64,000 nt of DNA. Origin: an uncultured Gammaproteobacteria bacterium (GTDB lineage: Bacteria; Patescibacteriota; Patescibacteriia; VMEV01; CAYQCH01). Of the stretch, positions 1-64,000 are shown one piece after another. The stretch lies in contig CAZDCG010000001.1 in the NCBI GenBank assembly GCA_964503955.1, positions 316,210 to 380,209 on the forward strand, in the 5' to 3' direction. How positions within the stretch are numbered: position 1 is the stretch's first letter; every line of letters begins with the position of its first letter. Under the pieces are notes generated by a model that searched no databases, was not told the DNA's origin, and worked only from the letters and a program-made list of their open reading frames with translations. Made by a program: the position numbers and the translations under genes.

Positions 1-105
1 TACAACGCTCGCGCCACCGGCAAAACCACCCGCCGCAAGCGCACCGACATCACCATGTCAAAGCGCAATGAGAAAGCCCTCAACCAGGCACTTCCATACG
101 CTTAA
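1..105 (+). CDS. rpmI: 50S ribosomal protein L35, C-terminal part (gene starts upstream of the window)
   Basis: Frame 1 reads ...TRRKRTDITMSKRNEKALNQALPYA*, the characteristic L35 C-terminus (-LPYA). It sits immediately upstream of rplT, as in the conserved infC-rpmI-rplT arrangement. Confidence 0.7.
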   Translation, partial: YNARATGKTTRRKRTDITMSKRNEKALNQALPYA

Positions 106-221
106 AGGGGGCTACTGTTCTTAGATTGAATTGATTTATCTAGAGTTTATAGGTTTTAGTTTATAGGTTTTAGCCAAGGGTTGAAACTGAAAACTACAAC
201 CTAAAAACTACAACCTAACCT
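106..221 (+). promoter_or_regulatory. rpmI-rplT intergenic leader with two short tandem duplications (tttataggttttag x2; aaaactacaacctaa x2) and no SD before rplT
   Basis: Direct reading of the sequence. The last 13 nt, aacctaacctATG, are shared with the trpS upstream region. Confidence 0.3.
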
Positions 222-566
222 ATGCCACGAGTAAAACGAGGAACAATGCACGTCAAACGTCGCCGCAATATCCTCAAGCAAACCAAAGGCTACTACAGCG
301 GACGCAAGAACCTCATCAAGCTCGCTCAGACAGCCATCCTGAAAGCCGGCCAGCATGCTCTGCGCGACCGCCGCGACAAGAAATCAAATCAGCGCAAACT
401 GTGGAATATCCAGATCAACGCGGCTGCCCGCCTGAATGGAACGAAGTACAGCAAGCTGATTGACGGCCTGAAGAAGAAGAATATCGAGCTTGACCGCAAA
501 GTCCTTGCCCAGCTCGCGAATGAGAACCCGGAAGTCTTCAGCAAAGTCGTAGAAGCAACAAAATAA
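222..566 (+). CDS. rplT: 50S ribosomal protein L20
   Basis: 114 aa; MPRVKRG...KRRRNILKQTKGYYG...NQRKLWNIQINAAAR is canonical L20. Confidence 0.95.
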   Translation: MPRVKRGTMHVKRRRNILKQTKGYYSGRKNLIKLAQTAILKAGQHALRDRRDKKSNQRKLWNIQINAAARLNGTKYSKLIDGLKKKNIELDRKVLAQLANENPEVFSKVVEATK

Positions 567-571
567 GAAAA

Positions 572-598
572 GCCCCTCATGCCGAGGGGTTTTTTCTT
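572..598. terminator. Bidirectional rho-independent terminator (cccctcatgccgagggg + T-run)
   Basis: Perfect GC-rich hairpin followed by TTTTTT after rplT; the reverse complement is also followed by T-rich sequence for the convergent ORF 611..943. Confidence 0.7.
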
Positions 599-610
599 GT
601 TCGAAGCGAG

Positions 611-943
611 CTATTGCTGCTGTCCGCCTCTTGCCTCTTGAATGAATTCATCAAGTTTCTGCGCATGATCATGCAATTTCTGTACGTATTCTTCATCATC
701 CGAGGTGATGATCACTTGAAATCCATTTTTGAGTTCGACGATTTCAAATTCGATCGCGTCGCTTTTATACATTTCAAGTTCACGCTGCAATTCTTCATGC
801 ATGTCTTTATCCTGCCGATACCGGTCCCGCTCATAGCGTGCTTGAACCGGGTCCAGGGCGAAGGCAAAAGCTCCAACGAGAAGAGAGCCAAGCACCAACG
901 AAGACGCTGTTGTCTTCCAATTGAACCTGTCTTTTTGCTCCAT
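611..943 (-). CDS. hypothetical protein with N-terminal membrane anchor
   Basis: 110-aa ORF with a hydrophobic N-terminal segment (SSLVLGSLLVGAFAFA) and a charged coiled region; no recognisable family. Confidence 0.4.
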   Translation of the reverse strand: MEQKDRFNWKTTASSLVLGSLLVGAFAFALDPVQARYERDRYRQDKDMHEELQRELEMYKSDAIEFEIVELKNGFQVIITSDDEEYVQKLHDHAQKLDEFIQEARGGQQQ

Positions 944-1070
944 AGATAATGATTAACGGTAAGTGCCAAATAATACATCGGCACTGCCGGCGTCTTTCGC
1001 GCAAGGCAAAGACATTTCTCTGATCTATGGAAATATGTTCAAAGATTTCTGCCTAAAAGCATCTGAACAG

Positions 1071-1415
1071 CTACGTTGAATGCTTTCTTGCAATCAAAGA
1101 AGAAACAAAAAATCCTGCCATGCCGATGATTAAATCCCAGATCATGTCGATCGCAGGTTCAGGGCGGAAGACCAAATCGCCAAGCGCGCCCTCAACGGTC
1201 TCATAACCGATCACCGTGATAAGTGCAAGCCAGAACGCATTGCGCAAGCGGAATTTGCGCAAGAGAACACCAAGCGCCAAGCCGCTTGTAAAATGCACGA
1301 ATGTCCAGCGGTCAAAGTAGAATAGTTCCGATCTATACATGGTGGTCGCCAGCCAGTCTTCAATCGGATTAGGTGGAATAAGACGTTTCATGCCGTCATT
1401 ATAGCGAATTCGCAA
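1071..1415 (-). CDS. hypothetical small membrane protein
   Basis: 114-aa ORF with 3 predicted TM segments. Confidence 0.4.
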   Translation of the reverse strand: MRIRYNDGMKRLIPPNPIEDWLATTMYRSELFYFDRWTFVHFTSGLALGVLLRKFRLRNAFWLALITVIGYETVEGALGDLVFRPEPAIDMIWDLIIGMAGFFVSSLIARKHST

Positions 1416-1424
1416 AAAACCGCA

Positions 1425-2672
1425 TTAGAGCTGTTTAGCAATGCTCTTACCAGCCAACATCCCGGCCGCCCAGGAAGCCTGCAAATTAAATCCGCCGGTT
1501 ACTCCGTCTACATCCATTACTTCTCCGGCAAAATACAAACCGGCTGCTAACCGTGACTCCATGGTCTGCGAATTGATTTCATCCGTTTCAACGCCGCCGG
1601 CAGTCACAAATTCATCCCCTGGCCGTCGCTGGATAAGCGTTAATGCAAGCTCACCGGAAAACAGATGGCTGAGTTTCTTTCGCTGATCTTTTGACAGCTC
1701 AAAAAATTTTGTTTCTTCAGGAATACCCGCAAGGTGAAGCAGCAAGGCTGCGAAACGTTTTGGAATAAATTCATGCAAAAGTGTTTTGACCTGTTTCTTG
1801 CCTTGCTCTGAAATAGCGTTCAGGAAAAGCTCTTCCCAATCTTCAAATGTCCGGCCGGCGCGCGGAATAAGCAGGATCTTCAGCGGCGATTTGGGAGAAA
1901 TCGTTTCATACGGAATATGCGAAGAAAGACTGAACACAACCGGTCCTGAAATACCAAAATGCGTAAAAAGCAATGGCCCGGTCACGGCTGTTTTTTTGTA
2001 TTTCAGTATGGCTTTTTCAAGGCTGAGGCCTGACAAGGTTTTTGGCCATTCTTCCGCCAGCACAAAACTGTTCAGCGACGGTCCAACCGGCGTAATCGTA
2101 TGTCCTAATGACGCGGCAAAGGCATAGCCGTCGCCGGTTGAGCCGGTCTGGCGGTATGCATTCCCGCCCGTGGTGATGACAACAAAATCGGCCTCATGAC
2201 GGCCTTTATTTGTTTCAAGCAAAAATCTGCTGCCGGCTCGTTCAATGCCTTTCACGGAAGTGAGCAAATGCTGTTCAATGTTTGCTGCTGAAAAAAGCCG
2301 CTCAAAAACACCGACCACGTCATGACCGTCATTGGAAACGGGAAAAACGCGGAGATCTTCTTCGATTTTAAGCGCCACACCATGCGTTTCAAACCATTCC
2401 ATGACTTTGTCCGGCGGAAATTTTGAAATTGCGGCCTTGAGAAACTCACCGCCGCGCGTGTATTTTTTCAGCAGCTCCTGACGGTTCGTAATCCCTGTCG
2501 TGACATTGCAGCGTCCTCCCCCGCTGATAAGCACCTTTGTGCCAAGCCGTTTATTTTTCTCAAAGAGCAAAATCCGGCAGGGCTTGCCGGACTCAATCAG
2601 CGCGGCAGCGGCCATCATGCCTGCCGCTCCGCCTCCGATAATGGCGATGGTTTTGAGATTCCCTTTATTCAT
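1425..2672 (-). CDS. FAD-dependent flavoprotein, HI0933/BaiN (YhiN) family
   Basis: N-terminal Rossmann motif IAIIGGGAAGMMAA, GGGRCNVT and C-terminal GGxxxDxxTGGFNLQ, all typical of the HI0933-like aminoacetone-oxidase family. Confidence 0.8.
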   Translation of the reverse strand: MNKGNLKTIAIIGGGAAGMMAAAALIESGKPCRILLFEKNKRLGTKVLISGGGRCNVTTGITNRQELLKKYTRGGEFLKAAISKFPPDKVMEWFETHGVALKIEEDLRVFPVSNDGHDVVGVFERLFSAANIEQHLLTSVKGIERAGSRFLLETNKGRHEADFVVITTGGNAYRQTGSTGDGYAFAASLGHTITPVGPSLNSFVLAEEWPKTLSGLSLEKAILKYKKTAVTGPLLFTHFGISGPVVFSLSSHIPYETISPKSPLKILLIPRAGRTFEDWEELFLNAISEQGKKQVKTLLHEFIPKRFAALLLHLAGIPEETKFFELSKDQRKKLSHLFSGELALTLIQRRPGDEFVTAGGVETDEINSQTMESRLAAGLYFAGEVMDVDGVTGGFNLQASWAAGMLAGKSIAKQL

Positions 2673-3538
2673 AAAGAAGCCTGGGCTTCCTCTTTGATAA
2701 AACTTCCAACACGCAATTCATAGGCTGCCTCTTCAAGCTCTTCTTGCGTATTCATCACAATCGGACCGTACCAGGCAACCGGTTCGCCAAGCGGCTTGCC
2801 AGACATCAGCAGAAAACGCGCGCCGCTTACACCCGCTTTCAGATAAACCGTATCGCCCTCTCGGGAAAAGAGCAAGATCTGGTTTTTGGTATAACCGATT
2901 TGATCCAGCTTTGACGCGCCGACCGCGCCTTCAATCACATATAAGCAGGTATTGTACTCAGGCGGAATCGGCAGGGCGAACTCTTTGCCCGCGTCAACGC
3001 GCACGTCAAGATAAAACGGCATGGCCACCAACTCCTGAACAGGACCGGCAACATCATTGACGCTACCGGCGATGACTTTAACCACCACGCCGTTGCCATG
3101 CGAAATTTCCGGAATATCTTTGGCCAGAACATCCTGATACCTCGGCTTGGTCATCTTGTCTTTTTGCGGCAAGTTTACCCAGAGCTGAAATCCCTGCAAC
3201 CCAGGTATCGCTTTTGGCATTTCCTCATGTAAAATCCCGCTGCCGGCTGTCATCCATTGCACGTCTCCTTTGCCGATGCGGCCGGAATGGCCAAGCGAAT
3301 CATGATGCAGCACCTCGCCGTTTAACAAATAGGTCACGGTTTCAATCCCGCGATGCGGATGCCAGGGAAATCCAAGCCTGTAATCAGCCGGGTCTTCTCC
3401 GCTGAAATCATCAAACAGCAAAAAGGGATCGTAACGGGGCACCTCTGCTTGCGAAAATCCACGCTGCAGACGCACGCCGGCCCCTTCAAGAGTTTCCCTG
3501 GTTGAGCGGACATCGACGATGGTTTTGTGCTTTGGCAT
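2669..3538 (-). CDS. pirin family protein (cupin)
   Basis: HPHRGIETVTYLLNGEVLHHDSLG and MTAGSGILHEE motifs of pirin; overlaps the upstream gene by 4 nt (operon). Confidence 0.85.
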   Translation of the reverse strand: MPKHKTIVDVRSTRETLEGAGVRLQRGFSQAEVPRYDPFLLFDDFSGEDPADYRLGFPWHPHRGIETVTYLLNGEVLHHDSLGHSGRIGKGDVQWMTAGSGILHEEMPKAIPGLQGFQLWVNLPQKDKMTKPRYQDVLAKDIPEISHGNGVVVKVIAGSVNDVAGPVQELVAMPFYLDVRVDAGKEFALPIPPEYNTCLYVIEGAVGASKLDQIGYTKNQILLFSREGDTVYLKAGVSGARFLLMSGKPLGEPVAWYGPIVMNTQEELEEAAYELRVGSFIKEEAQASL

Positions 3539-3644
3539 AGGTAGTTATGATGCCTGAGGGAAAAAGGATTGGCAATGTCTTCTAAAAGATGAAGAGCCGG
3601 TTTGTGTGAAACAAACCGGCTCCATATGATGGCGCGAACCAGCA

Positions 3645-3965
3645 TTAGGTCTTGCGCCTCTTCGCTGTCGCCTGCCGGACGATGGCGTCAAAATTCTCCT
3701 TTTCGGCTTCCACGCACCGGATCAGATCGATCTGCTCCCCAAGAATCTTGGGAAGCGTCTGTGGATTCACCTCGATCATCTCCCGAGACTTCGCACCCTC
3801 AAGCAGCAAGCCCACTGGTGCCCAGCCCGTCCACTGGAGCCGCCCCATGACGTTCCAGTCTTCTCCGGGAAGACGGGCGAAGCTCAGCCGGATGGCAAGC
3901 ACCCGCGGATGCGGGCCAGACTTGTCCAGCCGGCGTTGAATGAGCAAATAATCAGCCACGCACAC
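3645..3965 (-). CDS. hypothetical protein in a GC-rich patch (possibly a small DNA-binding/antitoxin-like protein; true start may be internal)
   Basis: 106-aa ORF in a locally GC-rich segment; the C-terminal half (REMIEVNPQTLPKILGEQIDLIRCVEAEKENFD) weakly resembles the AbrB/SpoVT swapped-hairpin fold; divergent to a small membrane-peptide gene. Confidence 0.3.
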   Translation of the reverse strand: MCVADYLLIQRRLDKSGPHPRVLAIRLSFARLPGEDWNVMGRLQWTGWAPVGLLLEGAKSREMIEVNPQTLPKILGEQIDLIRCVEAEKENFDAIVRQATAKRRKT

Positions 3966-4152
3966 CCCTCATGTCTTTGCGCTGAACCGGTTCAGAATGC
4001 CCGCGCTGTAGCACAGGTTCGTCATTTCAGCAAAAATACCCGGTATTGTCAACCATGCGCGAAGGAGCTCGCAGCAAGGCTGGACTATTGCCCTGATTTT
4101 ATGCTACGATCCTTTGTCATGAGCACTTGCTCATGCGCAAGGGGGATTTTCC

Positions 4153-4314
4153 GTGTATCTTAACGCGCCTGTTCCTGACCGAACAACCGTGATCGCGCTT
4201 TGCTTCTTCGTGCTGATTCTGCTGCTTGCCCCGCGCAAGCGCGGCAGCATCGAGATCAAGGCCGCCGGCGATCACACGAACGCGATTCCTACCCCGGGGA
4301 TGCGGCCGCGCTAA
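4153..4314 (+). CDS. small hydrophobic peptide (53 aa), not in the ORF track (<60 aa)
   Basis: GTG start 7 nt after an AAGGGGGA SD; VYLNAPVPDRTTVIALCFFVLILLLAPRKRGS... has a single TM helix. Preceded by an 18-bp near-perfect palindrome catgagcacttgctcatg and followed by a terminator. Confidence 0.3.
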   Translation: MYLNAPVPDRTTVIALCFFVLILLLAPRKRGSIEIKAAGDHTNAIPTPGMRPR

Positions 4315-4325
4315 CCCCGAAGCGA

Positions 4326-4373
4326 TGACCCTGCCGTGGAGACTCCTCTCCGCGGCAGGGTCGCTATGTTTTT
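4326..4373. terminator. rho-independent terminator (gaccctgccg...cggcagggtc + TGTTTTT), bidirectional
   Basis: 10-bp GC stem followed by a T-run; lies between convergent small ORFs. Confidence 0.6.
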
Positions 4374-4566
4374 AAAGAGAATTCTGCGCTTCCTGCATAG
4401 CAGGAATATCCGGCATAGATTCCTCCTGCTTATTTGAAAAAGATTCCCGCGAGAAAAAGACGAACAAAACGAAGACCACAAGAATTATTCCAAGAATCAG
4501 CCAGCTGGTTTTATCCATGGTGGTGAGCATAGAAATGGTATTGAGAGGTCTACCCAACGGTAGCAT
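4372..4566 (-). CDS. small membrane protein, hypothetical
   Basis: ORF with a strong TM helix (WLILGIILVVFVLFVFF); the start is probably the internal MDKTS. Confidence 0.35.
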   Translation of the reverse strand: MLPLGRPLNTISMLTTMDKTSWLILGIILVVFVLFVFFSRESFSNKQEESMPDIPAMQEAQNSL

Positions 4567-4618
4567 GAAAACGAACGGACAAAAATAGGCTATACTTAAG
4601 CCACTCTAATGAATATCT

Positions 4619-5125
4619 ATGAAAAAGCTCGCCCTGCTCGTGGTTTTAGTCGCCATTATCACCATCGTTCTTTTTGCCATGCCACAGAAAAATACTCCAA
4701 CCGCTGTCGATGAGAAGAACACGGCCTATACCATCGATGGACGAAGCGTGCCCCTGATAAACGGAGCCAGCGAACAAGAGCATTCCACAGTTCGCTACTT
4801 TGGCAATGAAATCCGCAAAGACCTAAACGGCGACGGGAAAGAAGATATCGCCTTTCTCCTCACCGAAGACAGCGAAGGCTCAGGAACGTATTTCTACCTC
4901 GTAGCCGCAATCGCTTCAGACAACGGCTATGTCGGATCAAACGCTTACCTGCTTGGAGACCGCATCGCCCCGCATTCGACCGAATCCGGCCCTGGCCTGG
5001 CCGTTATCGTCAACTATGCCGACCGCCTGCCTGACGAATCTTTTACCGCCCAGCCCTCGGTTGGAATGTCCGCGCAGCTGGTGCTTGATCCGGAGAGTTT
5101 GACTTGGAGTAATGAGAACGGGTAA
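4619..5125 (+). CDS. secreted hypothetical protein (signal peptide)
   Basis: MKKLALLVVLVAIITIVLFA signal-like N-terminus; a terminator hairpin (gacccacc...gcgggtc + T-run) lies ~100 nt downstream. Confidence 0.5.
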   Translation: MKKLALLVVLVAIITIVLFAMPQKNTPTAVDEKNTAYTIDGRSVPLINGASEQEHSTVRYFGNEIRKDLNGDGKEDIAFLLTEDSEGSGTYFYLVAAIASDNGYVGSNAYLLGDRIAPHSTESGPGLAVIVNYADRLPDESFTAQPSVGMSAQLVLDPESLTWSNENG

Positions 5126-5371
5126 AGCTGATTTTCAGACAAAAGAGCGCAGGAGATTCTCGACTAGACAAGGCCCGCAAATCCTGCTAATTTATGGATG
5201 ACCCACCACTTTGAGGCGGGTCTTTCTTTCTAAAAACTCGACTTATTTTACTGCTAGTTCAGATGCAGAACGAGGAAGAAATGAGTACCGGACCGAAGCG
5301 ATCGTGAGTGATCGCAGAGGGAAGCACGGAATTTCTGACGAAGTGCTGCGCTGAAATCGCAGTAAAAGCAT

Positions 5372-5447
5372 GGACCGGTGGTGTAGCGGTTAACATGCCT
5401 CCCTGTCACGGAGGAGATCGCGGGTTCGATTCCCGTCCGGTCCGCCA
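5372..5447 (+). tRNA. tRNA-Asp (anticodon GTC)
   Basis: GGACCGGTGGTGTAGCGGTTAACATGCCTCCCTGTCACGGAGGAGATCGCGGGTTCGATTCCCGTCCGGTCCGCCA. The cloverleaf, CTGTCAC anticodon loop, GTTCGATTC T-loop and encoded CCA are very close to E. coli tRNA-Asp. Confidence 0.9.
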
Positions 5448-6628
5448 CGAAGAGCCCCGTATTCACGGGGTTTTTCGTTTTGGGGCGCGGGCGTGTTGCC
5501 CACGGGTTGCCCAAGGATTGCTGAAGTCGGCGCCAGTGTCGGCGTGAGCGGCCCCAACTGGAAGACGAAGGACGATACCTCTCGCGCCGGCGAGAGCGGC
5601 CGACGGTCAAGCCGATCGACGAACTCCTTGAGGCGAGAGGGCTCGAGGTGGCTGTAGCGCATGGTGACCCGAATGTCACTATGGCCCAGCAGTTCCTGCA
5701 CGACCTTGAGGTGAGCGCCCGTTGCCACGAGGTGCGAGGCGAAGGTGTGGCGCAGTACATGCCACCCGACTTTGCGGAGGCCGGCAGCGGCGCACGCTTG
5801 CTTGAGCACGCGCGCCATGGCGTCTTGGTCCGAGTGCTTGCGGCCCGCGTCTTGCCCGAAGACAAAGCCCCTGCGGTGCGGCCATGCCCTCAGTGCTTCC
5901 TTCACGTCCTCGCTGAGCGGCACGTGGCGGATCTTGTTGCTCTTGGGAGGGCCGAGGCGGCGTCTCACCAGTGCCCGCCTCACCGTCAGCAGGCTCCCCT
6001 CGAGGTCGACGTCGGACCAGTCCAGCGCCAGCAGCTCTCCCAGGCGGAGCCCGGTGCGCATGGCGACGAGCACGACTCCACGCCAGAACGTGTCCTTCAT
6101 GCTCCGCAAGAGACGTTCGCTCTCCTCCAGCGTGAGGAAGTCGAACGCCTGAGGTGGAACGGGAAGAAGCCGGATCTTCGGGCGGCGGTCGAGCTCGCCC
6201 CACTCCTCGGCAATGCTAAGAGCCCGGCCGAGGGCGGCCAGGTAGTTGTTGACGGTCTTGGGCGCATAACCCTCTGCGCGCCTCGCCGCCTTGAAGCTCT
6301 CGATCAGCTTGGGGGAGATCTCATCGAGCCCGCACTCCCCGAAGAAGGGCAAGAGCTGACGGTCCAGAATAGACCGCTTCGTGCGCTGCTCGGAGTGGCG
6401 GTTGTTGGGCACGACGTACTCTCGGTACCACCGCTCGGCGAACTCCGCGAAAGTGGTGGCCTTGACGACAGGTGCGTCTGGATCAAAGCCGAGCGCGAGC
6501 TGGCGGCGGAAGTAGGTTTCGTACGCGGCAGCGCCCGCCCGGCTGCTTTCCGGGCTCTTGCGGCGATAGCGGATGCCAGCGTGGCGGAAGTCAATCCACC
6601 AGCGGTTGCGGATCTTGCGAGCGCTCAT
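5390..6628 (-). CDS. int: tyrosine-type site-specific integrase (phage-integrase family)
   Basis: Core-binding and catalytic domains with R...HVLRHTFASHLV (HxxR)...RVTMRYSHL (catalytic Tyr). The ORF runs with no stop through the att core and into the tRNA on the opposite strand, so the last ~60 codons are probably not authentic or reflect the recombinant junction. Confidence 0.9.
   Translation of the reverse strand: MSARKIRNRWWIDFRHAGIRYRRKSPESSRAGAAAYETYFRRQLALGFDPDAPVVKATTFAEFAERWYREYVVPNNRHSEQRTKRSILDRQLLPFFGECGLDEISPKLIESFKAARRAEGYAPKTVNNYLAALGRALSIAEEWGELDRRPKIRLLPVPPQAFDFLTLEESERLLRSMKDTFWRGVVLVAMRTGLRLGELLALDWSDVDLEGSLLTVRRALVRRRLGPPKSNKIRHVPLSEDVKEALRAWPHRRGFVFGQDAGRKHSDQDAMARVLKQACAAAGLRKVGWHVLRHTFASHLVATGAHLKVVQELLGHSDIRVTMRYSHLEPSRLKEFVDRLDRRPLSPAREVSSFVFQLGPLTPTLAPTSAILGQPVGNTPAPQNEKPREYGALRGGPDGNRTRDLLRDREAC
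5424..5448 (+). repeat. attL core (within tRNA-Asp 3' end)
   Basis: Exact 25-nt match to 9326-9350. Confidence 0.85.
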
Positions 6629-6894
6629 GGGGTGTTGTCGTCAACGGAGCCCACGCGGTGCTTGGCCAAGTAGGCCGCCAGGTCCTCCCGCGAGAAGCGC
6701 AGACTGCGGAGTACGCGGTGGAAGGGCAGCCGGCGCTGCTCCACAAGTCTGTAGACGCTGGCCCTGGAGATACCCAGCTGGCGGGCGACCTGGTCTGGCG
6801 TGAGGAGAAGGGGCGGCAAGGCGTGGTCCGGACGATGATGCCGTGGTTGGGCCGAATTGCGCAAATCCGGACTGTGGATAAGATCGTTGAGCAT
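6625..6894 (-). CDS. xis: excisionase/AlpA-like helix-turn-helix DNA-binding protein
   Basis: LLTPDQVARQLGISRASVYRLVEQRRLPFHRV is the HTH_17/Xis signature; overlaps the int start by 4 nt (xis-int operon). Confidence 0.7.
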   Translation of the reverse strand: MLNDLIHSPDLRNSAQPRHHRPDHALPPLLLTPDQVARQLGISRASVYRLVEQRRLPFHRVLRSLRFSREDLAAYLAKHRVGSVDDNTP

Positions 6895-7074
6895 GTTTTA
6901 TGTGGCTAAGGCTAGCGGAGAATCTATGTCCTCCCGCCCGGCAGGGACACGAACCTCGGTCGGTGTCCCTGCCAGGGTGACGGCGGCGCGAGGTGCGGCC
7001 GCACAGGCGCGAGGGCGCCCGGGAGGTGGCCAGCGGTGAGCTGGCCACGCCCGTGCCCGGGCGCTTCCGACCGG

Positions 7075-7635
7075 TCACGAGCTTGGCCTTCTCGTAGGCG
7101 GGAGAATCTTCTGCTCAATCAGATATGCCGCACCCACGGCTGCAGCGTCGAACATGTTGAGCCAGAAGGTCTCCTTCCACGCGTGGGTCTGGATCTTGTA
7201 AATCGCTAGTTCGGGGTAACGACGAATGATCTCGGTGGCGACAGTGGGCTTCTTGGCGTTTCCGTTCAGGCAGAGAATCGCTCGCGCTGAGCGCGGGGCA
7301 TACTCGACGACCAAGCCGTCGACGACGACGACCCGCTGCTCTCCGCTAGTGCGGACCGTCACCCGGTCGTTCACGACGACGGCGTCGCCGCTTCCGGGCT
7401 CGAGATCGAAGAACGTCTGCTGCTCGTCTTGGCTCACCCGGCAATCGTGCCTTACGGCCTCGTTGCCGCAAGGCAATAACGGGACACGTTCTGGTCCGCG
7501 CAATTGCCCGAGCGCTCCCGGGCCAAGCCCGCCTGTAGCGGCATCAGCAGGCGCTACGAGCCGCCGGCGGAGTCGAAAGGCGGACACATTGCGGTCCGCA
7601 GCTACCCGGCTGCCAGCCCTGCTACGACAGGGCAT
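7075..7635 (-). CDS. island cargo, hypothetical protein (start uncertain; the N-terminal ~60 codons may be non-coding)
   Basis: Only non-low-complexity frame in GC-rich DNA; the C-terminal ~110 aa (VVVNDRVTVRTSGEQRVVVVDGLVVEYAPRSARAILCLNGNAKKPT...IYKIQTHAWKETFWLNMFDAAAVGAAYLIEQK) is globular-looking; no family recognised by eye. Confidence 0.35.
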   Translation of the reverse strand: MPCRSRAGSRVAADRNVSAFRLRRRLVAPADAATGGLGPGALGQLRGPERVPLLPCGNEAVRHDCRVSQDEQQTFFDLEPGSGDAVVVNDRVTVRTSGEQRVVVVDGLVVEYAPRSARAILCLNGNAKKPTVATEIIRRYPELAIYKIQTHAWKETFWLNMFDAAAVGAAYLIEQKILPPTRRPSS

Positions 7636-7975
7636 GTCAGGAGGTCTGGAGTCTGGAGGAGGTGCGCGCCCACTTCCGGCGCCGCCTCGACGCCTACGTC
7701 TGCGAGGTCATGACCGAGCGCGCGTCCGCGCGCGCGGCGCTGGCCCCCAGGAAGGCCGACGATCGCAGCGCGACACTCCCCTACGGCTGCGGGACCTACT
7801 GGCTGGTCCGCTTCCACGGCGCGTCATGCGAGCACGCCCCGCCGGCCTGAGCGGCGAGCCGGGCCGCCGCGACGCGAGGCGCCCGGCGCGAGCGAGCTCG
7901 ATTGCGCGGCGCGCAGGCCGAGCGTGGATCGACGGAGCGCTGGAGCTCGCGGACGGCGCGGCAGTACCTGCCCAC

Positions 7976-8611
7976 TCACTGACCAGGACGAGGCGGAGCA
8001 TGCGCGAGAGCACTGAACTCGCCTACGTTCTGCATGGCATAATCAATAAGGCAATCATAAACGCGATCGCACTCGCCCTCAAAATTTAGAAACACCCTAC
8101 CCACAACGGTATCCTCCAAGCGCCCGTCGTATGCCCCGATACTCTCCAAGAACTCTCGACGTGCGTCGAGGTCTAGATGGGGATTTGGCCCTGGGAATGC
8201 GGCTACCGCCTCCGCCAAGTAACGAGCGGCATCGCGTGCCCCTATCTCCTCCAATGCCTGCACAAAAACAGAATACGACGGATTCCCGCCCCCGGCGAGA
8301 AGGTAGCAGTAGGCGTCGAGCAGAAACGGCTTGGCCTGGTCGAAGTCGAGCCAGATCAGGGCGTCAGCAATTTGACACCGCTCGCCAAAGTCGGCAAAAT
8401 CAAGAACGCTCACGTGGGGTGTTTCCTCGTGGGCCAGGATCCAGTTTACGCTGGACCTGGGGTAGCAGGTGGCTCCACCGCCTGCTGCCCGAACCCAGCA
8501 CTTGATCCCCCTGGCAGCCCTGGCGCAGTCAGGGGGTTTTCGTTGCAGGAGGGCGTGATCGATAGGCCGAGGGTGCTGCACCCGGCAAAAACAACGGACA
8601 GCATGGCACAA
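7976..8611 (-). CDS. island cargo, hypothetical protein (likely starts at the internal GTG near VSVLDFADF; ~145 aa)
   Basis: Conserved-looking region ...LDFADFGERCQIADALIWLDFDQAKPFLLDAYCYLLAGGGNPSYSVFVQALEEIG...; the N-terminal part of the long ORF is Cys/Arg-rich junk typical of wrong-frame GC-rich DNA. Confidence 0.4.
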   Translation of the reverse strand: MCHAVRCFCRVQHPRPIDHALLQRKPPDCARAARGIKCWVRAAGGGATCYPRSSVNWILAHEETPHVSVLDFADFGERCQIADALIWLDFDQAKPFLLDAYCYLLAGGGNPSYSVFVQALEEIGARDAARYLAEAVAAFPGPNPHLDLDARREFLESIGAYDGRLEDTVVGRVFLNFEGECDRVYDCLIDYAMQNVGEFSALAHAPPRPGQ

Positions 8612-8727
8612 ATAACGGCGATGACGGCTACTTTGCTAGTCGAGCCACCACTCTCGCGGCCAGTGGTCTGTGCATAGCCCTTGACAGTTAAGGAATTATG
8701 AACCAATCTCTGCCTAGAGTCGCTCAC
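8446..8727 (-). CDS. possible small lipoprotein (signal peptide + FAGC lipobox), island cargo
   Basis: Alternative frame overlapping the 5' end of the previous ORF: ...KVAVIAVICAMLSVVFAGCSTLGLSITPSCNENP... has a classic n-h-c lipoprotein signal; ends just before the probable GTG start of the downstream gene. Confidence 0.25.
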   Translation of the reverse strand: MSDSRQRLVHNSLTVKGYAQTTGRESGGSTSKVAVIAVICAMLSVVFAGCSTLGLSITPSCNENPLTAPGLPGGSSAGFGQQAVEPPATPGPA

Positions 8728-9325
8728 CTTTGTCCTCCCGTGGAAGGGTGCGCGATCCGCTGCTCCGGGAGCACCAGATCCGCCACCTGTGGCCTTGCTC
8801 CAGGTGCGTCAACACCCGGGGCTCGCGGCTCAGCGGCCCCCGAGGTCTACAGCTTCGGGGGTCTTCTCGCGCGAAAACCGATCTGACGATTCCGTGTGTC
8901 GGGCCCAGAGTCAACTGATTTCCCAACGACAGAATGAAAACCTCTCCACACCTTCTCAACGTCCGAGGCAGGGGCGCGTAACGCGCTGTTCTGTCAGGCC
9001 TTGCTCTTCGCGCGCGGTGGAGAGCAGGGCGAGAGTGACCAGGGCACAGACGGACAGGAGTCGCCTCCCTCGCTCCCGCTGCGAGATCGTCTTGTGGGAC
9101 GAGAGAGCAGTCGGACGAGATCCCACCGAGTCAGCGACTTGGCACCTGTGGCCGGTCTGGTCGTCCATGAGCTCCGGCGTTGACCGTTGCCCACCGATTG
9201 CCCAGGAAGTGCGGATTCAGCGGGGAAACAGCGCTGAACTGACCTGAGCTGAGAATCTCGATTCTGAGCTAAGGTTAGAGGAATTCCGCTAGAGCTAGCG
9301 ACGCTTCCGCTTTCGCCTCCTGCGC

Positions 9326-9350
9326 GTTCGATTCCCGTCCGGTCCGCCAC
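9326..9350 (+). repeat. attR core (duplicated tRNA-Asp 3' end)
   Basis: Exact 25-nt match to 5424-5448 with no tRNA body upstream of it. Confidence 0.85.
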
Positions 9351-9413
9351 AGAGCCACTCAGCAATAGCTGGGTGGTTTTGTTATACTGCACAGGGCTTT
9401 CTTATTTAGCCTC

Positions 9414-10421
9414 TTGTTTATGGCTTTAGCGTCTCTCTTCTTGCTGCTTTCCTTCCTGAGTTTTCTGGCCTTAGTCATCGGGCTTGTTGACCCTCAGGTG
9501 ATCAGCAATATCACGCGGCAAACGTTATCAAGAAAAGAAATCACTCTCCGTTTTAGTTTGGTCATGATGGCAAGTTTTATTCTCACCGTTGTATTCACTC
9601 CAATCGACCAGGATTATGAGCAAGCCGTAAAATTAGCTGATGAGCCTCGTATAGAAGAATCTGCAAGTTCAATAGCTTTTACGGGCAGCGAGGAGGAACT
9701 CGCAAAGATAACCGATGCTGAGGAGGCTGAGAATTCTACCGAGCAAATAACGCAACAAGCATTGGCCGTCGATGAAGAGGAAGCGGATTACGCCACAAAT
9801 ATCTATCCCGTAAAACAGATCATCGACGGGGATACGATTGACATTGAAGTTAATGGAAACATCACTCGTATTCGTATGATCGGCCTGGATTCTCCTGAAA
9901 AAGACCAATGTTATTTTCAAGATGCAAAAAATAAAATCGCAAGTTTGCTGTCAGGCACATCGGTGACTCTTGAGTATGATCCAAGCCAGGGAGAAAAAGA
10001 CCGATATGGACGCACCCTGGCTTATGTTTTTTTGAAAGACGGAACAAATGTTCAGCAAATCTTGATTCGAGAGGGTTTTGCAAAAGAATACACCTACAAT
10101 ACGGCTTACAAATATCAGACGCTCTTTAAAGAAGCCCAAGAAGAAGCAAAATCAAAAGGTCTGGGCATCTGGAGTTCAGCCTGTGCCGCCCCGGCGCAGC
10201 CGGTCGCAGTAATTCCAGAAGAAAAAGAAACAGCAACAACGCCTCCCCCAGCAGCGCCCGATCTTGTGACATACAATTGCTCTGCCAATGTCTACAACTG
10301 CGCCGACTTCTCCTCTCATCAAGAAGCGCAGGAACTTTACGAATACTGTCTGAAGCAAAGAGGATATGATGTTCACGCTCTCGACCGAGACAAAGACGGG
10401 CTGGCTTGCGAATCTCTCTAA
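9414..10421 (+). CDS. membrane-anchored thermonuclease (SNase-like) with C-terminal Excalibur Ca-binding domain
   Basis: N-terminal TM helix, SNase core (IIDGDTIDIEVNG...RIRMIGLDSPE...RYGRTLAYVF) and C-terminal DRDKDGLACE Excalibur motif. Confidence 0.85.
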   Translation: MFMALASLFLLLSFLSFLALVIGLVDPQVISNITRQTLSRKEITLRFSLVMMASFILTVVFTPIDQDYEQAVKLADEPRIEESASSIAFTGSEEELAKITDAEEAENSTEQITQQALAVDEEEADYATNIYPVKQIIDGDTIDIEVNGNITRIRMIGLDSPEKDQCYFQDAKNKIASLLSGTSVTLEYDPSQGEKDRYGRTLAYVFLKDGTNVQQILIREGFAKEYTYNTAYKYQTLFKEAQEEAKSKGLGIWSSACAAPAQPVAVIPEEKETATTPPPAAPDLVTYNCSANVYNCADFSSHQEAQELYEYCLKQRGYDVHALDRDKDGLACESL

Positions 10422-10910
10422 GATTTTTTACCAAAATAGCTGCGCACAGCCTATCTACTCCAGATTCAATATCGGCGTTCTGTCTTATCCTTCGATACCC
10501 CTCAACGAGAAAAGGGAAATTGCCACCCAAAACGAACAGTGCTCCCCTCGACCGTGACTGATCGAGAGAAGCACCGATGATCATGGACTGCGAGAGCTTG
10601 CGGCCGCGCGGACCGCTCTGGCCGCCGCCAGCGTTGTCGCCCTTGCAGCAGATATGGCTTTCGTGCATCTCGCTTGTGGACAGCAACTGCGGTTGAGTCC
10701 CTTCAGGGTGGACATACGGCACCAAACCATCCCGCAACCATCTATTAGGCGCAGGACATCAAAGAATAGAACCTCTTAAGAAACTCGTCAAGGAATAAAG
10801 CCAGTCTCATTGCTTACCTTGACAATCCCCTTATTTTTGCCTACTCTCGTTGAACACCTCCTTTCTGAAAAGCGATGTCTGTCTCATCTTTTTTCAGAGA
10901 GGAGGTCTTT

Positions 10911-11123
10911 ATGACCGCGAGATACCAGGACACTCCGATGATCGAAGACGGGTCGACGACCGAGGCCTACACCGAGGACGACCGCGTGCACATGATCTGC
11001 TGCATCGAGCGCGGCCGGCGAGCGGGCAGCTGCTTCCGCCCCCGGCTGAGCACCAAGAAGCAGACTGACCGTACTTCGCGCCGCCTCAACGCCGAGCGCT
11101 CCCCGGCGCTCACCACCATCTAG
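10911..11123 (+). CDS. small GC-rich protein (70 aa) with consensus promoter and SD-sequestering leader
   Basis: TTGACA-17-TACTCT promoter at ~10819-10848; the leader cctcctttctgaaaa...ttttcagagaggagg can pair to occlude the GAGAGGAGG SD; ATG 7 nt after the SD; peptide carries an HMICC motif. Confidence 0.4.
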   Translation: MTARYQDTPMIEDGSTTEAYTEDDRVHMICCIERGRRAGSCFRPRLSTKKQTDRTSRRLNAERSPALTTI

Positions 11124-11276
11124 CCGGCAGACTTCGTTCTGCCCGGCCACGCTCGCGCCTACAGATGCTGTCTGTGGGCGCGCTTTCGTTTATGCAAAAG
11201 ATACATAGATGGGGAGCTGCTTACACACCAACAGAGTCATTGCCCGCCGCATCCTTCTGCGGTACGCTTTTGGCAT

Positions 11277-13334
11277 ATGACTATTACATTTCCTTCACGA
11301 CAAGTTTATACGACAAGCATCGTCCTTGGTGCATTCCTGCTCTTTCTTATCCAACCCATGATCAGCAAATTTATCCTGCCGTGGTTTGGCGGCGGGCCGG
11401 GAGTTTGGACCATGGCGCTTGTCTTTTTCCAATGCGCGCTGCTGCTTGGCTATCTCTATGCGCATCTGCTTGGCAGGCTGTCCCTGAAAAAACAGGGATT
11501 TATTCATGGGACATTATTGCTGCTCAGCTTGATCTTTCTGCCCATTATTCCCGATCTCGCGCATGTGCCCGAATGGCCGCAGCCGGGTTTTCGCATTCTC
11601 TTTCTGCTGAGCGCGACAATCGGCTTGCCCTATTTGCTTTTGGCGTCGACTTCGCCTCTTATGCAGCATTGGCTGGCCAAAACTGAGCAGACAGAAAGCA
11701 AGACATACCGTCTCTACGCGCTGTCAAACGCGGCCTCGCTTTTAGGACTTGGCATGTATCCGTTCATTCTTGAACCGCTGTTTGGACTGCGCGCGCAAGC
11801 CTGGATCTGGTCAATTTTCTTTCTGCTCTTTGCCGCTTCAAGCGGATACTGCGCCTGGAAACTGCGAAAAGAAAAAGATGACCAGCTGCAACATGAGGCG
11901 GGCTCAGCTCCTCTCTCGCCTTTGAGAAAAAGCGTCTGGTTCTTTCTGCCAGCCATAGGCGTGGTTCTATTGCTTTCCGTTACCAATCAGCTGACAATCG
12001 ATATCGCGCCAACGCCTTTTCTCTGGGTGCTGCCCTTAAGCGTGTATTTGATCAGCTTTATTCTGTCATTCGGGCAATCCCGTTGGTATGAACGGCGCTG
12101 GTATTTTCCTCTCTTCCTGATTTCAGTCATGTCCATTCTCTGGCTTTTGCTTCAACGCCCTCATCTGCCAACGCATCAGACCATCCTTATTTTTATCACG
12201 CTGCTTTTTGCGGGCACCATGATTTGCCATGGCGAACTCGCGCGCCAAAAACCGGCAACTGAATATTTGACGGAATTCTATTTGCTTCTTTCCGCCGGCG
12301 GCGCGGGCGGAGGTTTGTTTGTAGGACTACTCGCGCCGATTCTCTTTAACGGCTATTGGGAATTCCCGCTCTCCATCGGCATCCTCGTCGTCATGGTCTG
12401 CACCATTGCTTTTTCACATTCCAGGTCTCCTCTGCATTACAGGCGCTCGCTGCTGCGCACCGTCGCATTCGCGCATTTTGGCGTGATCATGCTCGCCGGC
12501 TTCTTTTTTTACGCGCGCGACTTTGGTTCAGACGCGGTGTTCATGGACCGGAATTTTTATGGCATCCTCCGTGTCAGAGACCGCGCGCAGGACGATCCTG
12601 AATTCGCATTCAGAGAATTGCTCAATGGAACAACCTTGCACGGTAGCCAGCTGCTGGCGCAAGACAAGCGCGGCCTGGCAACGACCTACTATGGAGAAAC
12701 AAGCGGGCTTGAACTTGCTTTTCTCTCAAGACGAACAGAAACGCCTTTGCGCGCGGGCGTGATCGGGCTTGGAGCCGGAACAACTGCCGCCTATGGACGC
12801 CCGCAGGATCACTTTCGCTTTTACGAAATCGATCCGGATGTGGAGGATGCCGCGCGCGAATACTTCACCTTTCTTTCGGATTTTCCCGGGCAGGCTGAAG
12901 TGATAACTGGAGACGCGCGGCTCTCGCTTGAAGAGGAAGAAAACCAGGAATTTGACGTTCTGGCTATCGACGCGTTCAGCAGCGACGCGATTCCCTTTCA
13001 TCTGCTGACCAAAGAAGCCTTTGACATTTACCTGCGTCATCTCAAACAGGACGGCATCATTGCCGTGCATATTTCCAATCGCTATCTTCGGCTTGAACCG
13101 GTCGTACTCGCCTTGCGCGACGCGTTCAATCTGGAAGCGAGAATCGTGGAGAGCGCAGACCGCGTGCCAAATTACGTTTCATCAAGCACCTGGATTCTGC
13201 TCAGTCCTGAGCCTATGGTATTCGCGGATGCGCTCTTTGCCGACACGCAACAGGAAGATGAAAGCGGCATTGCCCCTATCCTCTGGACCGATGACAAAAA
13301 TAGTCTATTTGATATCGTAAAACTGTCTTTTTGA
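11277..13334 (+). CDS. polytopic membrane protein fused to a spermidine-synthase-like (aminopropyltransferase/methyltransferase fold) domain
   Basis: ~12 TM N-terminal region; C-terminal GVIGLGAGTTAAY...FDVLAIDAFSSD...DGIIAVHISN matches the SpeE-like fold. Confidence 0.75.
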   Translation: MTITFPSRQVYTTSIVLGAFLLFLIQPMISKFILPWFGGGPGVWTMALVFFQCALLLGYLYAHLLGRLSLKKQGFIHGTLLLLSLIFLPIIPDLAHVPEWPQPGFRILFLLSATIGLPYLLLASTSPLMQHWLAKTEQTESKTYRLYALSNAASLLGLGMYPFILEPLFGLRAQAWIWSIFFLLFAASSGYCAWKLRKEKDDQLQHEAGSAPLSPLRKSVWFFLPAIGVVLLLSVTNQLTIDIAPTPFLWVLPLSVYLISFILSFGQSRWYERRWYFPLFLISVMSILWLLLQRPHLPTHQTILIFITLLFAGTMICHGELARQKPATEYLTEFYLLLSAGGAGGGLFVGLLAPILFNGYWEFPLSIGILVVMVCTIAFSHSRSPLHYRRSLLRTVAFAHFGVIMLAGFFFYARDFGSDAVFMDRNFYGILRVRDRAQDDPEFAFRELLNGTTLHGSQLLAQDKRGLATTYYGETSGLELAFLSRRTETPLRAGVIGLGAGTTAAYGRPQDHFRFYEIDPDVEDAAREYFTFLSDFPGQAEVITGDARLSLEEEENQEFDVLAIDAFSSDAIPFHLLTKEAFDIYLRHLKQDGIIAVHISNRYLRLEPVVLALRDAFNLEARIVESADRVPNYVSSSTWILLSPEPMVFADALFADTQQEDESGIAPILWTDDKNSLFDIVKLSF

Positions 13335-13344
13335 TCAAGAGCGT

Positions 13345-14067
13345 ATGAAAAAAGCTTCTCTGATTATTTGCCTGTTCTTTCTGGCCGGCTGCGCGGTGAA
13401 TCAACCGACAGTTCTTACCGAACAATCGCCGGCTCCCGAAACGGAAAATGAAAATCTGTCCATGCAAATAACGGAGGACCTCGAAGCTTCGGTTAAAAGC
13501 AGCACCATGCCGATTCAGCAAGTGCGTGAACCTGAAGAGTTTCTTGCCTTGCCGTCTTCCACGCCGAAATTCGTTTATCCCATGCAGGGCTATGCCAGCC
13601 GTGTCACCTTCAAGCGGTTCGGCCAGGCAGTCAACGACCGCTTCTGCTGTTTTCATGTGGCTGATGATCTGGAAATCAGTACGGAAGAATACGATATTGA
13701 AATCCCGGTCTATGCCATGGCGGATGGAACCGTCGTCGCCGTGCGGCGCGCTTCAGGATATGGAGGGGTGATCGTCTTGCAGCATGAAATCAACGGCAAA
13801 AGCGTGCAAAGTTTATACGGGCATGTGGATTTATCGCAGACAACAATCAAGCCGGGAGATTCCGTTTCAGCCGGCATGATCATCAGCTACCTTGGTGATC
13901 ATGAGAGCAGCGAAACAGACGGAGAGCGCAAGCACTTGCATTTCAGTGTTTATGAAGGTTCAAACGTGAAGCTAGCGGGATATGTGCAGCGGCGCGACCA
14001 AATTTCAGGCTGGATCAATCCAACAGAATTTTTAGCAAACCTAAGCGCGAGCGAACCGGCAGCGTAA
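13345..14067 (+). CDS. M23 family metallopeptidase lipoprotein
   Basis: Lipoprotein signal (LFFLAGC); YGHVD...GDSVSAGMIISYLG...KHLHFSV motifs (HxH) of LytM/M23. Confidence 0.65.
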   Translation: MKKASLIICLFFLAGCAVNQPTVLTEQSPAPETENENLSMQITEDLEASVKSSTMPIQQVREPEEFLALPSSTPKFVYPMQGYASRVTFKRFGQAVNDRFCCFHVADDLEISTEEYDIEIPVYAMADGTVVAVRRASGYGGVIVLQHEINGKSVQSLYGHVDLSQTTIKPGDSVSAGMIISYLGDHESSETDGERKHLHFSVYEGSNVKLAGYVQRRDQISGWINPTEFLANLSASEPAA

Positions 14068-14120
14068 AAACGACACTTACGAAAGCAGCCCCTCGCCGTT
14101 TCCGGCAAGGGGCTTTGCGT

Positions 14121-14522
14121 TTAGGCGACCTGGGAATCGCCATTCTCGTGCGTGCCGAGAGCACCCGCGAACAACTCGCTGACCACGAACTCCCATTCGT
14201 TGCCATGCCCGTGCAATGCTCCGCAAATGGTCAGCTTCTGCGTGGCAACAAGCTGCTCTCCCTGCTTCTTCCATCCGACAGGCTTCTCATGATGAATCAC
14301 AATTTCAGAGAACGATTCACCCTGCACGATCATTTCCCGGATCGCCTGCAGGAACTTGTGCCGAACCGCTTGGTCGCGGAAGACATCGTAGGGCCGCTTA
14401 TAGCAGGTAAATGTACCTGCCTTTTCCCGGCCGCTAAAGCGGCAGCGAAGCGAGAGTTCGCGCTCTGGTTTGATCACCACCTGCAGCGGACGCTCCGTGT
14501 CGATTTTCATGTGAAACAGCAT
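14121..14522 (-). CDS. hypothetical protein, paralog A of a tandem pair (133 aa)
   Basis: Strong SD (AGAGGGGGA); shares MLFx...F.CYKRPYDVFRDQ...EKPVGWKKQGEQ...TICG...EWEF with the neighbouring ORF. Confidence 0.5.
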   Translation of the reverse strand: MLFHMKIDTERPLQVVIKPERELSLRCRFSGREKAGTFTCYKRPYDVFRDQAVRHKFLQAIREMIVQGESFSEIVIHHEKPVGWKKQGEQLVATQKLTICGALHGHGNEWEFVVSELFAGALGTHENGDSQVA

Positions 14523-14729
14523 TGATCCCCCTCTTGAGCTGAGTAAAGATCATAGGCGCGATTATAGCTTTCGTCAAGGGGTGTTCAGCCCTAAAAAGAG
14601 AGCATGGCGGACTTTGCATGAGCGCTGGTGATTTTTAGGGCCGATTGATCCGGCACCGGCTGGTAAAACATTCCGAAATGTCTAAAATATGAAACCCTCC
14701 GCTATCCGTCTAGACAGCGGAGGGAGGGA

Positions 14730-15128
14730 TCAGGCGGCGGACATGGCGGGAACAGCGTTTTGCTCCACGCAGCCTGCAGCCAGATCTTCCAGAGTGATAA
14801 CCCACTCCTGTTCTCCGGGCTCGATCCGCCCGGCGATGGTGATGGTGTTGGAGGGCTTGCCGTCCTGCCCCCAGCCGACTGGCTCCTGGTCGTAAAGCTC
14901 GCAACGGAATGCGCTCTGCTCGGGCAGAAGCTTGCGCACATGCTCGACCAGCTGGCGGCGCAGAGGCTGGCGCTTCAGCACGTCGACGTAACGCCGAAAC
15001 GCGAAGAAACTGCCGGGAACCGGCTTGGCATCCACCAGGCATAGCTTGCGCCGCAACTTGCCGATGCGGCTGGAACAGAGGCAGAAGAGAAATCGGGTTT
15101 CCGGATCGGGACGCGTATAGAAGAGCAT
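14730..15128 (-). CDS. hypothetical protein, paralog B of the tandem pair (132 aa)
   Basis: SD AAAGGGG; MLFx...FFAFRRYVDVLKRQ...QEPVGWGQDGKP...TIAG...EWVI aligns with paralog A over the full length. Confidence 0.5.
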   Translation of the reverse strand: MLFYTRPDPETRFLFCLCSSRIGKLRRKLCLVDAKPVPGSFFAFRRYVDVLKRQPLRRQLVEHVRKLLPEQSAFRCELYDQEPVGWGQDGKPSNTITIAGRIEPGEQEWVITLEDLAAGCVEQNAVPAMSAA

Positions 15129-15739
15129 GACGGCCCCTTTCTTATTTTTGCCGAATCAACCATCATGCGGATGCAAACGATAAACGTCAACGAAACAGGG
15201 CCTTGTTTTTGACAAAATGTGATGACGAAAGCCCGTGGGGGGGCCAGGTTTCTAAAACAAACGAACTTTTCAGACTCATAGAAAATGACTATCTTCACAT
15301 CGTCACCCCCGCGGAGAAAGTTACTCTTTGCGAAGCAAAGTCTAAACATCGCCAGCGGGGGTCTCATTCTTTAAGAGGCATCGAACAGCCCCCCTCACTC
15401 AGTTGATCTCTTTCGATGCTTGATCCCGTCCCCCCTAAACAGGGGGAAGAGTAGGTGGAGGTATACGGAGAAGCGGAGGGATTATAAAGCCTATTCGGGC
15501 GCGGGGCTCCCTCCTTCGCTAAAGGCTTCGGCGGGCACGCTGTCTCCGCCCGGCACTATTACGTGAAATGGTAAAAATGCTTCACTGTATTGAGCTCCCA
15601 AAGGAAAGATCTGAAACCTGAATTCTGAATTCCGGATCTCTATCTGAGGCGGCTCAGAGTCAGAATTCCGATCCAGATTTCAGAATCCAGAGAGAATCTT
15701 CATTCTGACTGCCAAACGATTCCCTAAGAAAGCACGAAC

Positions 15740-15785
15740 CCCGGCCGCTCCTTGAGAGAGCAACCGGGGTCGTTTGTTGCACTTG
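15740..15785 (-). terminator. rho-independent terminator of the lipoprotein gene (ccccgg...ccgggg + U-rich)
   Basis: On the minus strand, the hairpin gaccccggttgctctctcaaggagcggccggggt is followed by tcgtgctttctt. Confidence 0.5.
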
Positions 15786-15788
15786 GTG

Positions 15789-16874
15789 CTAGGGCTTGAA
15801 CTCCCAGACCTCGTGCTTGTCAGCATCGTAGAAGTAGGTCACGCCGTTATGCGGCTGGCCATCGTCCGAGACGCGGAAGTAGCTGTCGACGACGAACGGA
15901 GCGTCTGCCCCGCTCTGGCGCGTGAAGCTGTTGTCTGCCAGGTCGTAGACGTGCACCCGGTAGCCGGACGGCTGCGCGTCGTCCCTGAGCAGGAAGATCC
16001 TGCCGTTTCCGGCGAAGAGCACATCGCCGCTGATGCCGTCCGGGTGCGTGGCCCCCAGCGTCACCATCGGCTTGGACATGGCCAGCGTGGCGGGCAGGTC
16101 AATGCTCACGACGCGGCGGTTCTCGTTGACCTGCGCCTGTGACAGGTAGTACCCGCCGCCGAGGATGACGAAGGTGTCACCCACCACCGTGCCCAGGCCG
16201 CGGTGCGGGATGGCATCGAGGTCCTGCGTGGTGATCACGTCCCAGGTGTCGGTGCTCTCGTTGAACACATCCAGGCTGGCCTGCCGTTCGAGCTCGAAGC
16301 GGCTGATGTAGCCGTGGCCGGCCAGCAGGCGGTACATCCGCCCGTTGTAGACGAAGTAGTAGCCCTGCTCGTGGGCCGAAGCCGACAGCTTGACCCAGCC
16401 GTTCTGGCCGAGCCGCAGCATGGCCCCAACCGGCGCGGGACTGGGCGGCCACGCCAGCGAGGGCTGGATGGCGTAGAGCGCCTGCGCGGTTCTGAGCAGG
16501 GTCGCGCCGCTGTTCTCCAGGACATTGGGCACGACCATGCCGCCGAGCGGCGAGGAGGCGCCGTTCAGGTTGAACTTGGCGGCCTTGCTCGACACGTCCT
16601 CACCGACGGGGTTGGACGGGTCGTTCACGATCCCGCCCATGATGTGGACCTCCCGCAGCACCGGGTCGAAGTTGAACCCGGGCCCGGTCCAACCGATCTT
16701 GGCCGAACCGGCGACGAGCGAGGAGTCGAGCGTGGCCACCTTGGTCCAGGTGGCGTTGATGACGTTGGCCGTCGTGACGGCCGAAGTGCCGGGCGAAGTC
16801 GAACGGCTGGTATTGCAGCCGGCCAGGACGATCAGCAGCCCGCAGAGAGCCGCGGAAGCGAAAACGTGTCGCAT
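15789..16874 (-). CDS. GC-rich lipoprotein, hypothetical (possibly beta-propeller-like)
   Basis: Lipoprotein signal MRHVFASAALCGLLIVLAGC; TTGACA-17-TATTTT promoter and GGAGAGGGG SD upstream; GC content clearly above neighbours. Confidence 0.6.
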   Translation of the reverse strand: MRHVFASAALCGLLIVLAGCNTSRSTSPGTSAVTTANVINATWTKVATLDSSLVAGSAKIGWTGPGFNFDPVLREVHIMGGIVNDPSNPVGEDVSSKAAKFNLNGASSPLGGMVVPNVLENSGATLLRTAQALYAIQPSLAWPPSPAPVGAMLRLGQNGWVKLSASAHEQGYYFVYNGRMYRLLAGHGYISRFELERQASLDVFNESTDTWDVITTQDLDAIPHRGLGTVVGDTFVILGGGYYLSQAQVNENRRVVSIDLPATLAMSKPMVTLGATHPDGISGDVLFAGNGRIFLLRDDAQPSGYRVHVYDLADNSFTRQSGADAPFVVDSYFRVSDDGQPHNGVTYFYDADKHEVWEFKP

Positions 16875-17060
16875 TGATCAAATTCCCCTCTCCGTTGATC
16901 ACCCCTGAATGAAGTGATCAGCGAAAATAGCATGATTTTGCTCATTTGTCAAATATCTAACGCTTGATCCCAATCCGTCAGAGAGGAGGATAAGAAGGAG
17001 AAGGAAGAATCATTCGCGCCCCTGGCAACTTATGAGAGCGTCTGCTATCATAGCTCCACT

Positions 17061-17975
17061 ATGAATCACGCAATCAAGCTTGAGAACCTTCAAAAAACCT
17101 ATCAATCAAAACGAGGTCCGGTAGAAGCACTGAAAAGCATCTCATTTTCCATTCAAGAAGGTGAGATTTTTGGTTTGCTCGGTCCAAACGGCGCAGGCAA
17201 AAGCACGCTGATCAATATTCTTGCCGGCGTTGTCGAAAAAACGTCCGGAACAGCTTCGGTGCTTGGAATCGATATTGATAAAGATCATGCGGCCGCAAAA
17301 AAGCTTTTAGGAATCGTGCCGCAGGAAATTTCATTTGATGCGTTCCTCTTTATTGAAGAAGCGCTTCGTTTTGAATTTGGCTACTATGGCCAGAAAGTGG
17401 ATGAAAAATACTTAACGGAAATCCTGCAAAAACTGACGCTTGACGATAAACGCCGCCAGGAACCGCGCGCGCTCTCAGGAGGCATGAAACGGCGCTTAAT
17501 GATCGCTCGCGCCTTGATGCACCGGCCAAAGGTTTTGATCTTGGACGAACCGACCGCCGGCGTTGATGTAGAGCTCCGCCATGAAATGTATGATCTTATT
17601 CGCAAACTGAACAGAGAAGGAGTAACGATCATCTTAACAACCCATTACCTGGAGGAAGTTGAGCTGCTCTGCGATCGCGTGGCCATTATCAATAAAGGAG
17701 AACTGGTCGCGCTTGATAAGAAGAATGATCTGAAAAACCGTTTCCAATCAAAACGTCAATTCTCCATCGCGCTCACGGATAACATCGCGGTTCCAACCGC
17801 CTTGCAGCGCTTCGAGCCGCAGTTCATGGATCATGAATTGCGTCTGTCGTTTGAAGAACATGAATACGCGGATGTGCTCAAAGCCGTTTCAGAAGCTAAA
17901 CTTCCTCTCTCGCATTTCTCCGTGATCGAACCAAGCATTGAAGATGTCTTCGTTAGTCTCACGGCCAAAAAATAA
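17061..17975 (+). CDS. ABC transporter ATP-binding protein
   Basis: Walker A GPNGAGKST, signature LSGGMKRRL, Walker B ILDEPTAGVD. Confidence 0.9.
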   Translation: MNHAIKLENLQKTYQSKRGPVEALKSISFSIQEGEIFGLLGPNGAGKSTLINILAGVVEKTSGTASVLGIDIDKDHAAAKKLLGIVPQEISFDAFLFIEEALRFEFGYYGQKVDEKYLTEILQKLTLDDKRRQEPRALSGGMKRRLMIARALMHRPKVLILDEPTAGVDVELRHEMYDLIRKLNREGVTIILTTHYLEEVELLCDRVAIINKGELVALDKKNDLKNRFQSKRQFSIALTDNIAVPTALQRFEPQFMDHELRLSFEEHEYADVLKAVSEAKLPLSHFSVIEPSIEDVFVSLTAKK

Positions 17976-18043
17976 CCGATGAACCGTTGCGAGCCGGTAT
18001 TGCGGATGAACCCGCACCCTGAAACTCGTAACCCGTATCCCCT

Positions 18044-18805
18044 ATGAATAAACGAGGTCTTTACACGCTATTCCGCAAAGAGGTCGCCCGTGTAACGGGC
18101 ATCTGGAGGCAAACCGTTATCGCACCTGTTATCACCAATATCCTTTTTCTGGTGATTTTTGGCGTGGCTCTCTCCGAGCAGGCTTCTTCCTTTGGCGAGT
18201 ATGGATACCTGGCTGTTCTCATCCCCGGTTTGATCGCCATGGGCATCATGACCAATGCCCTGCAAAATCCCATGGGTTCATTGATCATCGCCAAATACAG
18301 CAACAATATTTACGATATACTCATGCTCCCTCTGCATGGTTATGAGCTTGCGCTGGCTTATATCAGCGCGGGGCTGGTACGCGGCGTTATGGTAGGAGCG
18401 GCCACTTTGGTCGCGGGCATGTTCTTTGTTTCCGTTCCGTTCTCCCATCCATTCATCATCCTGATCTTTACGATTCTGCTTGGCATCATTTTCGCTTCCA
18501 TTGGATTGATCATTGGCATCGTCAATGATGATTTTGACAAAGCCAGCGTCATCCCTACCTTTGTGATCACTCCGCTCATTTATCTTGGCGGGGTATTCTA
18601 TTCCGTCAGCACGCTGCCGGGCATCTTTGGAACCATCTCAAAATTCAATCCGATTCTCTACTTTGTCGATGGCTTTCGCTATGGATTCCTGGGCGTGGGC
18701 GATGCACCCGTCTGGCTGTCGCTCCTTGTGACCGCTTCCATCGCCGCGCTCACATTCTCCATCGCCGCCTGGATGTTTCATACCGGGTATAAGTTGAAAT
18801 CGTGA
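18044..18805 (+). CDS. ABC-2 type transporter permease
   Basis: 6-TM permease immediately downstream of the ATPase. Confidence 0.8.
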   Translation: MNKRGLYTLFRKEVARVTGIWRQTVIAPVITNILFLVIFGVALSEQASSFGEYGYLAVLIPGLIAMGIMTNALQNPMGSLIIAKYSNNIYDILMLPLHGYELALAYISAGLVRGVMVGAATLVAGMFFVSVPFSHPFIILIFTILLGIIFASIGLIIGIVNDDFDKASVIPTFVITPLIYLGGVFYSVSTLPGIFGTISKFNPILYFVDGFRYGFLGVGDAPVWLSLLVTASIAALTFSIAAWMFHTGYKLKS

Positions 18806-18916
18806 TTTGATCCATTGCCATCCAAGGCGATTGGCCATGCTAAACCTATGTCTGCGTTTATAGATTAACGAGTGTACGCTAGAGAAATCCTCCGATTCCG
18901 TTTATACTATACTCAT

Positions 18917-19255
18917 ATGGCAAAATGGATCTCATTTCTAAGTCTTCTTCTGTTCAGCGGCGCGAGTTGCTCCATGGTTTCGGCTCCGCAGAAATTTGCC
19001 TGCGGGTATAATGGCCAGCGCTATGAAGTAGGCGCGCAATTCCCATCCACGGACGGATGCAATACCTGCACCTGCGGAGAGAATGGCCAGATCGCCTGCA
19101 CGCAAACAGCCTGCGCGAATGAGATTCTTGGGCAGACCTGTCAAACTGCAGCAGATTGCGCGAATTCAGGAATCGACACATCATTCTGTGCAAGCGGTGC
19201 GTGGACATGCCAGAATGCCCAGTGCGAATTCGCATGTGAAGAAGTCGCTTTGTAA
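18917..19255 (+). CDS. small secreted cysteine-rich protein (12 Cys), protease-inhibitor-like Cys spacing
   Basis: Signal peptide MAKWISFLSLLLFSGASC; core C-N-T-C-T-C-x3-G-x3-C-T-x3-C spacing resembles the pacifastin/VWC-type disulfide-knot pattern. Confidence 0.5.
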   Translation: MAKWISFLSLLLFSGASCSMVSAPQKFACGYNGQRYEVGAQFPSTDGCNTCTCGENGQIACTQTACANEILGQTCQTAADCANSGIDTSFCASGAWTCQNAQCEFACEEVAL

Positions 19256-19263
19256 ACACCCGC

Positions 19264-19734
19264 ATGCCGGCCAAGCAAGTCGAATTTGTTTTTGTCCTTG
19301 TCAGCCTTCGATCCCTCTATAATGTGGGATCGATTTTTCGTACAGCCGATGCCGTGGCAGCAAAAAAAGTCTATCTCACCGGCTTTACCGGCACGCCTAA
19401 ACAGAGCAAGGTTGCAAAAACCGCCCTTGGCGCGGAACAAAGCGTGCTTTGGGAGAAAGTACGCAGCACAAGCGAGCTCATCAAACGCCTGAAAAAAGAG
19501 GGATATGCTATCATTGGATTGGAACGGACAAACGACAGCCTTTCTGCGTTTGCCTGGACGCCCCCAGGGAAAATCGCCGTACTTTTAGGGAATGAAGAAC
19601 GCGGCCTTTCGCCAAGAATCCTCAAACTTTGCGACAACGTCGTACACCTGCCTATGCAGGGCATGAAAGAAAGCCTGAACGTATCGGTAGCTGCCGGCGC
19701 GATCGCCTATCTCATCCGCTCCAAAGAAGAGTAA
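19264..19734 (+). CDS. SpoU/TrmH-family RNA 2'-O-methyltransferase (TrmL-like size)
   Basis: SPOUT motifs LYNVGSIFRTADA, GNEERGLS, NVSVAAGAIAY. Confidence 0.8.
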   Translation: MPAKQVEFVFVLVSLRSLYNVGSIFRTADAVAAKKVYLTGFTGTPKQSKVAKTALGAEQSVLWEKVRSTSELIKRLKKEGYAIIGLERTNDSLSAFAWTPPGKIAVLLGNEERGLSPRILKLCDNVVHLPMQGMKESLNVSVAAGAIAYLIRSKEE

Positions 19735-19839
19735 TCTGCAATTATTATGGATATTCGCATTAAGATCGTGATGATCATCTCCGCGGCTGCGCTGCTTTTG
19801 CTTTCGATCGCCTGGATGGTCACGACCGCATCCTAACGT

Positions 19840-22179
19840 ATGAAACGTTTTTTTTGCCTCGCGCTATTTTTCTTCTTATTTGTTTTCATCCCGCAGGCAA
19901 ACGCGCAGCAGGAGGGGCAGCTGATTAAAGGTTCTTCTGCCACGGTATACTATCTTGCCGGCAATAAACGCTACGTTTTTCCAAATAGCCGCATCTATTT
20001 CAGCTGGTTTTCAAGCTTCTCTTCCGTGCAAACAATTTCAGACCAACAACTCCAGCAATATCCGCTTGGAGGCAATATCCATTACCGCCCCGGAACGCGC
20101 CTTGTAAAAATCACCAGCGATCCAAGAGTCTACGCGGTCGGTTTTGACGGAGACCTGTACCCGATCGCAAGCGAACAAGCGGCCATCGCGCTGTACGGTT
20201 CTGACTGGTCCAAACGCGTTGACGACCTGTCCGATGCTTTTTTCTCCGGGTATGAAATCAAGCCGAGCTTAGACGGAACAACTTATCCTCCTGGAACGGT
20301 CATTCGCAATACAGGGACCAAGCAGATGTATCTGCTGCTTGAAGAAAACGGACAAACCGTTTATCGAACCGTTTCAAGATCACTGGAAGACGATTTAGCA
20401 ATCTCCCCCGCGTATATTCATGAAGTGAACAGTTTGCCATATCAGCCCAGCCAAAGCACGCAAGATCTCTTATCATTCACCCGCCCTGTCCGCCTGACGA
20501 CAGCACAGCCGGGAACGGATCCCGCAGACGAACCGGTGATCAATCCCCCGTCTCAGCCATTGCCAGAAAAAGCAACCCTTTCTGTTTCCCGGCGGGGAGC
20601 ATCCGGGCTAAGGAAAATCATCAAAACTGCACCGCAGGCAGTCGCTTTCGAATTCACGCTCAAAGGCGATGCGGCTCATACCATGAACATCAGCGAAATC
20701 CCTCTGCGTTTTTATGTCGATGCCAATGACCAGGATAGCGACTTTCAACCGGGAATCGATACGGACGGCAATACGACCCGCTCCATTGACCAGTTGATCA
20801 AGAATATCCGCCTCGTTAACACGACGACAGGAGAACAGATCGCACAAATCCAGCAAGCATCCAATACGACTCTCAAAATACCAGTGAATATTTCATTGTC
20901 CCCGCAAAGCGAAGTACCGATTCAAGTGATCGTGTCCACGGTGAGCGTGCCTACTCCTGTCCCGCGTTTCTCCGTTGACGTTCTGACAAGCGAGATCGTT
21001 TTGAGCGTTCCAAGCGCGCAAACTGTTTCTATCAGCGGCGAATCTCCCCTGAATGGAGGAGTATCGCCAAAAACCTATGCCACCTTCACGGATCGCGGAA
21101 CATTCTCTATAGACGACGCCAACCGTCTCGCAAACGGCGTTCATTTCTTTGGAGAAACGATCACGCCGTTCACCTTAAAGCTCACCGCAACGGATGAAGG
21201 CGTGGAAGTGCGTACGCTCTCAATCGAATTAGCCGATGGCACCGATGATCCCCTGCTGGTCGAAGATCTGGATCTTATCTACGAACAGGACGGACAGACC
21301 ATCCGCGCGGAATACGACCGCTTTGAAAATAATTCGCTCTATGTCTTCACCAATCTTGATCTCTTCATCGAAGCGGGACAGACCATTGACGTAGCGATTG
21401 AAGCGCGTTTCGCGCCGTATACAAGAACGTTAAGCGATAAGCGCGTGCAATTCGCCTTCGCCAGAGATTATTTCTTCGCGACTGCCGAACATAGCCGATT
21501 CTTCTTCAGCTCAACGTCCTTTGGCAGCGCCGCCACGGACCGCACAGCGGCGGGACCGGTACATCGTTTGCGTAATAGCCTGCCGGTCTTTGACCGCGGC
21601 ACGGAAACGCCAAGCGGATCAAAAAACCGGTTTTCGTCAACACATTTGCTGACATTTTCCGCCCAGGCAATGCATAATCCTGTTTGGATCCATAAACTCT
21701 CCTTCCGGGTGGACACAAATAATGCCGGCACAGCAGGGCCCGACAATGATTTGCTTGAAAAATTGGCCAAATTGCAGCCATTTCAGGCCTCAAAACTCTA
21801 TCTGCAGAACGAGAATGCAGACGGGGGCCGCGTCCAAAGAACGGCAGAAGGCGTGACATTTGGGGTATTCCGCCCCTCTGTAGGGCTTATCACCGACTTG
21901 AGCGGATATGAAAGCAAAGTTGGTGATTACGGAATTTTTGTCTATAATTTTGGCACGGCTCCTTTTCAGCTAAGTACAGTTCAAAAATCGGTTTTCGAGT
22001 TTGAAATGGATACGTCCATTATTCCCGGCGATGTCGCGGCAAATGTCCGAGTCACGGTAATGGGCGCTTCCGATTTCTCCTGGGATGACGGCTCAAGAAT
22101 TCTGGCCAACGGATCCATCGTTCCCACATTGCCGTATGCGGGAGCAAATATATCGTTCAGCCGCCTCTTTTTACCTTAA
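19840..22179 (+). CDS. large secreted/surface protein, hypothetical
   Basis: 779 aa; signal peptide ending ...IPQANAQ; no recognised domain. Confidence 0.55.
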   Translation: MKRFFCLALFFFLFVFIPQANAQQEGQLIKGSSATVYYLAGNKRYVFPNSRIYFSWFSSFSSVQTISDQQLQQYPLGGNIHYRPGTRLVKITSDPRVYAVGFDGDLYPIASEQAAIALYGSDWSKRVDDLSDAFFSGYEIKPSLDGTTYPPGTVIRNTGTKQMYLLLEENGQTVYRTVSRSLEDDLAISPAYIHEVNSLPYQPSQSTQDLLSFTRPVRLTTAQPGTDPADEPVINPPSQPLPEKATLSVSRRGASGLRKIIKTAPQAVAFEFTLKGDAAHTMNISEIPLRFYVDANDQDSDFQPGIDTDGNTTRSIDQLIKNIRLVNTTTGEQIAQIQQASNTTLKIPVNISLSPQSEVPIQVIVSTVSVPTPVPRFSVDVLTSEIVLSVPSAQTVSISGESPLNGGVSPKTYATFTDRGTFSIDDANRLANGVHFFGETITPFTLKLTATDEGVEVRTLSIELADGTDDPLLVEDLDLIYEQDGQTIRAEYDRFENNSLYVFTNLDLFIEAGQTIDVAIEARFAPYTRTLSDKRVQFAFARDYFFATAEHSRFFFSSTSFGSAATDRTAAGPVHRLRNSLPVFDRGTETPSGSKNRFSSTHLLTFSAQAMHNPVWIHKLSFRVDTNNAGTAGPDNDLLEKLAKLQPFQASKLYLQNENADGGRVQRTAEGVTFGVFRPSVGLITDLSGYESKVGDYGIFVYNFGTAPFQLSTVQKSVFEFEMDTSIIPGDVAANVRVTVMGASDFSWDDGSRILANGSIVPTLPYAGANISFSRLFLP

Positions 22180-22187
22180 TTCATTCA

Positions 22188-22895
22188 TTGTTAACCTTCT
22201 TGTCTATGGAACCGAACTATCTTGGAGCGTTCGCCGCGACCGTGGTCGAATCGTTCCTGACCGTTTGGGAGGGTCTCCTACGGCTTCTTCCAAATATTCT
22301 GGCAGCGCTTGTCGTGCTCATTCTGGGCTGGCTGGCCGCCTCGGTGCTTGGAAAAATTGTGCGCCGTGCCGTTGAATTCACCAAAGTCGACGAAGTCATC
22401 GACAAAGCCGGTCTTGATAAAAGCATGGCTGATGCCGGGCTAGACTTTAATCTGGCCAGACTGATTGGCTGGCTCGTGAAATGGTTTGTCATTGTGGTGG
22501 TTCTCATCGCCGTGGCGGAAATCCTGCGTCTCAGCCAGATTACGCAGTTTCTTGAAACGATTGCCTACTATATTCCAAATATCATCATCGCCGTCGTGAT
22601 TCTGCTCGTCGGTCTGGTGCTTGGAAACTTCGTGCACAAAGTCGTCCTTAAATCCGTTCAGGCCAGCCAGATCGGCACAGCCGCCGGATTTTTGGCAACA
22701 TTGGCGAAATGGTCCATTTTCGTCTTCGCGCTTTTAGCAGCACTCACGCACCTGAAAATCGCGCAGGAATTGATCAATACCCTCTTTATGGGGCTTGTGG
22801 GCATGCTCGCTTTAGCCGGCGGTTTGGCGTTTGGTCTTGGTGGAAAAGATGCCGCGCGGGAATTTATTGACAAGATGAAACGGGAGATCAAGTAG
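22188..22895 (+). CDS. membrane protein with conserved TM-helix repeats (MscS-associated TM_helix family)
   Basis: Repeated ~25-aa amphipathic/TM units (LVVLILGWLAASVLGKIVRRAV... / VILLVGLVLGNFVHKVVLKSV...), as in YnaI N-terminal repeats. Confidence 0.55.
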   Translation: MLTFLSMEPNYLGAFAATVVESFLTVWEGLLRLLPNILAALVVLILGWLAASVLGKIVRRAVEFTKVDEVIDKAGLDKSMADAGLDFNLARLIGWLVKWFVIVVVLIAVAEILRLSQITQFLETIAYYIPNIIIAVVILLVGLVLGNFVHKVVLKSVQASQIGTAAGFLATLAKWSIFVFALLAALTHLKIAQELINTLFMGLVGMLALAGGLAFGLGGKDAAREFIDKMKREIK

Positions 22896-22929
22896 TTTCA
22901 TCGCAATAAGCAACTCACTCCAAAACGAA

Positions 22930-22972
22930 TCTAGACTAGCTAGATTCTCCAGACCCGGGCATGAGGCTCGGG
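22930..22972 (+). terminator. rho-independent terminator (agacccg...cgggtct + TTTGTTT)
   Basis: Hairpin plus T-run ~40 nt after the 22188..22895 gene. Confidence 0.5.
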
Positions 22973-23157
22973 TCTTTGTTTATGAAAGATAGGTGGTAAT
23001 TGGCCCCAGCCTGGCCCATCTGGCGCCTATCGTCTAAATCGAGACTAAGCAGCTCGATGTGCAGATATGATCGCTGCGATCTAAACATGTCCCTACTAAG
23101 CCGATTTTTCCCGGCTTTGTAAAGTTCCGCACTGTAAATAGCTCTGTTACAATGACC

Positions 23158-23697
23158 CTACGCGCGGATTTCCGCGTCTTTGAAAATACGGCTGCCAACG
23201 GTCTTTTCCTGGCCCTGATATTTGCCGCGATACGGTTCCAGGGCCGGCTTGTCCATTTTGCAGAAAACGAGCTGGCAGATACGGCGGCCGGATTGTAGCT
23301 TGATTGGCAATGAGCTTGCATTGTACAGCTCAAGCGTAATGCGTCCTTCAAAACCCGCGTCCACCCAGCCGGCATTCTCAATGAAAAGTCCCATGCGGCC
23401 GATAGAGCTGCGGCCTTCCACAAAGGCGGTCACGTCATCTGGCAGCTTGATATATTCCATGGTTGTGGCCAGCAGAAATGACTTTGGCGGAATGGTAATG
23501 GAGTCGGCTTCGATCTCGCGGTACGTGATTTCGGTGTCGAGCGTGATGATTTCCATCCCCTTGTCTTCCACGTCAAGAAAATGCGTGCCGAGCCGGCAGT
23601 CAATCGAACTGCATTGAATCGATTCGGGCGTAAGCGGATCAACCACGAGTTTCTTTTCCTCCATCAGCTGTTTAAGTGTTCCATCTGAGAGCACCAT
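23158..23697 (-). CDS. dcd: dCTP deaminase
   Basis: ...VEGRSSIGRMGLFIENAGWVDAGFEGRITLELYN... is canonical Dcd; start chosen at the internal MVLSDGT. Confidence 0.85.
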   Translation of the reverse strand: MVLSDGTLKQLMEEKKLVVDPLTPESIQCSSIDCRLGTHFLDVEDKGMEIITLDTEITYREIEADSITIPPKSFLLATTMEYIKLPDDVTAFVEGRSSIGRMGLFIENAGWVDAGFEGRITLELYNASSLPIKLQSGRRICQLVFCKMDKPALEPYRGKYQGQEKTVGSRIFKDAEIRA

Positions 23698-23773
23698 ATG
23701 TTGTAGTCTCAATTTCAAGTCTAGAAAGATAGTACTCAATAAGTTTCGTTTGAGCAACTAACCCAAGCATAGT

Positions 23774-24703
23774 ATGCGACAATATCTCGATTTGCTCCAG
23801 CATATTCTCGACCACGGCACGGAAAAAGACGATCGCACCAAAACAGGCACAAAAAGCCTTTTCGGCTATCAAATGCGCTTTAATCTTGAAGACGGCTTCC
23901 CCTTGGTGACGACGAAAAAAACCTATCTGAAAGCCATCATCCATGAACTCTTATGGTTCCTTCAAGGCGAAACGAATATCCAGTACCTCGTAAAGAATGA
24001 CGTGAAAATCTGGAACGAATGGGCGTATCAAATTTATTTGGAAGAAAACAATCTGCTTGAACAGTATCCTCGTTATTCCGATGCCTGGAAAGCGCACCAG
24101 GAAGAATGGGTGGAACGCATGAAAACCGACGCTGCTTTTGCCAAGCAATGGGGCGAGCTTGGGCCCATTTACGGAAAACAGTGGACGCGCTGGGAAAACA
24201 GCAAAGGAGAAGAAATCAATCAGATTCAGAATGTAATTGATCTCATTAAGAATGATCCCACCTCGCGCCGCATTATTGTCAGCGGCTGGAATGTGGGTGA
24301 AATTCAGGAGCTGATCAGAAACCATCATCATGCTCCGCCTCCATGCCATACCCTTTTCCATTTCATGGTGATCAACGGCAAGCTTTCCTGCCAGCTCTAC
24401 CAACGCAGCGCGGACGTTTTTCTGGGCGTGCCGTTTAATATCGCTTCCTACGCGCTGCTTACCATGATGATCGCCCAGGTAACCGGGCTGAAACCCGGCG
24501 AATTCGTGCATACGTTTGGCGATGTCCATATCTACAAGAATCACATGGACCAGGTCAAAGAACAGCTCAGCCGCGAACCGCGCCCGCTGCCAAAAATGAT
24601 CATCAATCCGGAGGTAAAGGACATTTTCGGTTTCACGTACGAAGACTTCAAGCTTGAAGGATACGATCCGCATCCGCCGATTAAAGCGCCTATCGCCGTT
24701 TAG
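23774..24703 (+). CDS. thyA: thymidylate synthase
   Basis: [39 protein letters not shown] active-site region of ThyA. Confidence 0.95.
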
Positions 24704-25232
24704 TATGAAACCCAAAGTCACCTTAATCATGGCCATGACGGCGGACGGCTTTATCACCAAGCATGAAGACGGCCTCGTGAACTGGACCTCCAAAGAAGAT
24801 AAAAAACATTTCTCCGAGCATACCAAACGCATCGGAGCCATGATCTATGGCAACGCGACGTTTAAAACGTTTAATAAGCCGCTGCCGGGCCGGCTGAACA
24901 TAGTCATGACAAGAACACCGGAGAAGTTTACGCCTATCCCGGGCCAGCTTGAATTCAACAATGCCGCGCCGGCCGAGCTTGTCAAAGAGCTTGGCGAACG
25001 CGGCTACAAAGAAATCGCGCTTACCGGCGGAAGCGACATCAACGCGCTTTTTCTCAAAGAAGATCTGGTCGACGAAATTATCCTCACGATTGAGCCTCTG
25101 CTTTTTGGCAGCGGCAAATGTTTATTTGCTCCCCTCAAAACCGAGAAACAGCTTGAGCTGGCTGCCATTGATAAACTCAATGCGAATACCATCGCTCTTC
25201 ACTACAAAGTAAAACGCCAGCATGCAAGTTAA
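24704..25232 (+). CDS. folA: dihydrofolate reductase
   Basis: KVTLIMAMTADGFI...GRLNIVMTR... DHFR motifs; ATG overlaps the thyA stop (classic thyA-folA coupling). Confidence 0.8.
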
Positions 25233-25653
25233 TATCCACCGCATTGATAAATCTTTGCCCTTGCCCGAGTACCATTCAGCGGGAGCAGCCGCATTTGACC
25301 TCTATAGCCGGATTGACATTGTCTGCCCGCCGCAGGCAATCACGCGGATTCCAACCAATCTGATCATTGAAACGCCGGAGGAATACGCGCTCATTGTCGC
25401 GCTGCGCTCAAGCAGCCCCAAACGCAAAGGATTGCTGCACCCGGCCGGCCCAGGCATTGTTGATTCCGATTACCGCGGCCCTGAAGACGAAGTGCATGTG
25501 CAGGTTTACAACTTTACCGATCAGGAAGTCACGATTGAAAAAGGCGAGCGCTTCGCCCAGGCCATGTTTACCCCCGTTCCTAAAGTAACCTTTAACGAAA
25601 TCGACCAGGTCTCTTCGCAATCACGCGGCGGCTTTGGATCAACCGGAGTATGA
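25222..25653 (+). CDS. dut: dUTP diphosphatase
   Basis: AGAAAFDLY, GIVDSDYRG, RFAQ motifs of trimeric dUTPase. Confidence 0.9.
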   Translation: MQVNIHRIDKSLPLPEYHSAGAAAFDLYSRIDIVCPPQAITRIPTNLIIETPEEYALIVALRSSSPKRKGLLHPAGPGIVDSDYRGPEDEVHVQVYNFTDQEVTIEKGERFAQAMFTPVPKVTFNEIDQVSSQSRGGFGSTGV

Positions 25654-25709
25654 AATTAGGTCTGTAGCCTTTGCCTACAGCCTACGACCTACTGCCTATC
25701 ACCTGATTT

Positions 25710-26855
25710 ATGGCTTCAGACGATCTCCTCTCCCGCTTTGACGCTTTGCTCGCGCCCTATGCCGTGCACAATGCAGGCGACCATCACCGCGCGTACAAAG
25801 AAGACGCACATCCCGACAAACTGCCGTTCGCGCGCGACCGGGATCGTATCGTGCATTCCAAGGCATTTCGCAGACTCAAACATAAAACCCAGGTAATCGT
25901 CAGCCCAAAAGACGATCATATCCGCGACCGCTTAACTCATAGCCTTGAAGGGGCCCAGATCGCGCGCAGCCTTTGCCGTTCCCTGCGGCTCAACGAAGAT
26001 CTAGCGGAAGCGGCCATCCTTGCCCATGATCTTGGCCATCCCCCGTTCGGCCATGAAGGCGAATACGCGCTGCATGAAATGCTTGAGCCGCTCGGATTTG
26101 CTTTTGATCATAATGCTCATGGCGAGCGCATCGTTACCTTGCTTGAGAAACAATATCCGGATTTTCCCGGATTGAACCTGACGCGTGAAACGCTGGCGGC
26201 TATTCGCAAACATCACGTACCGTGGGAAGATCCAAAAGCCACGCTGCCGCACCAGGCAAGCATTGAAGCGCAAATCGTCAATCTCGCGGATGAAATCGCC
26301 TACTACTCGCATGATATCGACGACGGGCTGCGCGCGCATTTGCTGAGAATCGAAGACCTGCTTGAATTGCAGATCGGCCGGGCCGTGCACAAAGTGATTG
26401 AAAAGCGCTATCCAAACCTTACGACCCATGACCGGCTCTATCGGCCGCAATTCGTCCGTTTCGTGATCCACCTGCTGATTGCTGACATTGTCAAAACAAC
26501 GGAACGGAATGTGCGCGACAAACAAATCTCTTCTCTGGCTGATGTCTACGCGCTTGATCATCCGGTCGCATCCTACAGCAAGCAGATGGATGACATGACC
26601 CAGGAACTGAGAAACTACCTGTATAAAACGTTCTATAGCTCTGAACCCGTTCGACGTTTCACGCAAGAAGGCCGCGAGCTTTTGCAGGAATTGTTTACGC
26701 AGCTCTATCAACGCCCGGAACATCTTCCCCAGCATATCCGCGAGCAGATCGACACCCTTGAACCGCGAGCCATTGTGGTCAAAGACTATATCGCGGGCAT
26801 GACCGACCATTTTGCCAAGGAGATGGTGTATAAGTTGAGAGGAAGCTTGGTATGA
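25710..26855 (+). CDS. dgt: dGTPase-like HD-domain triphosphohydrolase
   Basis: HSLEGAQIARSL...HDLGHPPFGHEGE HD motif of the dGTP triphosphohydrolase family. Confidence 0.85.
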   Translation: MASDDLLSRFDALLAPYAVHNAGDHHRAYKEDAHPDKLPFARDRDRIVHSKAFRRLKHKTQVIVSPKDDHIRDRLTHSLEGAQIARSLCRSLRLNEDLAEAAILAHDLGHPPFGHEGEYALHEMLEPLGFAFDHNAHGERIVTLLEKQYPDFPGLNLTRETLAAIRKHHVPWEDPKATLPHQASIEAQIVNLADEIAYYSHDIDDGLRAHLLRIEDLLELQIGRAVHKVIEKRYPNLTTHDRLYRPQFVRFVIHLLIADIVKTTERNVRDKQISSLADVYALDHPVASYSKQMDDMTQELRNYLYKTFYSSEPVRRFTQEGRELLQELFTQLYQRPEHLPQHIREQIDTLEPRAIVVKDYIAGMTDHFAKEMVYKLRGSLV

Positions 26856-27280
26856 CGGGTACAAATCACCAATCGGATACAAATTTACAAATATCCGGCG
26901 GGAAAGTCATTCACAAAGAACTAAGTTATACGATCGTAGGAATCCTGTTTGATGTTTACAATGAGCTTGGATATGGGCATAAAGAGAAGTATTATGAAAA
27001 CGCAATTGCCGTTGCTTTTGATACGAGGGGGATTAGTTATGAAAGACAAAAAAGAACGCCACTTTTCTTTCAAAATGCAAAAATAGGTGATTATTATTTA
27101 GATTTTCTCGTAGAAGAGAAAATTGTTTTAGAATTAAAGCGGGGAAATCGTTTCCCAAAATCACACATTGATCAAGTTATGGGTTATCTGAAACAGACGG
27201 GACTTCAACTGGCCATTCTCGCGACATTTTCTGTTGACGGTGTTAAGTTTCTAAGAGTTCTAAATGGAGTTAAAGAGTAG
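26852..27280 (+). CDS. GxxExxY family protein (PD-(D/E)XK-like; rRNA-IVS-associated family)
   Basis: ...ELSYTIVGILFDVYNELGYGHKEKYYENA...YYLDFLVEEKIVLELK... matches the GxxExxY family; the gene is bounded by ~36-bp terminal inverted repeats. Confidence 0.8.
   Translation: MTGTNHQSDTNLQISGGKVIHKELSYTIVGILFDVYNELGYGHKEKYYENAIAVAFDTRGISYERQKRTPLFFQNAKIGDYYLDFLVEEKIVLELKRGNRFPKSHIDQVMGYLKQTGLQLAILATFSVDGVKFLRVLNGVKE
26858..26895 (+). repeat. Left terminal inverted repeat of the GxxExxY cassette (gggtacaaatcaccaatcggatacaaatttacaaat)
   Basis: Reverse complement of 27280-27315 with 3-4 mismatches; near-identical copy at 48427-48460. Confidence 0.8.
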
Positions 27281-27315
27281 ATTTGTAAATTTGTAATGTA
27301 TTTGTGATTTGTACC
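27280..27315 (+). repeat. Right terminal inverted repeat of the GxxExxY cassette (atttgtaaatttgtaatgtatttgtgatttgtaccc)
   Basis: See the left repeat at 26858-26895. Confidence 0.8.
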
Positions 27316-27329
27316 CTTAATCATCCGCT

Positions 27330-28010
27330 ATGAAAGGAAAATTGATCGTCATCGACGGTATAGACGGTTCAGGAAAAGGCACGCAATTTGAGCTGCTGCT
27401 TGAAAAGATGGACCAGCTTGATATCCCCGTACAAACAAAAGACTTTCCGCAATACGGCAAAAAATCCGCCGGCGCGGTGGAAGAATATCTGAATGGCAAA
27501 TACGGCGACGCAAAGGAAGTGGGACCGTATCGGGCTTCCGTTTTATTCGCGGTTGACCGCTACGACGCAAGCCACGAGATGAAAAAGTGGCTGGCAGATG
27601 GAAGCCATGTCATCTGCAACCGGTATGTCACAGCCAATATGGGGCATCAGGGCGGAAAGATCCGCGACAAAGAAGAACGGATGCGCTATTTTGAATGGCT
27701 CAAGGAATTAGAATTCGGAATCTTTGATATCCCAAAACCCGACTTGAACATTTTTTTGCATGTTCCTCCTGAAACAGCCATTGAGTTGATCGAACAAAAA
27801 GGTTTTCGCGAATATATCGGAGGCGAAGGGAAAGATTTGCATGAAGGTGATTTACAGCATCTCAAAGAAACCGAGGAAGTATTTCTCCAGCTCGCTGATA
27901 TCATGCCAAATGCGCATATTATCTACTGCGCGCCGGAAGGCAAACTCCTCTCCCGCGAAGAGATTCATGAGAAGATTTGGGAAGTGGTGAGGAGGGAAAT
28001 TAACGTATAG
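27330..28010 (+). CDS. tmk: thymidylate (dTMP) kinase family protein
   Basis: P-loop VIDGIDGSGKGTQ, FAVDRY (DRY/H motif) and lid-region features of Tmk. Confidence 0.75.
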   Translation: MKGKLIVIDGIDGSGKGTQFELLLEKMDQLDIPVQTKDFPQYGKKSAGAVEEYLNGKYGDAKEVGPYRASVLFAVDRYDASHEMKKWLADGSHVICNRYVTANMGHQGGKIRDKEERMRYFEWLKELEFGIFDIPKPDLNIFLHVPPETAIELIEQKGFREYIGGEGKDLHEGDLQHLKETEEVFLQLADIMPNAHIIYCAPEGKLLSREEIHEKIWEVVRREINV

Positions 28011-28014
28011 TTTT

Positions 28015-28635
28015 ATGAAATGGAAAATTTCAACAGGTATTCTCTTGCTCATTACTCTTGCAGTCATCGGTTATTCATGGAAACAAAATCAGCCGCTAGA
28101 GAAAAACCAGGACACCCCCTCTGCTGAGCAGGAACTCGCTTATCGCGTCTATCAAAATGACGAGTACGGGTATCGCTTCCATTATCCTTCTTATTTTGAT
28201 GTTGACGGACAAAATGGAAGCGAAGTCTTTTTTCGAAACAATACGTGTTATCCCAATGAAGGACTCTGCATTCCAGGTATTGATACCATGATCATTCAGG
28301 TCTCAGAAGAACCATATTACAAAACAATGGATGAACTGGTTGCACTGGGTTCCGGGCGAGAAATCATTTCGATAAACCCACTTCCTGCACGTTTTGACCC
28401 TGAACAATTTCTCAAAGCTGTTCGTCATGAATTTCCAGGCGTCCCCAAGCAGGTGAAGGGTGGTTATACTTATGAGCTTTTCCATGACGGAAAGCTTTTC
28501 ACAATCTCATTTTCTCAGGGCGACTCATCTGTCTCAGCCTATAAGGACGATCAGTTCGTGAGTCTTACTAAGGACGACTATGATCCACTTGGAGATGAAA
28601 TAATGCGAACGTTCGAGTTCGTTGAAACTAATTAG
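28015..28635 (+). CDS. secreted hypothetical protein
   Basis: N-terminal signal/TM (ILLLITLAVIGYSW); no known domain. Confidence 0.5.
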   Translation: MKWKISTGILLLITLAVIGYSWKQNQPLEKNQDTPSAEQELAYRVYQNDEYGYRFHYPSYFDVDGQNGSEVFFRNNTCYPNEGLCIPGIDTMIIQVSEEPYYKTMDELVALGSGREIISINPLPARFDPEQFLKAVRHEFPGVPKQVKGGYTYELFHDGKLFTISFSQGDSSVSAYKDDQFVSLTKDDYDPLGDEIMRTFEFVETN

Positions 28636-28957
28636 CCTCTTCTTCTCGTCATTCCGGCGGATGAAGAATTCCTTGCAAAACAAGGCTTGCACCGGACAAG
28701 GCGAGAATCTCGAACTTCATCATCGTAGAGATTATTTATCGTTATAGATACCACCCCCAGCCCCTCCTTAAAGGAGGGGTGTTTGCTTTATTAATACTAA
28801 GTGGAATATATAGCCCCAAGAGCGACCCCACCTTATAGGAGGGGGCGCGACAAAGAAATTTTGTTAACAATCATCCCGCTGGTGGGGCGGTACTCGAAAA
28901 AAGAAAGCTCCATAAACGACTCGACCCCGCACAGTGCGTGAAAGCACCGTACGGGGT

Positions 28958-29950
28958 CTATATTGTGAGCCAGAGCTGCGCGCCGTGAAGCGCGAACCCC
29001 GAACTCAGGATGAGCCAGAAATTATCAGCCGGAGAGAGCATATCCCCCGGCCTTGGCTCTTTTGGCCACTGCGGAATCAGCTCCGCCAAAGCCGTTGCCA
29101 CGCCTACGAAAAGCGCGCAGACAATCACCCTGGCATCCGGGCCATAGAACCAATGCAGGACAGTAAACGAAATTACGGCCGCGATCGCAAAGCAGGTCAG
29201 CGACCCTTCGACCGTTTTGCTACCAAACGGCCACTTCACTTTGCCATAGCGTTTGCCGATCACGCGGGCGAATGGATCCGCCCAGGCTGTGATAAAACAG
29301 GCTGACGCCAGCACCCAGAGCGGGCACAGCACCCAGATAATGCCAAGCCCGGCCAGGAAGTCGAGCGACGAAGACCGGGTTCCGATCTCATGCGGCCGGA
29401 CCTTGATCCGATTGGCCGTCCAGACCATCCAGCGCGTGAGCGGCCAGAAGATCCAGGAACGCATGAACGCTTTCAACCTTGGCCGGCAGCGCAAAAGCTC
29501 ATACCAGGCAAAGAGCGCGAGCGATCCAGCCAGCAGCCATCCGCTCAGCTGATGGGCCGAATAGCTCAAGCCAAGTTCCGGGCTGACCGGCCAGGGGATC
29601 TGCCGGGACGCCAGCACCGAAATGACTGAGGTAAAAGCGAGCAGCAATGACACGCCGAGCAGCTGCTTTGCGTCCAACCAGGGCCTACTGGGCTTGAAGA
29701 AGCGGCCGATGACGACAGCGCAGCCAACCCAGAGAGCAAATGCCCCAAGAGCAACCAAGACATGACGGACCGGCAACACAACTTCGCCGGAAACGGTATT
29801 CGGTAGAAGGGCGGCAAGCGCCCCGCAAACCGAGATCGCGATTCCATGGAACCAAAAGCGCACCCACTCCTTGATGAATGGCTGCGGCACTGAAGGCGGG
29901 GCAGGCGCATCCGCCGCCTGATCCGGGAACATCCGCGGTGGCATGCGCAC
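28958..29950 (-). CDS. polytopic membrane protein of the CTP-dependent polyprenol/lipid kinase (dolichol kinase/CdsA-like) superfamily
   Basis: C-terminal GKRYGKVKWPFGSKTVEGS resembles the KR..G..K...KT.EG motif of DolK/phytol-kinase-like enzymes; ~8 TM segments. Confidence 0.4.
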   Translation of the reverse strand: MRMPPRMFPDQAADAPAPPSVPQPFIKEWVRFWFHGIAISVCGALAALLPNTVSGEVVLPVRHVLVALGAFALWVGCAVVIGRFFKPSRPWLDAKQLLGVSLLLAFTSVISVLASRQIPWPVSPELGLSYSAHQLSGWLLAGSLALFAWYELLRCRPRLKAFMRSWIFWPLTRWMVWTANRIKVRPHEIGTRSSSLDFLAGLGIIWVLCPLWVLASACFITAWADPFARVIGKRYGKVKWPFGSKTVEGSLTCFAIAAVISFTVLHWFYGPDARVIVCALFVGVATALAELIPQWPKEPRPGDMLSPADNFWLILSSGFALHGAQLWLTI

Positions 29951-30138
29951 CTCCCTTTCACCGCGAGTTTAACAAAGATCGCCAAATGTGGCCACAATGG
30001 ATTGTTTTTTAGGCGTTTTTCTGATAAGCTCGCTGGGAACAAGACCCGCAGACGCAACAGACTCCTTAGACTTACAGACAAGGAAAATGCGATGTCTGTG
30101 AGTCTTAAAGATCTGTGAATCTGTTATGTCTCACGTTT

Positions 30139-31662
30139 ATGCTAAAATACGAACCCGTGATCGGACTTGAAGTCCATGTTCAGCTCAAAACCAAGAGCAA
30201 GATGTTCTGCGCCTGCGATAATACCGGCGAGCATCAGGCTCCAAATACCACCGTGTGCCCCATCTGCCTTGGGCATCCAGGCACGCTGCCCGTGCCAAAC
30301 CGCCAGGCAATAGACTGGTCCGTTATGACGTCCATCGCTCTGAATTGCGATGTGCCGCAGATTTCAAAATTCGACCGCAAGCACTATTTTTACCCCGATC
30401 TTCCAAAAGGCTATCAGATTTCTCAATATGATCAGCCTTTCGGCAGCAATGGAAAAATCCTGATCACGCTTGAAGACGGCACGCAAAAAGAAATCCGCAT
30501 TAACCGCCTTCATCTGGAAGAAGACGCGGCCAAACTCACCCACTCCGACCAGGGTTCATTTGTCGACTACAACCGCGCCGGCACGCCGCTCATGGAAATT
30601 GTCACTGAACCGGATATCCGAACCCCGGAAGAAGCAAAAGCGTATCTGCAGGAATTGCGCGCTATTGTCCGCTATCTGGGCGTTTCCGATGCCGACATGG
30701 AAAAGGGACATTTGCGCTGCGACGCGAATATCTCCCTGCGCCCGCTTTCCGATGACGAACCATTCCTCTATCCAAAAACGGAAATCAAGAACGTGAACTC
30801 ATTCCGAGCGGTGGAACGCGCTTTGCAGTATGAAATCAAGCGCCAGACCGAACTCTGGGAAGAAGGCAATCCGCCAAAAGTCACAACCACGCGCGGCTGG
30901 AATGACACCGAACAGCGAACAGAAGAACAGCGCACAAAAGAAGAAGCCGCCGATTACCGCTATTTCCCTGAACCGGATATCCCCCCTTTCCATTTCGGCT
31001 ACAATCTTTCTGAAGAAGACGCGGCCAAAGGCATAATCGATATCCGCGGCCTTGAAACGGAAATTCCGGAACTCCCGGCGCAGAAACGTGAACGCTTCAT
31101 CAAAGAATACGGGCTCGATGCGCGCGGTGCTCATACCGTGATCTATGACCAGGATTTATCCGGCTACCTTGAACAGGTGATCAGCGAGCTTGAAAACTGG
31201 ACCAAGCATCATGACGATCTCTCCTGGGAAAAACATGGCCGGGAATTAGTGCGTTCTTCCGCCGGCTGGCTGACAAGCAAGTTCAGCAAGCTTTTGATCG
31301 ACACGGAAAGCACGATCAAAACGACCAAGGTCACGGCTGAAAATTTTGCGGAAATGATGATTATGCTGCAGAAAGGTGAAATCAACAGCACGACCGCGCA
31401 GAAAGTACTTGTGATCATGCATGAAACCGGCGGAGACCCGTCAAATATCGTCCAGACTCAGGGTTGGGCGCAGATGAATGATACCAACGCGCTTGAAGGT
31501 ATAATCAAAGAAGTGATTGCCGCGAATGAAAAAGTCGTTAACGACTATAAAGGAGGCCAGGAAAACGCGGTCCAGTTTTTGCTCGGCCAGGTCATGAAGG
31601 CCAGCAAAGGCAGCGCCAATCCGCAGGTTGCCATGGAACTTCTTAAGAAACTTCTCTCTTAA
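30139..31662 (+). CDS. gatB: aspartyl/glutamyl-tRNA(Asn/Gln) amidotransferase subunit B
   Basis: YEPVIGLEVHVQL...CPICLGHPGTLP... canonical GatB; start set at MLKYEPVIG (the track ORF starts 24 nt earlier at GTG). Confidence 0.95.
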   Translation: MLKYEPVIGLEVHVQLKTKSKMFCACDNTGEHQAPNTTVCPICLGHPGTLPVPNRQAIDWSVMTSIALNCDVPQISKFDRKHYFYPDLPKGYQISQYDQPFGSNGKILITLEDGTQKEIRINRLHLEEDAAKLTHSDQGSFVDYNRAGTPLMEIVTEPDIRTPEEAKAYLQELRAIVRYLGVSDADMEKGHLRCDANISLRPLSDDEPFLYPKTEIKNVNSFRAVERALQYEIKRQTELWEEGNPPKVTTTRGWNDTEQRTEEQRTKEEAADYRYFPEPDIPPFHFGYNLSEEDAAKGIIDIRGLETEIPELPAQKRERFIKEYGLDARGAHTVIYDQDLSGYLEQVISELENWTKHHDDLSWEKHGRELVRSSAGWLTSKFSKLLIDTESTIKTTKVTAENFAEMMIMLQKGEINSTTAQKVLVIMHETGGDPSNIVQTQGWAQMNDTNALEGIIKEVIAANEKVVNDYKGGQENAVQFLLGQVMKASKGSANPQVAMELLKKLLS

Positions 31663-31672
31663 ACATACTTGT

Positions 31673-32164
31673 ATGTCACAAACCGTTGCCGATGCCATGA
31701 ACGAGCGCGTCCACGGCAATACCATCCAGGATAAAATCGACGAAGATTACAAAGCGGCCTTCAAAGCCAAGGACGAACCGAGATTCAAGGCGCTACGCCC
31801 CGTGCTTGCCAAGCTGAAACAGGAAACCATTGACCGCCGCCATGAATTATCCGATGAAGAAATCCAGCAGGTATTGCGCACGGAAATCAAAAGCCGCAAA
31901 GACGCGACTGAACAGTTTAAACAAGGCGGCCGCGAAGATCTCGTTGAGCAGGCGGCCTATGAAATTTCCTTGATTGAAAGCTATCTGCCGGCCCAGATGC
32001 CAGACGAACATCTTGAAGCGATTGTCCGCGAAACCCTGGCTGCGATTGGCGCCTCCTCTCCTGCCGATATGGGCAAAGCCATGGGAGCTGTCATGGCCAA
32101 AGTGAAAGGCCAGGCTGATGGAGGAAGAGTAAAGGCTATGGTGGAGAAAGTGCTTAATGGATAA
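31673..32164 (+). CDS. yqeY: GatB/YqeY domain protein
   Basis: ...RFKALRPVLAKLKQETIDRRHELSDEEIQQVLRTEIKSRKDA...GKAMGAVMAKVKGQADG typical of YqeY; start at MSQTVAD. Confidence 0.8.
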   Translation: MSQTVADAMNERVHGNTIQDKIDEDYKAAFKAKDEPRFKALRPVLAKLKQETIDRRHELSDEEIQQVLRTEIKSRKDATEQFKQGGREDLVEQAAYEISLIESYLPAQMPDEHLEAIVRETLAAIGASSPADMGKAMGAVMAKVKGQADGGRVKAMVEKVLNG

Positions 32165-32165
32165 A

Positions 32166-32203
32166 GCTAAAAAGCTGAAAAACTCAAAAGCTTAAAAAGG
32201 CGC
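32166..32203 (+). repeat. Left inverted repeat flanking the four-helix-bundle gene (aaagctaaaaagctgaaaaactcaaaagcttaaaaagg)
   Basis: Reverse complement of 32655-32705 (gtctttatttttttagtttttcagctttttagcttttcagttttttg) matches with a few mismatches. Confidence 0.65.
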
Positions 32204-32276
32204 GGATGGTCCGGGCCTTTTTTGTGAATACGTGCTATAATTAATGCAAATTTAATTCTCTCTGCCCACACCTTTA

Positions 32277-32654
32277 ATGAATCATTTTATGAGTGGCGGA
32301 GCCTATAAGCAATTAGAAGACCGGACGACCATGTTTGCGATACAGGTTATCCGGTTTTGTCGTTCTGTAGGAGAAAAGCACTTATCAACAAGCATTGTTA
32401 ATCAAATAATACGCTCCGCGAGCTCTGTAGGGGCCAATTACAGAGAAGCAAACGAAGCCAAATCTCACAAAGAAAAGCTATACTTTCTTTATATCGTCAA
32501 AAGAGAGCTGAAAGAAACACAGTATTGGCTAGACGTGCTTGAGGAATTCGAAAATCCAACCATCGATTCTCAACGTAAAAACTTGCGAAAAGAGGTTACA
32601 GAATTACTAAATATTTTTATGAGTATCATTTTTTCCTTCCAAAAGAAAAAGTAA
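32277..32654 (+). CDS. four-helix-bundle protein (23S rRNA intervening-sequence protein family)
   Basis: ...IRSASSVGANYREANEAKSHKEKLYFLYIVKRELKETQYWLDVL... is the characteristic family signature. Confidence 0.8.
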   Translation: MNHFMSGGAYKQLEDRTTMFAIQVIRFCRSVGEKHLSTSIVNQIIRSASSVGANYREANEAKSHKEKLYFLYIVKRELKETQYWLDVLEEFENPTIDSQRKNLRKEVTELLNIFMSIIFSFQKKK

Positions 32655-32705
32655 GTCTTTATTTTTTTAGTTTTTCAGCTTTTTAGCTTTTCAGTTTTTT
32701 GAACT
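32655..32705 (+). repeat. Right inverted repeat flanking the four-helix-bundle gene
   Basis: See 32166-32203. Confidence 0.65.
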
Positions 32706-33694
32706 AATACCCCCACCAAAGTCTTTGCCTCCTCCACATCCCGCACCCACTTCACATCTCCATGCTTGCGCCACCAGGTCAATTGGCGCTTGGCATAGTT
32801 GCGCGTGACTTTTTTTGATTCTTCAATAGCCTGATCAAGCGTCCAGTTGCCTTGCAGATAGAATCCGATTTGCTGGTATGCATGCCCGGTCATGGCGACC
32901 ATATCGTACCCGTATTTCTCTCCGACGGCACGGACTTCTTCAACCAAACCGGCTTCAATCATTTTGTCGACACGGCCATTGATCCTCTCATAAACTTCTT
33001 CGCGGTCAACAACAGGCGCTAGATACAGCGCGTCAAATTTTGCCTCCAGCTTGCTTGGCGACTTAATCATTCTCCCCTGCTCAGCGATTTCAATCGCGCG
33101 GATAACACGTCGCCTATTCTGCACATCCACACGCCTTGACGCTGAGCGATCAACCGCCTCAAGACGCGCGATCAATTCAATATCAGACAGATCTTCAAGC
33201 TCTCTGCGCAGATTCGGATTGGGTTTTGCGTCAGGAATCTGCCAGTTTTCTAAAATCGCGGATGTATAAAGCGATGTCCCGCCGACAAGAATCGGCAATT
33301 TTCCGCGCGCAATAATTTCATTGATGATGCCAAAAGCCAGCAATTGAAAATGAGAAAGTGTCAGCAGTTGATCAGGGCGCACAACGCCGATCATATAGTG
33401 GGTGATTCCTTGCACGTCATAGACATTGATCAGTGCATCCTCAAGGCTGATTGGCGAATTTGTTTCTTCAAGTTTCTGTTCAATATCAAAAAAAGCTTTG
33501 TCTTTTGTGATCTCACGTGTGTCCGTCTGATGCCGCCCAGGTTCCTTATTGGTGCCAATATCCATTTCCTTATAAATCTGGCGTGAATCAACCGAAATAA
33601 TCTCTCCATCAAATTCCTTGGCCAAGGCCAAAGCCAGGTCAGATTTTCCTGACGCGGTCGTCCCGACAACAGCAATGACTTTCGGTTTATGCAT
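32675..33694 (-). CDS. miaA: tRNA dimethylallyltransferase
   Basis: P-loop VIAVVGTTASGKSDLA and ISVDSRQIYKEMDIGT motifs of MiaA. Confidence 0.9.
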   Translation of the reverse strand: MHKPKVIAVVGTTASGKSDLALALAKEFDGEIISVDSRQIYKEMDIGTNKEPGRHQTDTREITKDKAFFDIEQKLEETNSPISLEDALINVYDVQGITHYMIGVVRPDQLLTLSHFQLLAFGIINEIIARGKLPILVGGTSLYTSAILENWQIPDAKPNPNLRRELEDLSDIELIARLEAVDRSASRRVDVQNRRRVIRAIEIAEQGRMIKSPSKLEAKFDALYLAPVVDREEVYERINGRVDKMIEAGLVEEVRAVGEKYGYDMVAMTGHAYQQIGFYLQGNWTLDQAIEESKKVTRNYAKRQLTWWRKHGDVKWVRDVEEAKTLVGVLVQKTEKLKS

Positions 33695-33973
33695 AGTTGC
33701 CTGGATTATGAGGACTTGCCCGCGAACCTGTCAAACAGTAAACAGCCCGCCTATGCCTCGTGAAAAGCATAAGCGGGCCAAGAGGCGGGACAGGTCGGGT
33801 TGTATGGTCGACGATTGCGCCTCCCGCCTCTTTGCACTAATACCCGGAACGTGCGGGATGATTTCAGATTCCTCACGAGAAACCTTCATAACCTTCTATG
33901 ACGAGGATCCTTCCTGCTTATCTTGACAATTTTCATAAAATATGTTATTTTATAAGTTATAAAGGGGTGTTTT

Positions 33974-34288
33974 ATGAAGAAAAACAAGGACGAGAGCGGC
34001 CACCGCAGCGGTAGCCGAAAGAAGATCAGCAAAAAACACACAACATCCATCAAGGAAGCAGGCGCACTCGTTGATGCCGCGCTGAGGCTTCCCAAAGTGA
34101 AAATCTCCCTCGGGGAGATTAGACCGATCCCGGGAGGCCGGCCGCGCCTCAAGTTCGCGCCGGTGCATGGCGGGCACAAGGTCACGGTCCGTGGCCGCAC
34201 AGCCATCCAGTACGTCATGGTCTACTCGCCCCAGCCAGAGCAGACCAAGGCCGCCCTCGAGGCGCTCTTCAACGAGAAGTTCGGCTGA
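33974..34288 (+). CDS. hypothetical basic protein (104 aa) in a GC-rich patch
   Basis: TTGACA-type promoter and AAAGGGG SD; no recognisable family. Confidence 0.4.
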   Translation: MKKNKDESGHRSGSRKKISKKHTTSIKEAGALVDAALRLPKVKISLGEIRPIPGGRPRLKFAPVHGGHKVTVRGRTAIQYVMVYSPQPEQTKAALEALFNEKFG

Positions 34289-34954
34289 GAAGAACTCGAC
34301 CGGCGGATGCCATTCACGGTGTCCGCCGGCGCGAATGTCAAATTGCCCAAAGGGGCTTTTTTTATTTTGAAATAAACAGCGCCCCCAGCTTGTCAAAGCC
34401 GGAGGCGCGGGCTCTCTCAGGCGCAACCTTGACCAGGGGTGTCATGGTTTGGCGAAGAAAGACTGATGGGAATTGCTTCTGTGCAAGGCGTTCTTGCGCC
34501 GTCTGTCTGCGCGGAATCAAGTTCGATCTCGCACGCGCATACCAATCCCGCAAATGGATCGTATGTTTCGACCAATCTGCAGTCAGGAATACATTGGCGG
34601 GCAAATGCCGTCAGAAGCTCACAAAGCAGGTTGGCAAGACGGTGCCGCCAGGCGATATCGCTGACTCCCGACCGCCCCAGATACAGGAAACCAACAAGCC
34701 CTTCCCCAAATCCCATGGACAGCCGCTCCACGGGAAAGAGGGTGCAAATAAGCTCCGGGGCGAGCTGTCCCTCTTACACCCCGGCTAAACCGGCTCGGAT
34801 CTCTTTCTGCAGCCGCAGGAGGTCTGATTGAGACACTTGTGAAGGGATCCCGTACACAATAACGAAAGGCATCCGCGTTTCTCCTGTTTTGGGTACGTAT
34901 ATTTACGCCCCGGCCGTGGCTGGCCGAGGCGCATGCAGTTGATTTCCCTCCTTC

Positions 34955-35269
34955 TTACTTGATCTTCTGGCCGATGATCCTCGACAGGTCGTGAACGAAT
35001 GCCTGCCTGAGCCGCGCGCCGCCGCTGCGGCTGCGGCGGATGAAGATGTTCATGGACAGCATGATGCGCCCATCCATCGCCTTGATCTGCTTGAGATCAG
35101 CGACATTGAACAGGCACTGGTCCTCGCTGACGGAAGCGTTGATGTCGTTGCCGAGCTCGAGCAGCTCGCCGGCCACGGTCGGGGAGAAGTTTCCCCAGAC
35201 CCTGATCCGGACATCGTCGGCATCGATCCTGGTGCAAAGTTCGTTTTCCGTGTGAGTGATCGTTTCCAT
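34955..35269 (-). CDS. hypothetical protein (104 aa) in a GC-rich patch
   Basis: Strong AGGAGG SD 7 nt upstream of ATG; no recognisable family. Confidence 0.4.
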   Translation of the reverse strand: METITHTENELCTRIDADDVRIRVWGNFSPTVAGELLELGNDINASVSEDQCLFNVADLKQIKAMDGRIMLSMNIFIRRSRSGGARLRQAFVHDLSRIIGQKIK

Positions 35270-35317
35270 CCCTTTCCTCCTTATCAGGGTGCCGGCACTA
35301 TAACGAAATTGCCCAGC

Positions 35318-36667
35318 CTAGACAAGCTCGCCGAATAAACCGAAAGGCCGAGCCTCGGTCACAAGGACATCCACAAATTGCCCTGTATAGTCACGGGCGG
35401 CAAAAAACTGCGTTGTTTTAAACAGGTCGGATTTTCCGGAATTTTTAAACAGGCCGTCTTCCTGCTGCTCGGCTTCATCAACAAGCACACGGATGGTTTT
35501 GCCAATCAACTTATCATGCTGCTCCTGTGCGGTTGTTTTCAAAATTTCATTGAGTACTTTTTCACGGCGGCGCTTTTCTTCCCATGGCACATCGTCGATA
35601 AACTTGCGCTCGGAAACAGCACCGGGCCGCGGAGAATATTTGTTGATATACGCCAAATCGTATTTCACCTCTTTCATAAGCTCGGCGGTTTGTTCGAATA
35701 ATGCTTCCGTTTCACCGCAAAATCCCACGATAATATCGGTTGAAATAGCAACCGGATCAAGCAGCTCACGGATTTTTGCCAAACGTCCTTTATAATGTTC
35801 AACCGTATAATGGCGGTTCATTTTTTTCAGAATTTCATCAGACCCGGCCTGCACGGGCAAATTGATATAGTTCACGATTTTATCGTGCTTTGCCATAGTT
35901 TCAATCAGCTTGTCGGACATGTCATACGGATGCGAAGTGATGTAACGGATCCAAAAGTCGCCTGGAATCTGGGCGACCATTTCAAGCAGATCTGGAAAAT
36001 CTACTGCAACAACCTGCGAGCCGCCCGCTTGCTGTGCTTTGCGATTTATCACAAGCAGGCCGCGCTTTTCCTGCGGCTTATCATATTGCCCCGCATAACT
36101 ATTCACGTTTTGGCCAAGCAGCGTGATTTCCTTATAACCTTTTGCCACAAGCTGACGGCATTCGTCTAAAATGTCATTGACGGGGCGGGAGATTTCTCGG
36201 CCGCGAGTATACGGGACCGCGCAATAGGTACAGAATTTATCGCAGCCCGTCATGATCGGAACATATGCCTTGAAGTCTGATTGATGCTTGGGCGGAACAG
36301 CAAAGTAATCAGCCAGATCAAGCGCTTCTCCTTCGCCGATGATTTCCGGAATTTTTGGGATATCCTCAAGATTAACAACATGGTCGAATTCCTTGCCCAG
36401 GCGCTCGCGGTCATGCTGCAAAATGCAGCCTGTCAGAATGGTCGTCAGCTCCCCTTTTTCCTGGCGAGGCCGCCAATGGCGCAGCTTGCCATAAATACGG
36501 TCCATGGAAGTCTGGCGCACCGCGCAGGAATTCACCACAACCACATCCGCCTCAGCTTCAGAGGGACTTTCAACGTAATTGAGATGCTTAAAAACCGATG
36601 CGACTCGTTCCGAATCAGACCGGTTTTGCTGGCAGCCCAAGGTTAAAATATGGTATTTCTTGGCCAT
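35318..36667 (-). CDS. miaB: tRNA-i6A37 methylthiotransferase (radical SAM)
   Basis: N-terminal MTTase domain (HILTLGCQQNRSDSE), radical-SAM CxxxCxxC (CDKFCTYC), C-terminal TRAM domain. Confidence 0.9.
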   Translation of the reverse strand: MAKKYHILTLGCQQNRSDSERVASVFKHLNYVESPSEAEADVVVVNSCAVRQTSMDRIYGKLRHWRPRQEKGELTTILTGCILQHDRERLGKEFDHVVNLEDIPKIPEIIGEGEALDLADYFAVPPKHQSDFKAYVPIMTGCDKFCTYCAVPYTRGREISRPVNDILDECRQLVAKGYKEITLLGQNVNSYAGQYDKPQEKRGLLVINRKAQQAGGSQVVAVDFPDLLEMVAQIPGDFWIRYITSHPYDMSDKLIETMAKHDKIVNYINLPVQAGSDEILKKMNRHYTVEHYKGRLAKIRELLDPVAISTDIIVGFCGETEALFEQTAELMKEVKYDLAYINKYSPRPGAVSERKFIDDVPWEEKRRREKVLNEILKTTAQEQHDKLIGKTIRVLVDEAEQQEDGLFKNSGKSDLFKTTQFFAARDYTGQFVDVLVTEARPFGLFGELV

Positions 36668-36812
36668 AGAGTAGAGGGCATCTTAGAGGAAATCGGGTTT
36701 GAATTCAAGCGGGAAGACGCACAGACATAACAGACTCTACAGACGCACAGACTGTTTTTGGAAAATGTGATTTGTCTGTGAGTCTAAAACGTCTGTGAAT
36801 CTGTGCGTCTGC

Positions 36813-38009
36813 TTACAGCGTGTCGTCCATCGTCAGCGGGACAAGAGTTGCCGCAAACATCACGAGGGCCAAAAAGACAAATACCCCGTTTAAAGAAACT
36901 CCGGCCGCGAGCAGCAAAGAAGCAGCTACCGGCCCGATAACATACGCAAGCGGCCCTGTGCCACGGAAAAGATTGATCAAATCAAGATCGTCCGCGTCCA
37001 CTTTTTTGTAAAAATATGTATCGCGCATGATTTCAACCAAGGCGGCTCCCACGCGCGAACAGAAAAGAATGACCATCAATGCGGCAAAACTGGAAAAGAA
37101 AATCATCGCCAGACCGCAAATCCCCATCAAGGCGAATCCGACGGCGAGCATTTCCGTTTCGCCAAGGTATTTATCTGCCAGCCAGCCGGCCGGGTACTGG
37201 ATTAAAGCAAACGGAATAAGCATGACGGTAAAAATTTGGCCGATTTTCTCCCATGATAATCCCAAATCCAGCAGATAAATCGGCGTATAAATCACCATGA
37301 ATGAATAGAAAAAGGAAAGCAGCAGCGCCACAAGATAAATCCCTCGCAGATTTTTATCTGCAAGAATTTCTTTGAGCGCTGCTTTCAATTTAATCTGCCT
37401 TCGATATTTTTCATGTCCGTTATTTCTGTACGTAGCAAAAATCATTCCCCAAACGGGAATAAGCACAAGCGCGGCCAGAAAATAGGTTTGTGAAAATCCA
37501 TACCGCTCAACAAGAACACCGGTTATCGTCGGCGCAACCACAAAAGCAAGATTCACGCAGGTCCAAAACAAACCTCGAATACGGCCGGTTTCACTGTTTC
37601 TGGTAACAAATTCCAACAGAACATCGAAATTGATGACAATCACCGCATTCGCGCAAATCCAAACAAGAAAAGCGGCCAGGGACAGAGCTGGGTGCAGATT
37701 CACGGATAGCAAAAGAAGGGCACATACCTGCACAATCAACACGGTGAGAAAGACAACATGATTCTTGAATTTTTCAATGAAGCGGCCGTAGTATTGAATC
37801 AACAAAAAGGCGAGCGCATACCCCAACGCGAAAAATGACCCGACCACGGATTTGGGAATAAGCGTTTCAAGAAAGGACGAATTGATATACGCCACCAGCG
37901 CGCCTGAGGCACTTGCAAAAAAACCGCATGAGAGGATGACCTGGATAAGACTGCGATTTTGTTTGCGCGTAGCTTGAATGATTTCTGGCATATGAAAATA
38001 TTGTAACAT
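36813..38009 (-). CDS. MFS transporter
   Basis: 12-TM profile in two 6-TM halves. Confidence 0.8.
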   Translation of the reverse strand: MLQYFHMPEIIQATRKQNRSLIQVILSCGFFASASGALVAYINSSFLETLIPKSVVGSFFALGYALAFLLIQYYGRFIEKFKNHVVFLTVLIVQVCALLLLSVNLHPALSLAAFLVWICANAVIVINFDVLLEFVTRNSETGRIRGLFWTCVNLAFVVAPTITGVLVERYGFSQTYFLAALVLIPVWGMIFATYRNNGHEKYRRQIKLKAALKEILADKNLRGIYLVALLLSFFYSFMVIYTPIYLLDLGLSWEKIGQIFTVMLIPFALIQYPAGWLADKYLGETEMLAVGFALMGICGLAMIFFSSFAALMVILFCSRVGAALVEIMRDTYFYKKVDADDLDLINLFRGTGPLAYVIGPVAASLLLAAGVSLNGVFVFLALVMFAATLVPLTMDDTL

Positions 38010-38189
38010 ATCTACCTTGAAGGATCTCCCCCTCCATATCTATTTTTTTAGTCACTATATTTCTGCCCCTCTTCAAAAGAGGGGGAACATTTTTGTTCTC
38101 TTCTTCCCCCTTTTGAAGGGAGATTGGGATCAAGATGGAAAGGGGAGCAACTAACTGAGGGGGATCCTCAAATCAAAAAACCCACTCCG

Positions 38190-38226
38190 CGACATCGGTG
38201 TGGGCTTTTTGTAACTTCATTATAGC
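38190..38226 (-). terminator. thrS terminator (cccacaccgatgtcgcggagtggg + TTTTTT on the minus strand)
   Basis: Hairpin plus T-run immediately after the thrS stop. Confidence 0.6.
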
Positions 38227-38228
38227 AG

Positions 38229-39995
38229 CTACGATCTCTCCTCAATCTCTTTTCTGACTTTCTCAATAAATTCTGCCTTCTCCATTTCCTCCGTTTGCTG
38301 CTGCCCCCTTCGGCGGATGGCAAGCTTGCCGCCGTCTTGTTCCTTATCGCCGATCACAAGAATATACGGCACCTTCATTTTCTCTGCTTCACGGATTTTC
38401 TTGCCGACCGTATTGTCAGACACATCCACAGCCGCACGGATACCTGCTGCAATAAACTCCTGCTGCAGGGTTTTAACAAAGTCCACATGCCGCTCGCTTA
38501 CAGCCAATAAACGCACCTGTTCTGGCGCAAGCCAGACGGGAAATGCGCCCGCATAATGCTCGATCAACAATGACAGGAAGCGTTCAACCGAACCGGTAAT
38601 CGCCCGATGCAGCATCACGACGCGCTCCTCTTCTCCCTTTTCATTCGTATAGGTCAGATTGAAGCGCTCAGGCAGGTTGAAATCAAGCTGAATAGTGGCC
38701 AGCTGCCAGTCGCGGCCAAGAGCGTCTTTAGCGATAAAGTCGATTTTCGGCCCGTAAAACGCCGCTTCGCCTGTTCCATCAATAAATTCCAGACCTTGGT
38801 CCTGAAGAATCCCTTTTAGCAACCCTTCCGCCCGTTCCCAGACCTCGGTATCGCCCAGATATTTCTCAGGCGCTTTTGGATCATGCGTTGAGAGGCGCGG
38901 CGTGAGCGGCATGCCAAGATTGGCATAGAGCTTACTGATGATATCGTACATTTTCAACGCTTCCTCCTTGATCTGATCCATGCGGCAGAAGACATGCGCG
39001 TCATCCTGGGTAATCGAGCGAACGCGCGAGAGTCCTTGTAATTGGCCGGTATTTTCGTCACGGTAGACGGTTGTCACTTCACTGTAACGCAGTGGAAGAT
39101 CACGATAACTGCGCGGCTGAGAGGCGTAAATCTGCGTATGATGCGGACAATTCATCGGCTTCATGATGAATTCGTCTTCGGTCATTTTCGATTTGATATG
39201 GAAAATATCATCCGCGAATTTCTGATAATGGCCGGAGGTTTTATACAAATCGGCTTTGGCCATATGCGGGATATTCACGCGCTGGTATCCATGCGGTTTC
39301 ATCAGTTCCCAGACAAAATCCGTGACAGCTTCACGCATGATAGTTCCGCGCGGAGTAAAGAGCGGCAGCCCCTGGCCGACCAGATCGGAAAAAGCGAAGA
39401 GATCAAGCTCTTTGCCAAGTTTTCGATGATCGCGCTTTTTTGCTTCTTCGCGCATGGCCAAAAACGCGTCGAGCTCCTCCTGCGTTGGAAAGGCCAAAGC
39501 GTAAACACGTTGCAGCATTTGATTGCGTTCATCGCCGCGCCAGTACGCGCCGGCAACACGATCAAGCTTGAATACGCCGGCTTCGCCGGTTTTCTGCGTA
39601 TGTCCGCCTTTGCAAAGATCGGTAAAATCGCCATGCGAATAGAAGGTGATTTTGCCGTCTTCAAGTTCATGGAGAATTTCTACTTTGTATGGCTGATTGC
39701 GTTCTTGAAAATACGCAATCGCTTCTTCCTTGCTCACCTCTCGTCCTTCAAACGGCAAATCCTTGTTAATGATTTTGCGCATTTCCTTTTCGATTTTTTT
39801 GAAATCGTCTGGAGTGAAGGTGTGGTCGGACTCAACATCGTAATAAAATCCGTCTTCAACCGCCGGCCCGATGGCCAGTTTGGTATTTGGGTACAGTTTC
39901 ATGATGGCATCAGCCATGATATGCGCCAAAGAGTGACGCATCTTTTCAATCTCGCTCATGTCTGCTGCTTTTTTTTCTCCAAAGGCTTTTGACAT
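38229..39995 (-). CDS. thrS: threonyl-tRNA synthetase (N2 editing + catalytic + anticodon-binding domains; no N-terminal TGS domain)
   Basis: HSLAHIMA editing motif, class II motifs, and the ...RDHRKLG... region; start set at MSKAFGEKK. Confidence 0.95.
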   Translation of the reverse strand: MSKAFGEKKAADMSEIEKMRHSLAHIMADAIMKLYPNTKLAIGPAVEDGFYYDVESDHTFTPDDFKKIEKEMRKIINKDLPFEGREVSKEEAIAYFQERNQPYKVEILHELEDGKITFYSHGDFTDLCKGGHTQKTGEAGVFKLDRVAGAYWRGDERNQMLQRVYALAFPTQEELDAFLAMREEAKKRDHRKLGKELDLFAFSDLVGQGLPLFTPRGTIMREAVTDFVWELMKPHGYQRVNIPHMAKADLYKTSGHYQKFADDIFHIKSKMTEDEFIMKPMNCPHHTQIYASQPRSYRDLPLRYSEVTTVYRDENTGQLQGLSRVRSITQDDAHVFCRMDQIKEEALKMYDIISKLYANLGMPLTPRLSTHDPKAPEKYLGDTEVWERAEGLLKGILQDQGLEFIDGTGEAAFYGPKIDFIAKDALGRDWQLATIQLDFNLPERFNLTYTNEKGEEERVVMLHRAITGSVERFLSLLIEHYAGAFPVWLAPEQVRLLAVSERHVDFVKTLQQEFIAAGIRAAVDVSDNTVGKKIREAEKMKVPYILVIGDKEQDGGKLAIRRRGQQQTEEMEKAEFIEKVRKEIEERS

Positions 39996-40099
39996 AGTTG
40001 CTTTTTCGTCATTCCCGCGCAGGCGGGAATCTAGAGGATTAATCTTCTTGGTGCTATGAATCGTGCTTATAAGTGTGATTTTCCATTCACGATTCCATA

Positions 40100-40335
40100 G
40101 ATTGCAAGGAATGAATAAAAAAACTCGTCTCACGATTAATCAATGATCAATCATGGGACGAGCTTTCTTGCCCGCGGTTCCACCCATATTTGCATCAGGG
40201 ATGCACGCTCATTACACCTTTTTTCTCCAAGAGTGGTATTTTCAGAGACCGAAGAGGGGGTTTGCAGCCGCGACCCACCTTCTCTAAACAACGGCTATTT
40301 CTGAAAACATGTCTCTTTTCAACGACAAAAGGTGC
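40100..40335 (-). promoter_or_regulatory. T-box riboswitch leader of thrS (candidate Thr ACC specifier; terminator/antiterminator)
   Basis: On the minus strand there is a T-box consensus ATGGGTGGAACCGCGGG (rc of 40171-40186) and a terminator ctcgtccc...gagacgag + TTTTTTT (rc of 40116-40163). Upstream there is a stem-I-like region with AGAGA and ...gaaaatACCActc... (rc of 40232-40246), a plausible specifier loop. Confidence 0.55.
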
Positions 40336-40418
40336 AATCATTGTAGAAAATCCCCTCAAAAAGGTCAATGTATAACAGAAGGCGGCCGGAATGCGGAAAG
40401 CACTCAGCGGCCGCCCTT

Positions 40419-41114
40419 TCATGGCTCCCCCATTCTGCGGATGACGCGATTGGTGATCGCACAAAACAGGGTCTGAGCAGCTATGAAAATCAAAAGAGAG
40501 ACTGCCACTCCATGACTGAGCGTATCACAGTCAATCGTAATAATCCCCGTATCAGAGAGCACAGCGCAGACCCAAACAAAAAGAGCAAGCGCTGCGACAA
40601 CCGCACATACAATCAACGGAGTAATGTTCATCAAATAACGCAACCGATTTCGCTGATCTCCTCGCGCGCGCCACCCCGCCAAGCATGGACAGAGCTCCAA
40701 GCTGCCGGAGCGATAACAGTCAATGCATCCCCATTTCCCGCATTCCAGACAACCGCTGGTCACGGTGGGAACACGCTTGCAGCCAGGACAGATATTGCTG
40801 GCATGACCAAGGCCGCTCAGGCAGCCGTACGTCGCGCAGCCGTATTCCACCAGGCAGTCGGAATGATGCATGGTACGGCATGTGCAGCAAGCCGTTTGGG
40901 AATCATCTTGCAAAGTACCGTGACAATACGGGCACCGGCCTTCTCCAGATTGAACCTCTCTCAACTTCAATCGACACCTCGTCTCACAGAACTCGTTGCC
41001 CGATACAAATCCGGCAATCAGAACTGCCGCCGTCTGATGTTTGTGAAACAAGACGGCGAAGCTGTTCAGAAGAATGATAGTACTCTGAACCCCTCCTTTG
41101 CGAAAAAGCCCCAT
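40419..41114 (-). CDS. Cys-rich multi-zinc-finger membrane protein (C-terminal 2 TM); in frame with the upstream ORF across a TGA
   Basis: Repeated C-x2-C...C-x2-C...H...C...GC modules followed by two TM helices; separated from ORF 41118..41354 only by an in-frame TGA + Glu codon. Confidence 0.45.
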   Translation of the reverse strand: MGLFRKGGVQSTIILLNSFAVLFHKHQTAAVLIAGFVSGNEFCETRCRLKLREVQSGEGRCPYCHGTLQDDSQTACCTCRTMHHSDCLVEYGCATYGCLSGLGHASNICPGCKRVPTVTSGCLECGKWGCIDCYRSGSLELCPCLAGWRARGDQRNRLRYLMNITPLIVCAVVAALALFVWVCAVLSDTGIITIDCDTLSHGVAVSLLIFIAAQTLFCAITNRVIRRMGEP

Positions 41115-41117
41115 CTC

Positions 41118-41354
41118 TCAGAACGGCCGCTCGAACCTGGCCGTTTCAGAGCTGCGAGCGACCCAGCGCGTCTCGCAGCCTGTGGTGGTACAGTGTTGAT
41201 CACGGACACAGGTGCGATGATACATCTGCTCGCAGCCAAGACAGCGAACGAAAAGGCCTTTGATCTCAGTGCCGCAGGCCTTGCAAAGCAGGGAAACTCC
41301 CTGCGTGTTTTCATACTCCAAATGCCACCTCCTAACGCCGCAGGAGTTTAGCAA
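41118..41354 (-). CDS. Cys-rich zinc-ribbon protein (possible N-terminal part of the downstream ORF, or tandem paralog)
   Basis: LCKACGTEIKGLFVRCLGCEQMYHRTCVRDQHCTTTGC is the same module type as in 40419..41114. Confidence 0.4.
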   Translation of the reverse strand: MLNSCGVRRWHLEYENTQGVSLLCKACGTEIKGLFVRCLGCEQMYHRTCVRDQHCTTTGCETRWVARSSETARFERPF

Positions 41355-41820
41355 AAAATTTCCCGACCGGCCAGTGCCGCCTCATGGGATGAAGATGAGC
41401 AGCAAGACCGAATGCCAGAGCGATGATAACAAGATTCTTGATAATATATTGTCCCTCCAGCGTAGGGACGAATGCTCGTTGCCAGGAAATATGCGGCAGC
41501 AGAATAAGCGGCAAAAACGTTGCAATCATATGAGGGATCAGCAGAGCAATGGCAAGTCGTTCAAAACGAGGGAAAAGAAAGGCGACGCCGATCAGCATCT
41601 CGACCATGCCCAAAATAAACTTGAAACTTTCAAACGACCAAAATGGCAGAATCATTGCGAGCTGAGCAGCCACCAGGGCGTTTGCCGGGCTTAATCCTAA
41701 AAGCTTTAGCATGCCAAACCAGAAAAATACGATAAAAAGAGCCACTCTGGCGAGTGGCATGTGAATCTCTTTTAGTTTTTGAAGAATGTATCTGTCAAAG
41801 GCATGAATGAACGCGGACAT
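41332..41820 (-). CDS. DoxX-like small membrane protein
   Basis: 4 TM segments, ~160 aa, composition typical of the DoxX family. Confidence 0.4.
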   Translation of the reverse strand: MSAFIHAFDRYILQKLKEIHMPLARVALFIVFFWFGMLKLLGLSPANALVAAQLAMILPFWSFESFKFILGMVEMLIGVAFLFPRFERLAIALLIPHMIATFLPLILLPHISWQRAFVPTLEGQYIIKNLVIIALAFGLAAHLHPMRRHWPVGKFFAKLLRR

Positions 41821-41822
41821 AA

Positions 41823-42983
41823 TCAGGAAGCGAATTGGATATAGATATGATCAACCAGGCGTGGAATACGGCGCAGCCAGAACGGACGCAATTCAATGCT
41901 GACTTCTTCAATTCCCGCGTCTTCTTCCAATTGGCGCTTCACATCAGCCGGTTTTTCTCCAACAAAATTTGACGCGTCTAAAAGCGGATGTGCCGAACTG
42001 ATGCGGCGTTCGCCGTGGAGAACAATATGCAGCTGGGCAATGCCTTCTTCAACATCAAGCGTGCTGAGTTCATAAGTGAACGATCCGTCATCGCTTGAAG
42101 AAAGCTCGTATCCAAGCGTGGTGGTGGCATACAATTGCGCCTGCGCTAATTCAAGCAGATCTTCCTCAAATGCCTGCACAAGTGCTACCTGAGCCTTGGT
42201 GGCAACAGTAAACTGCTGCGCATTTTCTCCAACAGCCGGTTCCACGGTCTGCTCGCTGATCTCAACACTTGCGGCATTTGGCAAAATCAAATCCGGATTG
42301 ATCCCTTGCGCTTCCAACTGCTCCATGGCGCGCTGAATCAATTCATCTTTGGCTTGTTCCATGACAAGATCAACCGCGGACCGGGTCACCTGATAGGTCG
42401 CCTTCGTGCCGCCGGTCATTGCCTGGTCGCTGACGGCATAAACCTCCTGCTGGCGCGCCTGATTCAAACCTGGAATCGTAAAACGGGTCGGCGCGATTTC
42501 CCCCTTCTTTCCTGGCTGATCCGCGTAGACTTCGGCCTGCACTTCACCGTTGGCCGGAACATTCACAGCAGACCGCAAACGGAAGAGCACGCCTTCTTCT
42601 GAAAGCAGGCGCGTTGTCGCGACCAGGGGTTGGGCTTGGCTTGAATTATTGACGAGCCGAACGGTTCCCGTTGCCTGCTGCGGTTCGCCATCAGCCAGCA
42701 ATTCCGCTTCTCCTGTGCGCTGCGCATCAAGCTCCACAATATGCAGCCGGGCGGTGATTCCCTCATTTGTGATTTCGCTGTCTTCTCTCACCAATACGTG
42801 AAAATCAGCATTCACATTCTCCGGCGCAGGCGTGACAAGAATTACCGCCTGGGAAAGCGAAAAATACACCAAACCAAGCAGGACAACAATGGCTGCACCG
42901 ATGAAGGTAAAGGCGATTTGACGGTAAAAATGAATCTTATGCTGGCGAATCGTCTGCGGAGTTTCAGTCGTTTGATTTTTCAT
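41823..42983 (-). CDS. hypothetical membrane-anchored protein
   Basis: N-terminal TM helix then a ~350-aa extracytoplasmic region; TTGACT-18-TATAAT promoter upstream (rc of ~43030-43060). Confidence 0.5.
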   Translation of the reverse strand: MKNQTTETPQTIRQHKIHFYRQIAFTFIGAAIVVLLGLVYFSLSQAVILVTPAPENVNADFHVLVREDSEITNEGITARLHIVELDAQRTGEAELLADGEPQQATGTVRLVNNSSQAQPLVATTRLLSEEGVLFRLRSAVNVPANGEVQAEVYADQPGKKGEIAPTRFTIPGLNQARQQEVYAVSDQAMTGGTKATYQVTRSAVDLVMEQAKDELIQRAMEQLEAQGINPDLILPNAASVEISEQTVEPAVGENAQQFTVATKAQVALVQAFEEDLLELAQAQLYATTTLGYELSSSDDGSFTYELSTLDVEEGIAQLHIVLHGERRISSAHPLLDASNFVGEKPADVKRQLEEDAGIEEVSIELRPFWLRRIPRLVDHIYIQFAS

Positions 42984-43157
42984 AGTTGGGGACGGCTTTG
43001 TTGTTTGTCTGATGGTCTATATTATACGAGAAACAAGCGAGTATAGTCAAAATCAAGATATCTAAATTCTGAGCGCTGGATCAGAATTCTTTCTCAGAGC
43101 CGACTCAGGTCCAGAGAAAGAGTCCAGAACTCAGGATTCAGCGATGCACTGCTATAC

Positions 43158-46100
43158 CTAACTTACCACCCGCAAACTTCCAGGGCCGGTGATCTTTTGA
43201 ATCTGATAGCGCGATTCTTCATTGATGGCGATGCGATAGCTCGTCTTAATGGTGCGGTGTTCGGTTTGGCCCACCTTTAAATACACCGGCACATTGCCTT
43301 TGTAACGTTCAAATAAATGTTTCAGCTGATCGGTTCGGAAAGGGTCCGGCAGAGCCGGAAGATGAAAATACACCCCGGACGGCTCTTTCTGCGAGCCGAT
43401 CGTTTGCGATGGATCGGTTGGCAATCGTCCTTGGGAAAGAATTTTTTTCAATTCAGGCAAATTCTCGTCCGTAATCACCCAGGCAGTATCGCAAATCAGT
43501 TTGGCCTGCCCGTCGCGCGTAGAGACTTTGGCACGCACAAGCACCGACTGGTCATTCATCCAGATATTTGGAGCCTGCGCAAAAGTGCGCGGGAAGATAA
43601 TCAATTCTTTGCTGCTTGAATCGTCTTCGATCTGGCAAAACGACATCAAATCGCCTTTTTTGGTCGTGATCGTTTTCGCATCCGTAATCATGGCAGCCAC
43701 GCAGACAAGATGATTATCCGGACAGTCATCGATGCGTTCCAGCTTAGATACCTTGCCGTCAAAGGCTTTGGCGATCTTTTTGAATGGATGGCTGCTTAGA
43801 TATACGCCAAGGAGCTCTTTTTCCCACATCAGCTGTTCTTTGGCCGAAGCGGGATCGACCGGCTGCAAGTAGAGACTGGCCTGCTCCTTTTGCATGGAAG
43901 AAAAGAGCATGCTTTGCCCCGAACTTTTCACCTGCTGCTGAATTTTGGCAAAGCTGAGGATCTGCTCCATATTCATAAGCACCGTATTGCGTTCCGCCAA
44001 TGAATCAAGCGCGCCGGCTTTGGCTAAATTTTCCAGTGTTTTCTTGTTGAGATTACGGTCCTCAACGCGCGTCATCAAATCAGCAAGGTCTTTGAACGGA
44101 CCGTTTTTCTTTCGCTCTTCAATAATGACATCAATAATTCCCTGCCCCACGTTTTTAATCGCCAATAGACCAAAGCGGATCGTCTTGCTGTCCATGACCG
44201 TGAAGTTAGACAGGCTTTCATTGATATCAGGGGCAAGAACGCGGATACCAAGGCGCTGGCATTCGCGGATCGCGTCGGCGATTTTTCCCAAATCATGATA
44301 TTCCGCCGTCATCAGCGCGGCCATATACTCCACCGGGAAATTGGCCTTCATATAGGCGGTCTGATACGCGACCAGCCCATACGAAGCCGCATGCGCCTTG
44401 TTAAATCCGTACGCGGCAAACGGTTCAATCAGTTTGAATAAGTCCTGCGCCTGCTTCTTGGTCAGACCGCCATGCGACTGGGCCCCGTCAATAAACTTTT
44501 CTTTCTGCGCGGCCATCTCGGCTGGAATCTTTTTTCCCATGGCTTTGCGCAGCTTATCGGCCTCAAGCCAGTCGTATCCAGCAATAGTAATAGCCGTAAG
44601 CAAAACGTCGTCCTGATAGGTCATGATCCCGTATGATTTTTCAAGCACGGTTTCAAGACGCGGATCAGGATAGGTGACTTTAGAAGGATCCTTTTTGCGC
44701 GCGATATATTCAGGAATCGATTCCATCGGACCGGGGCGGAACAGCGCGACCATGGCCATGATGTCATGGATGGTGGTTGGCTGCAGCTCCATTAAGTAGC
44801 GCGTCATGCCGCGGCCGCCCAGCTGGAAAACACCAAAGGTCTGTCCTTTAGAAAGCATGTCAAAGGTTTTGGGATCGTCTAGCGGAATATTGAGAATATC
44901 AATTTCCTTGCCTCGTGTGCGTTTGATAATTTCAATCGCGCGTCCAAGGATGGACAAGTTGCGGATCCCAAGAAAATCCATTTTTACAAGCCCGGCTTCC
45001 TCAATGGATTTCATTTCATACTGCGTCACGTTGCCGCCGGTATCAGGATCAACCTGCACGGCGGTAAAGTCCGTCAGCGGGCCGGGCGCGATGACCACAC
45101 CCGCCGCGTGAATCGAACTATGCCGCGCGCAGCCTTCCACTTTCTTGGCATAATCAAGCAGTCGGCGGGTATTCGGTTCAGTCTGATACGCTTTTTTGAG
45201 TTCGGGATTTTCCTCGAGCGCGCGTTCAATGGTCATAGGAAATCCCTGCGCGCCCATGGGAATCATTTTGCTGATGCGGTCCACATCCCCGTAGCGCATG
45301 CCAAGCGCGCGGCCCACATCGCGCACGGCCCCGCGCGCCGCCATGGTTCCAAAGGTGATGATATGCGCAACCTTGTCCTCGCCGTATGTATCAATCACGT
45401 ACTGCACCACCTCATGGCGGCGATCATCCTGGATATCGAAATCGATATCAGGGGCAGACGGACGGAGCGGGTTTAAGAAACGTTCAAATGGCAGATTATA
45501 ATCAAGCGGGTTAACATCAAGAATTTCCATCGAATATGAAACAAGCGAACCCGCGGCCGATCCACGCGTCGTGCTCATAATCCCCTGCTTTTTTGTCCAT
45601 TTACAGAAATCCGAATAAATCAAAAAGTACTCAGGATATTTTTTCACTTTGATGATTTCAAGCTCATAGCGAAGCCGTTCAATCACGAAAGCATCATCCT
45701 GATCGAATCGTTCTTTGATTTGTTCAATGGTCGCGGCTTCGGCTTCCTCAGCGTTCATATAGCCGTAACGGACCGCCAATCCGCGATGCGCGCGGTCATA
45801 CAGCCACTCATCGGCCGTATAGCCTTGCGGGATTTCATAGAGCGGAAAATGAAATTCTCCCAGCGGAATTTCAAGCTCGATTTTTTCTGCCACGCGGACC
45901 GTTTCATCCACTGCTTCAGGATGATCCGCAAAGCCGGAGCGGATCTGCTCTTCGGACTTCATGGATAAATCCACCTCGCGCATGTCCAGGCGATTGGTAT
46001 CGCTCACTTCCTTGCCGGTGCCGATACACACGAGCAAATCCTGCGCTTCCGAATCCTCTTTATGTAAATAATGGCAGTCGCAGGTTGCGACCGTTTTGAT

Positions 46101-46691
46101 CCCAAGCTCCTCGCTGAAACGGAAAAGCGTTTGGTTGACCAGCTGCTGTTTTTCTAAACCAGGATGATGCTGCACCTCAAAGTAAAAATCATTACCTAAG
46201 AGTTCTTTAAACCGCAGGGCGATTTCTTTGGCTTTTTCTTCCTGCCCGGCAATAATCGCCTGCGAAACCGGTCCGCGCAAACAGCCCGAGAGGCAAATCA
46301 ATCCATCCGCGTGCTTGGCCAGCACTTCCATGTCAATACGCGGTTTATAGTAAAAGCCTTCTTTATTGGCAATCGTTGTCAGCTTCAACAGATTGCGATA
46401 TCCGGTGAGATTTTTTGCCAGGACAATGAGATGATTGTATTTGTCGTCGATGCGGGGACGTTTTTGTGAAAGACTATGCGGCGCAAGGTACATTTCCTGC
46501 CCGATAATCGGTTTGATCTCGTTTTCTTTGCAGGCTTTGTAAAATTCAATGGCGCCGTATACATTGCCGTGATCTGTTAATGCCAGCGCCTCAAATCCCA
46601 GTTCTTTTGCCCGTTTCACCATGGGCTTGATCTTTGGCAAACCGTCTAAAAGCGAATAGTGGGAATGGTTATGAAGGTGGACAAAAGCCAT
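43158..46691 (-). CDS. dnaE: DNA polymerase III alpha subunit
   Basis: PHP domain (AFVHLHNHSHYSLLDG), polymerase core and OB domain; 1177 aa. Confidence 0.97.
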   Translation of the reverse strand: MAFVHLHNHSHYSLLDGLPKIKPMVKRAKELGFEALALTDHGNVYGAIEFYKACKENEIKPIIGQEMYLAPHSLSQKRPRIDDKYNHLIVLAKNLTGYRNLLKLTTIANKEGFYYKPRIDMEVLAKHADGLICLSGCLRGPVSQAIIAGQEEKAKEIALRFKELLGNDFYFEVQHHPGLEKQQLVNQTLFRFSEELGIKTVATCDCHYLHKEDSEAQDLLVCIGTGKEVSDTNRLDMREVDLSMKSEEQIRSGFADHPEAVDETVRVAEKIELEIPLGEFHFPLYEIPQGYTADEWLYDRAHRGLAVRYGYMNAEEAEAATIEQIKERFDQDDAFVIERLRYELEIIKVKKYPEYFLIYSDFCKWTKKQGIMSTTRGSAAGSLVSYSMEILDVNPLDYNLPFERFLNPLRPSAPDIDFDIQDDRRHEVVQYVIDTYGEDKVAHIITFGTMAARGAVRDVGRALGMRYGDVDRISKMIPMGAQGFPMTIERALEENPELKKAYQTEPNTRRLLDYAKKVEGCARHSSIHAAGVVIAPGPLTDFTAVQVDPDTGGNVTQYEMKSIEEAGLVKMDFLGIRNLSILGRAIEIIKRTRGKEIDILNIPLDDPKTFDMLSKGQTFGVFQLGGRGMTRYLMELQPTTIHDIMAMVALFRPGPMESIPEYIARKKDPSKVTYPDPRLETVLEKSYGIMTYQDDVLLTAITIAGYDWLEADKLRKAMGKKIPAEMAAQKEKFIDGAQSHGGLTKKQAQDLFKLIEPFAAYGFNKAHAASYGLVAYQTAYMKANFPVEYMAALMTAEYHDLGKIADAIRECQRLGIRVLAPDINESLSNFTVMDSKTIRFGLLAIKNVGQGIIDVIIEERKKNGPFKDLADLMTRVEDRNLNKKTLENLAKAGALDSLAERNTVLMNMEQILSFAKIQQQVKSSGQSMLFSSMQKEQASLYLQPVDPASAKEQLMWEKELLGVYLSSHPFKKIAKAFDGKVSKLERIDDCPDNHLVCVAAMITDAKTITTKKGDLMSFCQIEDDSSSKELIIFPRTFAQAPNIWMNDQSVLVRAKVSTRDGQAKLICDTAWVITDENLPELKKILSQGRLPTDPSQTIGSQKEPSGVYFHLPALPDPFRTDQLKHLFERYKGNVPVYLKVGQTEHRTIKTSYRIAINEESRYQIQKITGPGSLRVVS

Positions 46692-46947
46692 AAAAAACGA
46701 CGTTTGGAGTGGATACTAGATTAGCATAGATGGAATAGACGTACCAGACGTTTTCAATTTATTGCTCTTGTATCTTAATACTGGATATCTAGAACTCCGG
46801 ATCTCTGAATACCTTATTGAAAAATGTAAGGCTTCAGATGCAAGATACAAGATTCCAGAAATCAGACGCTAGATTGAAAGCAAAAATCCTTCCCCGCGCC
46901 TCCTCGCGGGAAAGGATATTGCCTCCTAAAAATTGTGTTGTTGCCCG

Positions 46948-47841
46948 TTACGACTGCGTGCCGGCGGGTACATCTTCAAGCGCGCTGCGGAATCCGAATT
47001 CGCGCAGGCACCAGCGCTCAACCGATCCCCCTTTCCGCACCGGATTATCCGCCTCCTGCGGATCAGCATCCTGAGGCCAGACAGCGTCCGGCGTGAAGTT
47101 GGTGAACCAGACAAGACTTACCTTGGTCCAGCTCGCCTTGGGCACGCCATGCTCCACGGCGGACGAGCGGTTGCCACAGAGCCAGAGCGAAAGCGACTTC
47201 CCGAAATTGTGGACGATAAGAGGCCCCGGGCCTTCCACCTCCACATCAAAGAGCACTCCGTTCCGGCGGATCTGAAACGGCTTTTGAAAAACCAATCCAG
47301 CGACCGCGCTGGTATCAAGGTGCATCTTGGAAAAGCCGGTCTTGGCCTGGTACCGATTGATCCGTCCGGCCGAAAAGACTCCATGCGCGCTCAGAGCTTC
47401 GCGCAGCTCCTGCACGTCCCGTCCGTAGAAGCGGGCGGCGGCGCTGGCCGCTGCCACATTGGAACGATGCAGCAGCATGCTCACCCTGAGCAGACGGTCG
47501 GTAGACGCGCGCAGGGTCTCGGGAAATCCTCCCTCCATTTGGAAACTGTAGTAGTCCTTGTTCTCCGGCTCTTGCTCGCCCTCCTGAGTCTCCCTGCCGG
47601 TAGCCGTGGGACCTCGCATGCCATGATGCGTGCGCGGACATTGCCGGAGAATCTCATTCCACTCCTCAAAGAGGCGGTAGCAGAACTCCATGGTGCGGGA
47701 GAAGTCTGTTCCCCGAAACGGCAGGTGGGAGACAGCCGTTACCCCCCATTCGTGAAGCTCTGCGCCGGCTTGGGCGGCCTCAGTGCTGTTCACGTCTTCA
47801 AGCAGCGGAAACGGTCTGGCCTTGAGCATGAGTCGAGGCAT
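46948..47841 (-). CDS. hypothetical protein in a GC-rich patch (start at MPRLMLK after an AGGAGGG SD)
   Basis: Clean ORF in a GC-rich region with an SD; no family recognised. Confidence 0.45.
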   Translation of the reverse strand: MPRLMLKARPFPLLEDVNSTEAAQAGAELHEWGVTAVSHLPFRGTDFSRTMEFCYRLFEEWNEILRQCPRTHHGMRGPTATGRETQEGEQEPENKDYYSFQMEGGFPETLRASTDRLLRVSMLLHRSNVAAASAAARFYGRDVQELREALSAHGVFSAGRINRYQAKTGFSKMHLDTSAVAGLVFQKPFQIRRNGVLFDVEVEGPGPLIVHNFGKSLSLWLCGNRSSAVEHGVPKASWTKVSLVWFTNFTPDAVWPQDADPQEADNPVRKGGSVERWCLREFGFRSALEDVPAGTQS

Positions 47842-47998
47842 CAAGCCCTCCTTTTCGAGAGGAGAATAGCATGCTCGAACAGACCTTGTCATTAGTTGCG
47901 AGCTGCGGGTTACAAGTTGAAGGGCAAGCAATGGATGAATCTCTCATAAACAAATCCAGGGATTTTGCCCTGGATTTTCCGGTTTTTTCTAACAATCC

Positions 47999-48295
47999 CT
48001 ATTTCCTCCTCACCGTTCTTTTCCTGGTCGTCTTTTTTTCACCGAAGTACTCAATCGCGCTTTGAATGGCATTGGCTGCCACGCCGATATAGGTTCCGGT
48101 TGAATGCAGCTTGTCTTTGGCCATATCAAGCACCTCATCCGCTTTCTGCATCACTGTGGTGACTTTCTCTACCATATACACTGCGTTTCGCAGCATGCGC
48201 ACAACATAGTAAATCGCCCAGGCGAGAAAGACCGTCAGCAAAGCAACAGCGCCGGCGAGAGTAAGATACAAAATATCGAGAGTGGTGTTGACCAT
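47999..48295 (-). CDS. small membrane protein, hypothetical
   Basis: N-terminal TM helix and a helical C-terminus. Confidence 0.4.
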   Translation of the reverse strand: MVNTTLDILYLTLAGAVALLTVFLAWAIYYVVRMLRNAVYMVEKVTTVMQKADEVLDMAKDKLHSTGTYIGVAANAIQSAIEYFGEKKTTRKRTVRRK

Positions 48296-48426
48296 ATGTA
48301 TTTGTTTTTGTCTAAAGGTAGTATATCAATGTTGCTTATTTCTGTCAGGGGTACAGATCACGAATGCATTACAAATAGACAAAGCCTGTCAAAGCTGACG
48401 ACAAACCGTTTGTGAGATGCAGCCCA

Positions 48427-48460
48427 TTTGTAAATTTGTATCCGATTTGTGATCTGCCCC
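48427..48460 (+). repeat. Solo copy of the GxxExxY-cassette inverted repeat (atttgtaaatttgtatccgatttgtgatctgccc)
   Basis: Near-identical to the rc of 26858-26895 and to 27280-27315; lies just downstream of pheT. Confidence 0.7.
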
Positions 48461-48475
48461 CTCCATCATGCTCGT

Positions 48476-50866
48476 TTATCTCAACCGAGCCCCCAGTTCA
48501 TTCTCCAGCTTCTCCACAATGCGCTTATGCAATGTCTCAGCCTCGCTCATTTCAAGGGTTTTTTCATCGGAACGGAATTCAAGATGAAAGCCAAAACTCT
48601 TTTTGCCGTCTCCATGATGATACACATCAAAAAGCTCAATGTTTCGCAGCAGGTCGGTTCCGGCCTGCAAAACGGTTTGCTCCACCTTGCCCCAGGCCAT
48701 GTCTTCAGCCACCGTTACGGAGAGATCCAGCTGAATCGGCGGAAATTTTGGAATAGGGGTATAGGTGAGCGCATGCTTTGAGCGCGCGACAAGCTCCCTG
48801 AAACGAAGCTCAAAGGCCACGGCCGGACGCTTGAGCCCGACGGACTTCGCTGTTTCATTGCTCACAACGCCAACAGAAACCAAAGGCTCACCATCAATCA
48901 GATAGGCGAAACTGTTTGACGCCTGCAGCAAAGAAGCATCCGATCCAGTCGTGAAATCCGCTCGTTTCTGCAAACCAAGTTTCTGCAGAATAGCCAGAAC
49001 AATTCCCTTGGCTTCTCGAAGCGACCGCTCAAGATCATCCGTGATCACCACGCCGGCCATTTCCGGGTATTCGTCGGGCAAACCTCCCTTTTTCTTTGGA
49101 AGATAGACATGGCTGATCTCAAAAAGACGCTGCACAGGCGCGACTCCCTGGTTAAGGGCCGCCACTTCAAGCAGGCTTGGCAGCAAACGCGTGCGCATGG
49201 CCACATGCTCCTCATCAAGCGGGTTGAGCAGACGGATCGCTTCGCTTGTCTGACGTTTTGATAAAGCAAGCAGCGGCTCGGAGACCATGGAATAGGTGTA
49301 CAGCTCGGTATAGCCGGCTCCTTTCATAAGAGTCTTTACTTTGTCTTCCGCTTCAAGCTGCTTGTCAAAAACCGGCATGGGCATTTCTCCGCTTGGCAGG
49401 GCGCTTGGAATATGGTGATAGCCGTATAGACGGGCTACTTCTTCAATCAAATCTTCTTCAATGCTGACATCCGTCTGCCGCCAATGCGGAACCTGGCAGA
49501 CAAGTTTGTCTTTGGCTGCTTTCATGGAAAAGCCAAGCGCCTTGAGTTGGTGAGCGACCTGCTTCTTGTTGAGCTTGGCGCCAATAACCTGCTCCGCGCG
49601 CGCAAAGCTCATGCTCACCTTTGCCGGTTTATAGGTTTGATACCCTGCCTCAACAAGATCGCTTGCAACATGCGCGCCGGTGATTTTCACAAGCAATTCA
49701 ACCGCGCGCAGCATGGCTTCTTTGCTCATCTGAGGAGACACATTGCGAGTATAATACGCGCTTGCGTCTGAAAATTTATCCAAAGCCATGGCGGTTTTTC
49801 GCACGGCCTTGCTGCTCCAGTCAGCCGCTTCAAGCAAAACAGTTGTCGTTGACTCGCTCACGCCGCTTTCAAGCCCGCCTTTGACTCCGCCAAGCGCGAG
49901 CGCCTTCTCTTCATCGGCCACAACCGGCATAAATGATTTGAGCGCATGCTCCATGCCATCAAGCGTTACAAGCTTCTCCCCGTCTTTGGCCGCGCGGATA
50001 ACAAGCTTGCCATCTTTAACGTTGTCATAATCAAACGCATGCAAAGGATGCCCATACTCGCGCATCACATAATTGGTGATATCAACCACATTGTTGATGG
50101 GCGTATGTCCGGCCGCGCGCAGACGGCGCTGCAACCATTCGGGCGAAGGCGCAACTTTTACATTGCTTAAAACCAGCGCGCGAAAACCAAGACATTTTTC
50201 CTTGTCTTTGATAACCACGCCAAGAGGCTTCTTCTCTTTCGTTTTTGATCCTTTTAGTGCGAGTTTTGGCAGGCGCAGTGTTCCGCCCGTAATGGCCGCT
50301 GTTTCGCGCGCCATGCCGACCACGCTGGCCGCGTCAATGCGATTGGTCGTAATTTCAATATCAAAAACCGTGTCATCGAGTCCAAGCGCCTTGGCCATGG
50401 GCGTGCCTGGCTTGGCTTTGAGATGCGAGTAATCGGTTACGCCGTTTGGATTTGGCGATTTGGCAAGACCAATCTCGCTGTCATCGCAGATCATGCCAAA
50501 ACTTTCTTCTCCGCGAATTTTTGCCGGCTGAAGTTCAACCGGATCACCCTCGCCATGCCAGCGCACCATCGCGCCAAGACCGGCAAAGGCGATCTTCATG
50601 CCCGCTTTGATATTTGGAGCGCCGCAAACGACTTTGTGTTTGTCTTTGCCGGTGGACACAACCGCCAGCTGCAGCTTGTCGGCATTGGGGTGCTTGCTGA
50701 TTTCAAGAATCTCTCCAAGCACAATTTTGTCCGAAAGCAATTCAACTTCCGGCAAAATCCGCTCCACGCTCATGGAGTGCAATGATAAGAGTTTTGCCAA
50801 TTCTTTCGCCGGCGTTTTCGTTTTGACGTATTCGTTCAGCCAATTGAGACTAAGTAAGATATTCAT
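48476..50866 (-). CDS. pheT: phenylalanyl-tRNA synthetase beta subunit
   Basis: 796 aa; tRNA-binding, B3/B4, B5, catalytic-like and FDX-ACB domains in the PheT order. Confidence 0.95.
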   Translation of the reverse strand: MNILLSLNWLNEYVKTKTPAKELAKLLSLHSMSVERILPEVELLSDKIVLGEILEISKHPNADKLQLAVVSTGKDKHKVVCGAPNIKAGMKIAFAGLGAMVRWHGEGDPVELQPAKIRGEESFGMICDDSEIGLAKSPNPNGVTDYSHLKAKPGTPMAKALGLDDTVFDIEITTNRIDAASVVGMARETAAITGGTLRLPKLALKGSKTKEKKPLGVVIKDKEKCLGFRALVLSNVKVAPSPEWLQRRLRAAGHTPINNVVDITNYVMREYGHPLHAFDYDNVKDGKLVIRAAKDGEKLVTLDGMEHALKSFMPVVADEEKALALGGVKGGLESGVSESTTTVLLEAADWSSKAVRKTAMALDKFSDASAYYTRNVSPQMSKEAMLRAVELLVKITGAHVASDLVEAGYQTYKPAKVSMSFARAEQVIGAKLNKKQVAHQLKALGFSMKAAKDKLVCQVPHWRQTDVSIEEDLIEEVARLYGYHHIPSALPSGEMPMPVFDKQLEAEDKVKTLMKGAGYTELYTYSMVSEPLLALSKRQTSEAIRLLNPLDEEHVAMRTRLLPSLLEVAALNQGVAPVQRLFEISHVYLPKKKGGLPDEYPEMAGVVITDDLERSLREAKGIVLAILQKLGLQKRADFTTGSDASLLQASNSFAYLIDGEPLVSVGVVSNETAKSVGLKRPAVAFELRFRELVARSKHALTYTPIPKFPPIQLDLSVTVAEDMAWGKVEQTVLQAGTDLLRNIELFDVYHHGDGKKSFGFHLEFRSDEKTLEMSEAETLHKRIVEKLENELGARLR

Positions 50867-50883
50867 ACATGCTAATATTGCTC

Positions 50884-51278
50884 TTCACTACAAATTACAA
50901 ATTTTACGACGAATCTACAAATCGAGATTCAATACACGCATAAACTTACACCGGAACTAGTGAAGTTTGCCAGAATCGCCAATTGTGTTTTTGTCGTTTT
51001 TAAATAATCCTTGACCTGTTGGATATTTTTTCGAGAAAAATGATTACCTTGCTTTAACTCAAGGATAATTTTTCCTTCGACCAAAAAATCAAGATAGAAT
51101 GTCCCTATTTTCTTTTCTTTAAAGAACAAACGAGCGTGTAACTGACGTTCATATTCCATTCCCTTTTCATCAAGTTATAGACTTCAAAGAGAATTTCTAC
51201 AATCTGATAACTCAATTCACTGTAAATTACCTTCTGTTCTGACACTTGTAGATTTGAAGCCAATTTGTAATTCGTAGT
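50884..51278. mobile_element. Degenerate GxxExxY cassette (inverted-repeat bounded) inserted between pheS and pheT
   Basis: Inverted repeats cactacaaattacaaatt...aatctacaaatc (50884-50925) and cttgtagatttg...caatttgtaattcgtagtgg (51245-51278) flank a truncated GxxExxY ORF. Confidence 0.65.
50929..51159 (-). pseudogene. truncated GxxExxY-family gene (C-terminal half only)
   Basis: MEYERQ...FYLDFLVEGKIILELKQGNHF...QVKDYLKTTKTQLAILANF aligns to the C-terminal half of 26852..27280; the N-terminal GxxExxY region is missing. Confidence 0.6.
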
Positions 51279-51285
51279 GGAGAAA

Positions 51286-52347
51286 TCAAAATTGCTCCAA
51301 AAATCTCAAATCATTTCGATACAGTTCGCGCAAGTCAGGAATCGAAAGCCCTTCGCGCATTAACGCGACGCGCTCAACCCCCCAGCCGAAAGCGAATCCA
51401 TTGTACTTCTTCGTGTCAATCTTTCCCGCTTTGAGTACATTTGGATGCACCATGCCGGATCCTCCAAGCTCAAGCCATCCTTCCTTACAGAATTTGCAGC
51501 CTTCACCTTTGCAAAGTCCGCAGGTGATATCGATTTCAAAGCTCGGCTCCGTAAACTTGAAATGAAATGGCCGGAACCGGATTTCACGATCCTGCCCGAA
51601 AAAGGATTTGGCAAAATATTCCATCACGCCTTTCAGATGGCTGATACTTACGCCCTCATCGATGTACAAACCCTCAAACTGATGAAACATTTGCGTATGC
51701 GTCACGTCGGCCTGGCGGCGATAGCATTTGGCAATATTGATCATGCGGATGGGCAGCTCTCCTTTTTCCATTTCACGCACCTGCGCATTAGACGTATGCG
51801 GCGTAAGGATGACGCGTTCTCCTTTGGCATCCGGTTCGGTGACAAAGAAGGTTTCCCAGTCATCGCGCGCGGGATGATCCTGCGGCATATTCAGCCCTTC
51901 AAACGCGTAGTAATCTGATTCCACTTCAGGATAGCGGACGCGCGCAAACCCAATGCGTTTGAAAATGTCGGTGATTTCACGGATCGTTTGAGTGACCAAA
52001 TGCAAATGGCCTTGCGCGGGAGCAAGCGGCGGCAAGGTCAAATCAACCGCCAGCGAAGCCTCTTCCGCTTCCTTCTTTTTTCCCTCGTAAGCGGCTTCAA
52101 GCGCTTTTTTCAGCTCATTCGCCAATGGACCGATTTCACGTTTTTCTTCCACCGGCAGCCCGCCAAGCGACTTCATAATTTCCGTGAGCTTTCCCTGTTT
52201 GCGGCCGAGATATTGAATATGCCACGCGTCAAGCGCTTTGAGATCTGTCACTTGTTTAAGCGCATCAAGCGCCTCTTTTCGAAGTTGGTCTAACTTGTCT
52301 TTCATAATGATTTGGTAACATCTGGAAACGTATGGTACGTCTGGCAT
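51286..52347 (-). CDS. pheS: phenylalanyl-tRNA synthetase alpha subunit
   Basis: Class II motifs; ends ...LRFLEQF followed by a TGA stop, which shows TGA is a stop in this genome. Confidence 0.95.
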   Translation of the reverse strand: MPDVPYVSRCYQIIMKDKLDQLRKEALDALKQVTDLKALDAWHIQYLGRKQGKLTEIMKSLGGLPVEEKREIGPLANELKKALEAAYEGKKKEAEEASLAVDLTLPPLAPAQGHLHLVTQTIREITDIFKRIGFARVRYPEVESDYYAFEGLNMPQDHPARDDWETFFVTEPDAKGERVILTPHTSNAQVREMEKGELPIRMINIAKCYRRQADVTHTQMFHQFEGLYIDEGVSISHLKGVMEYFAKSFFGQDREIRFRPFHFKFTEPSFEIDITCGLCKGEGCKFCKEGWLELGGSGMVHPNVLKAGKIDTKKYNGFAFGWGVERVALMREGLSIPDLRELYRNDLRFLEQF

Positions 52348-52411
52348 TATTTAATGATTATACGCTATCAAACAAGCAACATTTTGACAAAATGCCATCA
52401 ACTCGTCATAG

Positions 52412-52975
52412 ATGATGCCAAAGGAGGAAGAAGTGCTGTGCAAAAACCAATGCGGAAAACCGGAATACCTTGAAGATCTCTGCGAGGATTGCCATAAAGA
52501 GGCAAGACTCAAGGCCATCGAGGAACGAATTCGCCGGGAGGAAAGCGAACTCACGCCGGCAGAAGACAGGAAGCGTGCCGACCTTGCTCTAAAAGAGCTT
52601 GTAAACAATCAGCCTCTTTCAGAGCCGCCGAAGAAAGCCGCGCGGCCAAAAAAGAAGAAGCGGTCAGCGGCAAAATCGGCACAAGCTGCTGCGGTAAAAA
52701 CGAACGAGAAGCAGCCTCGATCCGCGCTAAAGCAGAAGCGAACCAAGCCGACCACGGTTGAATCAACACCCGCCAAGGCAACCTGCCTGGTGCCGGATTG
52801 CAGTGAAGCGCCGGACCGCGACGGTCTTTGCGTCTGCTGCCGCTCCATGCTGATCCTGTGGCGAAATGAGCGCGATCGTCTGGACAAATGCCCCATCCTG
52901 ATTTCGGGCAGCCAGGTGGAGACCTTCAAGCGGCACTTCCCGGATCGCGCTGCCGAAATGGATCCCGGTGCCTGA
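52412..52975 (+). CDS. Cys-module protein with a Lys/Ala-rich linker (probable start at GTG 52433 after AAGGAGG)
   Basis: Two C-x3-C-x7-8-LC-x-x-C-H/R modules (CKNQCGKPEYLEDLCEDCH; CLVPDCSEAPDRDGLCVCCR) of the same type as the downstream gene. Confidence 0.45.
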   Translation: MMPKEEEVLCKNQCGKPEYLEDLCEDCHKEARLKAIEERIRREESELTPAEDRKRADLALKELVNNQPLSEPPKKAARPKKKKRSAAKSAQAAAVKTNEKQPRSALKQKRTKPTTVESTPAKATCLVPDCSEAPDRDGLCVCCRSMLILWRNERDRLDKCPILISGSQVETFKRHFPDRAAEMDPGA

Positions 52976-53067
52976 CAGGTGCCGGGATCTCTTCATTTCA
53001 AAAACCGTTGACAAAAACAATTTTTTGCCGTTCAATAATCTACCGCCTGAAGAGAAAGGAGTGTGAA

Positions 53068-54129
53068 ATGGATTCTGTGTTATCCAGCAGTCACAAGCCC
53101 CTTCCTCAAGGGCGCGACAGGAAACCACGCTGGGAGGTCTGCCGAAACGGCTGCGCCGAAATTGTATTCGCAAACGGTATCTGCATTGACTGTTTTCTTG
53201 GCGGAGTCCACGCTCTTGTTAAGAAACCCGTTTTACAGCCACCAGCACCAGCAAAACCTGAACCACCACTACCGCCGCCCCCACAAGCCTTTTCATGGAT
53301 TTGCGCTCACTGCACAGATCCGGTTTACCGCGGAATTTACTGCAAAGGGCACTGGACTTTGCTTACCCCGTCCTTTTGTGCAAGAGAGGGGTGCCGCAAG
53401 CTCATCGCCGCAGGAGATTACTGCAAAGAGCACTATGAGGAGTGGTGGAAGGAAAGGACCAGAAAGCGCGGGCAAAGCGGCTGTCTAGCGGCTGAAGTCA
53501 AATGCAATCGATCGCATAAGTCTCATGGGTTGTGCGAAAGACATTACAGCCAATTTCGAAAGCACGGCGATACATCCTACCTGCTGCCCCGGCTGCGATT
53601 GAAATGCCGCTTTCCGGATTGCGGCCGGTATCGCGGCTCAGGAGGCTATTGTTCAACGCACGCCGCTCAACTGCGCGCAACCGGAAAAACACGAGCAATC
53701 AGGCCTTCGAAAATGGCCGAATACTGTTCCATGCCGAGATGCGGACAACCCCATCACGCCAAAGGATATTGTCACGAGCACTATGGCAAATTCCTGAGAC
53801 GTAAGGGGAGAACACCCCACCCCGTCTGCGCGCATCCAGGCTGTGAACGGCGCACAACAGAGAAGTATTGCAAAACACATCGCAGACAGTTCCTCAAGCA
53901 TGGCCGCACCACTGACATACGGACAGGCCCCGTACTCTGCGAGATCCCCCAATGCGGAGGCATTCACCGCAACACCGGACTCTGCCGTAGACATACGCGA
54001 GTGCTTGAGCGTCTTGTGCGCCGCATGACGGAAGATTTCCACTGGCCAACCCCCGAGGAGCGCCAGGTTCACGCGATTGCCTTGAGTCATGGATCTCAGG
54101 TTGCAAAACGTGTCATTCTCGTCGCCTAA
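53068..54129 (+). CDS. protein with ~8 tandem C-x2-4-C-x6-9-C-x2-H zinc-finger-like modules
   Basis: Repeats such as CRNGCAEIVFANGICIDCF, CAREGCRKLIAAGDYCKEHY, CRFPDCGRYRGSGGYCSTHA, CSMPRCGQPHHAKGYCHEHY, CAHPGCERRTTEKYCKTHR, CEIPQCGGIHRNTGLCRRHT; AAAGGAG SD. Confidence 0.55.
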   Translation: MDSVLSSSHKPLPQGRDRKPRWEVCRNGCAEIVFANGICIDCFLGGVHALVKKPVLQPPAPAKPEPPLPPPPQAFSWICAHCTDPVYRGIYCKGHWTLLTPSFCAREGCRKLIAAGDYCKEHYEEWWKERTRKRGQSGCLAAEVKCNRSHKSHGLCERHYSQFRKHGDTSYLLPRLRLKCRFPDCGRYRGSGGYCSTHAAQLRATGKTRAIRPSKMAEYCSMPRCGQPHHAKGYCHEHYGKFLRRKGRTPHPVCAHPGCERRTTEKYCKTHRRQFLKHGRTTDIRTGPVLCEIPQCGGIHRNTGLCRRHTRVLERLVRRMTEDFHWPTPEERQVHAIALSHGSQVAKRVILVA

Positions 54130-54134
54130 TACAC

Positions 54135-54175
54135 CCCGCAAGCAAGGAGGAGCTCGCGGGGTGCTTCTTTTTTCT
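54135..54175 (+). terminator. rho-independent terminator (caccccgc...gcggggtg + TTCTTTTTT)
   Basis: Hairpin plus T-run after the zinc-finger gene. Confidence 0.6.
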
Positions 54176-54177
54176 CC

Positions 54178-54212
54178 CTTGACATTCCGCTTTTTATCCC
54201 GTATTCTCAATC
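54178..54212 (+). promoter_or_regulatory. sigma70-like promoter TTGACA-17-TATTCT for the small-peptide gene
   Basis: cTTGACAttccgctttttatcccgTATTCT; the same architecture as the promoter of the 10911 small gene. Confidence 0.5.
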
Positions 54213-54288
54213 ATTATTCTCCTCTCCGGTTCTCTGCTTTGCTGCCGGCAGAGAACTGGAAAATCATTTCCAGTAGAGGAGGCTGTGT

Positions 54289-54468
54289 ATGTTCAAGCCC
54301 AGCAACGCCGCTACCAAGCCCGAGTGCGTGGCCCCCTGCAAGGAGGTGAGCGATCCGTTCGCGTCCTCCGAACAGGAGGTGCGCCGCGACGGCAACGGTG
54401 CAGCGCAGCTGGACGATGGTCCCTGCGAGGATCTGTACGACGACAACTTCTACGCCGGCGCCGACTAG
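54289..54468 (+). CDS. small acidic Cys-containing peptide (59 aa), not in the ORF track
   Basis: AGAGGAGG SD; the leader ttctcctctcc can pair with the SD; MFKPSNAATKPECVAPCKEVSD...DDGPCEDLYDDNFYAGAD; followed by an 11-bp perfect hairpin terminator (gaccccgattc...gaatcggggtc). Confidence 0.4.
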   Translation: MFKPSNAATKPECVAPCKEVSDPFASSEQEVRRDGNGAAQLDDGPCEDLYDDNFYAGAD

Positions 54469-54756
54469 CGCCCGCCGCCACCGTCGCAAGACACCAAGAC
54501 CCCGATTCGTCATCCGTGACACAAGAATCGGGGTCTTCTACGTTTCTCCCTCGTCACCTTATCCTTAATCTTCCCCTTAAACGAAAAGGAGGAGAACCTG
54601 AAGGATAAGAAAAACAAGCAACCCGCGAACTCGCTAACCCGTTAACTCGTCAACACGTTAACGCTTTTGACAAATCCCCCACCCAAACCTACGCTGTAGT
54701 TACATCCTATCAGCGGTTTTCCTACAGCCTACCTCCTACCGCCTTGAACCTAACCT

Positions 54757-55746
54757 ATGAAACAACGCATTCTTTCGGGCGTGCAGCCCTCAGGCGACCT
54801 TCATATCGGCAACTATATCGGCGCGCTCAAACAATGGGTGAATCTTCAGGACAAGTATGAAAATTACTTCTGCGTGGTGGATCACCATGCTATAACCGTT
54901 CCCCAAGATCCGCAGGATTTACGCCGCCGAACGGTTGAAATTGCCAAATGGTATCTTGCCTGCGGTATTGATCCTGATCGGTCAACAATTTTTATCCAGT
55001 CGCATGTTCCGGCACATACCGAGCTAGCCTGGATTCTTTCTTCCCTGACAAAAATCCCCGAAATGGAACGCATGACACAGTTCAAGGACAAATCCGCCAA
55101 GTCGCCAAAGAACGTGAATGCCGGTTTATTCACCTATCCTATTTTGATGGCAGCGGATATCCTGCTCTATCAAGCAAACCTCGTGCCTGTTGGAGATGAC
55201 CAGACTCAGCATCTGGAATTTACGCGCGTGATCGCTCGACGATTCAACCAGCACTATCAGCAGGAAATTTTTACTGAGCCGGAACAATTCACCCCGCCCC
55301 AGGGAGCGCGCGTCATGTCTTTAAGCGAGCCGGAGAAGAAAATGAGCAAAAGCGACCGTTCGCAAAACTCGCTCATTTATTTGATTGACGATGAAGAAAC
55401 GATCAAGAAGAAAATCAAAAAGGCAGTCACCGATTCCGGCGATGAAATCGAATACAGCGACAATAAACCGGCGCTGAAAAACCTGCTGACAATTTATAGC
55501 GCGTTTTCCGGCGAACCGATCCCGCAAATTGTGAAACATTATAACGGCATGGGATATAAACTCTTCAAAGAAGGCTTGTCAAAAACGATTATCGAGGGTC
55601 TCCGACCGATTCAGGAAACCTACGCCAAGCTTGAGAAAGATCCTTCCTATGTCCATGCGATTCTTGCAAACGGCGCGGAGAAAGCAAATCAGCTCGCGCA
55701 ATCAACTCTGCGTAATATCAAAAACGCCGTGGGATATTATTCATAA
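54757..55746 (+). CDS. trpS: tryptophanyl-tRNA synthetase
   Basis: SGVQPSGDLHIGNY (HIGH) and KMSKS motifs; 329 aa. Confidence 0.95.
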   Translation: MKQRILSGVQPSGDLHIGNYIGALKQWVNLQDKYENYFCVVDHHAITVPQDPQDLRRRTVEIAKWYLACGIDPDRSTIFIQSHVPAHTELAWILSSLTKIPEMERMTQFKDKSAKSPKNVNAGLFTYPILMAADILLYQANLVPVGDDQTQHLEFTRVIARRFNQHYQQEIFTEPEQFTPPQGARVMSLSEPEKKMSKSDRSQNSLIYLIDDEETIKKKIKKAVTDSGDEIEYSDNKPALKNLLTIYSAFSGEPIPQIVKHYNGMGYKLFKEGLSKTIIEGLRPIQETYAKLEKDPSYVHAILANGAEKANQLAQSTLRNIKNAVGYYS

Positions 55747-55929
55747 AATCTGGCGTCTATTTTCTAGATCTACCAAGCTTTCAATCAATAACGTCGTTCA
55801 GACGTAGGTTCCAGATGCTAGACGTCAGACGGAAGATTTTCACCCACAAGATTCCATCTATACGAGAAAAGGTCCGGAACCCTCACAGGTCCGGACCTTT
55901 TCCCTCCTATCGCCCCTTGTCGTTCCCGG

Positions 55930-56088
55930 CTATGCCGCGTCGGACTTGTTCGATTCCTCCTCGACCTGCTGCTCCGCCACGACAGGCAGCCTGTCGCTGA
56001 GACTGGTCAGGTACTCGGCCTCCCGGTCGAGCACCTTCCTGTCCACGCCGGGATCGTTCTCGTGCTCGTCATCGATCATGTGAAACAT
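55930..56088 (-). CDS. small acidic protein (52 aa) in a GC-rich patch, not in the ORF track
   Basis: GGTGGGGGG SD 4 nt before ATG; MFHMIDDEHENDPGVDRKVLDREAEYLTSLSDRLPVVAEQQVEEESNKSDAA; a bidirectional hairpin terminator (aaaggtccgg...ccggaccttt) is shared with trpS. Confidence 0.3.
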   Translation of the reverse strand: MFHMIDDEHENDPGVDRKVLDREAEYLTSLSDRLPVVAEQQVEEESNKSDAA

Positions 56089-56118
56089 GCTACCCCCCAC
56101 CGCTTGATGGATGATTGA

Positions 56119-56943
56119 CTACATAAGCCGCACCTGCCTCGCTTTGACCGGCGCTCCAAAGAACTGGCTGGCCAGTCCATCAAAGCGACGGTCAAGATCG
56201 GTCGTGAGAAAATCGAGTTGCCCGTTCTTGCTCAGATCTTTGTCGATTTCAGGATGACGCTGCAAGTAATCTGCCAGCGACTCCGCGACAATCGTCGGGA
56301 TATCAAGCACAAGAACGCGACGACCCATAATAGCTGAAATCGTGCTTTCCAGCAACTGGTAATGCGTGCACCCGTTGATCAGCACGTCAATTCGGGCCTT
56401 TTTGAGAGGTCGGAGGTAATACTTCAAAATCCGTTTTGTTTCCGGCCTCTTGTGAAAACCCTCCTCTACAAGCGGTACAAGCAGCGGACAAGCCTGCTCA
56501 AGAATATCGGCTTTCTGCGCAAGCTGCTGCTCGATCTCCTTACTGTAGACTCCTGACTGAATTGTCGCGCGCGTACCAATGACCCCGATTTTTTTTCCGG
56601 GAGCGACTTTGGCCACGGCCTCGGCAATGGGACGGATCACCCCAAGCACGCGTCGATCAGGATAATGCGAGGGCAACCATTCCTGCTGCAGCTGGCGCAG
56701 AGCCTGAGCCGACGCCGTATTGCAGGCAAGAATCACCAGCCTGCAGTCCTGCTCAAACAGATACTGCACGGCCTCTATCACATACGAGTAGATAATTTCA
56801 TGCGAATGGTTGCCATAAGGCGCCCTGGCCGAGTCGCCAAGGTAGAGAAAATCGTAGTCAGGCAAAGCCTGCCGGATTGCTTTAAAAACAGAGAGCCCGC
56901 CAAAACCGCTGTCAAAAACGCCTATTTTCATAAGAGTGCTCAC
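56119..56943 (-). CDS. murI: glutamate racemase
   Basis: IGVFDSGFGGLSV, ACNTASA and GCTHY motifs. Confidence 0.9.
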   Translation of the reverse strand: MSTLMKIGVFDSGFGGLSVFKAIRQALPDYDFLYLGDSARAPYGNHSHEIIYSYVIEAVQYLFEQDCRLVILACNTASAQALRQLQQEWLPSHYPDRRVLGVIRPIAEAVAKVAPGKKIGVIGTRATIQSGVYSKEIEQQLAQKADILEQACPLLVPLVEEGFHKRPETKRILKYYLRPLKKARIDVLINGCTHYQLLESTISAIMGRRVLVLDIPTIVAESLADYLQRHPEIDKDLSKNGQLDFLTTDLDRRFDGLASQFFGAPVKARQVRLM

Positions 56944-56987
56944 AAGTTAACCTTGTGAGCATAATCAGAATTGCCCAGACAAGCAAA

Positions 56988-57809
56988 TTAGGATTTTTGC
57001 AGAATCGCGGCCCAGTACTGTCCAATTGCCGTGACGACGGAGAACAGAATGAGAACAAGCCCCGCGGCAATGCTCAGCGAGATTTTTCGCAAAGCAGACA
57101 CGCGTGCCCGCGCGAAAGGATTTGCCTGCTTGATCGCGGCAAGCTGCTGATACACCAATCCGAAATAGAAAATCCAAACCGGCGTAAGCAGCAGAGACAA
57201 CAAGGTTGCGGCCAGAGCGCCGGAATATGGAATAACCAGAAGGAGGCTTACCAATGAAAAGAGAAAGACAAAAAAGATGAGGTAGCCAAGCAGCGGCCAG
57301 GCAAACCCTTTGGCCAGCTGCCTGCTGCGCGTAAAAGCCTGCCGGACGGTCGTATCTTCAATCACGAGAACATAGGCTCCAAGCATCCACCAGATTAACA
57401 GAATCAGGCCGGGAATGATCAACAAAAAGCTCCCCACAGATACGGCAATACCATTGAGAATCAGAAATGCGCCAAGTGTGAGCATCTTACGCCAAGCATA
57501 TTCATCAAAAGAGGAAAAAAAGGTTTTACCCGTTTTGATCATTGAACGCATGAACACAACCATGAACAGCGCATTGTACAAAAAGACCAGGGAGACAAAG
57601 AAGAGATTGACGCCAAACGTAAGTGCGGAAGATACCTCAAAAGCCTGATACAGTTCACCGACCGCGCTCCATAAGAGGAAAAGCAGGAACTGCACGCCCA
57701 CATAAAAAGCGGTGAGCGATCCAACCTGGAGCGTGCGCTTGATTGATTCAGAAAAGAGCTTGGCCGGAGACGAAAGCTCCGGAATCATTTGTTTTTGTTC
57801 TTCTGGCAT
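56988..57809 (-). CDS. polytopic membrane protein, hypothetical
   Basis: ~7 TM segments; no family recognised. Confidence 0.5.
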   Translation of the reverse strand: MPEEQKQMIPELSSPAKLFSESIKRTLQVGSLTAFYVGVQFLLFLLWSAVGELYQAFEVSSALTFGVNLFFVSLVFLYNALFMVVFMRSMIKTGKTFFSSFDEYAWRKMLTLGAFLILNGIAVSVGSFLLIIPGLILLIWWMLGAYVLVIEDTTVRQAFTRSRQLAKGFAWPLLGYLIFFVFLFSLVSLLLVIPYSGALAATLLSLLLTPVWIFYFGLVYQQLAAIKQANPFARARVSALRKISLSIAAGLVLILFSVVTAIGQYWAAILQKS

Positions 57810-57811
57810 AG

Positions 57812-59197
57812 TTAGTGCGAGCGGATTATCGATAAAACCTCTTTGGTTCTTTCTTCCATAAGAGCCTGGCTGTTTGCCTCAAGATTCAGACGGATCACCG
57901 GATCATTGGCCGATGGACGGACATTGCAGCGCCAGTCGGGATATTCAATGGACACGCCGTCCAGCTCAAGCAGCTTGGCATCGGCATACCGTTCTTTCAA
58001 GAAAGCCATGGCCGCCTGCTGATCGCGCACCGAAGAATTGATTTCTCCTGAGACATGATATTCGCCAAGATCGGTAATGAACTGCGAGAGCGGTTTTCCG
58101 GAAGTCGAAAGCAATTCAAGAATCATCAGCGGCGGAAGAAAACCATTGTCCATGTACTGGTTATCGGCAAAATAGTAATGACCGCTGACTTCCCCGCCAA
58201 AGACCGCCTGCTCGGCACGCATGCGCTGCTTAATATGCGCATGCCCCACGCGTTCCATATGCGGTACCCCGCCGTGCTTTCGTATTGTATCAGGAACCAC
58301 GTTTGACGCGCGAAGATCATAGACAATTCCCGCTCCCGGATGCTTTTGCAGGAATTGAATCGCCAAAAGTGCGGTGGCAAAATCTCCATGAATGAAGTCT
58401 CCTTTTTCACTGATGAAATAAGCTCGGTCCGCATCCGCATCCCAGGCAATGCCAAGGTCAGCGCCGACTTCCTTCACTTTTGCTTCGATATGAACACGGT
58501 TTTCCGGGATGATCGGATTCGCTTCATGATTTGGAAATCCCGCATCAGGCGTAAAGCATAATTCAGTGATGTCTAATCCAAGACCTGCAAAAATCTTTCT
58601 CGCGATTGGACCGGCCACCCCATTGCCGGCATCCATCACGACTTTTAGCGGCTTGATCTTGCTTTTATCGACAAAGGACCATAGGAATGCTTCGTAATCA
58701 GGGAAAACGTCTTTAGAGATCACCGTACCTGGAACAGCGGATGCCAGCATTTGACCGGAAGCAATCTCTGATGCAAACGCGTAAAGCTCCTCCATTCCGC
58801 TGCCCTTGCCGATCGGTTTAAGGTCTTTGGTGATAAATTTGAACCCGTTAAATTGCGCCGGCATATGCGACGCGGTAATCATCACGGCCCCCTGAATCTG
58901 ATCAGGGCCGTCGCCAACATACTTCCAGGAAGCAAAATAGGTCATGTCGGTTGTGACCTGGCCGATATCCCAAACGTCCACGCCCGCATCGGTCAATCCC
59001 CGCACCAACGCTTCTTTCAGCTCAGGGGTTGAATCGCGGTGATCATAGCCAACGACCACGCGCTTGGCCGGATTATATTTGACGAATGCCTGGGCAATGG
59101 CATACGCCGTGCTCGCATCGATTTCAGAAGGGACCTCTCCCCTCACGTCATAACTTCGAAAATTTCCCTCCCGTACATTGAATGTTGCAAACGGCAT
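57812..59197 (-). CDS. phosphoglucomutase/phosphomannomutase family protein
   Basis: Active-site TASHMP (TASHNP variant), four-domain alpha-D-phosphohexomutase layout. Confidence 0.85.
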   Translation of the reverse strand: MPFATFNVREGNFRSYDVRGEVPSEIDASTAYAIAQAFVKYNPAKRVVVGYDHRDSTPELKEALVRGLTDAGVDVWDIGQVTTDMTYFASWKYVGDGPDQIQGAVMITASHMPAQFNGFKFITKDLKPIGKGSGMEELYAFASEIASGQMLASAVPGTVISKDVFPDYEAFLWSFVDKSKIKPLKVVMDAGNGVAGPIARKIFAGLGLDITELCFTPDAGFPNHEANPIIPENRVHIEAKVKEVGADLGIAWDADADRAYFISEKGDFIHGDFATALLAIQFLQKHPGAGIVYDLRASNVVPDTIRKHGGVPHMERVGHAHIKQRMRAEQAVFGGEVSGHYYFADNQYMDNGFLPPLMILELLSTSGKPLSQFITDLGEYHVSGEINSSVRDQQAAMAFLKERYADAKLLELDGVSIEYPDWRCNVRPSANDPVIRLNLEANSQALMEERTKEVLSIIRSH

Positions 59198-59213
59198 AGG
59201 CTGTCAGAAATGC

Positions 59214-60362
59214 TTATTGCAGTCGTTTTAGCACGCCTGTGCCGGCTGTCAAAAAAGCGCCAAGACCGGCCATGGCGGCAAGGAAAATCAGCAAACCTCC
59301 AACAAATGGCACAGCGGATATGATGCCCAGAACGAGCAAACCGGCAAGCAGCGACCATCGGGGTGAAACATGTTTCCAACGACGGCCGGAAACCTTCTTC
59401 ACGAGCGGCTCGCCTAGCACCATGGCAATGACGACACCTCCGCTAAGCACGGCAATCATCAAAATAGAACCAAACAAAACGGCCAATGGCATGCCGATAA
59501 CGGTCAAGGCCAGAATGACGCAGAGAACAGGCACCAAAACAAAGGCGGCGATTCCTTTCCCGATATTGAGCCAGAGAGCGGCGCGCAAAGCCTGCTCCGC
59601 CTGCGCAAGCAAACGCGGAACAGCCCAGAGCAGGAACCAGCCTAAACAGAAGAACGCGATCAGTTTCAGCAAAAGGAATGCCAACCATAATACAACGGCG
59701 GCCGCAACCGCGCCCTCTCTCGCCTGTCGATGTTTTTCAATGGGAGTGAAATTTACTTCTCCACCCACAACGGCTCCGGAAAGCACTTGCGCGGCGCGCG
59801 GAGACGCGTAAAACAGGTCGCCGCCGATTCTTGCCTGCGGGCTTAATTGCAAGCTCCCGACTTTGGCCCACATATTTTCCTTCACTTGACCAAGAACACG
59901 CACGGTTCCCGCACTGACCCGAATATCTTTGCTGACGGTGCCAGCCAGATCCATATTGCCTCCCAGCAGCAGAAGCCCCCAGCCGACCGCGCTTGTATTG
60001 CTCAGGTAGATATCGCCCGCGATCAGACTCGCATTTTTGCCAACCACTCCGTCAAGCAAGACATTGCCGGCAATCGCCCGCACATTGCCCTGTACGGGAC
60101 CTGAAACATGCACATCGCCTCCAAGTGCTATAACATCGCCAGCAACAGCGCCGGTCACAACCACGCTGCCTCCCGCGACAATGACATCGCCTTCCACCTT
60201 TCCTTCCACAAGGATTTGATCGCCGGCCGCGAGAAAATTGCCGTCAATCACCTCATCCGGCGCGACATGCACCACCCTTGGCGCATTCATGCCCGCAAAA
60301 ACCGAAAGCGGGAAGAAGAGAAACGTAATGAGAAAAACCAATTTGAGCTTGCGCATAAACAA
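59214..60362 (-). CDS. bactofilin-like (polymer-forming cytoskeletal, DUF583) repeat protein with signal peptide and C-terminal multi-TM region
   Basis: Repeated GDV/GNV beta-helix units (VEGDVIVAGGSVVVTGAVAGDVIALGGDVHVSGPVQGNVRAIAGNV...), then ~5 TM helices. Confidence 0.55.
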   Translation of the reverse strand: MFMRKLKLVFLITFLFFPLSVFAGMNAPRVVHVAPDEVIDGNFLAAGDQILVEGKVEGDVIVAGGSVVVTGAVAGDVIALGGDVHVSGPVQGNVRAIAGNVLLDGVVGKNASLIAGDIYLSNTSAVGWGLLLLGGNMDLAGTVSKDIRVSAGTVRVLGQVKENMWAKVGSLQLSPQARIGGDLFYASPRAAQVLSGAVVGGEVNFTPIEKHRQAREGAVAAAVVLWLAFLLLKLIAFFCLGWFLLWAVPRLLAQAEQALRAALWLNIGKGIAAFVLVPVLCVILALTVIGMPLAVLFGSILMIAVLSGGVVIAMVLGEPLVKKVSGRRWKHVSPRWSLLAGLLVLGIISAVPFVGGLLIFLAAMAGLGAFLTAGTGVLKRLQ

Positions 60363-60377
60363 AAAAGCTATTTTCTT

Positions 60378-61112
60378 TCAGTATAGCTTTTTTGTCCCTC
60401 TTAAAACAAGATTCTTGCCGGCAATCGCGCGGGCTTTGCGGCCGTCTTTTCTGTAGGAAAGTTCCTCAATCGCCAGTTCGGGCGGCAGAAGCGCGCGCAA
60501 TTCACGCTTGGTAAAGGCGTGATAGTATCGATAGACCGGTTCGCGCACACCCCATTGCCAGATATGCGCCGTATCCTTAAAAGAAAGCTGCGCGCGCAAT
60601 GCAGGCGGAAATGCGCGCTTTGCCTGATCAGACCAGAAAAATCGTTTCCAATAGTGCGGCCGCCAAAGCCCCATTACCGTGATCAGCAGCTTGCCGCCCG
60701 GTTTCAGCACGCGTGCCGCCTCCCGCAAAGCCCGCGCGCGTTCCTCCTTTGTGAGCAAATGATGCAAAGCGGCAATATGCAGGACCGCGTCAAAGCTATT
60801 GTCTGGAAATGGAAGTTCAAGCATGCTGCCGGTGAAAAATTTCCCTTGCGGACAGGCTTTACGCGCCTGGTTGATTTGCTCCTCGCTTATATCAATCCCC
60901 GTATAGTGAACCCCTTCCTTTGCAAGCTGCGCGCAGACCCGACCCGTTCCACAGCCCACATCTAAGACGCTCTCTCCCGCTTTAAGCTCTTCGAGAAATT
61001 CACTCACTTCAGGCCATTTCATGCCCCGCCGGGACGCGGCAAAAGCGCCGGCAATCCGGTCATAATCGGCTTGTGTTTTGCGCTCTATGGGGGTATAATG
61101 TTCGTTCAACAT
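60378..61112 (-). CDS. class I SAM-dependent methyltransferase
   Basis: Motif I VLDVGCGTGRV and post-I acidic residue. Confidence 0.8.
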   Translation of the reverse strand: MLNEHYTPIERKTQADYDRIAGAFAASRRGMKWPEVSEFLEELKAGESVLDVGCGTGRVCAQLAKEGVHYTGIDISEEQINQARKACPQGKFFTGSMLELPFPDNSFDAVLHIAALHHLLTKEERARALREAARVLKPGGKLLITVMGLWRPHYWKRFFWSDQAKRAFPPALRAQLSFKDTAHIWQWGVREPVYRYYHAFTKRELRALLPPELAIEELSYRKDGRKARAIAGKNLVLRGTKKLY

Positions 61113-61190
61113 TGTTCACGTGTTAATGAGTTAACGTGTTAACGGGTTTGCCTTGAACGCGTTAACTCATGAACATGCTAACCCGTTAAC

Positions 61191-62900
61191 ATGTCCTACA
61201 ACGAACTTATCAAACAAATCGTCGCGCAACAACCGTCATCCAGAAACGAGATGCAGACGATCATTCGTACACATATCAAATCACGCGGAGCATCCTTTCC
61301 GCGTTTTTCGCATTTGCTTGAAGCCTATCGATCCTTGGTGGCCGGCAAGGAGCTTGAAGCGCAGCCCTGGCTTGAGCCGCTGCTTATCAAACGCGCGATC
61401 CGCACGCTTTCGGGCGTAGCGCCTGTCCATGTCATGACGGCACCGCTTGGATGTCCGGCCAATTGCCTGTACTGCCCGAATGAGCCGGGCATGCCCAAAA
61501 GCTATCTTTCCAATCAGCCGGGTTCCATGCGCGCGATTCTCAATGACTTTGACCCGTACAAACAAGTCACCATGCGGCTGCGCGCGCTCTATCAGAACGG
61601 ACACCATCCCGAAAAAATCGAATTGGTTGAAAATGGCGGAACATGGACCGCGCTGCCACGTCGTTACCGCACCTGGTTTATCACCCGCTGCTATCAAGCT
61701 GCCAATGATTTTGATCCTCAAGACTTTGTCAAAACAACGGACTTCATTCCGTCTAATAATTCCCGTTTGACGATTTTAAACCGGCTCAAAGAACAGCCTG
61801 ATCATCTGCTGAAAGCATCGCTGCGCTTGCATGACGAAGACGACGAGGATTTGCTTACCGAACTTTTTGCCGCGCAAAAGATGAATGAAACAGCCCGCTA
61901 TCGCATCATCGGCATCACGCTTGAAACCCGCCCTGACTGGCTGGCTGATGATGAAATCCATCACCTGCGTCTCATGGGCTGCACCAAGCTTGAGATCGGC
62001 GTACAAAGCATCAATGAAGAAGTATTGAAATGGAATAATCGCGGACATGGCGTAGAGGCAGTTATTAACGCGACGCAAGCCTTGCGCGACGCGGGCTTTA
62101 AAGTCGGCTACCATATGATGCCGGGGATGTTTAAGTCCACACCGGAATCAGACAAACAAATGTTTGTGGAGCTCTTCGCCAACCCCGCGTTTAAGCCGGA
62201 CTTTCTCAAAGTTTATCCTTGCGTTGTCGTGCAAGAAGCTCCTCTGTATAAACTCTGGGAGCGCGGTGAGTATAAACCCTATGAAGGAGACGAACTCATC
62301 GACGTACTGATTACCATTTCACAGACCTTCCCCCGCTATTGCCGCGTCGCGCGCCTCATTCGCGATATTCCTTCAGAAAGTATTTCGGGCGGGAATAAAA
62401 TCACCAATCTCAGAGAAGTCGTTGAGCAAAACATGCGCCAGCTTGGAATTGCTTCGCAAGATATCCGCGCTCGCGAAGTCATGGGCAATGTGCAGAATGA
62501 AGAACTGGCGCACAATGATCTCGTGTATGAAACCATCAACGGCGAAGAGCATTTCCTCAGCTTTGACGGGCAGGATTCCGACAAGCTCTACGCATTCCTG
62601 CGCTTGCGGCTCCCGCAAAGCAATTCCCATTTGATCAAAACAACCTTTCCCGAGCTGATGAATGCCGCGCTGATCCGCGAAGTGCATACCTATGGCAAGC
62701 TCGCGCGTATTGGAAATGACGATGAGACAAAGCAGGCGCAACACAAAGGACTTGGCAAACAGCTGATGGAAAAAGCCGAAGAGCTTGCGCGCAATCGTGG
62801 TTATAAAAAAATCGCCGTCATCGCCGGCGTGGGAACGCGCGAATATTATCGAAAATTCGGCTACGAGCTTGAGGGGACATATATGGTGAAACCGCTCTAA
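61191..62900 (+). CDS. Elp3-like radical SAM + GNAT acetyltransferase (tRNA U34 modification family)
   Basis: Radical-SAM Cys cluster (GCPANCLYCPN), a large radical-SAM core, and a C-terminal GNAT fold (...[41 protein letters not shown]). Confidence 0.8.
   Translation: MSYNELIKQIVAQQPSSRNEMQTIIRTHIKSRGASFPRFSHLLEAYRSLVAGKELEAQPWLEPLLIKRAIRTLSGVAPVHVMTAPLGCPANCLYCPNEPGMPKSYLSNQPGSMRAILNDFDPYKQVTMRLRALYQNGHHPEKIELVENGGTWTALPRRYRTWFITRCYQAANDFDPQDFVKTTDFIPSNNSRLTILNRLKEQPDHLLKASLRLHDEDDEDLLTELFAAQKMNETARYRIIGITLETRPDWLADDEIHHLRLMGCTKLEIGVQSINEEVLKWNNRGHGVEAVINATQALRDAGFKVGYHMMPGMFKSTPESDKQMFVELFANPAFKPDFLKVYPCVVVQEAPLYKLWERGEYKPYEGDELIDVLITISQTFPRYCRVARLIRDIPSESISGGNKITNLREVVEQNMRQLGIASQDIRAREVMGNVQNEELAHNDLVYETINGEEHFLSFDGQDSDKLYAFLRLRLPQSNSHLIKTTFPELMNAALIREVHTYGKLARIGNDDETKQAQHKGLGKQLMEKAEELARNRGYKKIAVIAGVGTREYYRKFGYELEGTYMVKPL
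62798..62900 (+). repeat. elp3 3' end, copy 1 of a ~92-bp direct repeat
   Basis: ttataaaaaaatcgccgtcatcgccggcgtgggaacgcgcgaatattatcgaaaattcggctacgagcttgaggggacatatatggtgaa is repeated at 63638-63730 with ~6 mismatches and one 1-nt deletion. Confidence 0.8.
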
Positions 62901-62951
62901 ATAAATCATCCCCGCAGAATAGGAGCATCCTGCGGGGAATAGGTAGCGGTC

Positions 62952-63548
62952 TCAAACCGCGATATCACCACCCTCTCTTTTGTCCCAACCCCCGTCACGC
63001 AGGTACGTGAAGCCTGTTCCGTTATCGAATCTGAACTGGCCGAATCGATGGAGAGACAACAGCAGTGGAGGGACAGCAAGCTCTGCAAGATCCCAATCAG
63101 CTATCTGAGCGGCCTCTACTGCATCGATGCACTTCAGGCCGGCGTCACGTGCGAGCTCTCGGTCACCGCCTCCGCAAAAGACAAGGTCAACTAAGCAGAC
63201 ATCAGTATGTGGCAGCTCAGGAATCTCAAACTCCAAAATAGAGTGCATCACAGGAAGAGGCAGGTCGTTAAACATGCCACTATTCTCTAGGGCTTTGAGG
63301 CACTCTAGTTCGGCCACATTAACCTGATGACAGGCTAGCGACTCCCGAAGATCCCATTCCCTCAAGACCCTTACCGCACTACCCATTTCTGAGCCTAGGT
63401 GCTTGGTACTCTCATCAATGTCTCGCATGCGTTGAACACAAGCAGCGCTCCAGAGATCGCGCAGCTTCAGAAACGGCTGCACGTCGTAGCCGGATGAGGC
63501 CTCATGCAGCGGCACTGAGAACGAAGCGTTTGTCAGAAAAAAATACAC
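62952..63548 (-). CDS. hypothetical protein carried on the 740-bp insert between the elp3 3'-end repeats
   Basis: 198-aa ORF; no recognisable family. Confidence 0.4.
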   Translation of the reverse strand: MYFFLTNASFSVPLHEASSGYDVQPFLKLRDLWSAACVQRMRDIDESTKHLGSEMGSAVRVLREWDLRESLACHQVNVAELECLKALENSGMFNDLPLPVMHSILEFEIPELPHTDVCLVDLVFCGGGDRELARDAGLKCIDAVEAAQIADWDLAELAVPPLLLSLHRFGQFRFDNGTGFTYLRDGGWDKREGGDIAV

Positions 63549-63637
63549 CAGCTCTCCTTTGAAGTCGCTAATGTAGCGACGTTACACGATACCCTTTTCC
63601 TTCGAAATCGTCAATATCGCTGAGCTAAAAGCAAGCG

Positions 63638-63730
63638 CAGTTATAAAAAATCGCCGTGATCGCCGGCGTGGGAACGCGCGAATACTATCGAAAATTCGGC
63701 TACGAGCTGAAAGGGACATATATGGTGAAG
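63638..63730 (+). repeat. degenerate duplicate of the elp3 3' end (copy 2)
   Basis: See 62798-62900; frameshifted relative to elp3, so non-coding. Confidence 0.8.
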
Positions 63731-63789
63731 AGACTGGATCACGAGATCACCAGAACATGAAATCAAAGAGCAATGATCAAGGAGCAATG

Positions 63790-64000
63790 TTATTCTTTGA
63801 GACGCACAACTTTGCCCTTATTCTTCTTCGCGAATTGCTCCAATTGCTTATCAAATGTCACAAGCTTATAACCGTACTGATTACTCATATATGCAAGCGT
63901 GTAATCAGTGAAAGACATTTTTGTCTTGAAATGAAGAAAGAAAAAGAGCTCCTGCTCATAACCATTCTCAACCAGCCGAGCAGATTGACTGTTAATCAGT
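63790..64000 (-). CDS. PIN-domain (VapC-like) protein, C-terminal part (runs off the window end)
   Basis: ...YGYKLVTFDKQLEQFAKKN... resembles the C-terminal LVTxDxxF motif of PIN nucleases. Confidence 0.3.
   Translation of the reverse strand, partial: LINSQSARLVENGYEQELFFFLHFKTKMSFTDYTLAYMSNQYGYKLVTFDKQLEQFAKKNKGKVVRLKE

What the first reader, a model, noticed from the sequence alone, without database searches (positions are those of the whole stretch)
25655..25709. Conserved hairpin-plus-CCTAC-word motif directly upstream of SD-less start codons (dgt, trpS, rplT)
The dgt upstream region (tctgtagcctttgcctacagcctacgacctactgcctatcacctgatttATG) and the trpS upstream region (54700-54756: gctgtagttacatcctatcagcggttttcctacagcctacctcctaccgccttgaacctaacctATG) share a CTGTAGC...CTACAGCCTAC hairpin and CCTAC repeats. 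rplT and trpS share the final aacctaacctATG. None has a Shine-Dalgarno sequence. These pyrimidine-rich, structured leaders may be a lineage-specific translation-initiation or autoregulatory signal for translation-apparatus and nucleotide-metabolism genes.
Basis: seen in the sequence. Interest (0 to 1): 0.5.

Follow-up and report, generated by a model that had tools for sequence, protein, structure and literature searches.

The report
Seven-base repeats before three start codons
Three genes of an uncultured candidate-phyla-radiation (CPR) bacterium are preceded by the same run of seven-base CCTA-type repeats, placed identically relative to the start codon, but the run is missing in relatives, so it is a young simple repeat of a known kind and not a conserved regulatory signal.

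Summary
The 36 bases before the ATG of dgt, trpS and rplT are (C/A)CTAnnn heptamers starting at -36, -29, -22, -15 and -8, followed by T-ATG. ATG-anchored identities are 27/36, 23/36 and 21/36. These are the top three of 1,711 gene pairs in the window (mean 9.3, sd 2.7).

- **Right:** the leaders lack a Shine-Dalgarno (SD) sequence and are G-poor.
- **Not conserved:** related genomes (about 140 kb) have no such arrays. Their dgt has no leader, their trpS leaders are unrelated, and their rplT has a different conserved hairpin.
- **Not a gene-class signal:** other translation genes here carry other words (rpmI GTTAAC, pheT ATTTGTA), a T-box (thrS) or no array (pheS).
- **Hairpins:** only the rplT hairpin is significant (z -4.6, against -2.2 for dgt and -1.5 for trpS).

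The CCTA array is one of at least six families of 7-8-nt word repeats that fill this genome's intergenic spacers. This matches known heptanucleotide simple-sequence repeats next to SD-less start codons (TAACTGA in Beggiatoaceae, GGGAATC in Xanthomonas).

Most likely it is a slippage-born, G-poor leader that serves SD-independent initiation. The shared register is unexplained and keeps a specific ribosome or OB-fold protein role open.

The parts
25654..25709 (+). dut-dgt intercistronic spacer, which is the whole dgt leader (56 nt, no SD)
   Evidence: dut 25222-25653, dgt 25710-26855. No Rfam match. No terminator or promoter consensus on the + strand.
25657..25684 (+). Weak hairpin of about 11 bp with one bulge on each arm (UAGG.CUGUAGC / G.CUACAGCCUA). 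Its 3' arm is the first one and a half CCTAC words.
   Evidence: z is only -1.5 to -2.2. The antisense strand folds better (-16.2 against -11.9 kcal/mol).
25674..25708 (+). Five tandem heptamers (CCTACAG CCTACGA CCTACTG CCTATCA CCTGATT), followed by T25709 and ATG25710
   Evidence: TRF; register; identity
54721..54755 (+). Five tandem heptamers (CCTACAG CCTACCT CCTACCG CCTTGAA CCTAACC), followed by T54756 and ATG54757 (trpS)
   Evidence: 27/36 identical to the dgt array in the same register.
54693..54728 (+). Proposed trpS hairpin: GCTGTAG (54693-54699) pairing with CTACAGC (54722-54728), loop of about 22 nt
   Evidence: z -1.5; 17-18 of 200 shuffles fold as well. It overlaps the putative -10, so the 5' arm may not be transcribed (inference).
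54667..54695 (+). Putative trpS promoter: TTGACA (54667-54672), 17 nt, TACGCT (54690-54695)
   Evidence: Read from the sequence. TTTTGACA is at the corresponding place in relatives L209 and L210. The consensus scan did not report it because the -10 matches only 3 of 6. Inference.
144..209 (+). Strong hairpin in the rpmI-rplT spacer. The 5' arm is 2 x AGTTTATAGGTTTT and the 3' arm is 2 x AAAACTACAACCTA.
   Evidence: TRF; fold (-26.6 kcal/mol, z -4.6, 0 of 200 shuffles). It sits where relatives carry a different conserved hairpin.
186..221 (+). rplT heptamers in the same register (ACTGAAA ACTACAA CCTAAAA ACTACAA CCTAACC T), followed by ATG222
54619..54667 (+). Context: CGTTAAC-word array (8/16-nt period) just upstream of the putative trpS -35. 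It belongs to a different word family.
27281..27315 (+). Context: ATTTGTA-word array in the tmk leader, directly after the GxxExxY gene. A different word family.
36700..36812 (-). Context: long hairpin built from CAGAC/GTCTG word arrays between two minus-strand genes
   Evidence: -48.2 kcal/mol, z -6.8
61113..61190 (.). Context: divergent intergenic region made entirely of GTTAAC words

Best explanation
The three leaders carry a species-specific family of heptanucleotide simple-sequence repeats, (C/A)CUAnnn x 4-5 ending in U-AUG. It is one of at least six families of 7-8-nt word repeats in the intergenic spacers of this CPR (Patescibacteria, Parcubacteria-like) genome.

Origin (inferred): the arrays arose by replication slippage, and by copying between leaders, in spacers that are evolutionarily new. 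dgt gained a spacer when dut came to lie upstream of it. The trpS upstream region was rebuilt. The ancestral structured rplT leader was replaced.

Function (inferred): in an organism that starts most genes without an SD pairing, the C/A/U-rich, G-poor array is tolerated, and probably kept, because it gives a weakly structured stretch from about -36 to -1. The 30S subunit can load there, presumably through protein bS1, before it settles on the lineage's preferred YU-AUG start.

The array is therefore a generic SD-independent initiation region, not a gene-specific regulator. The single inverted word upstream (dgt, trpS) or the full inverted array (rplT) forms a hairpin, as in the genome's other inverted word arrays. 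Only in rplT is that hairpin strong enough to matter. There it occupies the position of the conserved hairpin of relatives and leaves the last 12 nt free.

Shown: the repeat nature, the register, the lack of SD, the lack of conservation and the other word families. Inferred: the slippage origin and the role in ribosome loading.
For: - Tandem 7-nt periodicity.
- With a 15-of-20 match criterion there are 6 intergenic arrays against 0.15 expected in shuffles. Intergenic DNA is 16% of the window and holds 6 of the 7 arrays.
- Other word families are seen.
- All three CCTA arrays lie on the sense strand, abut an ATG and share one register.
- G is depleted at -20..-1 (0.19 against 0.245) and only 7 of 59 genes have an SD-like motif.
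- U at -1 in 141 of 212 lineage genes.
- Arrays are absent from orthologous leaders and from about 140 kb of relatives.
- The translation initiation region (-20..+13) is predicted to be open for trpS (rank 3 of 59) and rplT (rank 9 of 59).
- CCTACNN arrays ending 0-25 nt before an ATG recur in Planctomycetota, Verrucomicrobiota, Acidobacteriota, Gemmatimonadota and CPR genomes.
- Published precedents: TAACTGA heptamer repeats directly upstream of SD-less starts, including ribosomal-protein genes (PMC4679880). Heptameric intergenic repeats with the C-rich strand in the mRNA within 0-50 nt of the start (PMC4692102). Slippage proposed as the reason heptamers dominate (Mrazek 2007, as cited in PMC4679880).
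- L20 homologues place the organism in Patescibacteria. A Parcubacteria subgroup is reported to lack the anti-SD (PMC9297842).
Against: - Neutral slippage does not predict that three independent arrays share one phase relative to the ATG (about 1 in 49 by chance), nor that all three abut a start codon.
- The dgt initiation region is only average in predicted openness (rank 34 of 59).
- In rplT the array itself is paired (rank 56 of 59).
- No copy-number variation was seen among 3-4 metagenome samples, so active slippage is not demonstrated.
- The orientation bias of CCTAC arrays in other genomes is 36:12 under a lenient ORF criterion but 20:15 under a strict one, so it is inconclusive.
- Arrays of other word families near start codons are not G-poor (tmk, pheT).
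- There is no expression or ribosome-binding evidence of any kind.
Confidence: 0.45

Rival explanations
1. Neutral simple-sequence repeats with no function. The CCTA arrays are slippage products that sit in dispensable spacer DNA. Their likeness reflects one word family spreading by slippage and occasional copying.
For: - Not conserved in any orthologous leader.
- Many other word families in the same genome have no common theme.
- Similar arrays are frequent in unrelated metagenome loci, about 7 per 100 kb.
- The dgt and trpS hairpins are not significant.
- Heptamers are the commonest long simple repeats in prokaryotes (Mrazek 2007, via PMC4679880 and PMC4692102).
Against: - All three arrays are sense-oriented, abut an ATG and share one phase. 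Roughly 12% of intergenic strand positions lie within 40 nt upstream of a start, so three of three is about 0.002 by chance, and the shared phase adds about 0.02.
- The arrays are imperfect (78-82% matches) and identical across samples, so they are not freshly slipping.
Confidence: 0.27
2. A binding platform for a repeat-reading single-strand RNA-binding protein. One OB fold (an S1 domain of bS1, or a cold-shock protein) would bind each heptamer. The protein would recruit the 30S subunit or block it, which would make dgt, trpS and rplT a small post-transcriptional regulon.
For: - Exact 7-nt period with a conserved CCUA core and a variable 3-nt tail, five units, in fixed register to the AUG.
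- B. subtilis CspB binds one heptanucleotide per protein and prefers pyrimidine-rich sequence (PMC1904285).
- The same idea was raised for TAACTGA repeats (PMC4679880).
- bS1 of CPR bacteria has 3-4 S1 domains (PMC9297842).
Against: - Only three sites, in one species.
- The genes have no obvious shared physiology.
- The neighbouring rpmI in the same operon uses another word.
- In rplT the array is base-paired.
- No candidate binding protein was identified.
- My recollection of a published CCTAC-containing Csp consensus proved wrong.
Confidence: 0.1
3. An alternative Shine-Dalgarno equivalent. CCUAC or ACCU at a fixed distance (ACCU at -9..-6 in all three) would base-pair with a divergent 16S rRNA 3' region in this CPR lineage.
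For: - Fixed spacing to the AUG in all three leaders.
- A Parcubacteria subgroup lacks the canonical anti-SD motif (PMC9297842).
Against: - No positional enrichment of CCT or ACCT at -9..-6 in 212 lineage genes beyond these three.
- AGG and GGA are enriched at -12..-8 in the lineage.
- Several ORFs in the window have a perfect AGGAGG at 5-7 nt from the start (10895, 54278 and the gene at 34955-35269), so a canonical anti-SD probably exists.
- The motif precedes only 3 of 59 genes.
Confidence: 0.05
4. A DNA-level element. The tandem heptamers would be operator or iteron-like binding sites for a transcription factor, or part of a portable promoter-leader cassette.
For: - Heptad direct repeats act as regulator binding sites in other systems, for example TTTTGAT in the V. 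cholerae ctxAB promoter (bioRxiv 10.1101/2021.05.14.444153, listed).
- The trpS array lies just downstream of a putative promoter.
Against: - The dgt and rplT arrays lie in intercistronic spacers with no detectable promoter.
- A 7-bp period puts successive sites on different faces of the helix.
- The strict strand and ATG anchoring points to the RNA or translation level.
Confidence: 0.05

Closest known systems
TAACTGA heptamer direct repeats of marine Beggiatoaceae (MacGregor 2015, PMC4679880)
   Same: Tandem heptamers in forward orientation, within a few nucleotides upstream of start codons. They overlap the place where an SD would be, in leaders without an SD, and include ribosomal-protein genes. 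Downstream genes have no common function. The role is unproven, and bS1, Csp or CsrA-like binding has been suggested.
   Different: - Different word (CCTAnnn, not TAACTGA).
- Here the word is degenerate in its last 3 positions, and at least five other word families coexist.
- Only 3 sites are known, against 169.
- The phylum is different (CPR).
- A shared register to the ATG was not reported there.
Heptameric intergenic simple-sequence repeats (long SSRs of Mrazek 2007; GGGAATC in Xanthomonas and GGGGAYT in Nostoc, PMC4692102; STRR heptamers of heterocystous cyanobacteria)
   Same: - Unit of 7 nt, strongly intergenic, with occasional inverted pairs that can form stem-loops.
- When the repeat is within 0-50 nt upstream of an ORF, the G-rich strand is the non-coding one, so the mRNA carries the C-rich strand.
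- Length and sequence vary between close relatives.
   Different: Those repeats are G-quadruplex/i-motif candidates and are largely kept at the same loci between Xanthomonas species. The CCTA arrays have no G runs and are absent from the available relatives, which are much more distant.
SD-independent initiation on unstructured, G-poor leaders (Bacteroidota-type initiation; anti-SD-less Parcubacteria, PMC9297842; bS1-dependent enhancers such as the CAA/ACAAUUAC repeats of the TMV omega leader, from my own knowledge)
   Same: No SD, G-poor A/C/U-rich leader, repeated short words. It works like a landing pad for the 30S subunit.
   Different: No experimental link exists here. The lineage-wide context is U at -1, not the A-rich Kozak-like pattern of Bacteroidota.
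Ribosomal-protein L20 leader (RF00558) and the E. coli rpmI-rplT operator
   Same: A structured element controlling rplT expression in the infC-rpmI-rplT operon. The window and its relatives both have a long hairpin that ends about 12 nt before the rplT AUG.
   Different: There is no Rfam match. The element lies between rpmI and rplT, not upstream of infC or rpmI. The window hairpin is a low-complexity repeat with no similarity to the hairpin conserved in relatives.
T-box leader (RF00230)
   Same: The usual leader of aminoacyl-tRNA synthetase genes in Terrabacteria. thrS in this window has one.
   Different: trpS has no T-box signal at E<=1.

Membership tests
Heptanucleotide simple-sequence repeat (long SSR) | Head-to-tail copies of a 5-11 nt unit | tested here: met
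   TRF finds period 7/14, 2.1-3.7 copies and 78-100% matches at 25673-25704, 54721-54744 and 190-218. Five in-register words are visible.
Heptanucleotide simple-sequence repeat (long SSR) | Longer or more frequent than composition predicts | tested here: met
   6 intergenic arrays against 0.15 in 100 block shuffles. CTACAGCCTAC occurs twice against 0.26 expected.
Heptanucleotide simple-sequence repeat (long SSR) | Copy-number or sequence variability between strains or relatives | tested here: inconclusive
   Identical in 3-4 Logan assemblies from one study. Absent altogether in relatives with 60-85% identical proteins. No intermediate-distance strain was available.
TAACTGA-type start-proximal leader repeats (PMC4679880) | Forward orientation, ending within a few nucleotides of the start codon | tested here: met
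   All three arrays are on the sense strand and end at -2, followed by T-ATG.
TAACTGA-type start-proximal leader repeats (PMC4679880) | The downstream gene lacks an SD | tested here: met
   No GGAG, GAGG or AGGA in -20..-5 of the three leaders.
TAACTGA-type start-proximal leader repeats (PMC4679880) | The repeat unit is TAACTGA | tested here: not met
   The unit is (C/A)CTAnnn. It works alike but is not the same family.
Conserved cis-regulatory RNA (riboswitch or protein-binding leader) | Present in orthologous leaders of related genomes | tested here: not met
   dgt: gap of 0-10 nt in L124, L126 and L128. trpS: unrelated leaders in L209-L211. rplT: a different conserved hairpin in L218, L219, L220 and P0249.
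Conserved cis-regulatory RNA (riboswitch or protein-binding leader) | Thermodynamically significant structure | tested here: inconclusive
   rplT z -4.6. dgt z -2.2. trpS z -1.5.
Conserved cis-regulatory RNA (riboswitch or protein-binding leader) | Match to a curated RNA family | tested here: not met
   Rfam E<=1 gives nothing in 25550-25800 and nothing relevant in 54100-54800. The rplT and rpmI spacers give only spurious miRNA-hairpin hits.
T-box leader (for trpS) | Match to RF00230, including the conserved T-box sequence | tested here: not met
   No hit in 54100-54800. The same search finds the thrS T-box at 40151-40331 (53.7 bits, E 2.9e-11).
Shine-Dalgarno-like rRNA-pairing element | Fixed distance to the start codon | tested here: met
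   CCT at -8..-6 and -15..-13 (rplT: CTA at -14..-12) in all three leaders.
Shine-Dalgarno-like rRNA-pairing element | Enriched at that distance across the genes of the genome or lineage | tested here: not met
   CCT and ACCT show no positional peak at -9..-6 in 212 genes, while AGG and GGA peak at -12..-8.
Shine-Dalgarno-like rRNA-pairing element | Complementary to an accessible part of the organism's 16S rRNA | not testable with these tools
   There is no 16S gene in the window or in any fetched locus.
Intrinsic terminator | GC-rich hairpin followed by a U run | tested here: not met
   None on the + strand in 25200-25760 or 54450-54800.

The most novel reading that the evidence does not exclude
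The CCUAnnn heptamers are read in register by the initiating ribosome or by a repeat-reading OB-fold protein (bS1 or a cold-shock-type protein, one fold per heptamer). In that case five phased heptamers ending at U-AUG would be a modular replacement for the Shine-Dalgarno interaction. It would have evolved recently in an SD-poor CPR bacterium and would parallel the TAACTGA and CCTACNN leader arrays of other phyla.
Probability: 0.12. Interest if true: 0.65.

Novelty: new member of a known kind. Interest (0 to 1): 0.33.

Why it matters
Heptanucleotide repeats next to SD-less start codons have been reported several times (Beggiatoaceae, cyanobacteria, Xanthomonas), but nobody has shown what they do.

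This case adds two points. First, three arrays share an exact register with the start codon. Second, there is a clear evolutionary polarity: the arrays sit in spacers that are new or rebuilt compared with relatives, and in rplT they replace a conserved structured leader.

If the register holds genome-wide, it would give a concrete, testable handle on how ribosomes of SD-poor bacteria, here a CPR lineage, choose start sites. If it does not hold, the finding is an ordinary simple repeat.

For annotation, it warns against reading such low-complexity leader similarity as a regulon.

Tried and rejected
1. A genome-contig scan with CCTACNNCCTACNNCCTAYNNCCT was meant to find the source genome and its other arrays. 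It was still useful, because it shows the word is common.
3. Rfam families were searched for (T-box for trpS, L20 leader for rplT). None was found.
4. Sense-strand-specific folding, expected if G-U pairs matter, was tested. There is no consistent asymmetry: dgt and trpS fold better on the antisense strand.
5. Global lag autocorrelation of intergenic DNA showed only a small bump at lags 7-8. The arrays are a minority of the spacer DNA.
6. An array rate peculiar to this lineage was rejected. Unrelated metagenome loci show about 7 arrays per 100 kb, against 10.9 in the window.
7. A universal phase of CCTAC arrays relative to the ATG in other genomes was looked for. None matches the window's phase.
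8. Orientation bias of CCTAC arrays in other genomes was 36:12 with a lenient criterion and 20:15 with a strict one. Each criterion is biased in the opposite direction, so the result is inconclusive.
9. I recalled that a cold-shock protein consensus is ATCCTAC. I checked this and it is wrong: that string is only part of a test oligonucleotide.
10. Copy-number polymorphism among samples was checked. None was found.
11. The sigma-70 consensus scan did not confirm the trpS promoter that I read by eye.

Full report
**What is there.** The gene names hold: rplT 222-566, dut 25222-25653, dgt 25710-26855, trpS 54757-55746 (NCBIfam). CTACAGCCTAC occurs exactly twice and AACCTAACCTATG exactly twice. Clusters of CCTA exist at only three places in the 64 kb, all on the + strand directly before an ATG. 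Tandem Repeats Finder (TRF) reports period-7/14 arrays at all three.

**The shared register.** When the three leaders are written in blocks of seven anchored on the ATG, they line up:
- dgt: CCTACAG CCTACGA CCTACTG CCTATCA CCTGATT T-ATG
- trpS: CCTACAG CCTACCT CCTACCG CCTTGAA CCTAACC T-ATG
- rplT: ACTGAAA ACTACAA CCTAAAA ACTACAA CCTAACC T-ATG

Ungapped identity over -36..-1 is 27, 23 and 21 of 36. These are the three highest values among all 1,711 pairs of genes in the window (mean 9.3, sd 2.7).

**The hairpins.** Only the rplT hairpin (144-209) is significant: -26.6 kcal/mol, z -4.6, and none of 200 shuffles folds as well. The dgt hairpin (25657-25684) has z -2.2. The trpS hairpin (GCTGTAG/CTACAGC) has z -1.5. 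For dgt and trpS the antisense strand folds better, so nothing points to an RNA-specific structure.

For trpS there is a TTGACA at 54667-54672 and, 17 nt on, TACGCT at 54690-54695. TTTTGACA sits at the corresponding place in two relatives. This suggests a transcript start near 54702, which would remove the 5' arm. That is my inference, and the consensus scan did not report this promoter.

No Rfam family matches any of the three leaders. The same kind of search finds a clear T-box before thrS.

**The wider picture in this genome.** The CCTA array is one of at least six families of 7-8-nt word repeats that fill the intergenic spacers:
- ATTTGTA: 27281-27315, 48420-48460, 50885-50940, 51240-51285
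- CGTTAAC: 54619-54667, 61113-61190
- CAGAC/GTCTG in inverted arrays: 30040-30114, 36700-36812
- TCTGAAT: 15600-15700
- AAAGCTNA: 32163-32199, with its complement at 32658-32700

With a fixed criterion there are 6 intergenic arrays where shuffles give 0.15. Several form long hairpins made of words (z down to -6.8).

An overlapping assembly (L212) extends the sequence 2.5 kb upstream of the window. It shows that the infC-rpmI spacer is a GTTAAC-word array. So two adjacent cistrons of one ribosomal-protein operon are led by different words. Among translation and nucleotide genes, only rplT, trpS and dgt have CCTA words. rpmI, pheT, tmk and gatB have other words, thrS has a T-box, and pheS, infC, dut, thyA, folA and dcd have no CCTA array.

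**Who it is.** The exact proteins occur in an NCBI metagenome-assembled genome (contig of 454,799 bp) and in Logan assemblies of SRR11843815, SRR11843816, SRR11843827 and SRR11843830. Named L20 homologues at 63-68% identity are all Patescibacteria: Parcubacteria, Uhrbacteria, Falkowbacteria, Buchananbacteria. A 60-70% relative of Dgt and TrpS is labelled Parcubacteria group.

Only 7 of 59 genes have an SD-like motif, and G is depleted before start codons. Across 212 genes of the lineage, -1 is U in 67% (up to 95% in one genome), -2 is C or U, and A is enriched at -3 to -6. A minority of genes show AGG/GGA at -12..-8. A Parcubacteria subgroup lacking the anti-SD has been described (PMC9297842). 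Here a few perfect AGGAGG sites suggest that the canonical anti-SD is kept.

**Conservation test.**
- *dgt.* Relatives with 63-66% identical Dgt keep the gene order dcd-thyA-folA-...-dgt-tmk-gatB. They have other genes in place of dut, and 0-10 nt before dgt.
- *trpS.* Relatives with 70-79% identical TrpS keep pheST-...-trpS, but their leaders share nothing with the CCTA leader.
- *rplT.* Relatives with 81-85% identical L20 have a different, mutually conserved hairpin of about 125 nt in the rpmI-rplT spacer. It ends about 12 nt before the AUG. The N-terminal extension wrongly called on P0249 translates that same leader.
- *All loci.* No (A/C)CTA heptamer array exists in about 140 kb from at least six related genomes.

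So the arrays are specific to this species, and they sit in spacers that are new or rebuilt. In rplT the position of a hairpin is conserved, while its sequence has been replaced by word repeats.

**Elsewhere.** A scan of species-representative genomes found CCTACNN arrays in many phyla. Many end 0-25 nt before an ATG, for example CCTACAG x4 in a Verrucomicrobiota genome, a Hydrogenedentes genome, and CTACAACCTA arrays in CPR genomes. There is no common phase. The orientation bias is 36:12 or 20:15 depending on the ORF criterion, which is inconclusive. Unrelated trpS loci L130 and L131 have the same design with other words.

**Literature.**
- Heptamers are the most abundant long simple repeats in prokaryotes, possibly because of polymerase slippage (Mrazek 2007, as cited in PMC4679880 and PMC4692102).
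- TAACTGA repeats lie directly upstream of SD-less start codons in Beggiatoaceae, with bS1 or Csp binding proposed (PMC4679880).
- Heptameric repeats in Xanthomonas and Nostoc lie within 0-50 nt of starts, with the C-rich strand in the mRNA (PMC4692102).
- CspB binds one heptanucleotide per OB fold (PMC1904285).

**Reading.** The most likely account (0.45) has three parts:
- The arrays are slippage-born simple repeats in young spacers.
- They are kept because a G-poor, weakly structured stretch ending in YU-AUG suits SD-independent initiation.
- They act as a generic initiation region, not as a regulon signal.

Predicted openness of the initiation region supports this for trpS (rank 3 of 59) and rplT (rank 9), but not for dgt (rank 34). 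Pure neutrality (0.27) is hard to square with three of three arrays abutting an ATG in one phase. That same fact keeps a repeat-reading protein (0.10) or an rRNA pairing (0.05) open. A DNA-level operator is unlikely (0.05).

**Verdict.** This is a new member of a known kind, of modest interest. The start-codon register and the replacement of a conserved rplT leader are the parts worth following up in the full genome.

Noticed in passing
window, all gene starts; relatives L124, L126, L128, L209-L211, L218, L220: Lineage-wide start-codon context. U at -1 in 141 of 212 genes (19/20 in L124, 19/22 in L126). C/U at -2, A-rich at -3 to -6, G-poor upstream, SD-like motifs in only a minority. This could reflect an extended codon-anticodon contact (U-1 with A37 of initiator tRNA; from my own knowledge). 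It is the real candidate for a lineage-specific initiation signal.
   Followed up: partly
window 40151-40331 (-), upstream of thrS 38229-40133: T-box leader: 53.7 bits, E 2.9e-11, full-length model, but below Rfam's gathering score of 93. Its core sequence is conserved in relative L128 (18385-18706). It is a T-box in a CPR/Patescibacteria genome.
   Followed up: partly
L218 5859-6000; L219 3799-3940; L220 about 5260-5390: Relatives share a conserved hairpin of about 125 nt in the rpmI-rplT spacer (GGUUGAAAGAUUUGGAUG...CGCCAAAUAUUCCAACC). It ends about 12 nt before the rplT AUG and has no Rfam match. It is a candidate L20-binding autoregulatory leader peculiar to this lineage.
   Followed up: partly
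window 32163-32199, 32277-32654, 32658-32700; L124 15095-15129, 15160-15519, 15520-15551: In L124 a small gene of the 23S_rRNA_IVP family (PF05635) is flanked by inverted AAAGCTNA-type word arrays. In the window a 125-aa ORF at the same syntenic position is flanked by similar arrays, but it was not scanned against Pfam. The arrangement looks like a hairpin with a gene inserted in its loop, as in rRNA intervening sequences. A second IVP-family gene lies just upstream of the window (L212 56-415).
   Followed up: no
window 26852-27280; 50929-51263 (-): An intact GxxExxY/PDDEXK_3 gene lies between dgt and tmk and is followed by an ATTTGTA array. What looks like a frameshifted copy, judged from the ORF translations only, sits in a 419-nt insertion between pheS and pheT and is flanked by inverted ATTTGTA arrays. 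Relatives have 4-107 nt at that position. The ATTTGTA word family may travel with this small selfish gene.
   Followed up: partly
window 10895-11123; 54278-54468; 34955-35269 (-): Small ORFs with a perfect AGGAGG/AAGGAGG at canonical spacing in an otherwise SD-poor genome. Two of them are GC-rich and acidic. The one at 54290-54468 lies in the rebuilt region upstream of trpS.
   Followed up: no
L212 2382-2471 (90 nt, just upstream of window position 1): The infC-rpmI spacer is entirely GTTAAC-type 8-nt words: G-rich in the 5' half and C-rich in the 3' half. It folds as a hairpin (-26.1 kcal/mol).
   Followed up: partly
L130 48-115; L131 4024-4088: Unrelated metagenome trpS genes (51-52% identity) are preceded by the same design with other words: GTAATTA x3, a loop, then TAATTAC CAGTTAC CAATCTC CAATCTC T-TTG.
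   Followed up: no
L220 1762-1829 (+): Type III hammerhead ribozyme match in a relative: 41.8 bits against a gathering score of 48.5, E 3.8e-6.
   Followed up: no
window 5372-6628 and 7636-9392, 10900-11120: tRNA-Asp is overlapped at its 3' end by a 412-aa phage-type integrase gene on the opposite strand. Markedly GC-rich stretches follow. This is probably an integrated foreign element.
   Followed up: no
window 54757-55746: The NCBI annotation of this genome calls TrpS 8 codons short (321 aa, presumably from the GTG at codon 9). Relatives are 329 aa and align from residue 1, so ATG 54757 is the better start.
   Followed up: partly

What the first reader, a model, noticed from the sequence alone, without database searches (positions are those of the whole stretch)
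26852..27315. GxxExxY gene packaged as a cassette bounded by 36-bp terminal inverted repeats
The intact GxxExxY-family gene is bounded by near-perfect inverted repeats: gggtacaaatcaccaatcggatacaaatttacaaat (26858-26895) and its reverse complement atttgtaaatttgtaatgtatttgtgatttgtaccc (27280-27315). GxxExxY and four-helix-bundle proteins are the two families classically encoded inside 23S rRNA intervening sequences (IVS). In an IVS the flanking inverted repeats form the RNase III-processed stem. Here the same gene-between-long-stem architecture lies in a protein-coding intergenic slot between dgt and tmk. The left repeat overlaps the first codons of the annotated ORF. This suggests IVS-like elements behave as mobile, stem-bounded cassettes outside rRNA, or that this lineage's IVSs derive from such cassettes. 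I am not aware of this being described.
Basis: partly seen in the sequence, partly recalled or inferred. Interest (0 to 1): 0.72.

Follow-up and report, generated by a model that had tools for sequence, protein, structure and literature searches.

The report
Hairpin-bounded nuclease gene cassette between operon genes
The small GxxExxY nuclease gene between dgt and tmk is enclosed by a real 36-base inverted repeat, and the same packaging (four short repeat units per arm, slotted in sense between two co-transcribed host genes) surrounds this gene family in many bacterial phyla and resembles the ORF-carrying intervening sequences of 23S rRNA.

Summary
Arms 26857-26892 and 27281-27316 are 31/36 complementary and enclose a TIGR04256/PF13366 gene.

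It is not a local oddity.
- The window holds three more such elements: an ORF-less hairpin (48348-48461), a degraded copy (50885-51279) and a four-helix-bundle cassette (32163-32694).
- In 80 GxxExxY loci from other genomes, 65 have a significant bracketing inverted repeat. None lies in rRNA.
- Each arm is typically four YACRRAT-like units, spaced 7-8/10-11/8 nt. This is the heptamer class (GACAGAT) reported in the RNase III-processed Coxiella 23S IVS.
- Cassettes sit in sense orientation. The upstream host stop codon is a median 2 nt from the 5' arm.
- Relatives have an empty dgt-tmk junction, or an ORF-less hairpin there.
- In Flavobacterium orthologues, both protein (dN/dS 0.02-0.07) and arms are under purifying selection.

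Best reading: a promoter-less, IVS-type hairpin cassette that lives in operon junctions. RNase III processing, and action of the nuclease on the unit arrays, are inferred, not shown. I found no published description. The premise that GxxExxY genes are classic rRNA-IVS cargo was not borne out.

The parts
26857..26892 (+). 5' arm of cassette 1. It has four units: TACAAAT 26860-66, CACCAAT 26867-73, TACAAAT 26878-84 and TACAAAT 26886-92. Unit spacing is 7/11/8, with a central unpaired CGGA at 26874-77.
26852..27280 (+). GxxExxY / PD-(D/E)XK nuclease ORF, 142 aa. Its ATG overlaps the dgt stop codon (ATGA). Residues 1-20 are arm-encoded and predicted to be disordered. The catalytic E45, D84, E94 and K96 are intact.
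26893..26895 (+). The canonical start-codon position, directly after the last 5' unit. It reads ATA here. The sister element at 48348-48461 keeps ATG at the equivalent position, and most homologues start 1-20 nt after the arm.
27281..27316 (+). 3' arm of cassette 1, the reverse complement of four units. It begins immediately after the TAG stop codon and ends 13 nt before the tmk ATG.
25710..26855 (+). Upstream host gene, a dGTPase-like HD hydrolase. Its C-terminus and stop position match those of relatives that lack the cassette.
27330..28010 (+). Downstream host gene, thymidylate kinase.
48348..48461 (-). ORF-less derivative of the same arm subfamily, oriented on the minus strand. The 5' arm is 48426-48461 and the 3' arm 48348-48384. 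It keeps the same asymmetric internal loop and a 41-nt interior that retains the canonical ATG. It lies 8 nt after the pheT stop. RNA fold z = -5.2.
50885..51279 (-). Degraded GxxExxY cassette between pheS and pheT. The arms are 51244-51279 and 50885-50921. The gene is frameshifted or deleted and is 58% identical to cassette 1 at the protein level.
32163..32694 (+). Analogous cassette carrying a four-helix-bundle (TIGR02436, 23S-IVS-protein family) gene at 32277-32654. The arms are made of AAAAGCT-type units. The left arm starts in the stop codon of the YqeY-like gene. The right arm encodes the last codons of miaA.

Best explanation
Cassette 1 is one copy of a very widespread, apparently undescribed class of promoter-less 'hairpin cassettes'. 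These are architecturally the same kind of element as the ORF-carrying intervening sequences of rRNA.

The unit of inheritance is [arm of ~4 YACRRAT-like units] - small ORF filling the loop - [inverted arm], about 490 nt in all. It is inserted in sense orientation exactly between the stop codon of one host gene and the start of the next, so the host operon transcribes it.

In the transcript the two arms can pair into a ~36-bp interrupted stem with the ORF in the loop. By analogy with the Coxiella 23S IVS, which has the same heptamer arms and is cut by RNase III, this stem is most likely an RNase III substrate. Cleavage would excise or uncouple the cassette RNA from the host message.

The cargo is a PD-(D/E)XK nuclease with intact catalytic residues. 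The same short unit is conserved eight times per element across phyla. That argues that a sequence-specific factor reads the arms and serves spread or retention of the element. The encoded nuclease is the most economical candidate.

Shown: the architecture, its family-wide conservation, sense and junction placement, insertion polymorphism, a decay series, and purifying selection on protein and arms.

Inferred: RNA-level pairing in vivo, RNase III cleavage, and nuclease-arm recognition.
For: - Inverted repeat and family assignment.
- Recurrence: four elements in the window. 65/80 loci from CPR, Bacteroidota, Flavobacterium, Planctomycetota, Sulfuricella, Acidobacteriota, Chloroflexota and one archaeal bin have a significant bracketing inverted repeat. 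It is also seen in Bacteroides finegoldii.
- Arm syntax: modal 4+4 units, spacing 7-8/10-11/8. Unit cores are 96% matched between arms, spacers 68-80%, against a null of 40%.
- IVS link: the Coxiella IVS 5' arm has tandem GACAGAT heptamers in a 28-bp stem cut by RNase III (PMC4990558).
- Placement: 59/65 upstream and 57/61 downstream neighbours are on the same strand. The median gap from the upstream stop codon to the 5' arm is 2 nt.
- Expression signals: the start codon lies 1-20 nt after the arm in most of the 52 cassettes whose start is in the loop, and 49 of those 52 have no Shine-Dalgarno motif. The stop codon abuts the 3' arm.
- Insertion polymorphism: the dgt-tmk junction is empty, or holds an ORF-less hairpin, in relatives.
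- Composition: all 67 cassettes are AT-richer than their flanks. GC3 is 0.30 against 0.5-0.6 here.
- Protein: E45/D84/E94/K96 are invariant. The AF2 model has pLDDT 88, with best fold matches Cas4, lambda exonuclease and Hjc.
- Selection: orthologous Flavobacterium cassettes have dN/dS 0.02-0.07. Their arms are 90-95% identical where synonymous sites differ by 20-33%.
Against: - No transcript data exist for these elements.
- Mismatches between arms show no excess of sense-strand G:U over A:C (89 vs 95). Inter-unit positions are often non-complementary. Selection therefore seems to act on the unit sequence more than on helix continuity, which RNase III recognition alone does not explain.
- In the window copy, the start codon and Shine-Dalgarno motif lie outside the stem. 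Cleavage there would decapitate the ORF.
- Four-helix-bundle cassettes share the architecture but use different units and encode no nuclease. Movement may therefore not depend on the cargo.
- No target-site duplication was seen.
- Copies within the window are old: 58% protein identity and ~85% arm identity.
- Cassettes are rare on plasmids (4 of 72,556 records).
- Long syntenic retention under purifying selection could mean a host function rather than selfishness.
Confidence: 0.5

Rival explanations
1. DNA-level transposon or MITE system. The arms are terminal inverted repeats with multiple binding sites, as in Tn7 or Mu ends. The GxxExxY nuclease is the element's transposase or homing nuclease. 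ORF-less hairpins are non-autonomous derivatives moved in trans, as in the REPIN-RAYT relationship. Sense orientation merely reflects selection for expression.
For: - The unit sequence, not only the pairing, is conserved 4x per arm across phyla.
- There is no sense-strand G:U bias.
- ORF-less hairpins and solo arms occupy many junctions.
- The same ~170-nt array occurs at two junctions 3.2 kb apart in L115.
- There is presence/absence polymorphism.
- The nuclease residues are invariant.
Against: - No target-site duplication at any inspected boundary.
- No strand-transfer enzyme is present. A ~125-aa PD-(D/E)XK protein alone is not known to transpose DNA.
- No near-identical copies occur within the window.
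- Four-helix-bundle cassettes have the same build without a nuclease.
- 91-93% sense orientation and nucleotide-precise abutment to stop and start codons are unusual for transposons.
- Orthologues are stable across four Flavobacterium species.
Confidence: 0.25
2. Host-serving operon module. The hairpin, with or without its nuclease, is retained because it processes, stabilises or translationally couples polycistronic mRNAs at gene junctions. Its spread is mostly vertical, with occasional transfer.
For: - The same junction (upstream of bioD) is occupied in four Flavobacterium species, with dN/dS 0.02-0.07 and arms evolving more slowly than synonymous sites.
- Orthologous junctions are shared among divergent CPR genomes.
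- Arms abut the upstream stop (median 2 nt) and the downstream start (median 7 nt). Starts lack a Shine-Dalgarno motif, which fits termination-reinitiation coupling.
Against: - Close relatives do well with an empty dgt-tmk junction.
- Pseudogenised and ORF-less copies are common, including two of three in this window.
- Universal AT-richness relative to the host and patchy distribution are hallmarks of selfish DNA.
- No junction type is preferred: dgt-tmk, pheS-pheT, pil genes, radA and bio are all used.
Confidence: 0.2
3. Nothing special: a chance palindrome or an ordinary terminator or attenuator hairpin around an ordinary small gene.
For: The single window inverted repeat on its own is only modestly significant (self-BLAST E = 5e-4). 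It has five mismatches.
Against: - The same arm subfamily recurs at 48348-48461 with the same asymmetric internal loop.
- 65/80 independent loci show the architecture, against no significant case among 25 viral controls.
- The unit syntax is conserved.
- No T-run follows the stem.
Confidence: 0.02

Closest known systems
ORF-carrying intervening sequences (IVS) of 23S rRNA (Coxiella burnetii, Leptospira; S23p/four-helix-bundle ORF)
   Same: - Size is about 430-490 nt.
[quoted passage not shown]
- The 5' arm is made of tandem heptamers (GACAGAT in Coxiella; TACAAAT here).
- There is no own promoter, so it is transcribed as part of the host transcript.
- A four-helix-bundle cassette of the same build lies in this window.
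   Different: - It lies between protein-coding genes, not in an rRNA helix. No rRNA is present in the window or in 80 related loci.
- The cargo is a PD-(D/E)XK nuclease, not S23p.
- RNase III excision is shown for Coxiella (PMC4990558) but untested here.
REPIN-RAYT systems (REP doublets and the REP-associated tyrosine transposase flanked by inverted REPs)
   Same: - A single small gene is bracketed by inverted copies of a repeat.
- That repeat also occurs as many ORF-less hairpins in intergenic regions.
- Long-term vertical persistence with purifying selection is reported for RAYTs (my knowledge).
- A RAYT-like gene (weak hit to the RAYT model, below its cut-off) flanked by REP-like palindromes was seen by chance in L023.
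   Different: - The enzyme is a PD-(D/E)XK fold, not a Y1/HUH transposase.
- The arms are arrays of four 7-10-nt units, not GTAG-headed REP palindromes.
- There are many diverged gene copies per genome, each with its own arms.
Correia/NEMIS-type MITEs of Neisseria (my knowledge)
   Same: - Inverted-repeat elements inserted in intergenic regions.
- They are co-transcribed with neighbouring genes, and their hairpins are RNase III substrates.
   Different: - Correia elements are ORF-less, carry a TA target duplication, and occur as hundreds of near-identical copies.
- Here no duplication was seen, the copies are diverged, and the full form carries a gene.
Free-standing or intron-borne PD-(D/E)XK homing endonucleases (e.g. 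I-Ssp6803I, I-Bth0305I)
   Same: - A small PD-(D/E)XK nuclease encoded inside a selfish insertion.
- The I-Bth0305I catalytic domain is among the weaker fold matches (E = 0.07).
   Different: - There is no intron or intein. Rfam finds nothing.
- Insertion sites are diverse junctions rather than one conserved target.

Membership tests
GxxExxY protein family (TIGR04256 / Pfam PF13366 PDDEXK_3) | Profile score above the curated cut-off | tested here: met
   TIGR04256 scores 101.4 bits (cut-off 35). PF13366 scores 104.1 bits (cut-off 22)..
GxxExxY protein family (TIGR04256 / Pfam PF13366 PDDEXK_3) | GxxExxY motif and the PD-(D/E)XK catalytic constellation (E...D...ExK) | tested here: met
   G42-E45-Y48, D84, E94 and K96 are invariant in 31 sequences.
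GxxExxY protein family (TIGR04256 / Pfam PF13366 PDDEXK_3) | Restriction-endonuclease-like alpha/beta fold | tested here: met
   The AF2 model has pLDDT 87.9. Foldseek best hits are Cas4 SSO0001, lambda exonuclease and the Hjc resolvase. No solved homologue is detectable by sequence.
rRNA intervening sequence (IVS) | Inserted in a helix of a 23S or 16S rRNA gene | tested here: not met
   It lies between dgt and tmk. Rfam finds only one tRNA in the window. No rRNA similarity is found in the window or in 80 homologous loci.
rRNA intervening sequence (IVS) | Terminal inverted repeats that form a long stem enclosing the rest of the element | tested here: met
   The arms are 31/36 complementary, and the MFE fold pairs them.
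rRNA intervening sequence (IVS) | Excision from the precursor by RNase III without religation | not testable with these tools
   This needs RNA-end mapping. It is shown only for Coxiella and others in the literature.
rRNA intervening sequence (IVS) | Tandem heptamer units in the 5' arm upstream of the ORF (the Coxiella type) | tested here: met
   TACAAAT/CACCAAT units here, against GACAGAT x3 in Coxiella (PMC4990558).
rRNA intervening sequence (IVS) | ORF, when present, of the S23p/four-helix-bundle family | tested here: not met
   The cargo is GxxExxY. The neighbouring cassette at 32163-32694 does carry TIGR02436.
TIR transposon / MITE | Terminal inverted repeats | tested here: met
TIR transposon / MITE | Target-site duplication flanking the element | tested here: not met
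   No direct repeat at the boundaries of elements 1-3 or of the L087 hairpin. Only a few boundaries were inspected by eye.
TIR transposon / MITE | Recognised transposase, or many near-identical copies | tested here: not met
   The only ORF is a 125-142-aa PD-(D/E)XK protein. Window copies share 58% protein identity and ~85% arm identity.
REPIN-RAYT (REPtron) | Y1/HUH REP-associated tyrosine transposase as the enclosed gene | tested here: not met
   The cassette gene's only NCBIfam match is TIGR04256, with no RAYT model among its hits. By contrast, the L023 control gene gives a weak, sub-threshold hit to the RAYT model NF047646 (35.5 bits, cut-off 80).
REPIN-RAYT (REPtron) | The same repeat also dispersed as ORF-less inverted doublets in intergenic regions | tested here: met
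   Window 48348-48461; L014, L019, L043, L076 and L087; metagenome hits.
Self-splicing intron with homing endonuclease | Group I or group II intron RNA structure around the ORF | tested here: not met
   No Rfam match even at E<=10 on 26700-27450.

The most novel reading that the evidence does not exclude
GxxExxY nucleases and their YACRRAT unit arrays form a previously unrecognised, pan-bacterial class of selfish element. In this reading the nuclease reads the eight-unit palindrome and drives copying of the cassette into operon junctions and, occasionally, rRNA helix tips. ORF-bearing rRNA IVSs would then be the rare rRNA-resident members of this much larger class. This would explain the long-unsolved origin of IVSs and give a function to a family with more than 18,000 cluster representatives at 50% identity.
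Probability: 0.3. Interest if true: 0.85.

Novelty: new variant of a known kind. Interest (0 to 1): 0.74.

Why it matters
- The GxxExxY family is large: 18,484 clusters at 50% identity at E<=1e-3. It has no assigned function and is almost absent from the searchable literature (3 papers mention it, none functionally).
- Almost every cellular member sampled sits in one conserved non-coding architecture, placed with nucleotide precision between co-transcribed genes. This turns an anonymous 'hypothetical nuclease' into a defined genetic element with testable parts: arms, units, nuclease and junction.
- It connects that element to rRNA intervening sequences, whose origin and mobility have been open since the early 1990s.
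- It gives cultured organisms (Flavobacterium spp., Bacteroides finegoldii) in which RNase III processing, nuclease specificity and effects on operon expression can be tested directly.
- It matters for annotation. The arms are open reading frames in some frames and produce spurious N-terminal extensions, as here. They may also account for the ~265-aa two-domain forms seen in the library, though I did not check those.

Tried and rejected
- **Rfam.** No family matched at gathering thresholds on the window or on 17 loci, nor at E<=10 on the element.
- **rRNA context.** BLAST of the E. coli rrn operon against all loci found only tRNA similarity. The idea that these genes usually sit in rRNA was dropped.
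- **Sense-strand G:U versus A:C mismatch test for RNA-level selection.** No bias, 89 vs 95. This neither proves nor excludes RNA pairing.
- **PDB by sequence.** Nothing significant.
- **PADLOC and PHROGs.** Only marginal Cas4b similarity (E = 7e-4) and no phage family. No evidence for a known defence system.
- **Viral contigs.** 25 distant homologues (27-34% identity) lack significant arms. They served as a negative control, not as a source of the element.
- **Plasmids.** Only 4 records.
- **Literature.** Searches for GxxExxY, PF13366, TIGR04256, IVS-like elements outside rRNA, and CPR palindromic repeats found no description. The Leptospira and early Coxiella IVS papers are not held.
- **Target-site duplications.** Looked for by eye at several boundaries and not found.
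- **dN/dS for some CPR orthologue pairs.** Saturated or mis-framed, so not used.
- **Low GC as evidence of recent transfer.** Rejected, because all 67 cassettes are AT-richer than their hosts.
Full report
**1. The observation**

The window sequence shows GGGTACAAATCACCAATCGGATACAAATTTACAAAT at 26857-26892. Its imperfect reverse complement lies at 27281-27316.
- Complementarity is 31/36 without gaps. Four of the five mismatches form one central internal loop.
- The enclosed ORF (26852-27280, 142 aa) scores 101 bits on TIGR04256 'GxxExxY protein' and 104 bits on PF13366 PDDEXK_3.
- The neighbours are a dGTPase-type HD hydrolase (25710-26855) and thymidylate kinase (27330-28010).
- As RNA, the 491-nt stretch folds with the arms paired, z = -2.5.
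- The cassette has 35% GC in a 52% GC window. Gene GC3 is 0.30 against 0.5-0.6 for host genes.

**2. It is not alone in the window**

Pattern searches and tblastn found two more elements of the same arm subfamily.
- At 48348-48461, on the minus strand 8 nt after the pheT stop, lies an ORF-less hairpin. It has the same asymmetric internal loop (5' arm ...AATCGGATACAAAT, 3' arm ...AATGCATTACAAAT). Its 41-nt interior still begins with ATG. RNA fold z = -5.2.
- At 50885-51279, between pheS and pheT, lies a frameshifted or deleted GxxExxY pseudogene with its own arms. It is 58% identical at the protein level.
- A self-BLAST for inverted repeats found one further cassette at 32163-32694. Its arms are AAAAGCT-type units around a TIGR02436 four-helix-bundle gene, the protein family of the 23S rRNA IVS ORFs.
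- The window therefore contains a decay series: intact, pseudogene, ORF-less. It also contains both cargo families.

**3. The architecture is family-wide**

Homologues of the protein are mostly from Patescibacteria/CPR. The source is a CPR-like genome.

A scan of one genome per species with a 31-sequence alignment returned 80 loci. These came from CPR, Bacteroidota (including five cultured Flavobacterium species), Planctomycetota, Sulfuricella, Acidobacteriota, Chloroflexota and one archaeal bin.
- In 65 of the 80 loci, a significant inverted repeat brackets the gene. Several of the remainder are contig-end cases or show visible units below threshold.
- None of 25 distant viral homologues has a significant one: all z <= 2.8, with one weak unit-like match. 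This controls for the method, which used the same scoring with wider search windows.
- Element length is uniform: median 488 nt, range 402-669.
- None of the 80 loci contains rRNA.

**4. Arm syntax**

The arms are not arbitrary palindromes.
- The modal arm has four direct copies of a short unit: TACGAAT, TACAAAT, CACGAAT, CACGGAT, CACAGAT, GCGGAT or CTAAT. The unit is CACAGAGGA in Bacteroides finegoldii.
- Start-to-start spacing is 7-8, 10-11, 8 in CPR and about 10/10/10 in other phyla.
- The window copy is a textbook 7/11/8 on both arms.
- Unit cores match between the two arms at 96%. Inter-unit nucleotides match at 68-80%, against a between-element null of 40%.
- Mismatches show no excess of sense-strand G:U over A:C, 89 vs 95.
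- The unit sequence itself is therefore under selection. Helix continuity is only partly maintained.

**5. Link to rRNA IVSs**

PMC4990558 reports the following for the Coxiella 23S IVS:
- It is 428-444 nt long and carries an S23p/four-helix-bundle ORF.
- It has a 28-bp terminal stem.
- Three tandem heptamers GACAGAT, plus a degenerate fourth, lie between the Shine-Dalgarno region and the start codon.
- RNase III cleaves within the stem, at the start of the first repeat.

This is the same unit class and the same layout as found here.

By contrast, I found no support for the premise that GxxExxY genes are typical IVS cargo. A survey of CPR rRNA insertions lists 23S_rRNA_IVP, GIY-YIG and LAGLIDADG domains, and the one supplementary file I could search does not mention PDDEXK.

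Four-helix-bundle cassettes in my loci (L030, L052, L063 and the window) share the tandem-unit build but use diverse units.

**6. Placement**

- In 59 of 65 cases the upstream neighbour is on the same strand. The median distance from its stop codon to the outer edge of the 5' arm is 2 nt, and the arm often supplies the stop.
- In 57 of 61 cases the downstream neighbour is on the same strand and starts a median 7 nt after the 3' arm. Downstream starts are less certain than upstream stops.
- In the 52 of 66 cassettes that have a start codon within the loop, it mostly lies 1-20 nt after the last 5' unit, and 49 of those 52 lack a Shine-Dalgarno motif. The stop codon abuts or enters the 3' arm.
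- The cassettes are thus promoter-less, maximally compact, and embedded in host operons in sense.
- In the window copy, the canonical start position reads ATA (26893-26895). The ORF has been captured by an upstream ATG that overlaps the dgt stop (ATGA) and has an AGGAAG Shine-Dalgarno motif. This is why the left arm is 'inside' the ORF.
- The arm-encoded residues 1-20 are predicted to be disordered.

**7. Insertion polymorphism and persistence**

Three relatives (63-66% Dgt identity) keep the synteny thyA-folA-...-dgt-tmk-...-gatB-yqeY.
- Their Dgt proteins end at the same position as in the window.
- L083 has 5 nt between dgt and tmk.
- L086 has 55 nt with no repeats.
- L087 has a 157-nt ORF-less hairpin of ACGAAT units.
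- The cassette is therefore an insertion, and this junction has been used more than once or has decayed differentially.

ORF-less hairpins and solo arms occupy many junctions in other genomes.

Cassettes can also be very stable. Four Flavobacterium species share one upstream of bioD.
- dN/dS is 0.02-0.07.
- The arms are 90-95% identical where synonymous sites differ by 20-33%.

All 67 cassettes are AT-richer than their flanks, by a median of 11 points. They are rare on plasmids.

**8. The protein**

- E45, D84, E94 and K96 are invariant.
- The AF2 model (pLDDT 88) is a PD-(D/E)XK fold. The nearest solved structures are Cas4, lambda exonuclease and Hjc-type resolvases.
- No solved structure is detectable by sequence.
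- There is no convincing defence-system or phage-family match.
- The family has 18,484 cluster representatives at 50% identity at E<=1e-3.

**9. Interpretation**

Shown:
- A conserved element made of two four-unit arms and a loop-filling small gene.
- Sense placement at operon junctions.
- Gain and loss between relatives.
- Decay products.
- Purifying selection on both protein and arms.

Inferred:
- The arms pair in the host transcript and are cut by RNase III, as in the Coxiella IVS.
- The nuclease recognises the unit arrays.

The main rivals are a DNA-level TIR/REPIN-like system and a host-serving junction module. The data do not separate these rivals from the RNA-level reading. The conserved unit sequence and the lack of G:U bias favour sequence-specific recognition. 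The orientation, junction precision and IVS homology favour an RNA-level life style. The two may well coexist.

**10. Novelty**

ORF-bearing, stem-bounded IVSs are known in rRNA, and REP/MITE hairpins are known in intergenic DNA. I could not find any of the following in the searchable literature:
- A PD-(D/E)XK (GxxExxY) cargo.
- The four-unit arm syntax.
- The stop-to-start junction placement.
- The breadth across phyla.

I rate it a new variant of a known kind. It has a realistic chance of being the general class from which rRNA IVSs derive.

Noticed in passing
window 32163-32694: A second kind of hairpin cassette. Its arms are AAAAGCT-type units around a TIGR02436 four-helix-bundle gene (32277-32654). 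It contains an internal terminator-like hairpin (32196-32225) and a TTGTGA...TATAAT promoter-like site. The left arm starts in the stop codon of the YqeY-like gene. The right arm encodes the last ~5 codons of miaA (32675-33694, minus strand).
   Followed up: partly
window 26893-26895 vs 48426-48428 (minus strand): The canonical start codon directly after the last 5' unit is ATA in the intact copy but ATG in the ORF-less copy. The intact gene now relies on an upstream ATG that overlaps the dgt stop codon.
   Followed up: partly
L016 5470-5812: A 106-aa ORF that I read as GIY-YIG-like from its sequence (no NCBIfam match) is bracketed by a perfect 23-bp inverted repeat, GTCATTCTGGCTTGGCCAGAATC. 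This would be a third small-nuclease family in a palindromic cassette, with unrelated arms.
   Followed up: no
L023 4819-5608: A gene with a weak, sub-threshold hit to the REP-associated tyrosine transposase (RAYT) model is flanked by REP-like palindromes (CCGAAGTCCGACTCCGAAGTCGGACTTCGG). It lies in the same CPR contig as GxxExxY cassettes and is a useful comparator.
   Followed up: partly
L050 3398-3889: A second, divergent GxxExxY gene in the same genome as a TACGAAA-type cassette. Its arms are four ACGCTGA(T) units. This could serve as a natural test of protein-unit co-variation.
   Followed up: partly
L115 9853-10010 and 13100-13260: The same ~170-nt composite array of arm units (ACAAAT/ATTCGTA hairpins, no ORF) occurs nearly identically at two gene junctions 3.2 kb apart on one metagenomic contig.
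   Followed up: no
L014 950-1033 and 2786-2883; L087 4650-4770: Compact ORF-less hairpins (arm, 3-4-nt loop, arm) fill successive junctions of a pilB-pilT operon. One also fills the dgt-tmk junction of a relative of the window genome.
   Followed up: partly
protein library, e.g. P0248, P0256, P0261: Many 250-275-aa proteins contain two GxxExxY domains. They could be real fusions, or read-through of adjacent cassettes whose arms are open in frame.
   Followed up: no
L053 6685-6924 (Prevotella MAG): An ORF-less inverted array of GGAGTTA-type heptamers, a different unit with the same build.
   Followed up: no
all 67 cassettes: Every cassette is AT-richer than its 5 kb of flanks (median -11 GC points). 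Cassette GC still tracks host GC, which suggests long residence with a persistent AT bias.
   Followed up: yes

What the first reader, a model, noticed from the sequence alone, without database searches (positions are those of the whole stretch)
30040..30138. Dispersed imperfect-palindrome element (family A: GTCTGTGAGTCT...TCTGTGAATCTG) immediately upstream of SD-less start codons
30085-30135 (ggaaaatgcgatgtctgtgagtcttaaagatctgtgaatctgttatgtctc) and 36765-36810 (ggaaaatgtgatttgtctgtgagtctaaaacgtctgtgaatctgtgcgtctg) are ~80% identical. Each sits inside a ~100-nt imperfect palindrome rich in CAGAC/GTCTG words (cagacgcacagac ... gtctgtgcgtctg). The gacataacagac of one copy is the reverse complement of gtctgttatgtc in the other. 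One element ends 3 nt before the gatB ATG. The other lies between the MFS gene end and the miaB start. This could be a MITE-like repeat, an RNA processing or terminator structure, or a shared regulatory or translational element for SD-less genes.
Basis: seen in the sequence. Interest (0 to 1): 0.55.

Follow-up and report, generated by a model that had tools for sequence, protein, structure and literature searches.

The report
Dispersed word-array hairpin repeat in CPR bacterium
Two diverged copies of a roughly 95-base non-coding hairpin repeat sit in gene-boundary slots of an ultra-small (CPR) bacterium; they belong to a wider set of "short-word" palindromes that elsewhere in this genome and in related genomes enclose tiny selfish-looking genes, and they are not a special translation signal.

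Summary
Two elements (30041-30131 and 36714-36810) align in register at 84-87% identity. Each has five AGAC words, a conserved loop (GGAAAATGYGA) and five GTCT words, with a period of 8-9 nt, and each folds into an interrupted hairpin (z -4.8 to -9.6). The similarity goes beyond the words (0 of 2000 word-preserving shuffles reach it).

The organism is a Parcubacteria-group (CPR) bacterium. Five syntenic relatives lack the copy upstream of gatB, and the spacer in the window is about one element longer, so it looks like an insertion. Copy 1 lies between a predicted gatB promoter and the ATG. Copy 2 lies between the MFS stop codon and the predicted miaB promoter, so the two copies have different roles in transcription. 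Lack of a Shine-Dalgarno (SD) sequence is the norm in this genome (about 10 of 63 genes have one), so the translational reading is not supported.

Family A is one of at least six families of word-array palindromes here. Sister families form the inverted arms around GxxExxY nuclease genes and four-helix-bundle (23S-IVS/Avd-like) genes, and the same words recur in other CPR genomes.

Best reading: a REP/MITE-like dispersed hairpin that has no ORF, with effects on RNA ends or RNA processing. The number of copies in the whole genome, the means of mobilisation and any RNase III cleavage remain untested.

The parts
30041..30131 (.). Family A copy 1, whole element (91 nt): five AGAC words, loop, five GTCT words
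   Evidence: CM R1 scores 104.9 bits. Fold -35.9 kcal/mol, z -5.4.
30041..30081 (.). Copy 1 left arm: AAGAC ccg CAGAC gcaa CAGAC tcct TAGAC tta CAGAC aa
   Evidence: Read. Arm-to-arm duplex -35.6 kcal/mol, z -6.5.
30082..30093 (.). Copy 1 loop GGAAAATGCGAT. Contains ATG CGA TGT CTG TGA, a 4-codon mini-ORF.
   Evidence: The loop is identical to that of copy 2 at 10 of 11 positions.
30094..30131 (.). Copy 1 right arm: GTCTG tga GTCT taaaga TCTG tgaa TCTG ttat GTCT
   Evidence: family D12, 91% identical to copy 2.
36714..36810 (.). Family A copy 2, whole element (97 nt)
   Evidence: CM R1 scores 116 bits. Fold -44.5 (+) and -46.4 (-) kcal/mol, z -6.2 and -9.6. Highest-scoring short-loop hairpin in the window.
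36714..36759 (.). Copy 2 left arm: AAGAC gca CAGAC ataa CAGAC tcta CAGAC gca CAGAC tgttttt
   Evidence: Chain of 5 AGAC words at 7-10 nt spacing.
36760..36773 (.). Copy 2 loop GGAAAATGTGATTT. ATG is followed directly by TGA (start-stop).
36774..36810 (.). Copy 2 right arm: GTCTG tga GTCT aaaacg TCTG tgaa TCTG tgc GTCT
30002..30030 (+). Predicted gatB promoter: TTGTTT-N14-TGATAAGCT (-35 plus extended -10). It ends 10 nt before copy 1.
   Evidence: This is the only match to TTGNNN-N14-TGNTANNNT in the 200 nt upstream. The same motif occurs once in 4 of 5 relatives. Inference only, not mapped.
30139..31662 (+). gatB (507 aa), no SD
   Evidence: Pfam GatB_N and GatB_Yqey. Exact protein also on Logan contigs.
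36680..36708 (-). Predicted miaB promoter on the minus strand: TTGAAT-N17-TAAGAT. The -35 box lies 5 nt from copy 2.
   Evidence: Promoter-like matches sit at a similar distance from the ATG in L003, L005 and L007. Inference only.
35318..36667 (-). miaB (449 aa)
   Evidence: Pfam UPF0004, Radical_SAM and TRAM.
36813..38009 (-). MFS transporter gene. Its stop codon (36813-36815) is 2 nt from copy 2.
   Evidence: Pfam MFS_1; sequence.
26852..27324 (+). Sister class with an ORF: GxxExxY (PD-(D/E)XK) gene enclosed by a TACAAAT-word arm (26852-26892) and an ATTTGTA-word arm (27281-27324). Inserted between the HD and tmk genes.
   Evidence: Arm duplex -38.9 kcal/mol, z -10.2. L003 and L007 have only a 5-nt spacer at this site.
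32163..32690 (+). Sister class with an ORF: four-helix-bundle (23S_rRNA_IVP, TIGR02436) gene 32277-32654 enclosed by AAAGCTAA-word arms that are 96% complementary
   Evidence: Same cassette and same words in L005.
48347..48462 (.). ORF-less hairpin of the TACAAAT/ATTTGTA family (43 nt between the arms)
50875..51290 (-). Frameshifted GxxExxY pseudogene enclosed by ACAAAT and ATTTGTA arms
15590..15725 (.). Family B hairpin, copy 1 (CTGAA/TCAGA words)
43055..43160 (.). Family B hairpin, copy 2 (opposite orientation), just after the dnaE stop codon
46700..46895 (.). Three-armed AGAY/ATCT/AGAT word-array structure upstream of dnaE. One loop reads TGAAAAATGTAAG.
144..218 (.). Hairpin of 14-nt duplicated units between rpmI and rplT, ending 3 nt before the rplT ATG
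61114..61195 (.). GTTAAC-word palindrome filling a divergent intergenic region

Best explanation
Family A is a non-coding, dispersed, imperfect-palindrome repeat of about 91-97 nt. It works like a REP or MITE element.

Shown:
- The two copies descend from one sequence.
- Copy 1 is missing from the orthologous site in five relatives.
- Each copy sits in a permissive slot flush against gene signals. Copy 1 lies between the predicted gatB -10 box and the ATG. Copy 2 lies between the MFS stop codon and the predicted miaB -35 box.
- Family A is one of at least six families of 'word-array hairpins' in this CPR genome. In these, each arm is a run of 4-7-nt words repeated every 7-9 nt, and the two arms are inverted.
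- Sister families are the inverted arms around tiny ORFs (GxxExxY PD-(D/E)XK nuclease; four-helix-bundle S23p/Avd-like protein). That is the layout of a 23S rRNA intervening sequence, but here it is inserted between protein genes.

Inferred:
- Family A is the ORF-less form of such an element and spreads or persists as selfish or neutral DNA.
- When co-transcribed, it folds into a rod of five short helices separated by internal loops. That rod would cap the 5' end of gatB mRNA and the 3' end of MFS mRNA. It could protect those ends or be cut by RNase III.
- It is not a ribosome-recruiting signal.
For: Common descent: 84-87% identity in register, including the loop (10 of 11 positions) and the right-arm spacers. 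No word-preserving shuffle reaches the observed score (0 of 2000).

Hairpin: z -4.75 to -9.6 on both strands. These are among the top hairpins in the window, and 10 of the 11 top hairpins are intergenic.

Insertion-like behaviour: there is no AGAC/GTCT array in the hyp|gatB spacer of L003, L005, L007, L041 or L042. The distance from the -10 box to the ATG is 108 nt in the window and 9-64 nt in relatives. Removing the 91-nt element leaves 17 nt.

Different transcriptional contexts and opposite transcribed strands for the two copies.

Class membership: other dispersed hairpin families occur in the same genome. Family B scores 78 and family C scores 60. Arrays with periods of 7-9 or 14-16 nt are about 18-fold enriched in the 13% of the window that is intergenic.

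ORF-bearing relatives:
- GxxExxY and four-helix genes are enclosed by arms with duplex energies of -29 to -39 kcal/mol, z -5 to -10. That is the same range as the family A arms.
- In L040, L037 and the window, ACRAAT words lie upstream and ATTYGT words downstream of GxxExxY. L035 has the words but not this clean polarity.
- An ORF-less hairpin with related words sits in L005 at the HD|tmk junction, exactly where the window carries the GxxExxY cassette.
- A four-helix gene flanked by AGAT/ATCT words occurs at L028:1-610.

Precedent for the layout: the Coxiella IVS has an S23p ORF in the loop and a 28-bp stem of terminal inverted repeats that RNase III cuts (PMC4990558).
Against: - Only two strict copies were found in about 68.5 kb of this genome. 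The genome-wide number is unknown, because the source contig (454,799 bp) could not be retrieved.
- There is no target-site duplication at either copy.
- There is no transposase or RAYT in the window; the only recombinase is a tyrosine integrase in an unrelated island.
- No family A copy with an ORF in its loop was seen, so the link to ORF-bearing cassettes is by shared architecture, not by sequence.
- With two sequences there is no informative covariation: 25 of 29 pairs never vary.
- Spacers between words are mostly unpaired. That is odd if only stem stability mattered.
- A hairpin ending 7 nt before the gatB ATG should hinder initiation unless it is melted or cleaved.
- Promoters are consensus matches only.
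Confidence: 0.58

Rival explanations
1. Host-selected RNA structure. The hairpins are maintained because they benefit the host: a 5' stabiliser or RNase III processing site for gatB mRNA, and a U-tract-less terminator or 3' stabiliser for the MFS transcript. On this view the two copies are similar because one functional module was duplicated.
For: Strong predicted folding on the transcribed strand of each copy. Copy 2 occupies the slot where L005 and L007 carry a different, G+C-rich palindrome (CCCCCT...AGGGGG) between MFS and miaB. That suggests some hairpin is wanted there. Copy 1 starts about 3-4 nt after the predicted transcription start.
Against: There is no U tract and no terminator call. 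The gatB site lacks any hairpin in five relatives, so none is required there. Spacers are not kept complementary and there is no covariation. The same architecture surrounds selfish-looking ORFs elsewhere.
Confidence: 0.2
2. DNA operator arrays. The AGAC/GTCT words, spaced 8-9 bp apart in two inverted blocks of five, are cooperative binding sites for a small DNA-binding protein. This would resemble ribbon-helix-helix repressors on tandem 7-8-bp boxes, such as MetJ metboxes (AGACGTCT) or omega heptads (from my own knowledge). The protein would control the adjacent promoters.
For: Words are conserved while spacers vary, as expected for recognition of the words. Both copies directly abut predicted promoters: 10 nt from the gatB -10 box and 5 nt from the miaB -35 box. 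Folding is equal on the two strands, which fits a DNA-level palindrome.
Against: At least six different word families occur in 64 kb. Each would need its own protein in a very small genome. No AGACGTCT octamer occurs in either copy. The arrays are absent from the same promoters in relatives. Sister arrays travel with specific small ORFs across genomes rather than with host promoters.
Confidence: 0.1
3. Translation element for SD-less genes. The element would replace the Shine-Dalgarno sequence and recruit ribosomes to gatB and miaB.
For: Both downstream genes lack an SD, and copy 1 ends 7 nt before the gatB ATG. Other word arrays (CCTAC, AACCCG) also end at ATG codons.
Against: About 50 of 63 genes lack an SD, with or without an array. 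Copy 2 is 46 nt from the miaB ATG, upstream of its predicted promoter, and in the opposite orientation relative to transcription. gatB in five relatives starts without the element. A stable hairpin next to the start codon would hinder initiation rather than help it.
Confidence: 0.04
4. Independent local slippage. Each array arose in place by replication slippage of an 8-nt unit plus quasi-palindrome correction, and the resemblance between the two is due to low-complexity chance.
For: Arrays show hierarchical 8/16-nt and 14-nt duplications. Similar octamer arrays, (GTCTGTGA)n, turn up in unrelated metagenome contigs.
Against: The loop and right-arm spacers are shared. No word-preserving shuffle reaches the observed score (0 of 2000). 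Slippage may well shape the arms, but it cannot explain two copies with the same order of word variants.
Confidence: 0.03

Closest known systems
REP / REPIN elements (repetitive extragenic palindromes, mobilised by RAYT transposases) - from my own knowledge
   Same: Short imperfect palindromes confined to extragenic space. They occur in either orientation, in several sequence families per genome, and are co-transcribed as hairpins at the ends of mRNAs. As with REPs around RAYT genes, sister families here flank a small nuclease-type gene in inverted orientation.
   Different: No RAYT (Y1 transposase) was found. The flanked genes are a PD-(D/E)XK GxxExxY protein and a four-helix-bundle protein. 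The arms are internally periodic (words every 7-9 nt). The copy number seen is two, not tens to hundreds. The host is a CPR bacterium.
MITEs that form RNA hairpins, e.g. Neisseria Correia/NEMIS elements processed by RNase III - from my own knowledge
   Same: Non-autonomous, roughly 100-nt elements with inverted ends. They are inserted next to genes, differ in presence between relatives, and are co-transcribed with effects on mRNA processing and stability.
   Different: No target-site duplication, no recognisable terminal inverted repeat of a known IS, and no partner transposase. The whole element is one hairpin built of repeated words.
23S rRNA intervening sequences (IVS) carrying an S23p / four-helix-bundle ORF (PMC4990558)
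   Same: Terminal inverted repeats form a stem of about 28 bp that encloses a loop. In the sister elements at 32163-32690 and L028:1-610, the loop holds a PF05635 ORF. The IVS is regarded as a selfish element excised by RNase III.
   Different: Family A has no ORF. All elements here lie between protein-coding genes, not in rRNA helices 9, 25 or 45. Excision has not been shown.
Cyanobacterial STRR (short tandemly repeated repetitive heptamers) - from my own knowledge; mentioned in papers found
   Same: Intergenic arrays of a 7-8-nt unit, in several sequence families per genome, with unknown function.
   Different: STRRs are described as head-to-tail arrays of near-identical heptamers in heterocystous cyanobacteria. 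Here the units are degenerate (a conserved word plus a variable spacer), few in number (4-5), and paired with an inverted array to make a hairpin.

Membership tests
REP/REPIN-RAYT system | Short imperfect palindromes restricted to extragenic DNA | tested here: met
   Both copies are intergenic and fold with z -4.75 to -9.6.
REP/REPIN-RAYT system | Tens to hundreds of copies per genome | not testable with these tools
   Two copies in about 68.5 kb. The source genome is not in the searchable collections, and its 454,799-bp contig was not returned.
REP/REPIN-RAYT system | Cognate RAYT (IS200/IS605-type Y1 transposase) gene flanked by the repeats | tested here: not met
   No Y1_Tnp or other transposase among the window's proteins (Logan gene tables). 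Only 64 kb was examined.
MITE | Target-site duplication flanking the element | tested here: not met
   Flanks are GGGAAC|...|CACGTTT for copy 1 and GCGGG|...|GCTTAC for copy 2. There is no direct repeat.
MITE | Presence or absence at orthologous sites | tested here: met
   Absent from hyp|gatB in L003, L005, L007, L041 and L042, and from MFS|miaB in L003, L005 and L007. These relatives are distant (GatB 67-73% identical), so this is weak evidence.
MITE | Related autonomous element with matching terminal repeats | tested here: not met
   None in the window or in L028/L033.
23S rRNA IVS-type element | Terminal inverted repeats forming a stem of about 20-30 bp | tested here: met
   25-29 predicted pairs in five helices. 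The reference feature is described in PMC4990558.
23S rRNA IVS-type element | ORF of the S23p/PF05635 family in the loop | tested here: not met
   The family A loops are 12-21 nt. This feature is met only by the sister elements at 32163-32690 and L028:56-415.
23S rRNA IVS-type element | Located in a 23S rRNA helix and excised by RNase III | tested here: not met
   There is no rRNA in the window; the elements lie between protein-coding genes. RNase III cleavage cannot be tested with these tools.
Intrinsic (Rho-independent) terminator | G+C-rich stem followed by a U tract | tested here: not met
   No terminator-like site at either copy. The element's G+C content is 0.42-0.43. Canonical terminators do exist elsewhere in the window.
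Any curated RNA family (Rfam 15) | Match at or near the gathering score | tested here: not met
   Only miRNA-hairpin noise, E 0.8-3.6 and 15-17 bits against cut-offs of 49-90 bits. Nothing at gathering threshold in the window except tRNA-Asp.
MetJ-type metbox operator | Tandem 8-bp AGACGTCT boxes | tested here: not met
   AGAC words recur every 8-9 nt, but no AGACGTCT octamer occurs in either copy.

The most novel reading that the evidence does not exclude
The word-array palindromes may not be passive hairpins. They could be the specific substrates of the small proteins they enclose. For example, TACAAAT/TACGAAT arrays could be recognised and cut by the GxxExxY PD-(D/E)XK nuclease. That would make a previously undescribed family of tiny mobile cassettes in CPR bacteria, either REPIN/RAYT-like or homing-like. 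These cassettes would insert exactly at stop/start junctions of operons and would be looped out, and perhaps excised, at the RNA level like rRNA intervening sequences. On this reading family A is an 'empty' or orphan member whose partner ORF lies elsewhere in the genome.
Probability: 0.25. Interest if true: 0.8.

Novelty: new variant of a known kind. Interest (0 to 1): 0.55.

Why it matters
CPR/Patescibacteria genomes are small and are usually thought to be poor in repeats. Here about a third of the longer intergenic regions carry structured word-array palindromes from several dispersed families.

If these are selfish hairpin elements, they show that even streamlined genomes host non-autonomous repeats, and that these sit exactly at promoter, start and stop boundaries.

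The link to GxxExxY and four-helix-bundle (S23p/Avd-like) genes offers a testable handle on two very widespread protein families of unknown function. It also bears on the old question of where rRNA intervening sequences come from.

On the practical side, these repeats break metagenome assemblies (contig L001 ends inside one and L028 starts in one), and they can be mistaken for regulatory motifs.

Tried and rejected
- Exact-pattern scans for the family A core. In genome contigs (5 hits) and metagenome contigs (15 hits) I found only chance matches or unrelated octamer microsatellites, and not the window itself. The source genome is therefore not in those collections. The viral-contig scans gave nothing, or one coding-sequence coincidence.
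- A covariance model built from the two copies found no further members in 140 kb: the window, L028, L033, L003, L005 and L007.
- Attempts to reach the rest of the source genome. The NCBI contig of 454,799 bp is on record for P0121, but only short Logan contigs, all 100% identical to the window, were returned. This added only about 4.5 kb.
- Rfam: no family matched.
- Covariation analysis is uninformative with two sequences.
- Canonical terminator and sigma-70 scans found nothing at the elements apart from a weak upstream promoter-like site.
- Literature searches for GxxExxY/PF13366, STRR, and CPR repeats found no description of these arrays. PDDEXK_3 is listed as 'function unknown' in PMC3424549.
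- I considered and dropped several ideas for lack of any defining feature: integron attC sites, CRISPR-like arrays, a T-box or riboswitch upstream of gatB, and an sRNA gene.
- The apparent asymmetry between the copies (right arm and loop more conserved than the left arm) rests on too few positions to interpret.

Full report
**Observation.** The two stretches exist as described. It runs 30041-30131 (91 nt) and 36714-36810 (97 nt), in register over 98 columns at 87% mean identity, or 84% with flanks. Each copy reads AAGAC-CAGAC-CAGAC-(T/C)AGAC-CAGAC, then a loop GGAAAATG(C/T)GA, then GTCTG-GTCT-TCTG-TCTG-GTCT, with words every 8-9 nt. These are the only two clusters of GTCTG/CAGAC in the window: 4 and 7 words per 100 nt, against a mean of 0.22. 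They are two of only four exact 4-mer chains of at least four words in the window; shuffled sequence gives 0.2. Both copies fold into long interrupted hairpins on either strand, at -35.6 to -46.4 kcal/mol and z -4.75 to -9.58. Copy 2 is the best short-loop hairpin in the whole window.

The resemblance is not only shared low-complexity words. The loop matches at 10 of 11 positions, and the right-arm spacers TGA and TGAA are identical. When every AGAC/GTCT word of copy 2 is held in place and the rest is shuffled, 0 of 2000 shuffles reach the observed alignment score (88, against a mean of 44.2, sd 9.2).

The element ends 7 nt, not 3 nt, before the gatB ATG.

**Organism and data limits.** GatB, YqeY, MiaA, MiaB, ThrRS, PheST, TrpRS and DnaE identify a small housekeeping-rich genome. 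The closest GatB relatives are 72-73% identical, and the named ones are Parcubacteria-group or Patescibacteria. Short Logan contigs from four runs (SRR11843815, -816, -827, -830) are 100% identical to the window. A protein of the window is on record on an NCBI contig of 454,799 bp, but that contig could not be fetched. The source genome is also not in the two large DNA collections. I could therefore read only about 4.5 kb beyond the window (L028:1-2564 and L033:5475-7454). A covariance model of the two copies found no third copy in 140 kb, which included five kinds of locus. The genome-wide copy number is the main open number.

**Context of the two copies.** In five of six genomes, the spacer upstream of gatB holds exactly one match to TTGNNN-N14-TGNTANNNT. 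In the window this match is at 30002-30030, so copy 1 begins 10 nt after the -10 box, a few bases after the likely transcription start. The distance from the -10 box to the ATG is 108 nt here and 9-64 nt in the relatives. Removing the 91-nt element leaves 17 nt. None of the five syntenic relatives (L003, L005, L007, L041, L042) has an AGAC/GTCT array there.

Copy 2 starts 2 nt after the MFS stop codon and ends 5 nt before a promoter-like TTGAAT-N17-TAAGAT, which lies 12 nt from the miaB ATG. Relatives have similarly placed promoter-like sites. So copy 1 is probably the 5' end of the gatB mRNA, and copy 2 the 3' end of the MFS transcript, read from the opposite strand. Neither copy is followed by a U tract. 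These promoter assignments are consensus matches and therefore inference.

**SD-less genes.** Only about 10 of 63 predicted starts have GGAG/GAGG/AGGA upstream. gatB and miaB are therefore typical genes in this respect. Together with the context above, this removes the case for a shared translational element.

**The wider class.** Family A is not alone. Arrays with periods of 7-9 or 14-16 nt are concentrated in the 13% of the window that is intergenic (14 of 19 TRF rows). Six of the 11 best hairpins are built of such arrays. They fall into families that each recur:
- B: 15590-15725 and 43055-43160 (score 78).
- C: L033:6060-6185 and L028:470-610 (score 60).
- A TACAAAT/ATTTGTA family.
- A GTTAAC/AACCCG family.
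- A CCTAC family.
- An AAAGCTAA family.

By my reading, about 16 of 45 intergenic gaps of at least 40 nt carry one.

**Arrays that enclose ORFs.** Some of these palindromes enclose small ORFs:
- 26852-27324 holds a GxxExxY (PF13366/TIGR04256, PD-(D/E)XK) gene between 41-nt arms.
- 50875-51290 holds a frameshifted copy of the same gene family between arms made of the same words.
- 32163-32690 holds a four-helix-bundle gene (PF05635/TIGR02436) between arms that are 96% complementary.
- L028:56-415 holds another four-helix gene, flanked by AGAT/ATCT words.

Arm-to-arm duplexes are -29 to -39 kcal/mol (z -5 to -10). The family A arms fall in the same range. The TACAAAT family also has an ORF-less member at 48347-48462.

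**Comparison with other genomes.**
- The HD|tmk junction is a 5-nt spacer in L003 and L007. In L005 it holds an ORF-less TACGAAT-word hairpin, and in the window it holds the GxxExxY cassette.
- GxxExxY genes in other CPR genomes are flanked in the same way. These are L040 (Parcubacteria), L037 (Kerfeldbacteria, where the gene sits between rpsG and fusA) and L035. Each flank carries 3-5 ACRAAT words upstream and 3-4 ATTYGT words downstream, against a background of 1-2.6 words per kb. L035 has more words and lacks the clean polarity.
- The four-helix cassette at yqeY|miaA recurs in L005 with the same AARCTNAA words, including one change on both arms (AGCTG to ATCTG). A four-helix gene also sits there in L042. 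The cassette is absent from L003, L007 and L041.
- This layout, a stem of terminal inverted repeats with an S23p-type ORF in the loop, is that of the 23S rRNA intervening sequence. The IVS is regarded as a selfish element cut out by RNase III (PMC4990558). PF05635 is also the family of the DGR accessory protein Avd (PMC10053308). PDDEXK_3 is still listed as function unknown (PMC3424549).

**Mechanism.** The best-supported reading is that family A is an ORF-less member of this class of dispersed hairpin elements. It would have been copied to, or retained at, permissive slots next to gene signals.

What is shown: homology of the two copies, the palindromic word architecture, absence from orthologous sites in relatives, and membership of a class that includes ORF-bearing units.

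What is inferred: that the element is mobile or selfish, that it is transcribed, and that the RNA rod protects transcript ends or is processed by RNase III.

The pattern of conserved words with drifting, mostly unpaired spacers is not explained by stem stability alone. It leaves room for word-specific recognition by a protein. That is the basis of the operator-array rival, and also of the more novel reading in which the enclosed nuclease recognises its own arms.

**Known kinds and novelty.** The element works like REP/REPIN or hairpin-forming MITEs, and the sister cassettes work like rRNA IVSs. It fails strict membership of each. There is no RAYT or other transposase in the window, no target-site duplication, no ORF in the family A loops, and no rRNA location. 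No Rfam family matches, and my literature searches found no description of such arrays in CPR bacteria. I therefore rate it as a new variant of a known kind, of moderate interest. Most of that interest lies in the link between the arrays and the small ORFs rather than in the two family A copies themselves.

Noticed in passing
window 26852-27324; L040:5955-6430; L037:5948-6435; L035:5860-6500: GxxExxY (PF13366) genes in four different CPR genomes are bracketed by arrays of the same word: ACRAAT upstream and ATTYGT downstream (TACAAAT or TACGAAT). The cassettes sit exactly between the stop and start codons of host operon genes: HD|tmk, rpsG|fusA and GtrA|dnaX. The word appears to travel with the gene.
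   Followed up: partly
window 32163-32690; L005:12180-12641; L042:2390-2875: A four-helix-bundle (23S_rRNA_IVP) cassette sits at the same yqeY|miaA site in three genomes and is missing in three others. The window and L005 share AARCTNAA words in both arms, with one change that occurs on both arms (AGCTG to ATCTG). In the window the cassette carries its own terminator and a TGCTATAAT promoter inside the loop.
   Followed up: partly
window 30082-30101, 36760-36770, about 46815-46835: The hairpin loops carry a purine run followed by ATG and an immediate or near-immediate stop codon: GGAAAATGTGA, GGAAAATGCGATGTCTGTGA and TGAAAAATGTAAG. These could be start-stop relics of a deleted loop ORF, or coincidence.
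   Followed up: no
window 5372-9350: A G+C-rich island (60-71% against 51.7% for the window) of about 3.9 kb sits next to tRNA-Asp (5372-5447). It has a tyrosine integrase gene (5390-6628, minus strand) and a 29-nt direct repeat of the tRNA 3' end at 9322-9350. This looks like a small integrated element.
   Followed up: partly
whole window: Only about 10 of 63 predicted starts have an SD-like motif. Many ATG codons are directly preceded by CT (for example AACCTATG, CCCCTATG, CCACTATG, CTACTCTATG), which suggests a lineage-specific start context.
   Followed up: partly
window 180-221, 25670-25709, 54717-54756: CCTAC-word arrays (C/A-rich, G-poor) end directly at the ATG codons of rplT, the HD-domain gene and trpS, always in the sense orientation. 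Unlike family A, these are one-armed or nearly so, and could be real leader elements.
   Followed up: no
L028:2375-2470 and window 144-218: Both junctions of the infC-rpmI-rplT operon are filled by word-array hairpins (GTTAAC words, and AGTTTATAGGTTTT/AAAACTACAACCTA units). In the second hairpin, each arm contains a perfect 14-nt duplication, as if the two arms were extended in step.
   Followed up: no
window 28760-28845 and 38030-38130; L005:15178-15276; L007:15735-15815: This is a different, G+C-rich palindrome type (CCCCCT...AGGGGG). It recurs in the window, and in two relatives it occupies the MFS|miaB spacer where the window has family A copy 2.
   Followed up: no
L021:1720-1910 and L009:2950-3050 (unrelated metagenome / Bacteroidetes MAG contigs): Long octamer arrays, (AAAGTCTAT/GTCTGTGA)n, are followed by an inverted GACTTT array in a divergent intergenic region. 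Word-array palindromes are therefore not confined to CPR bacteria.
   Followed up: no
window 62806-62890 and 63645-63729: An 85-nt direct repeat, 94% identical. The second copy duplicates the C-terminal coding end of the radical-SAM/acetyltransferase gene (61191-62900) about 840 nt downstream.
   Followed up: no
L001 end (window 32684) and L028 start: Independent short-read assemblies break inside word arrays, so these repeats fragment metagenome assemblies of this organism.
   Followed up: no
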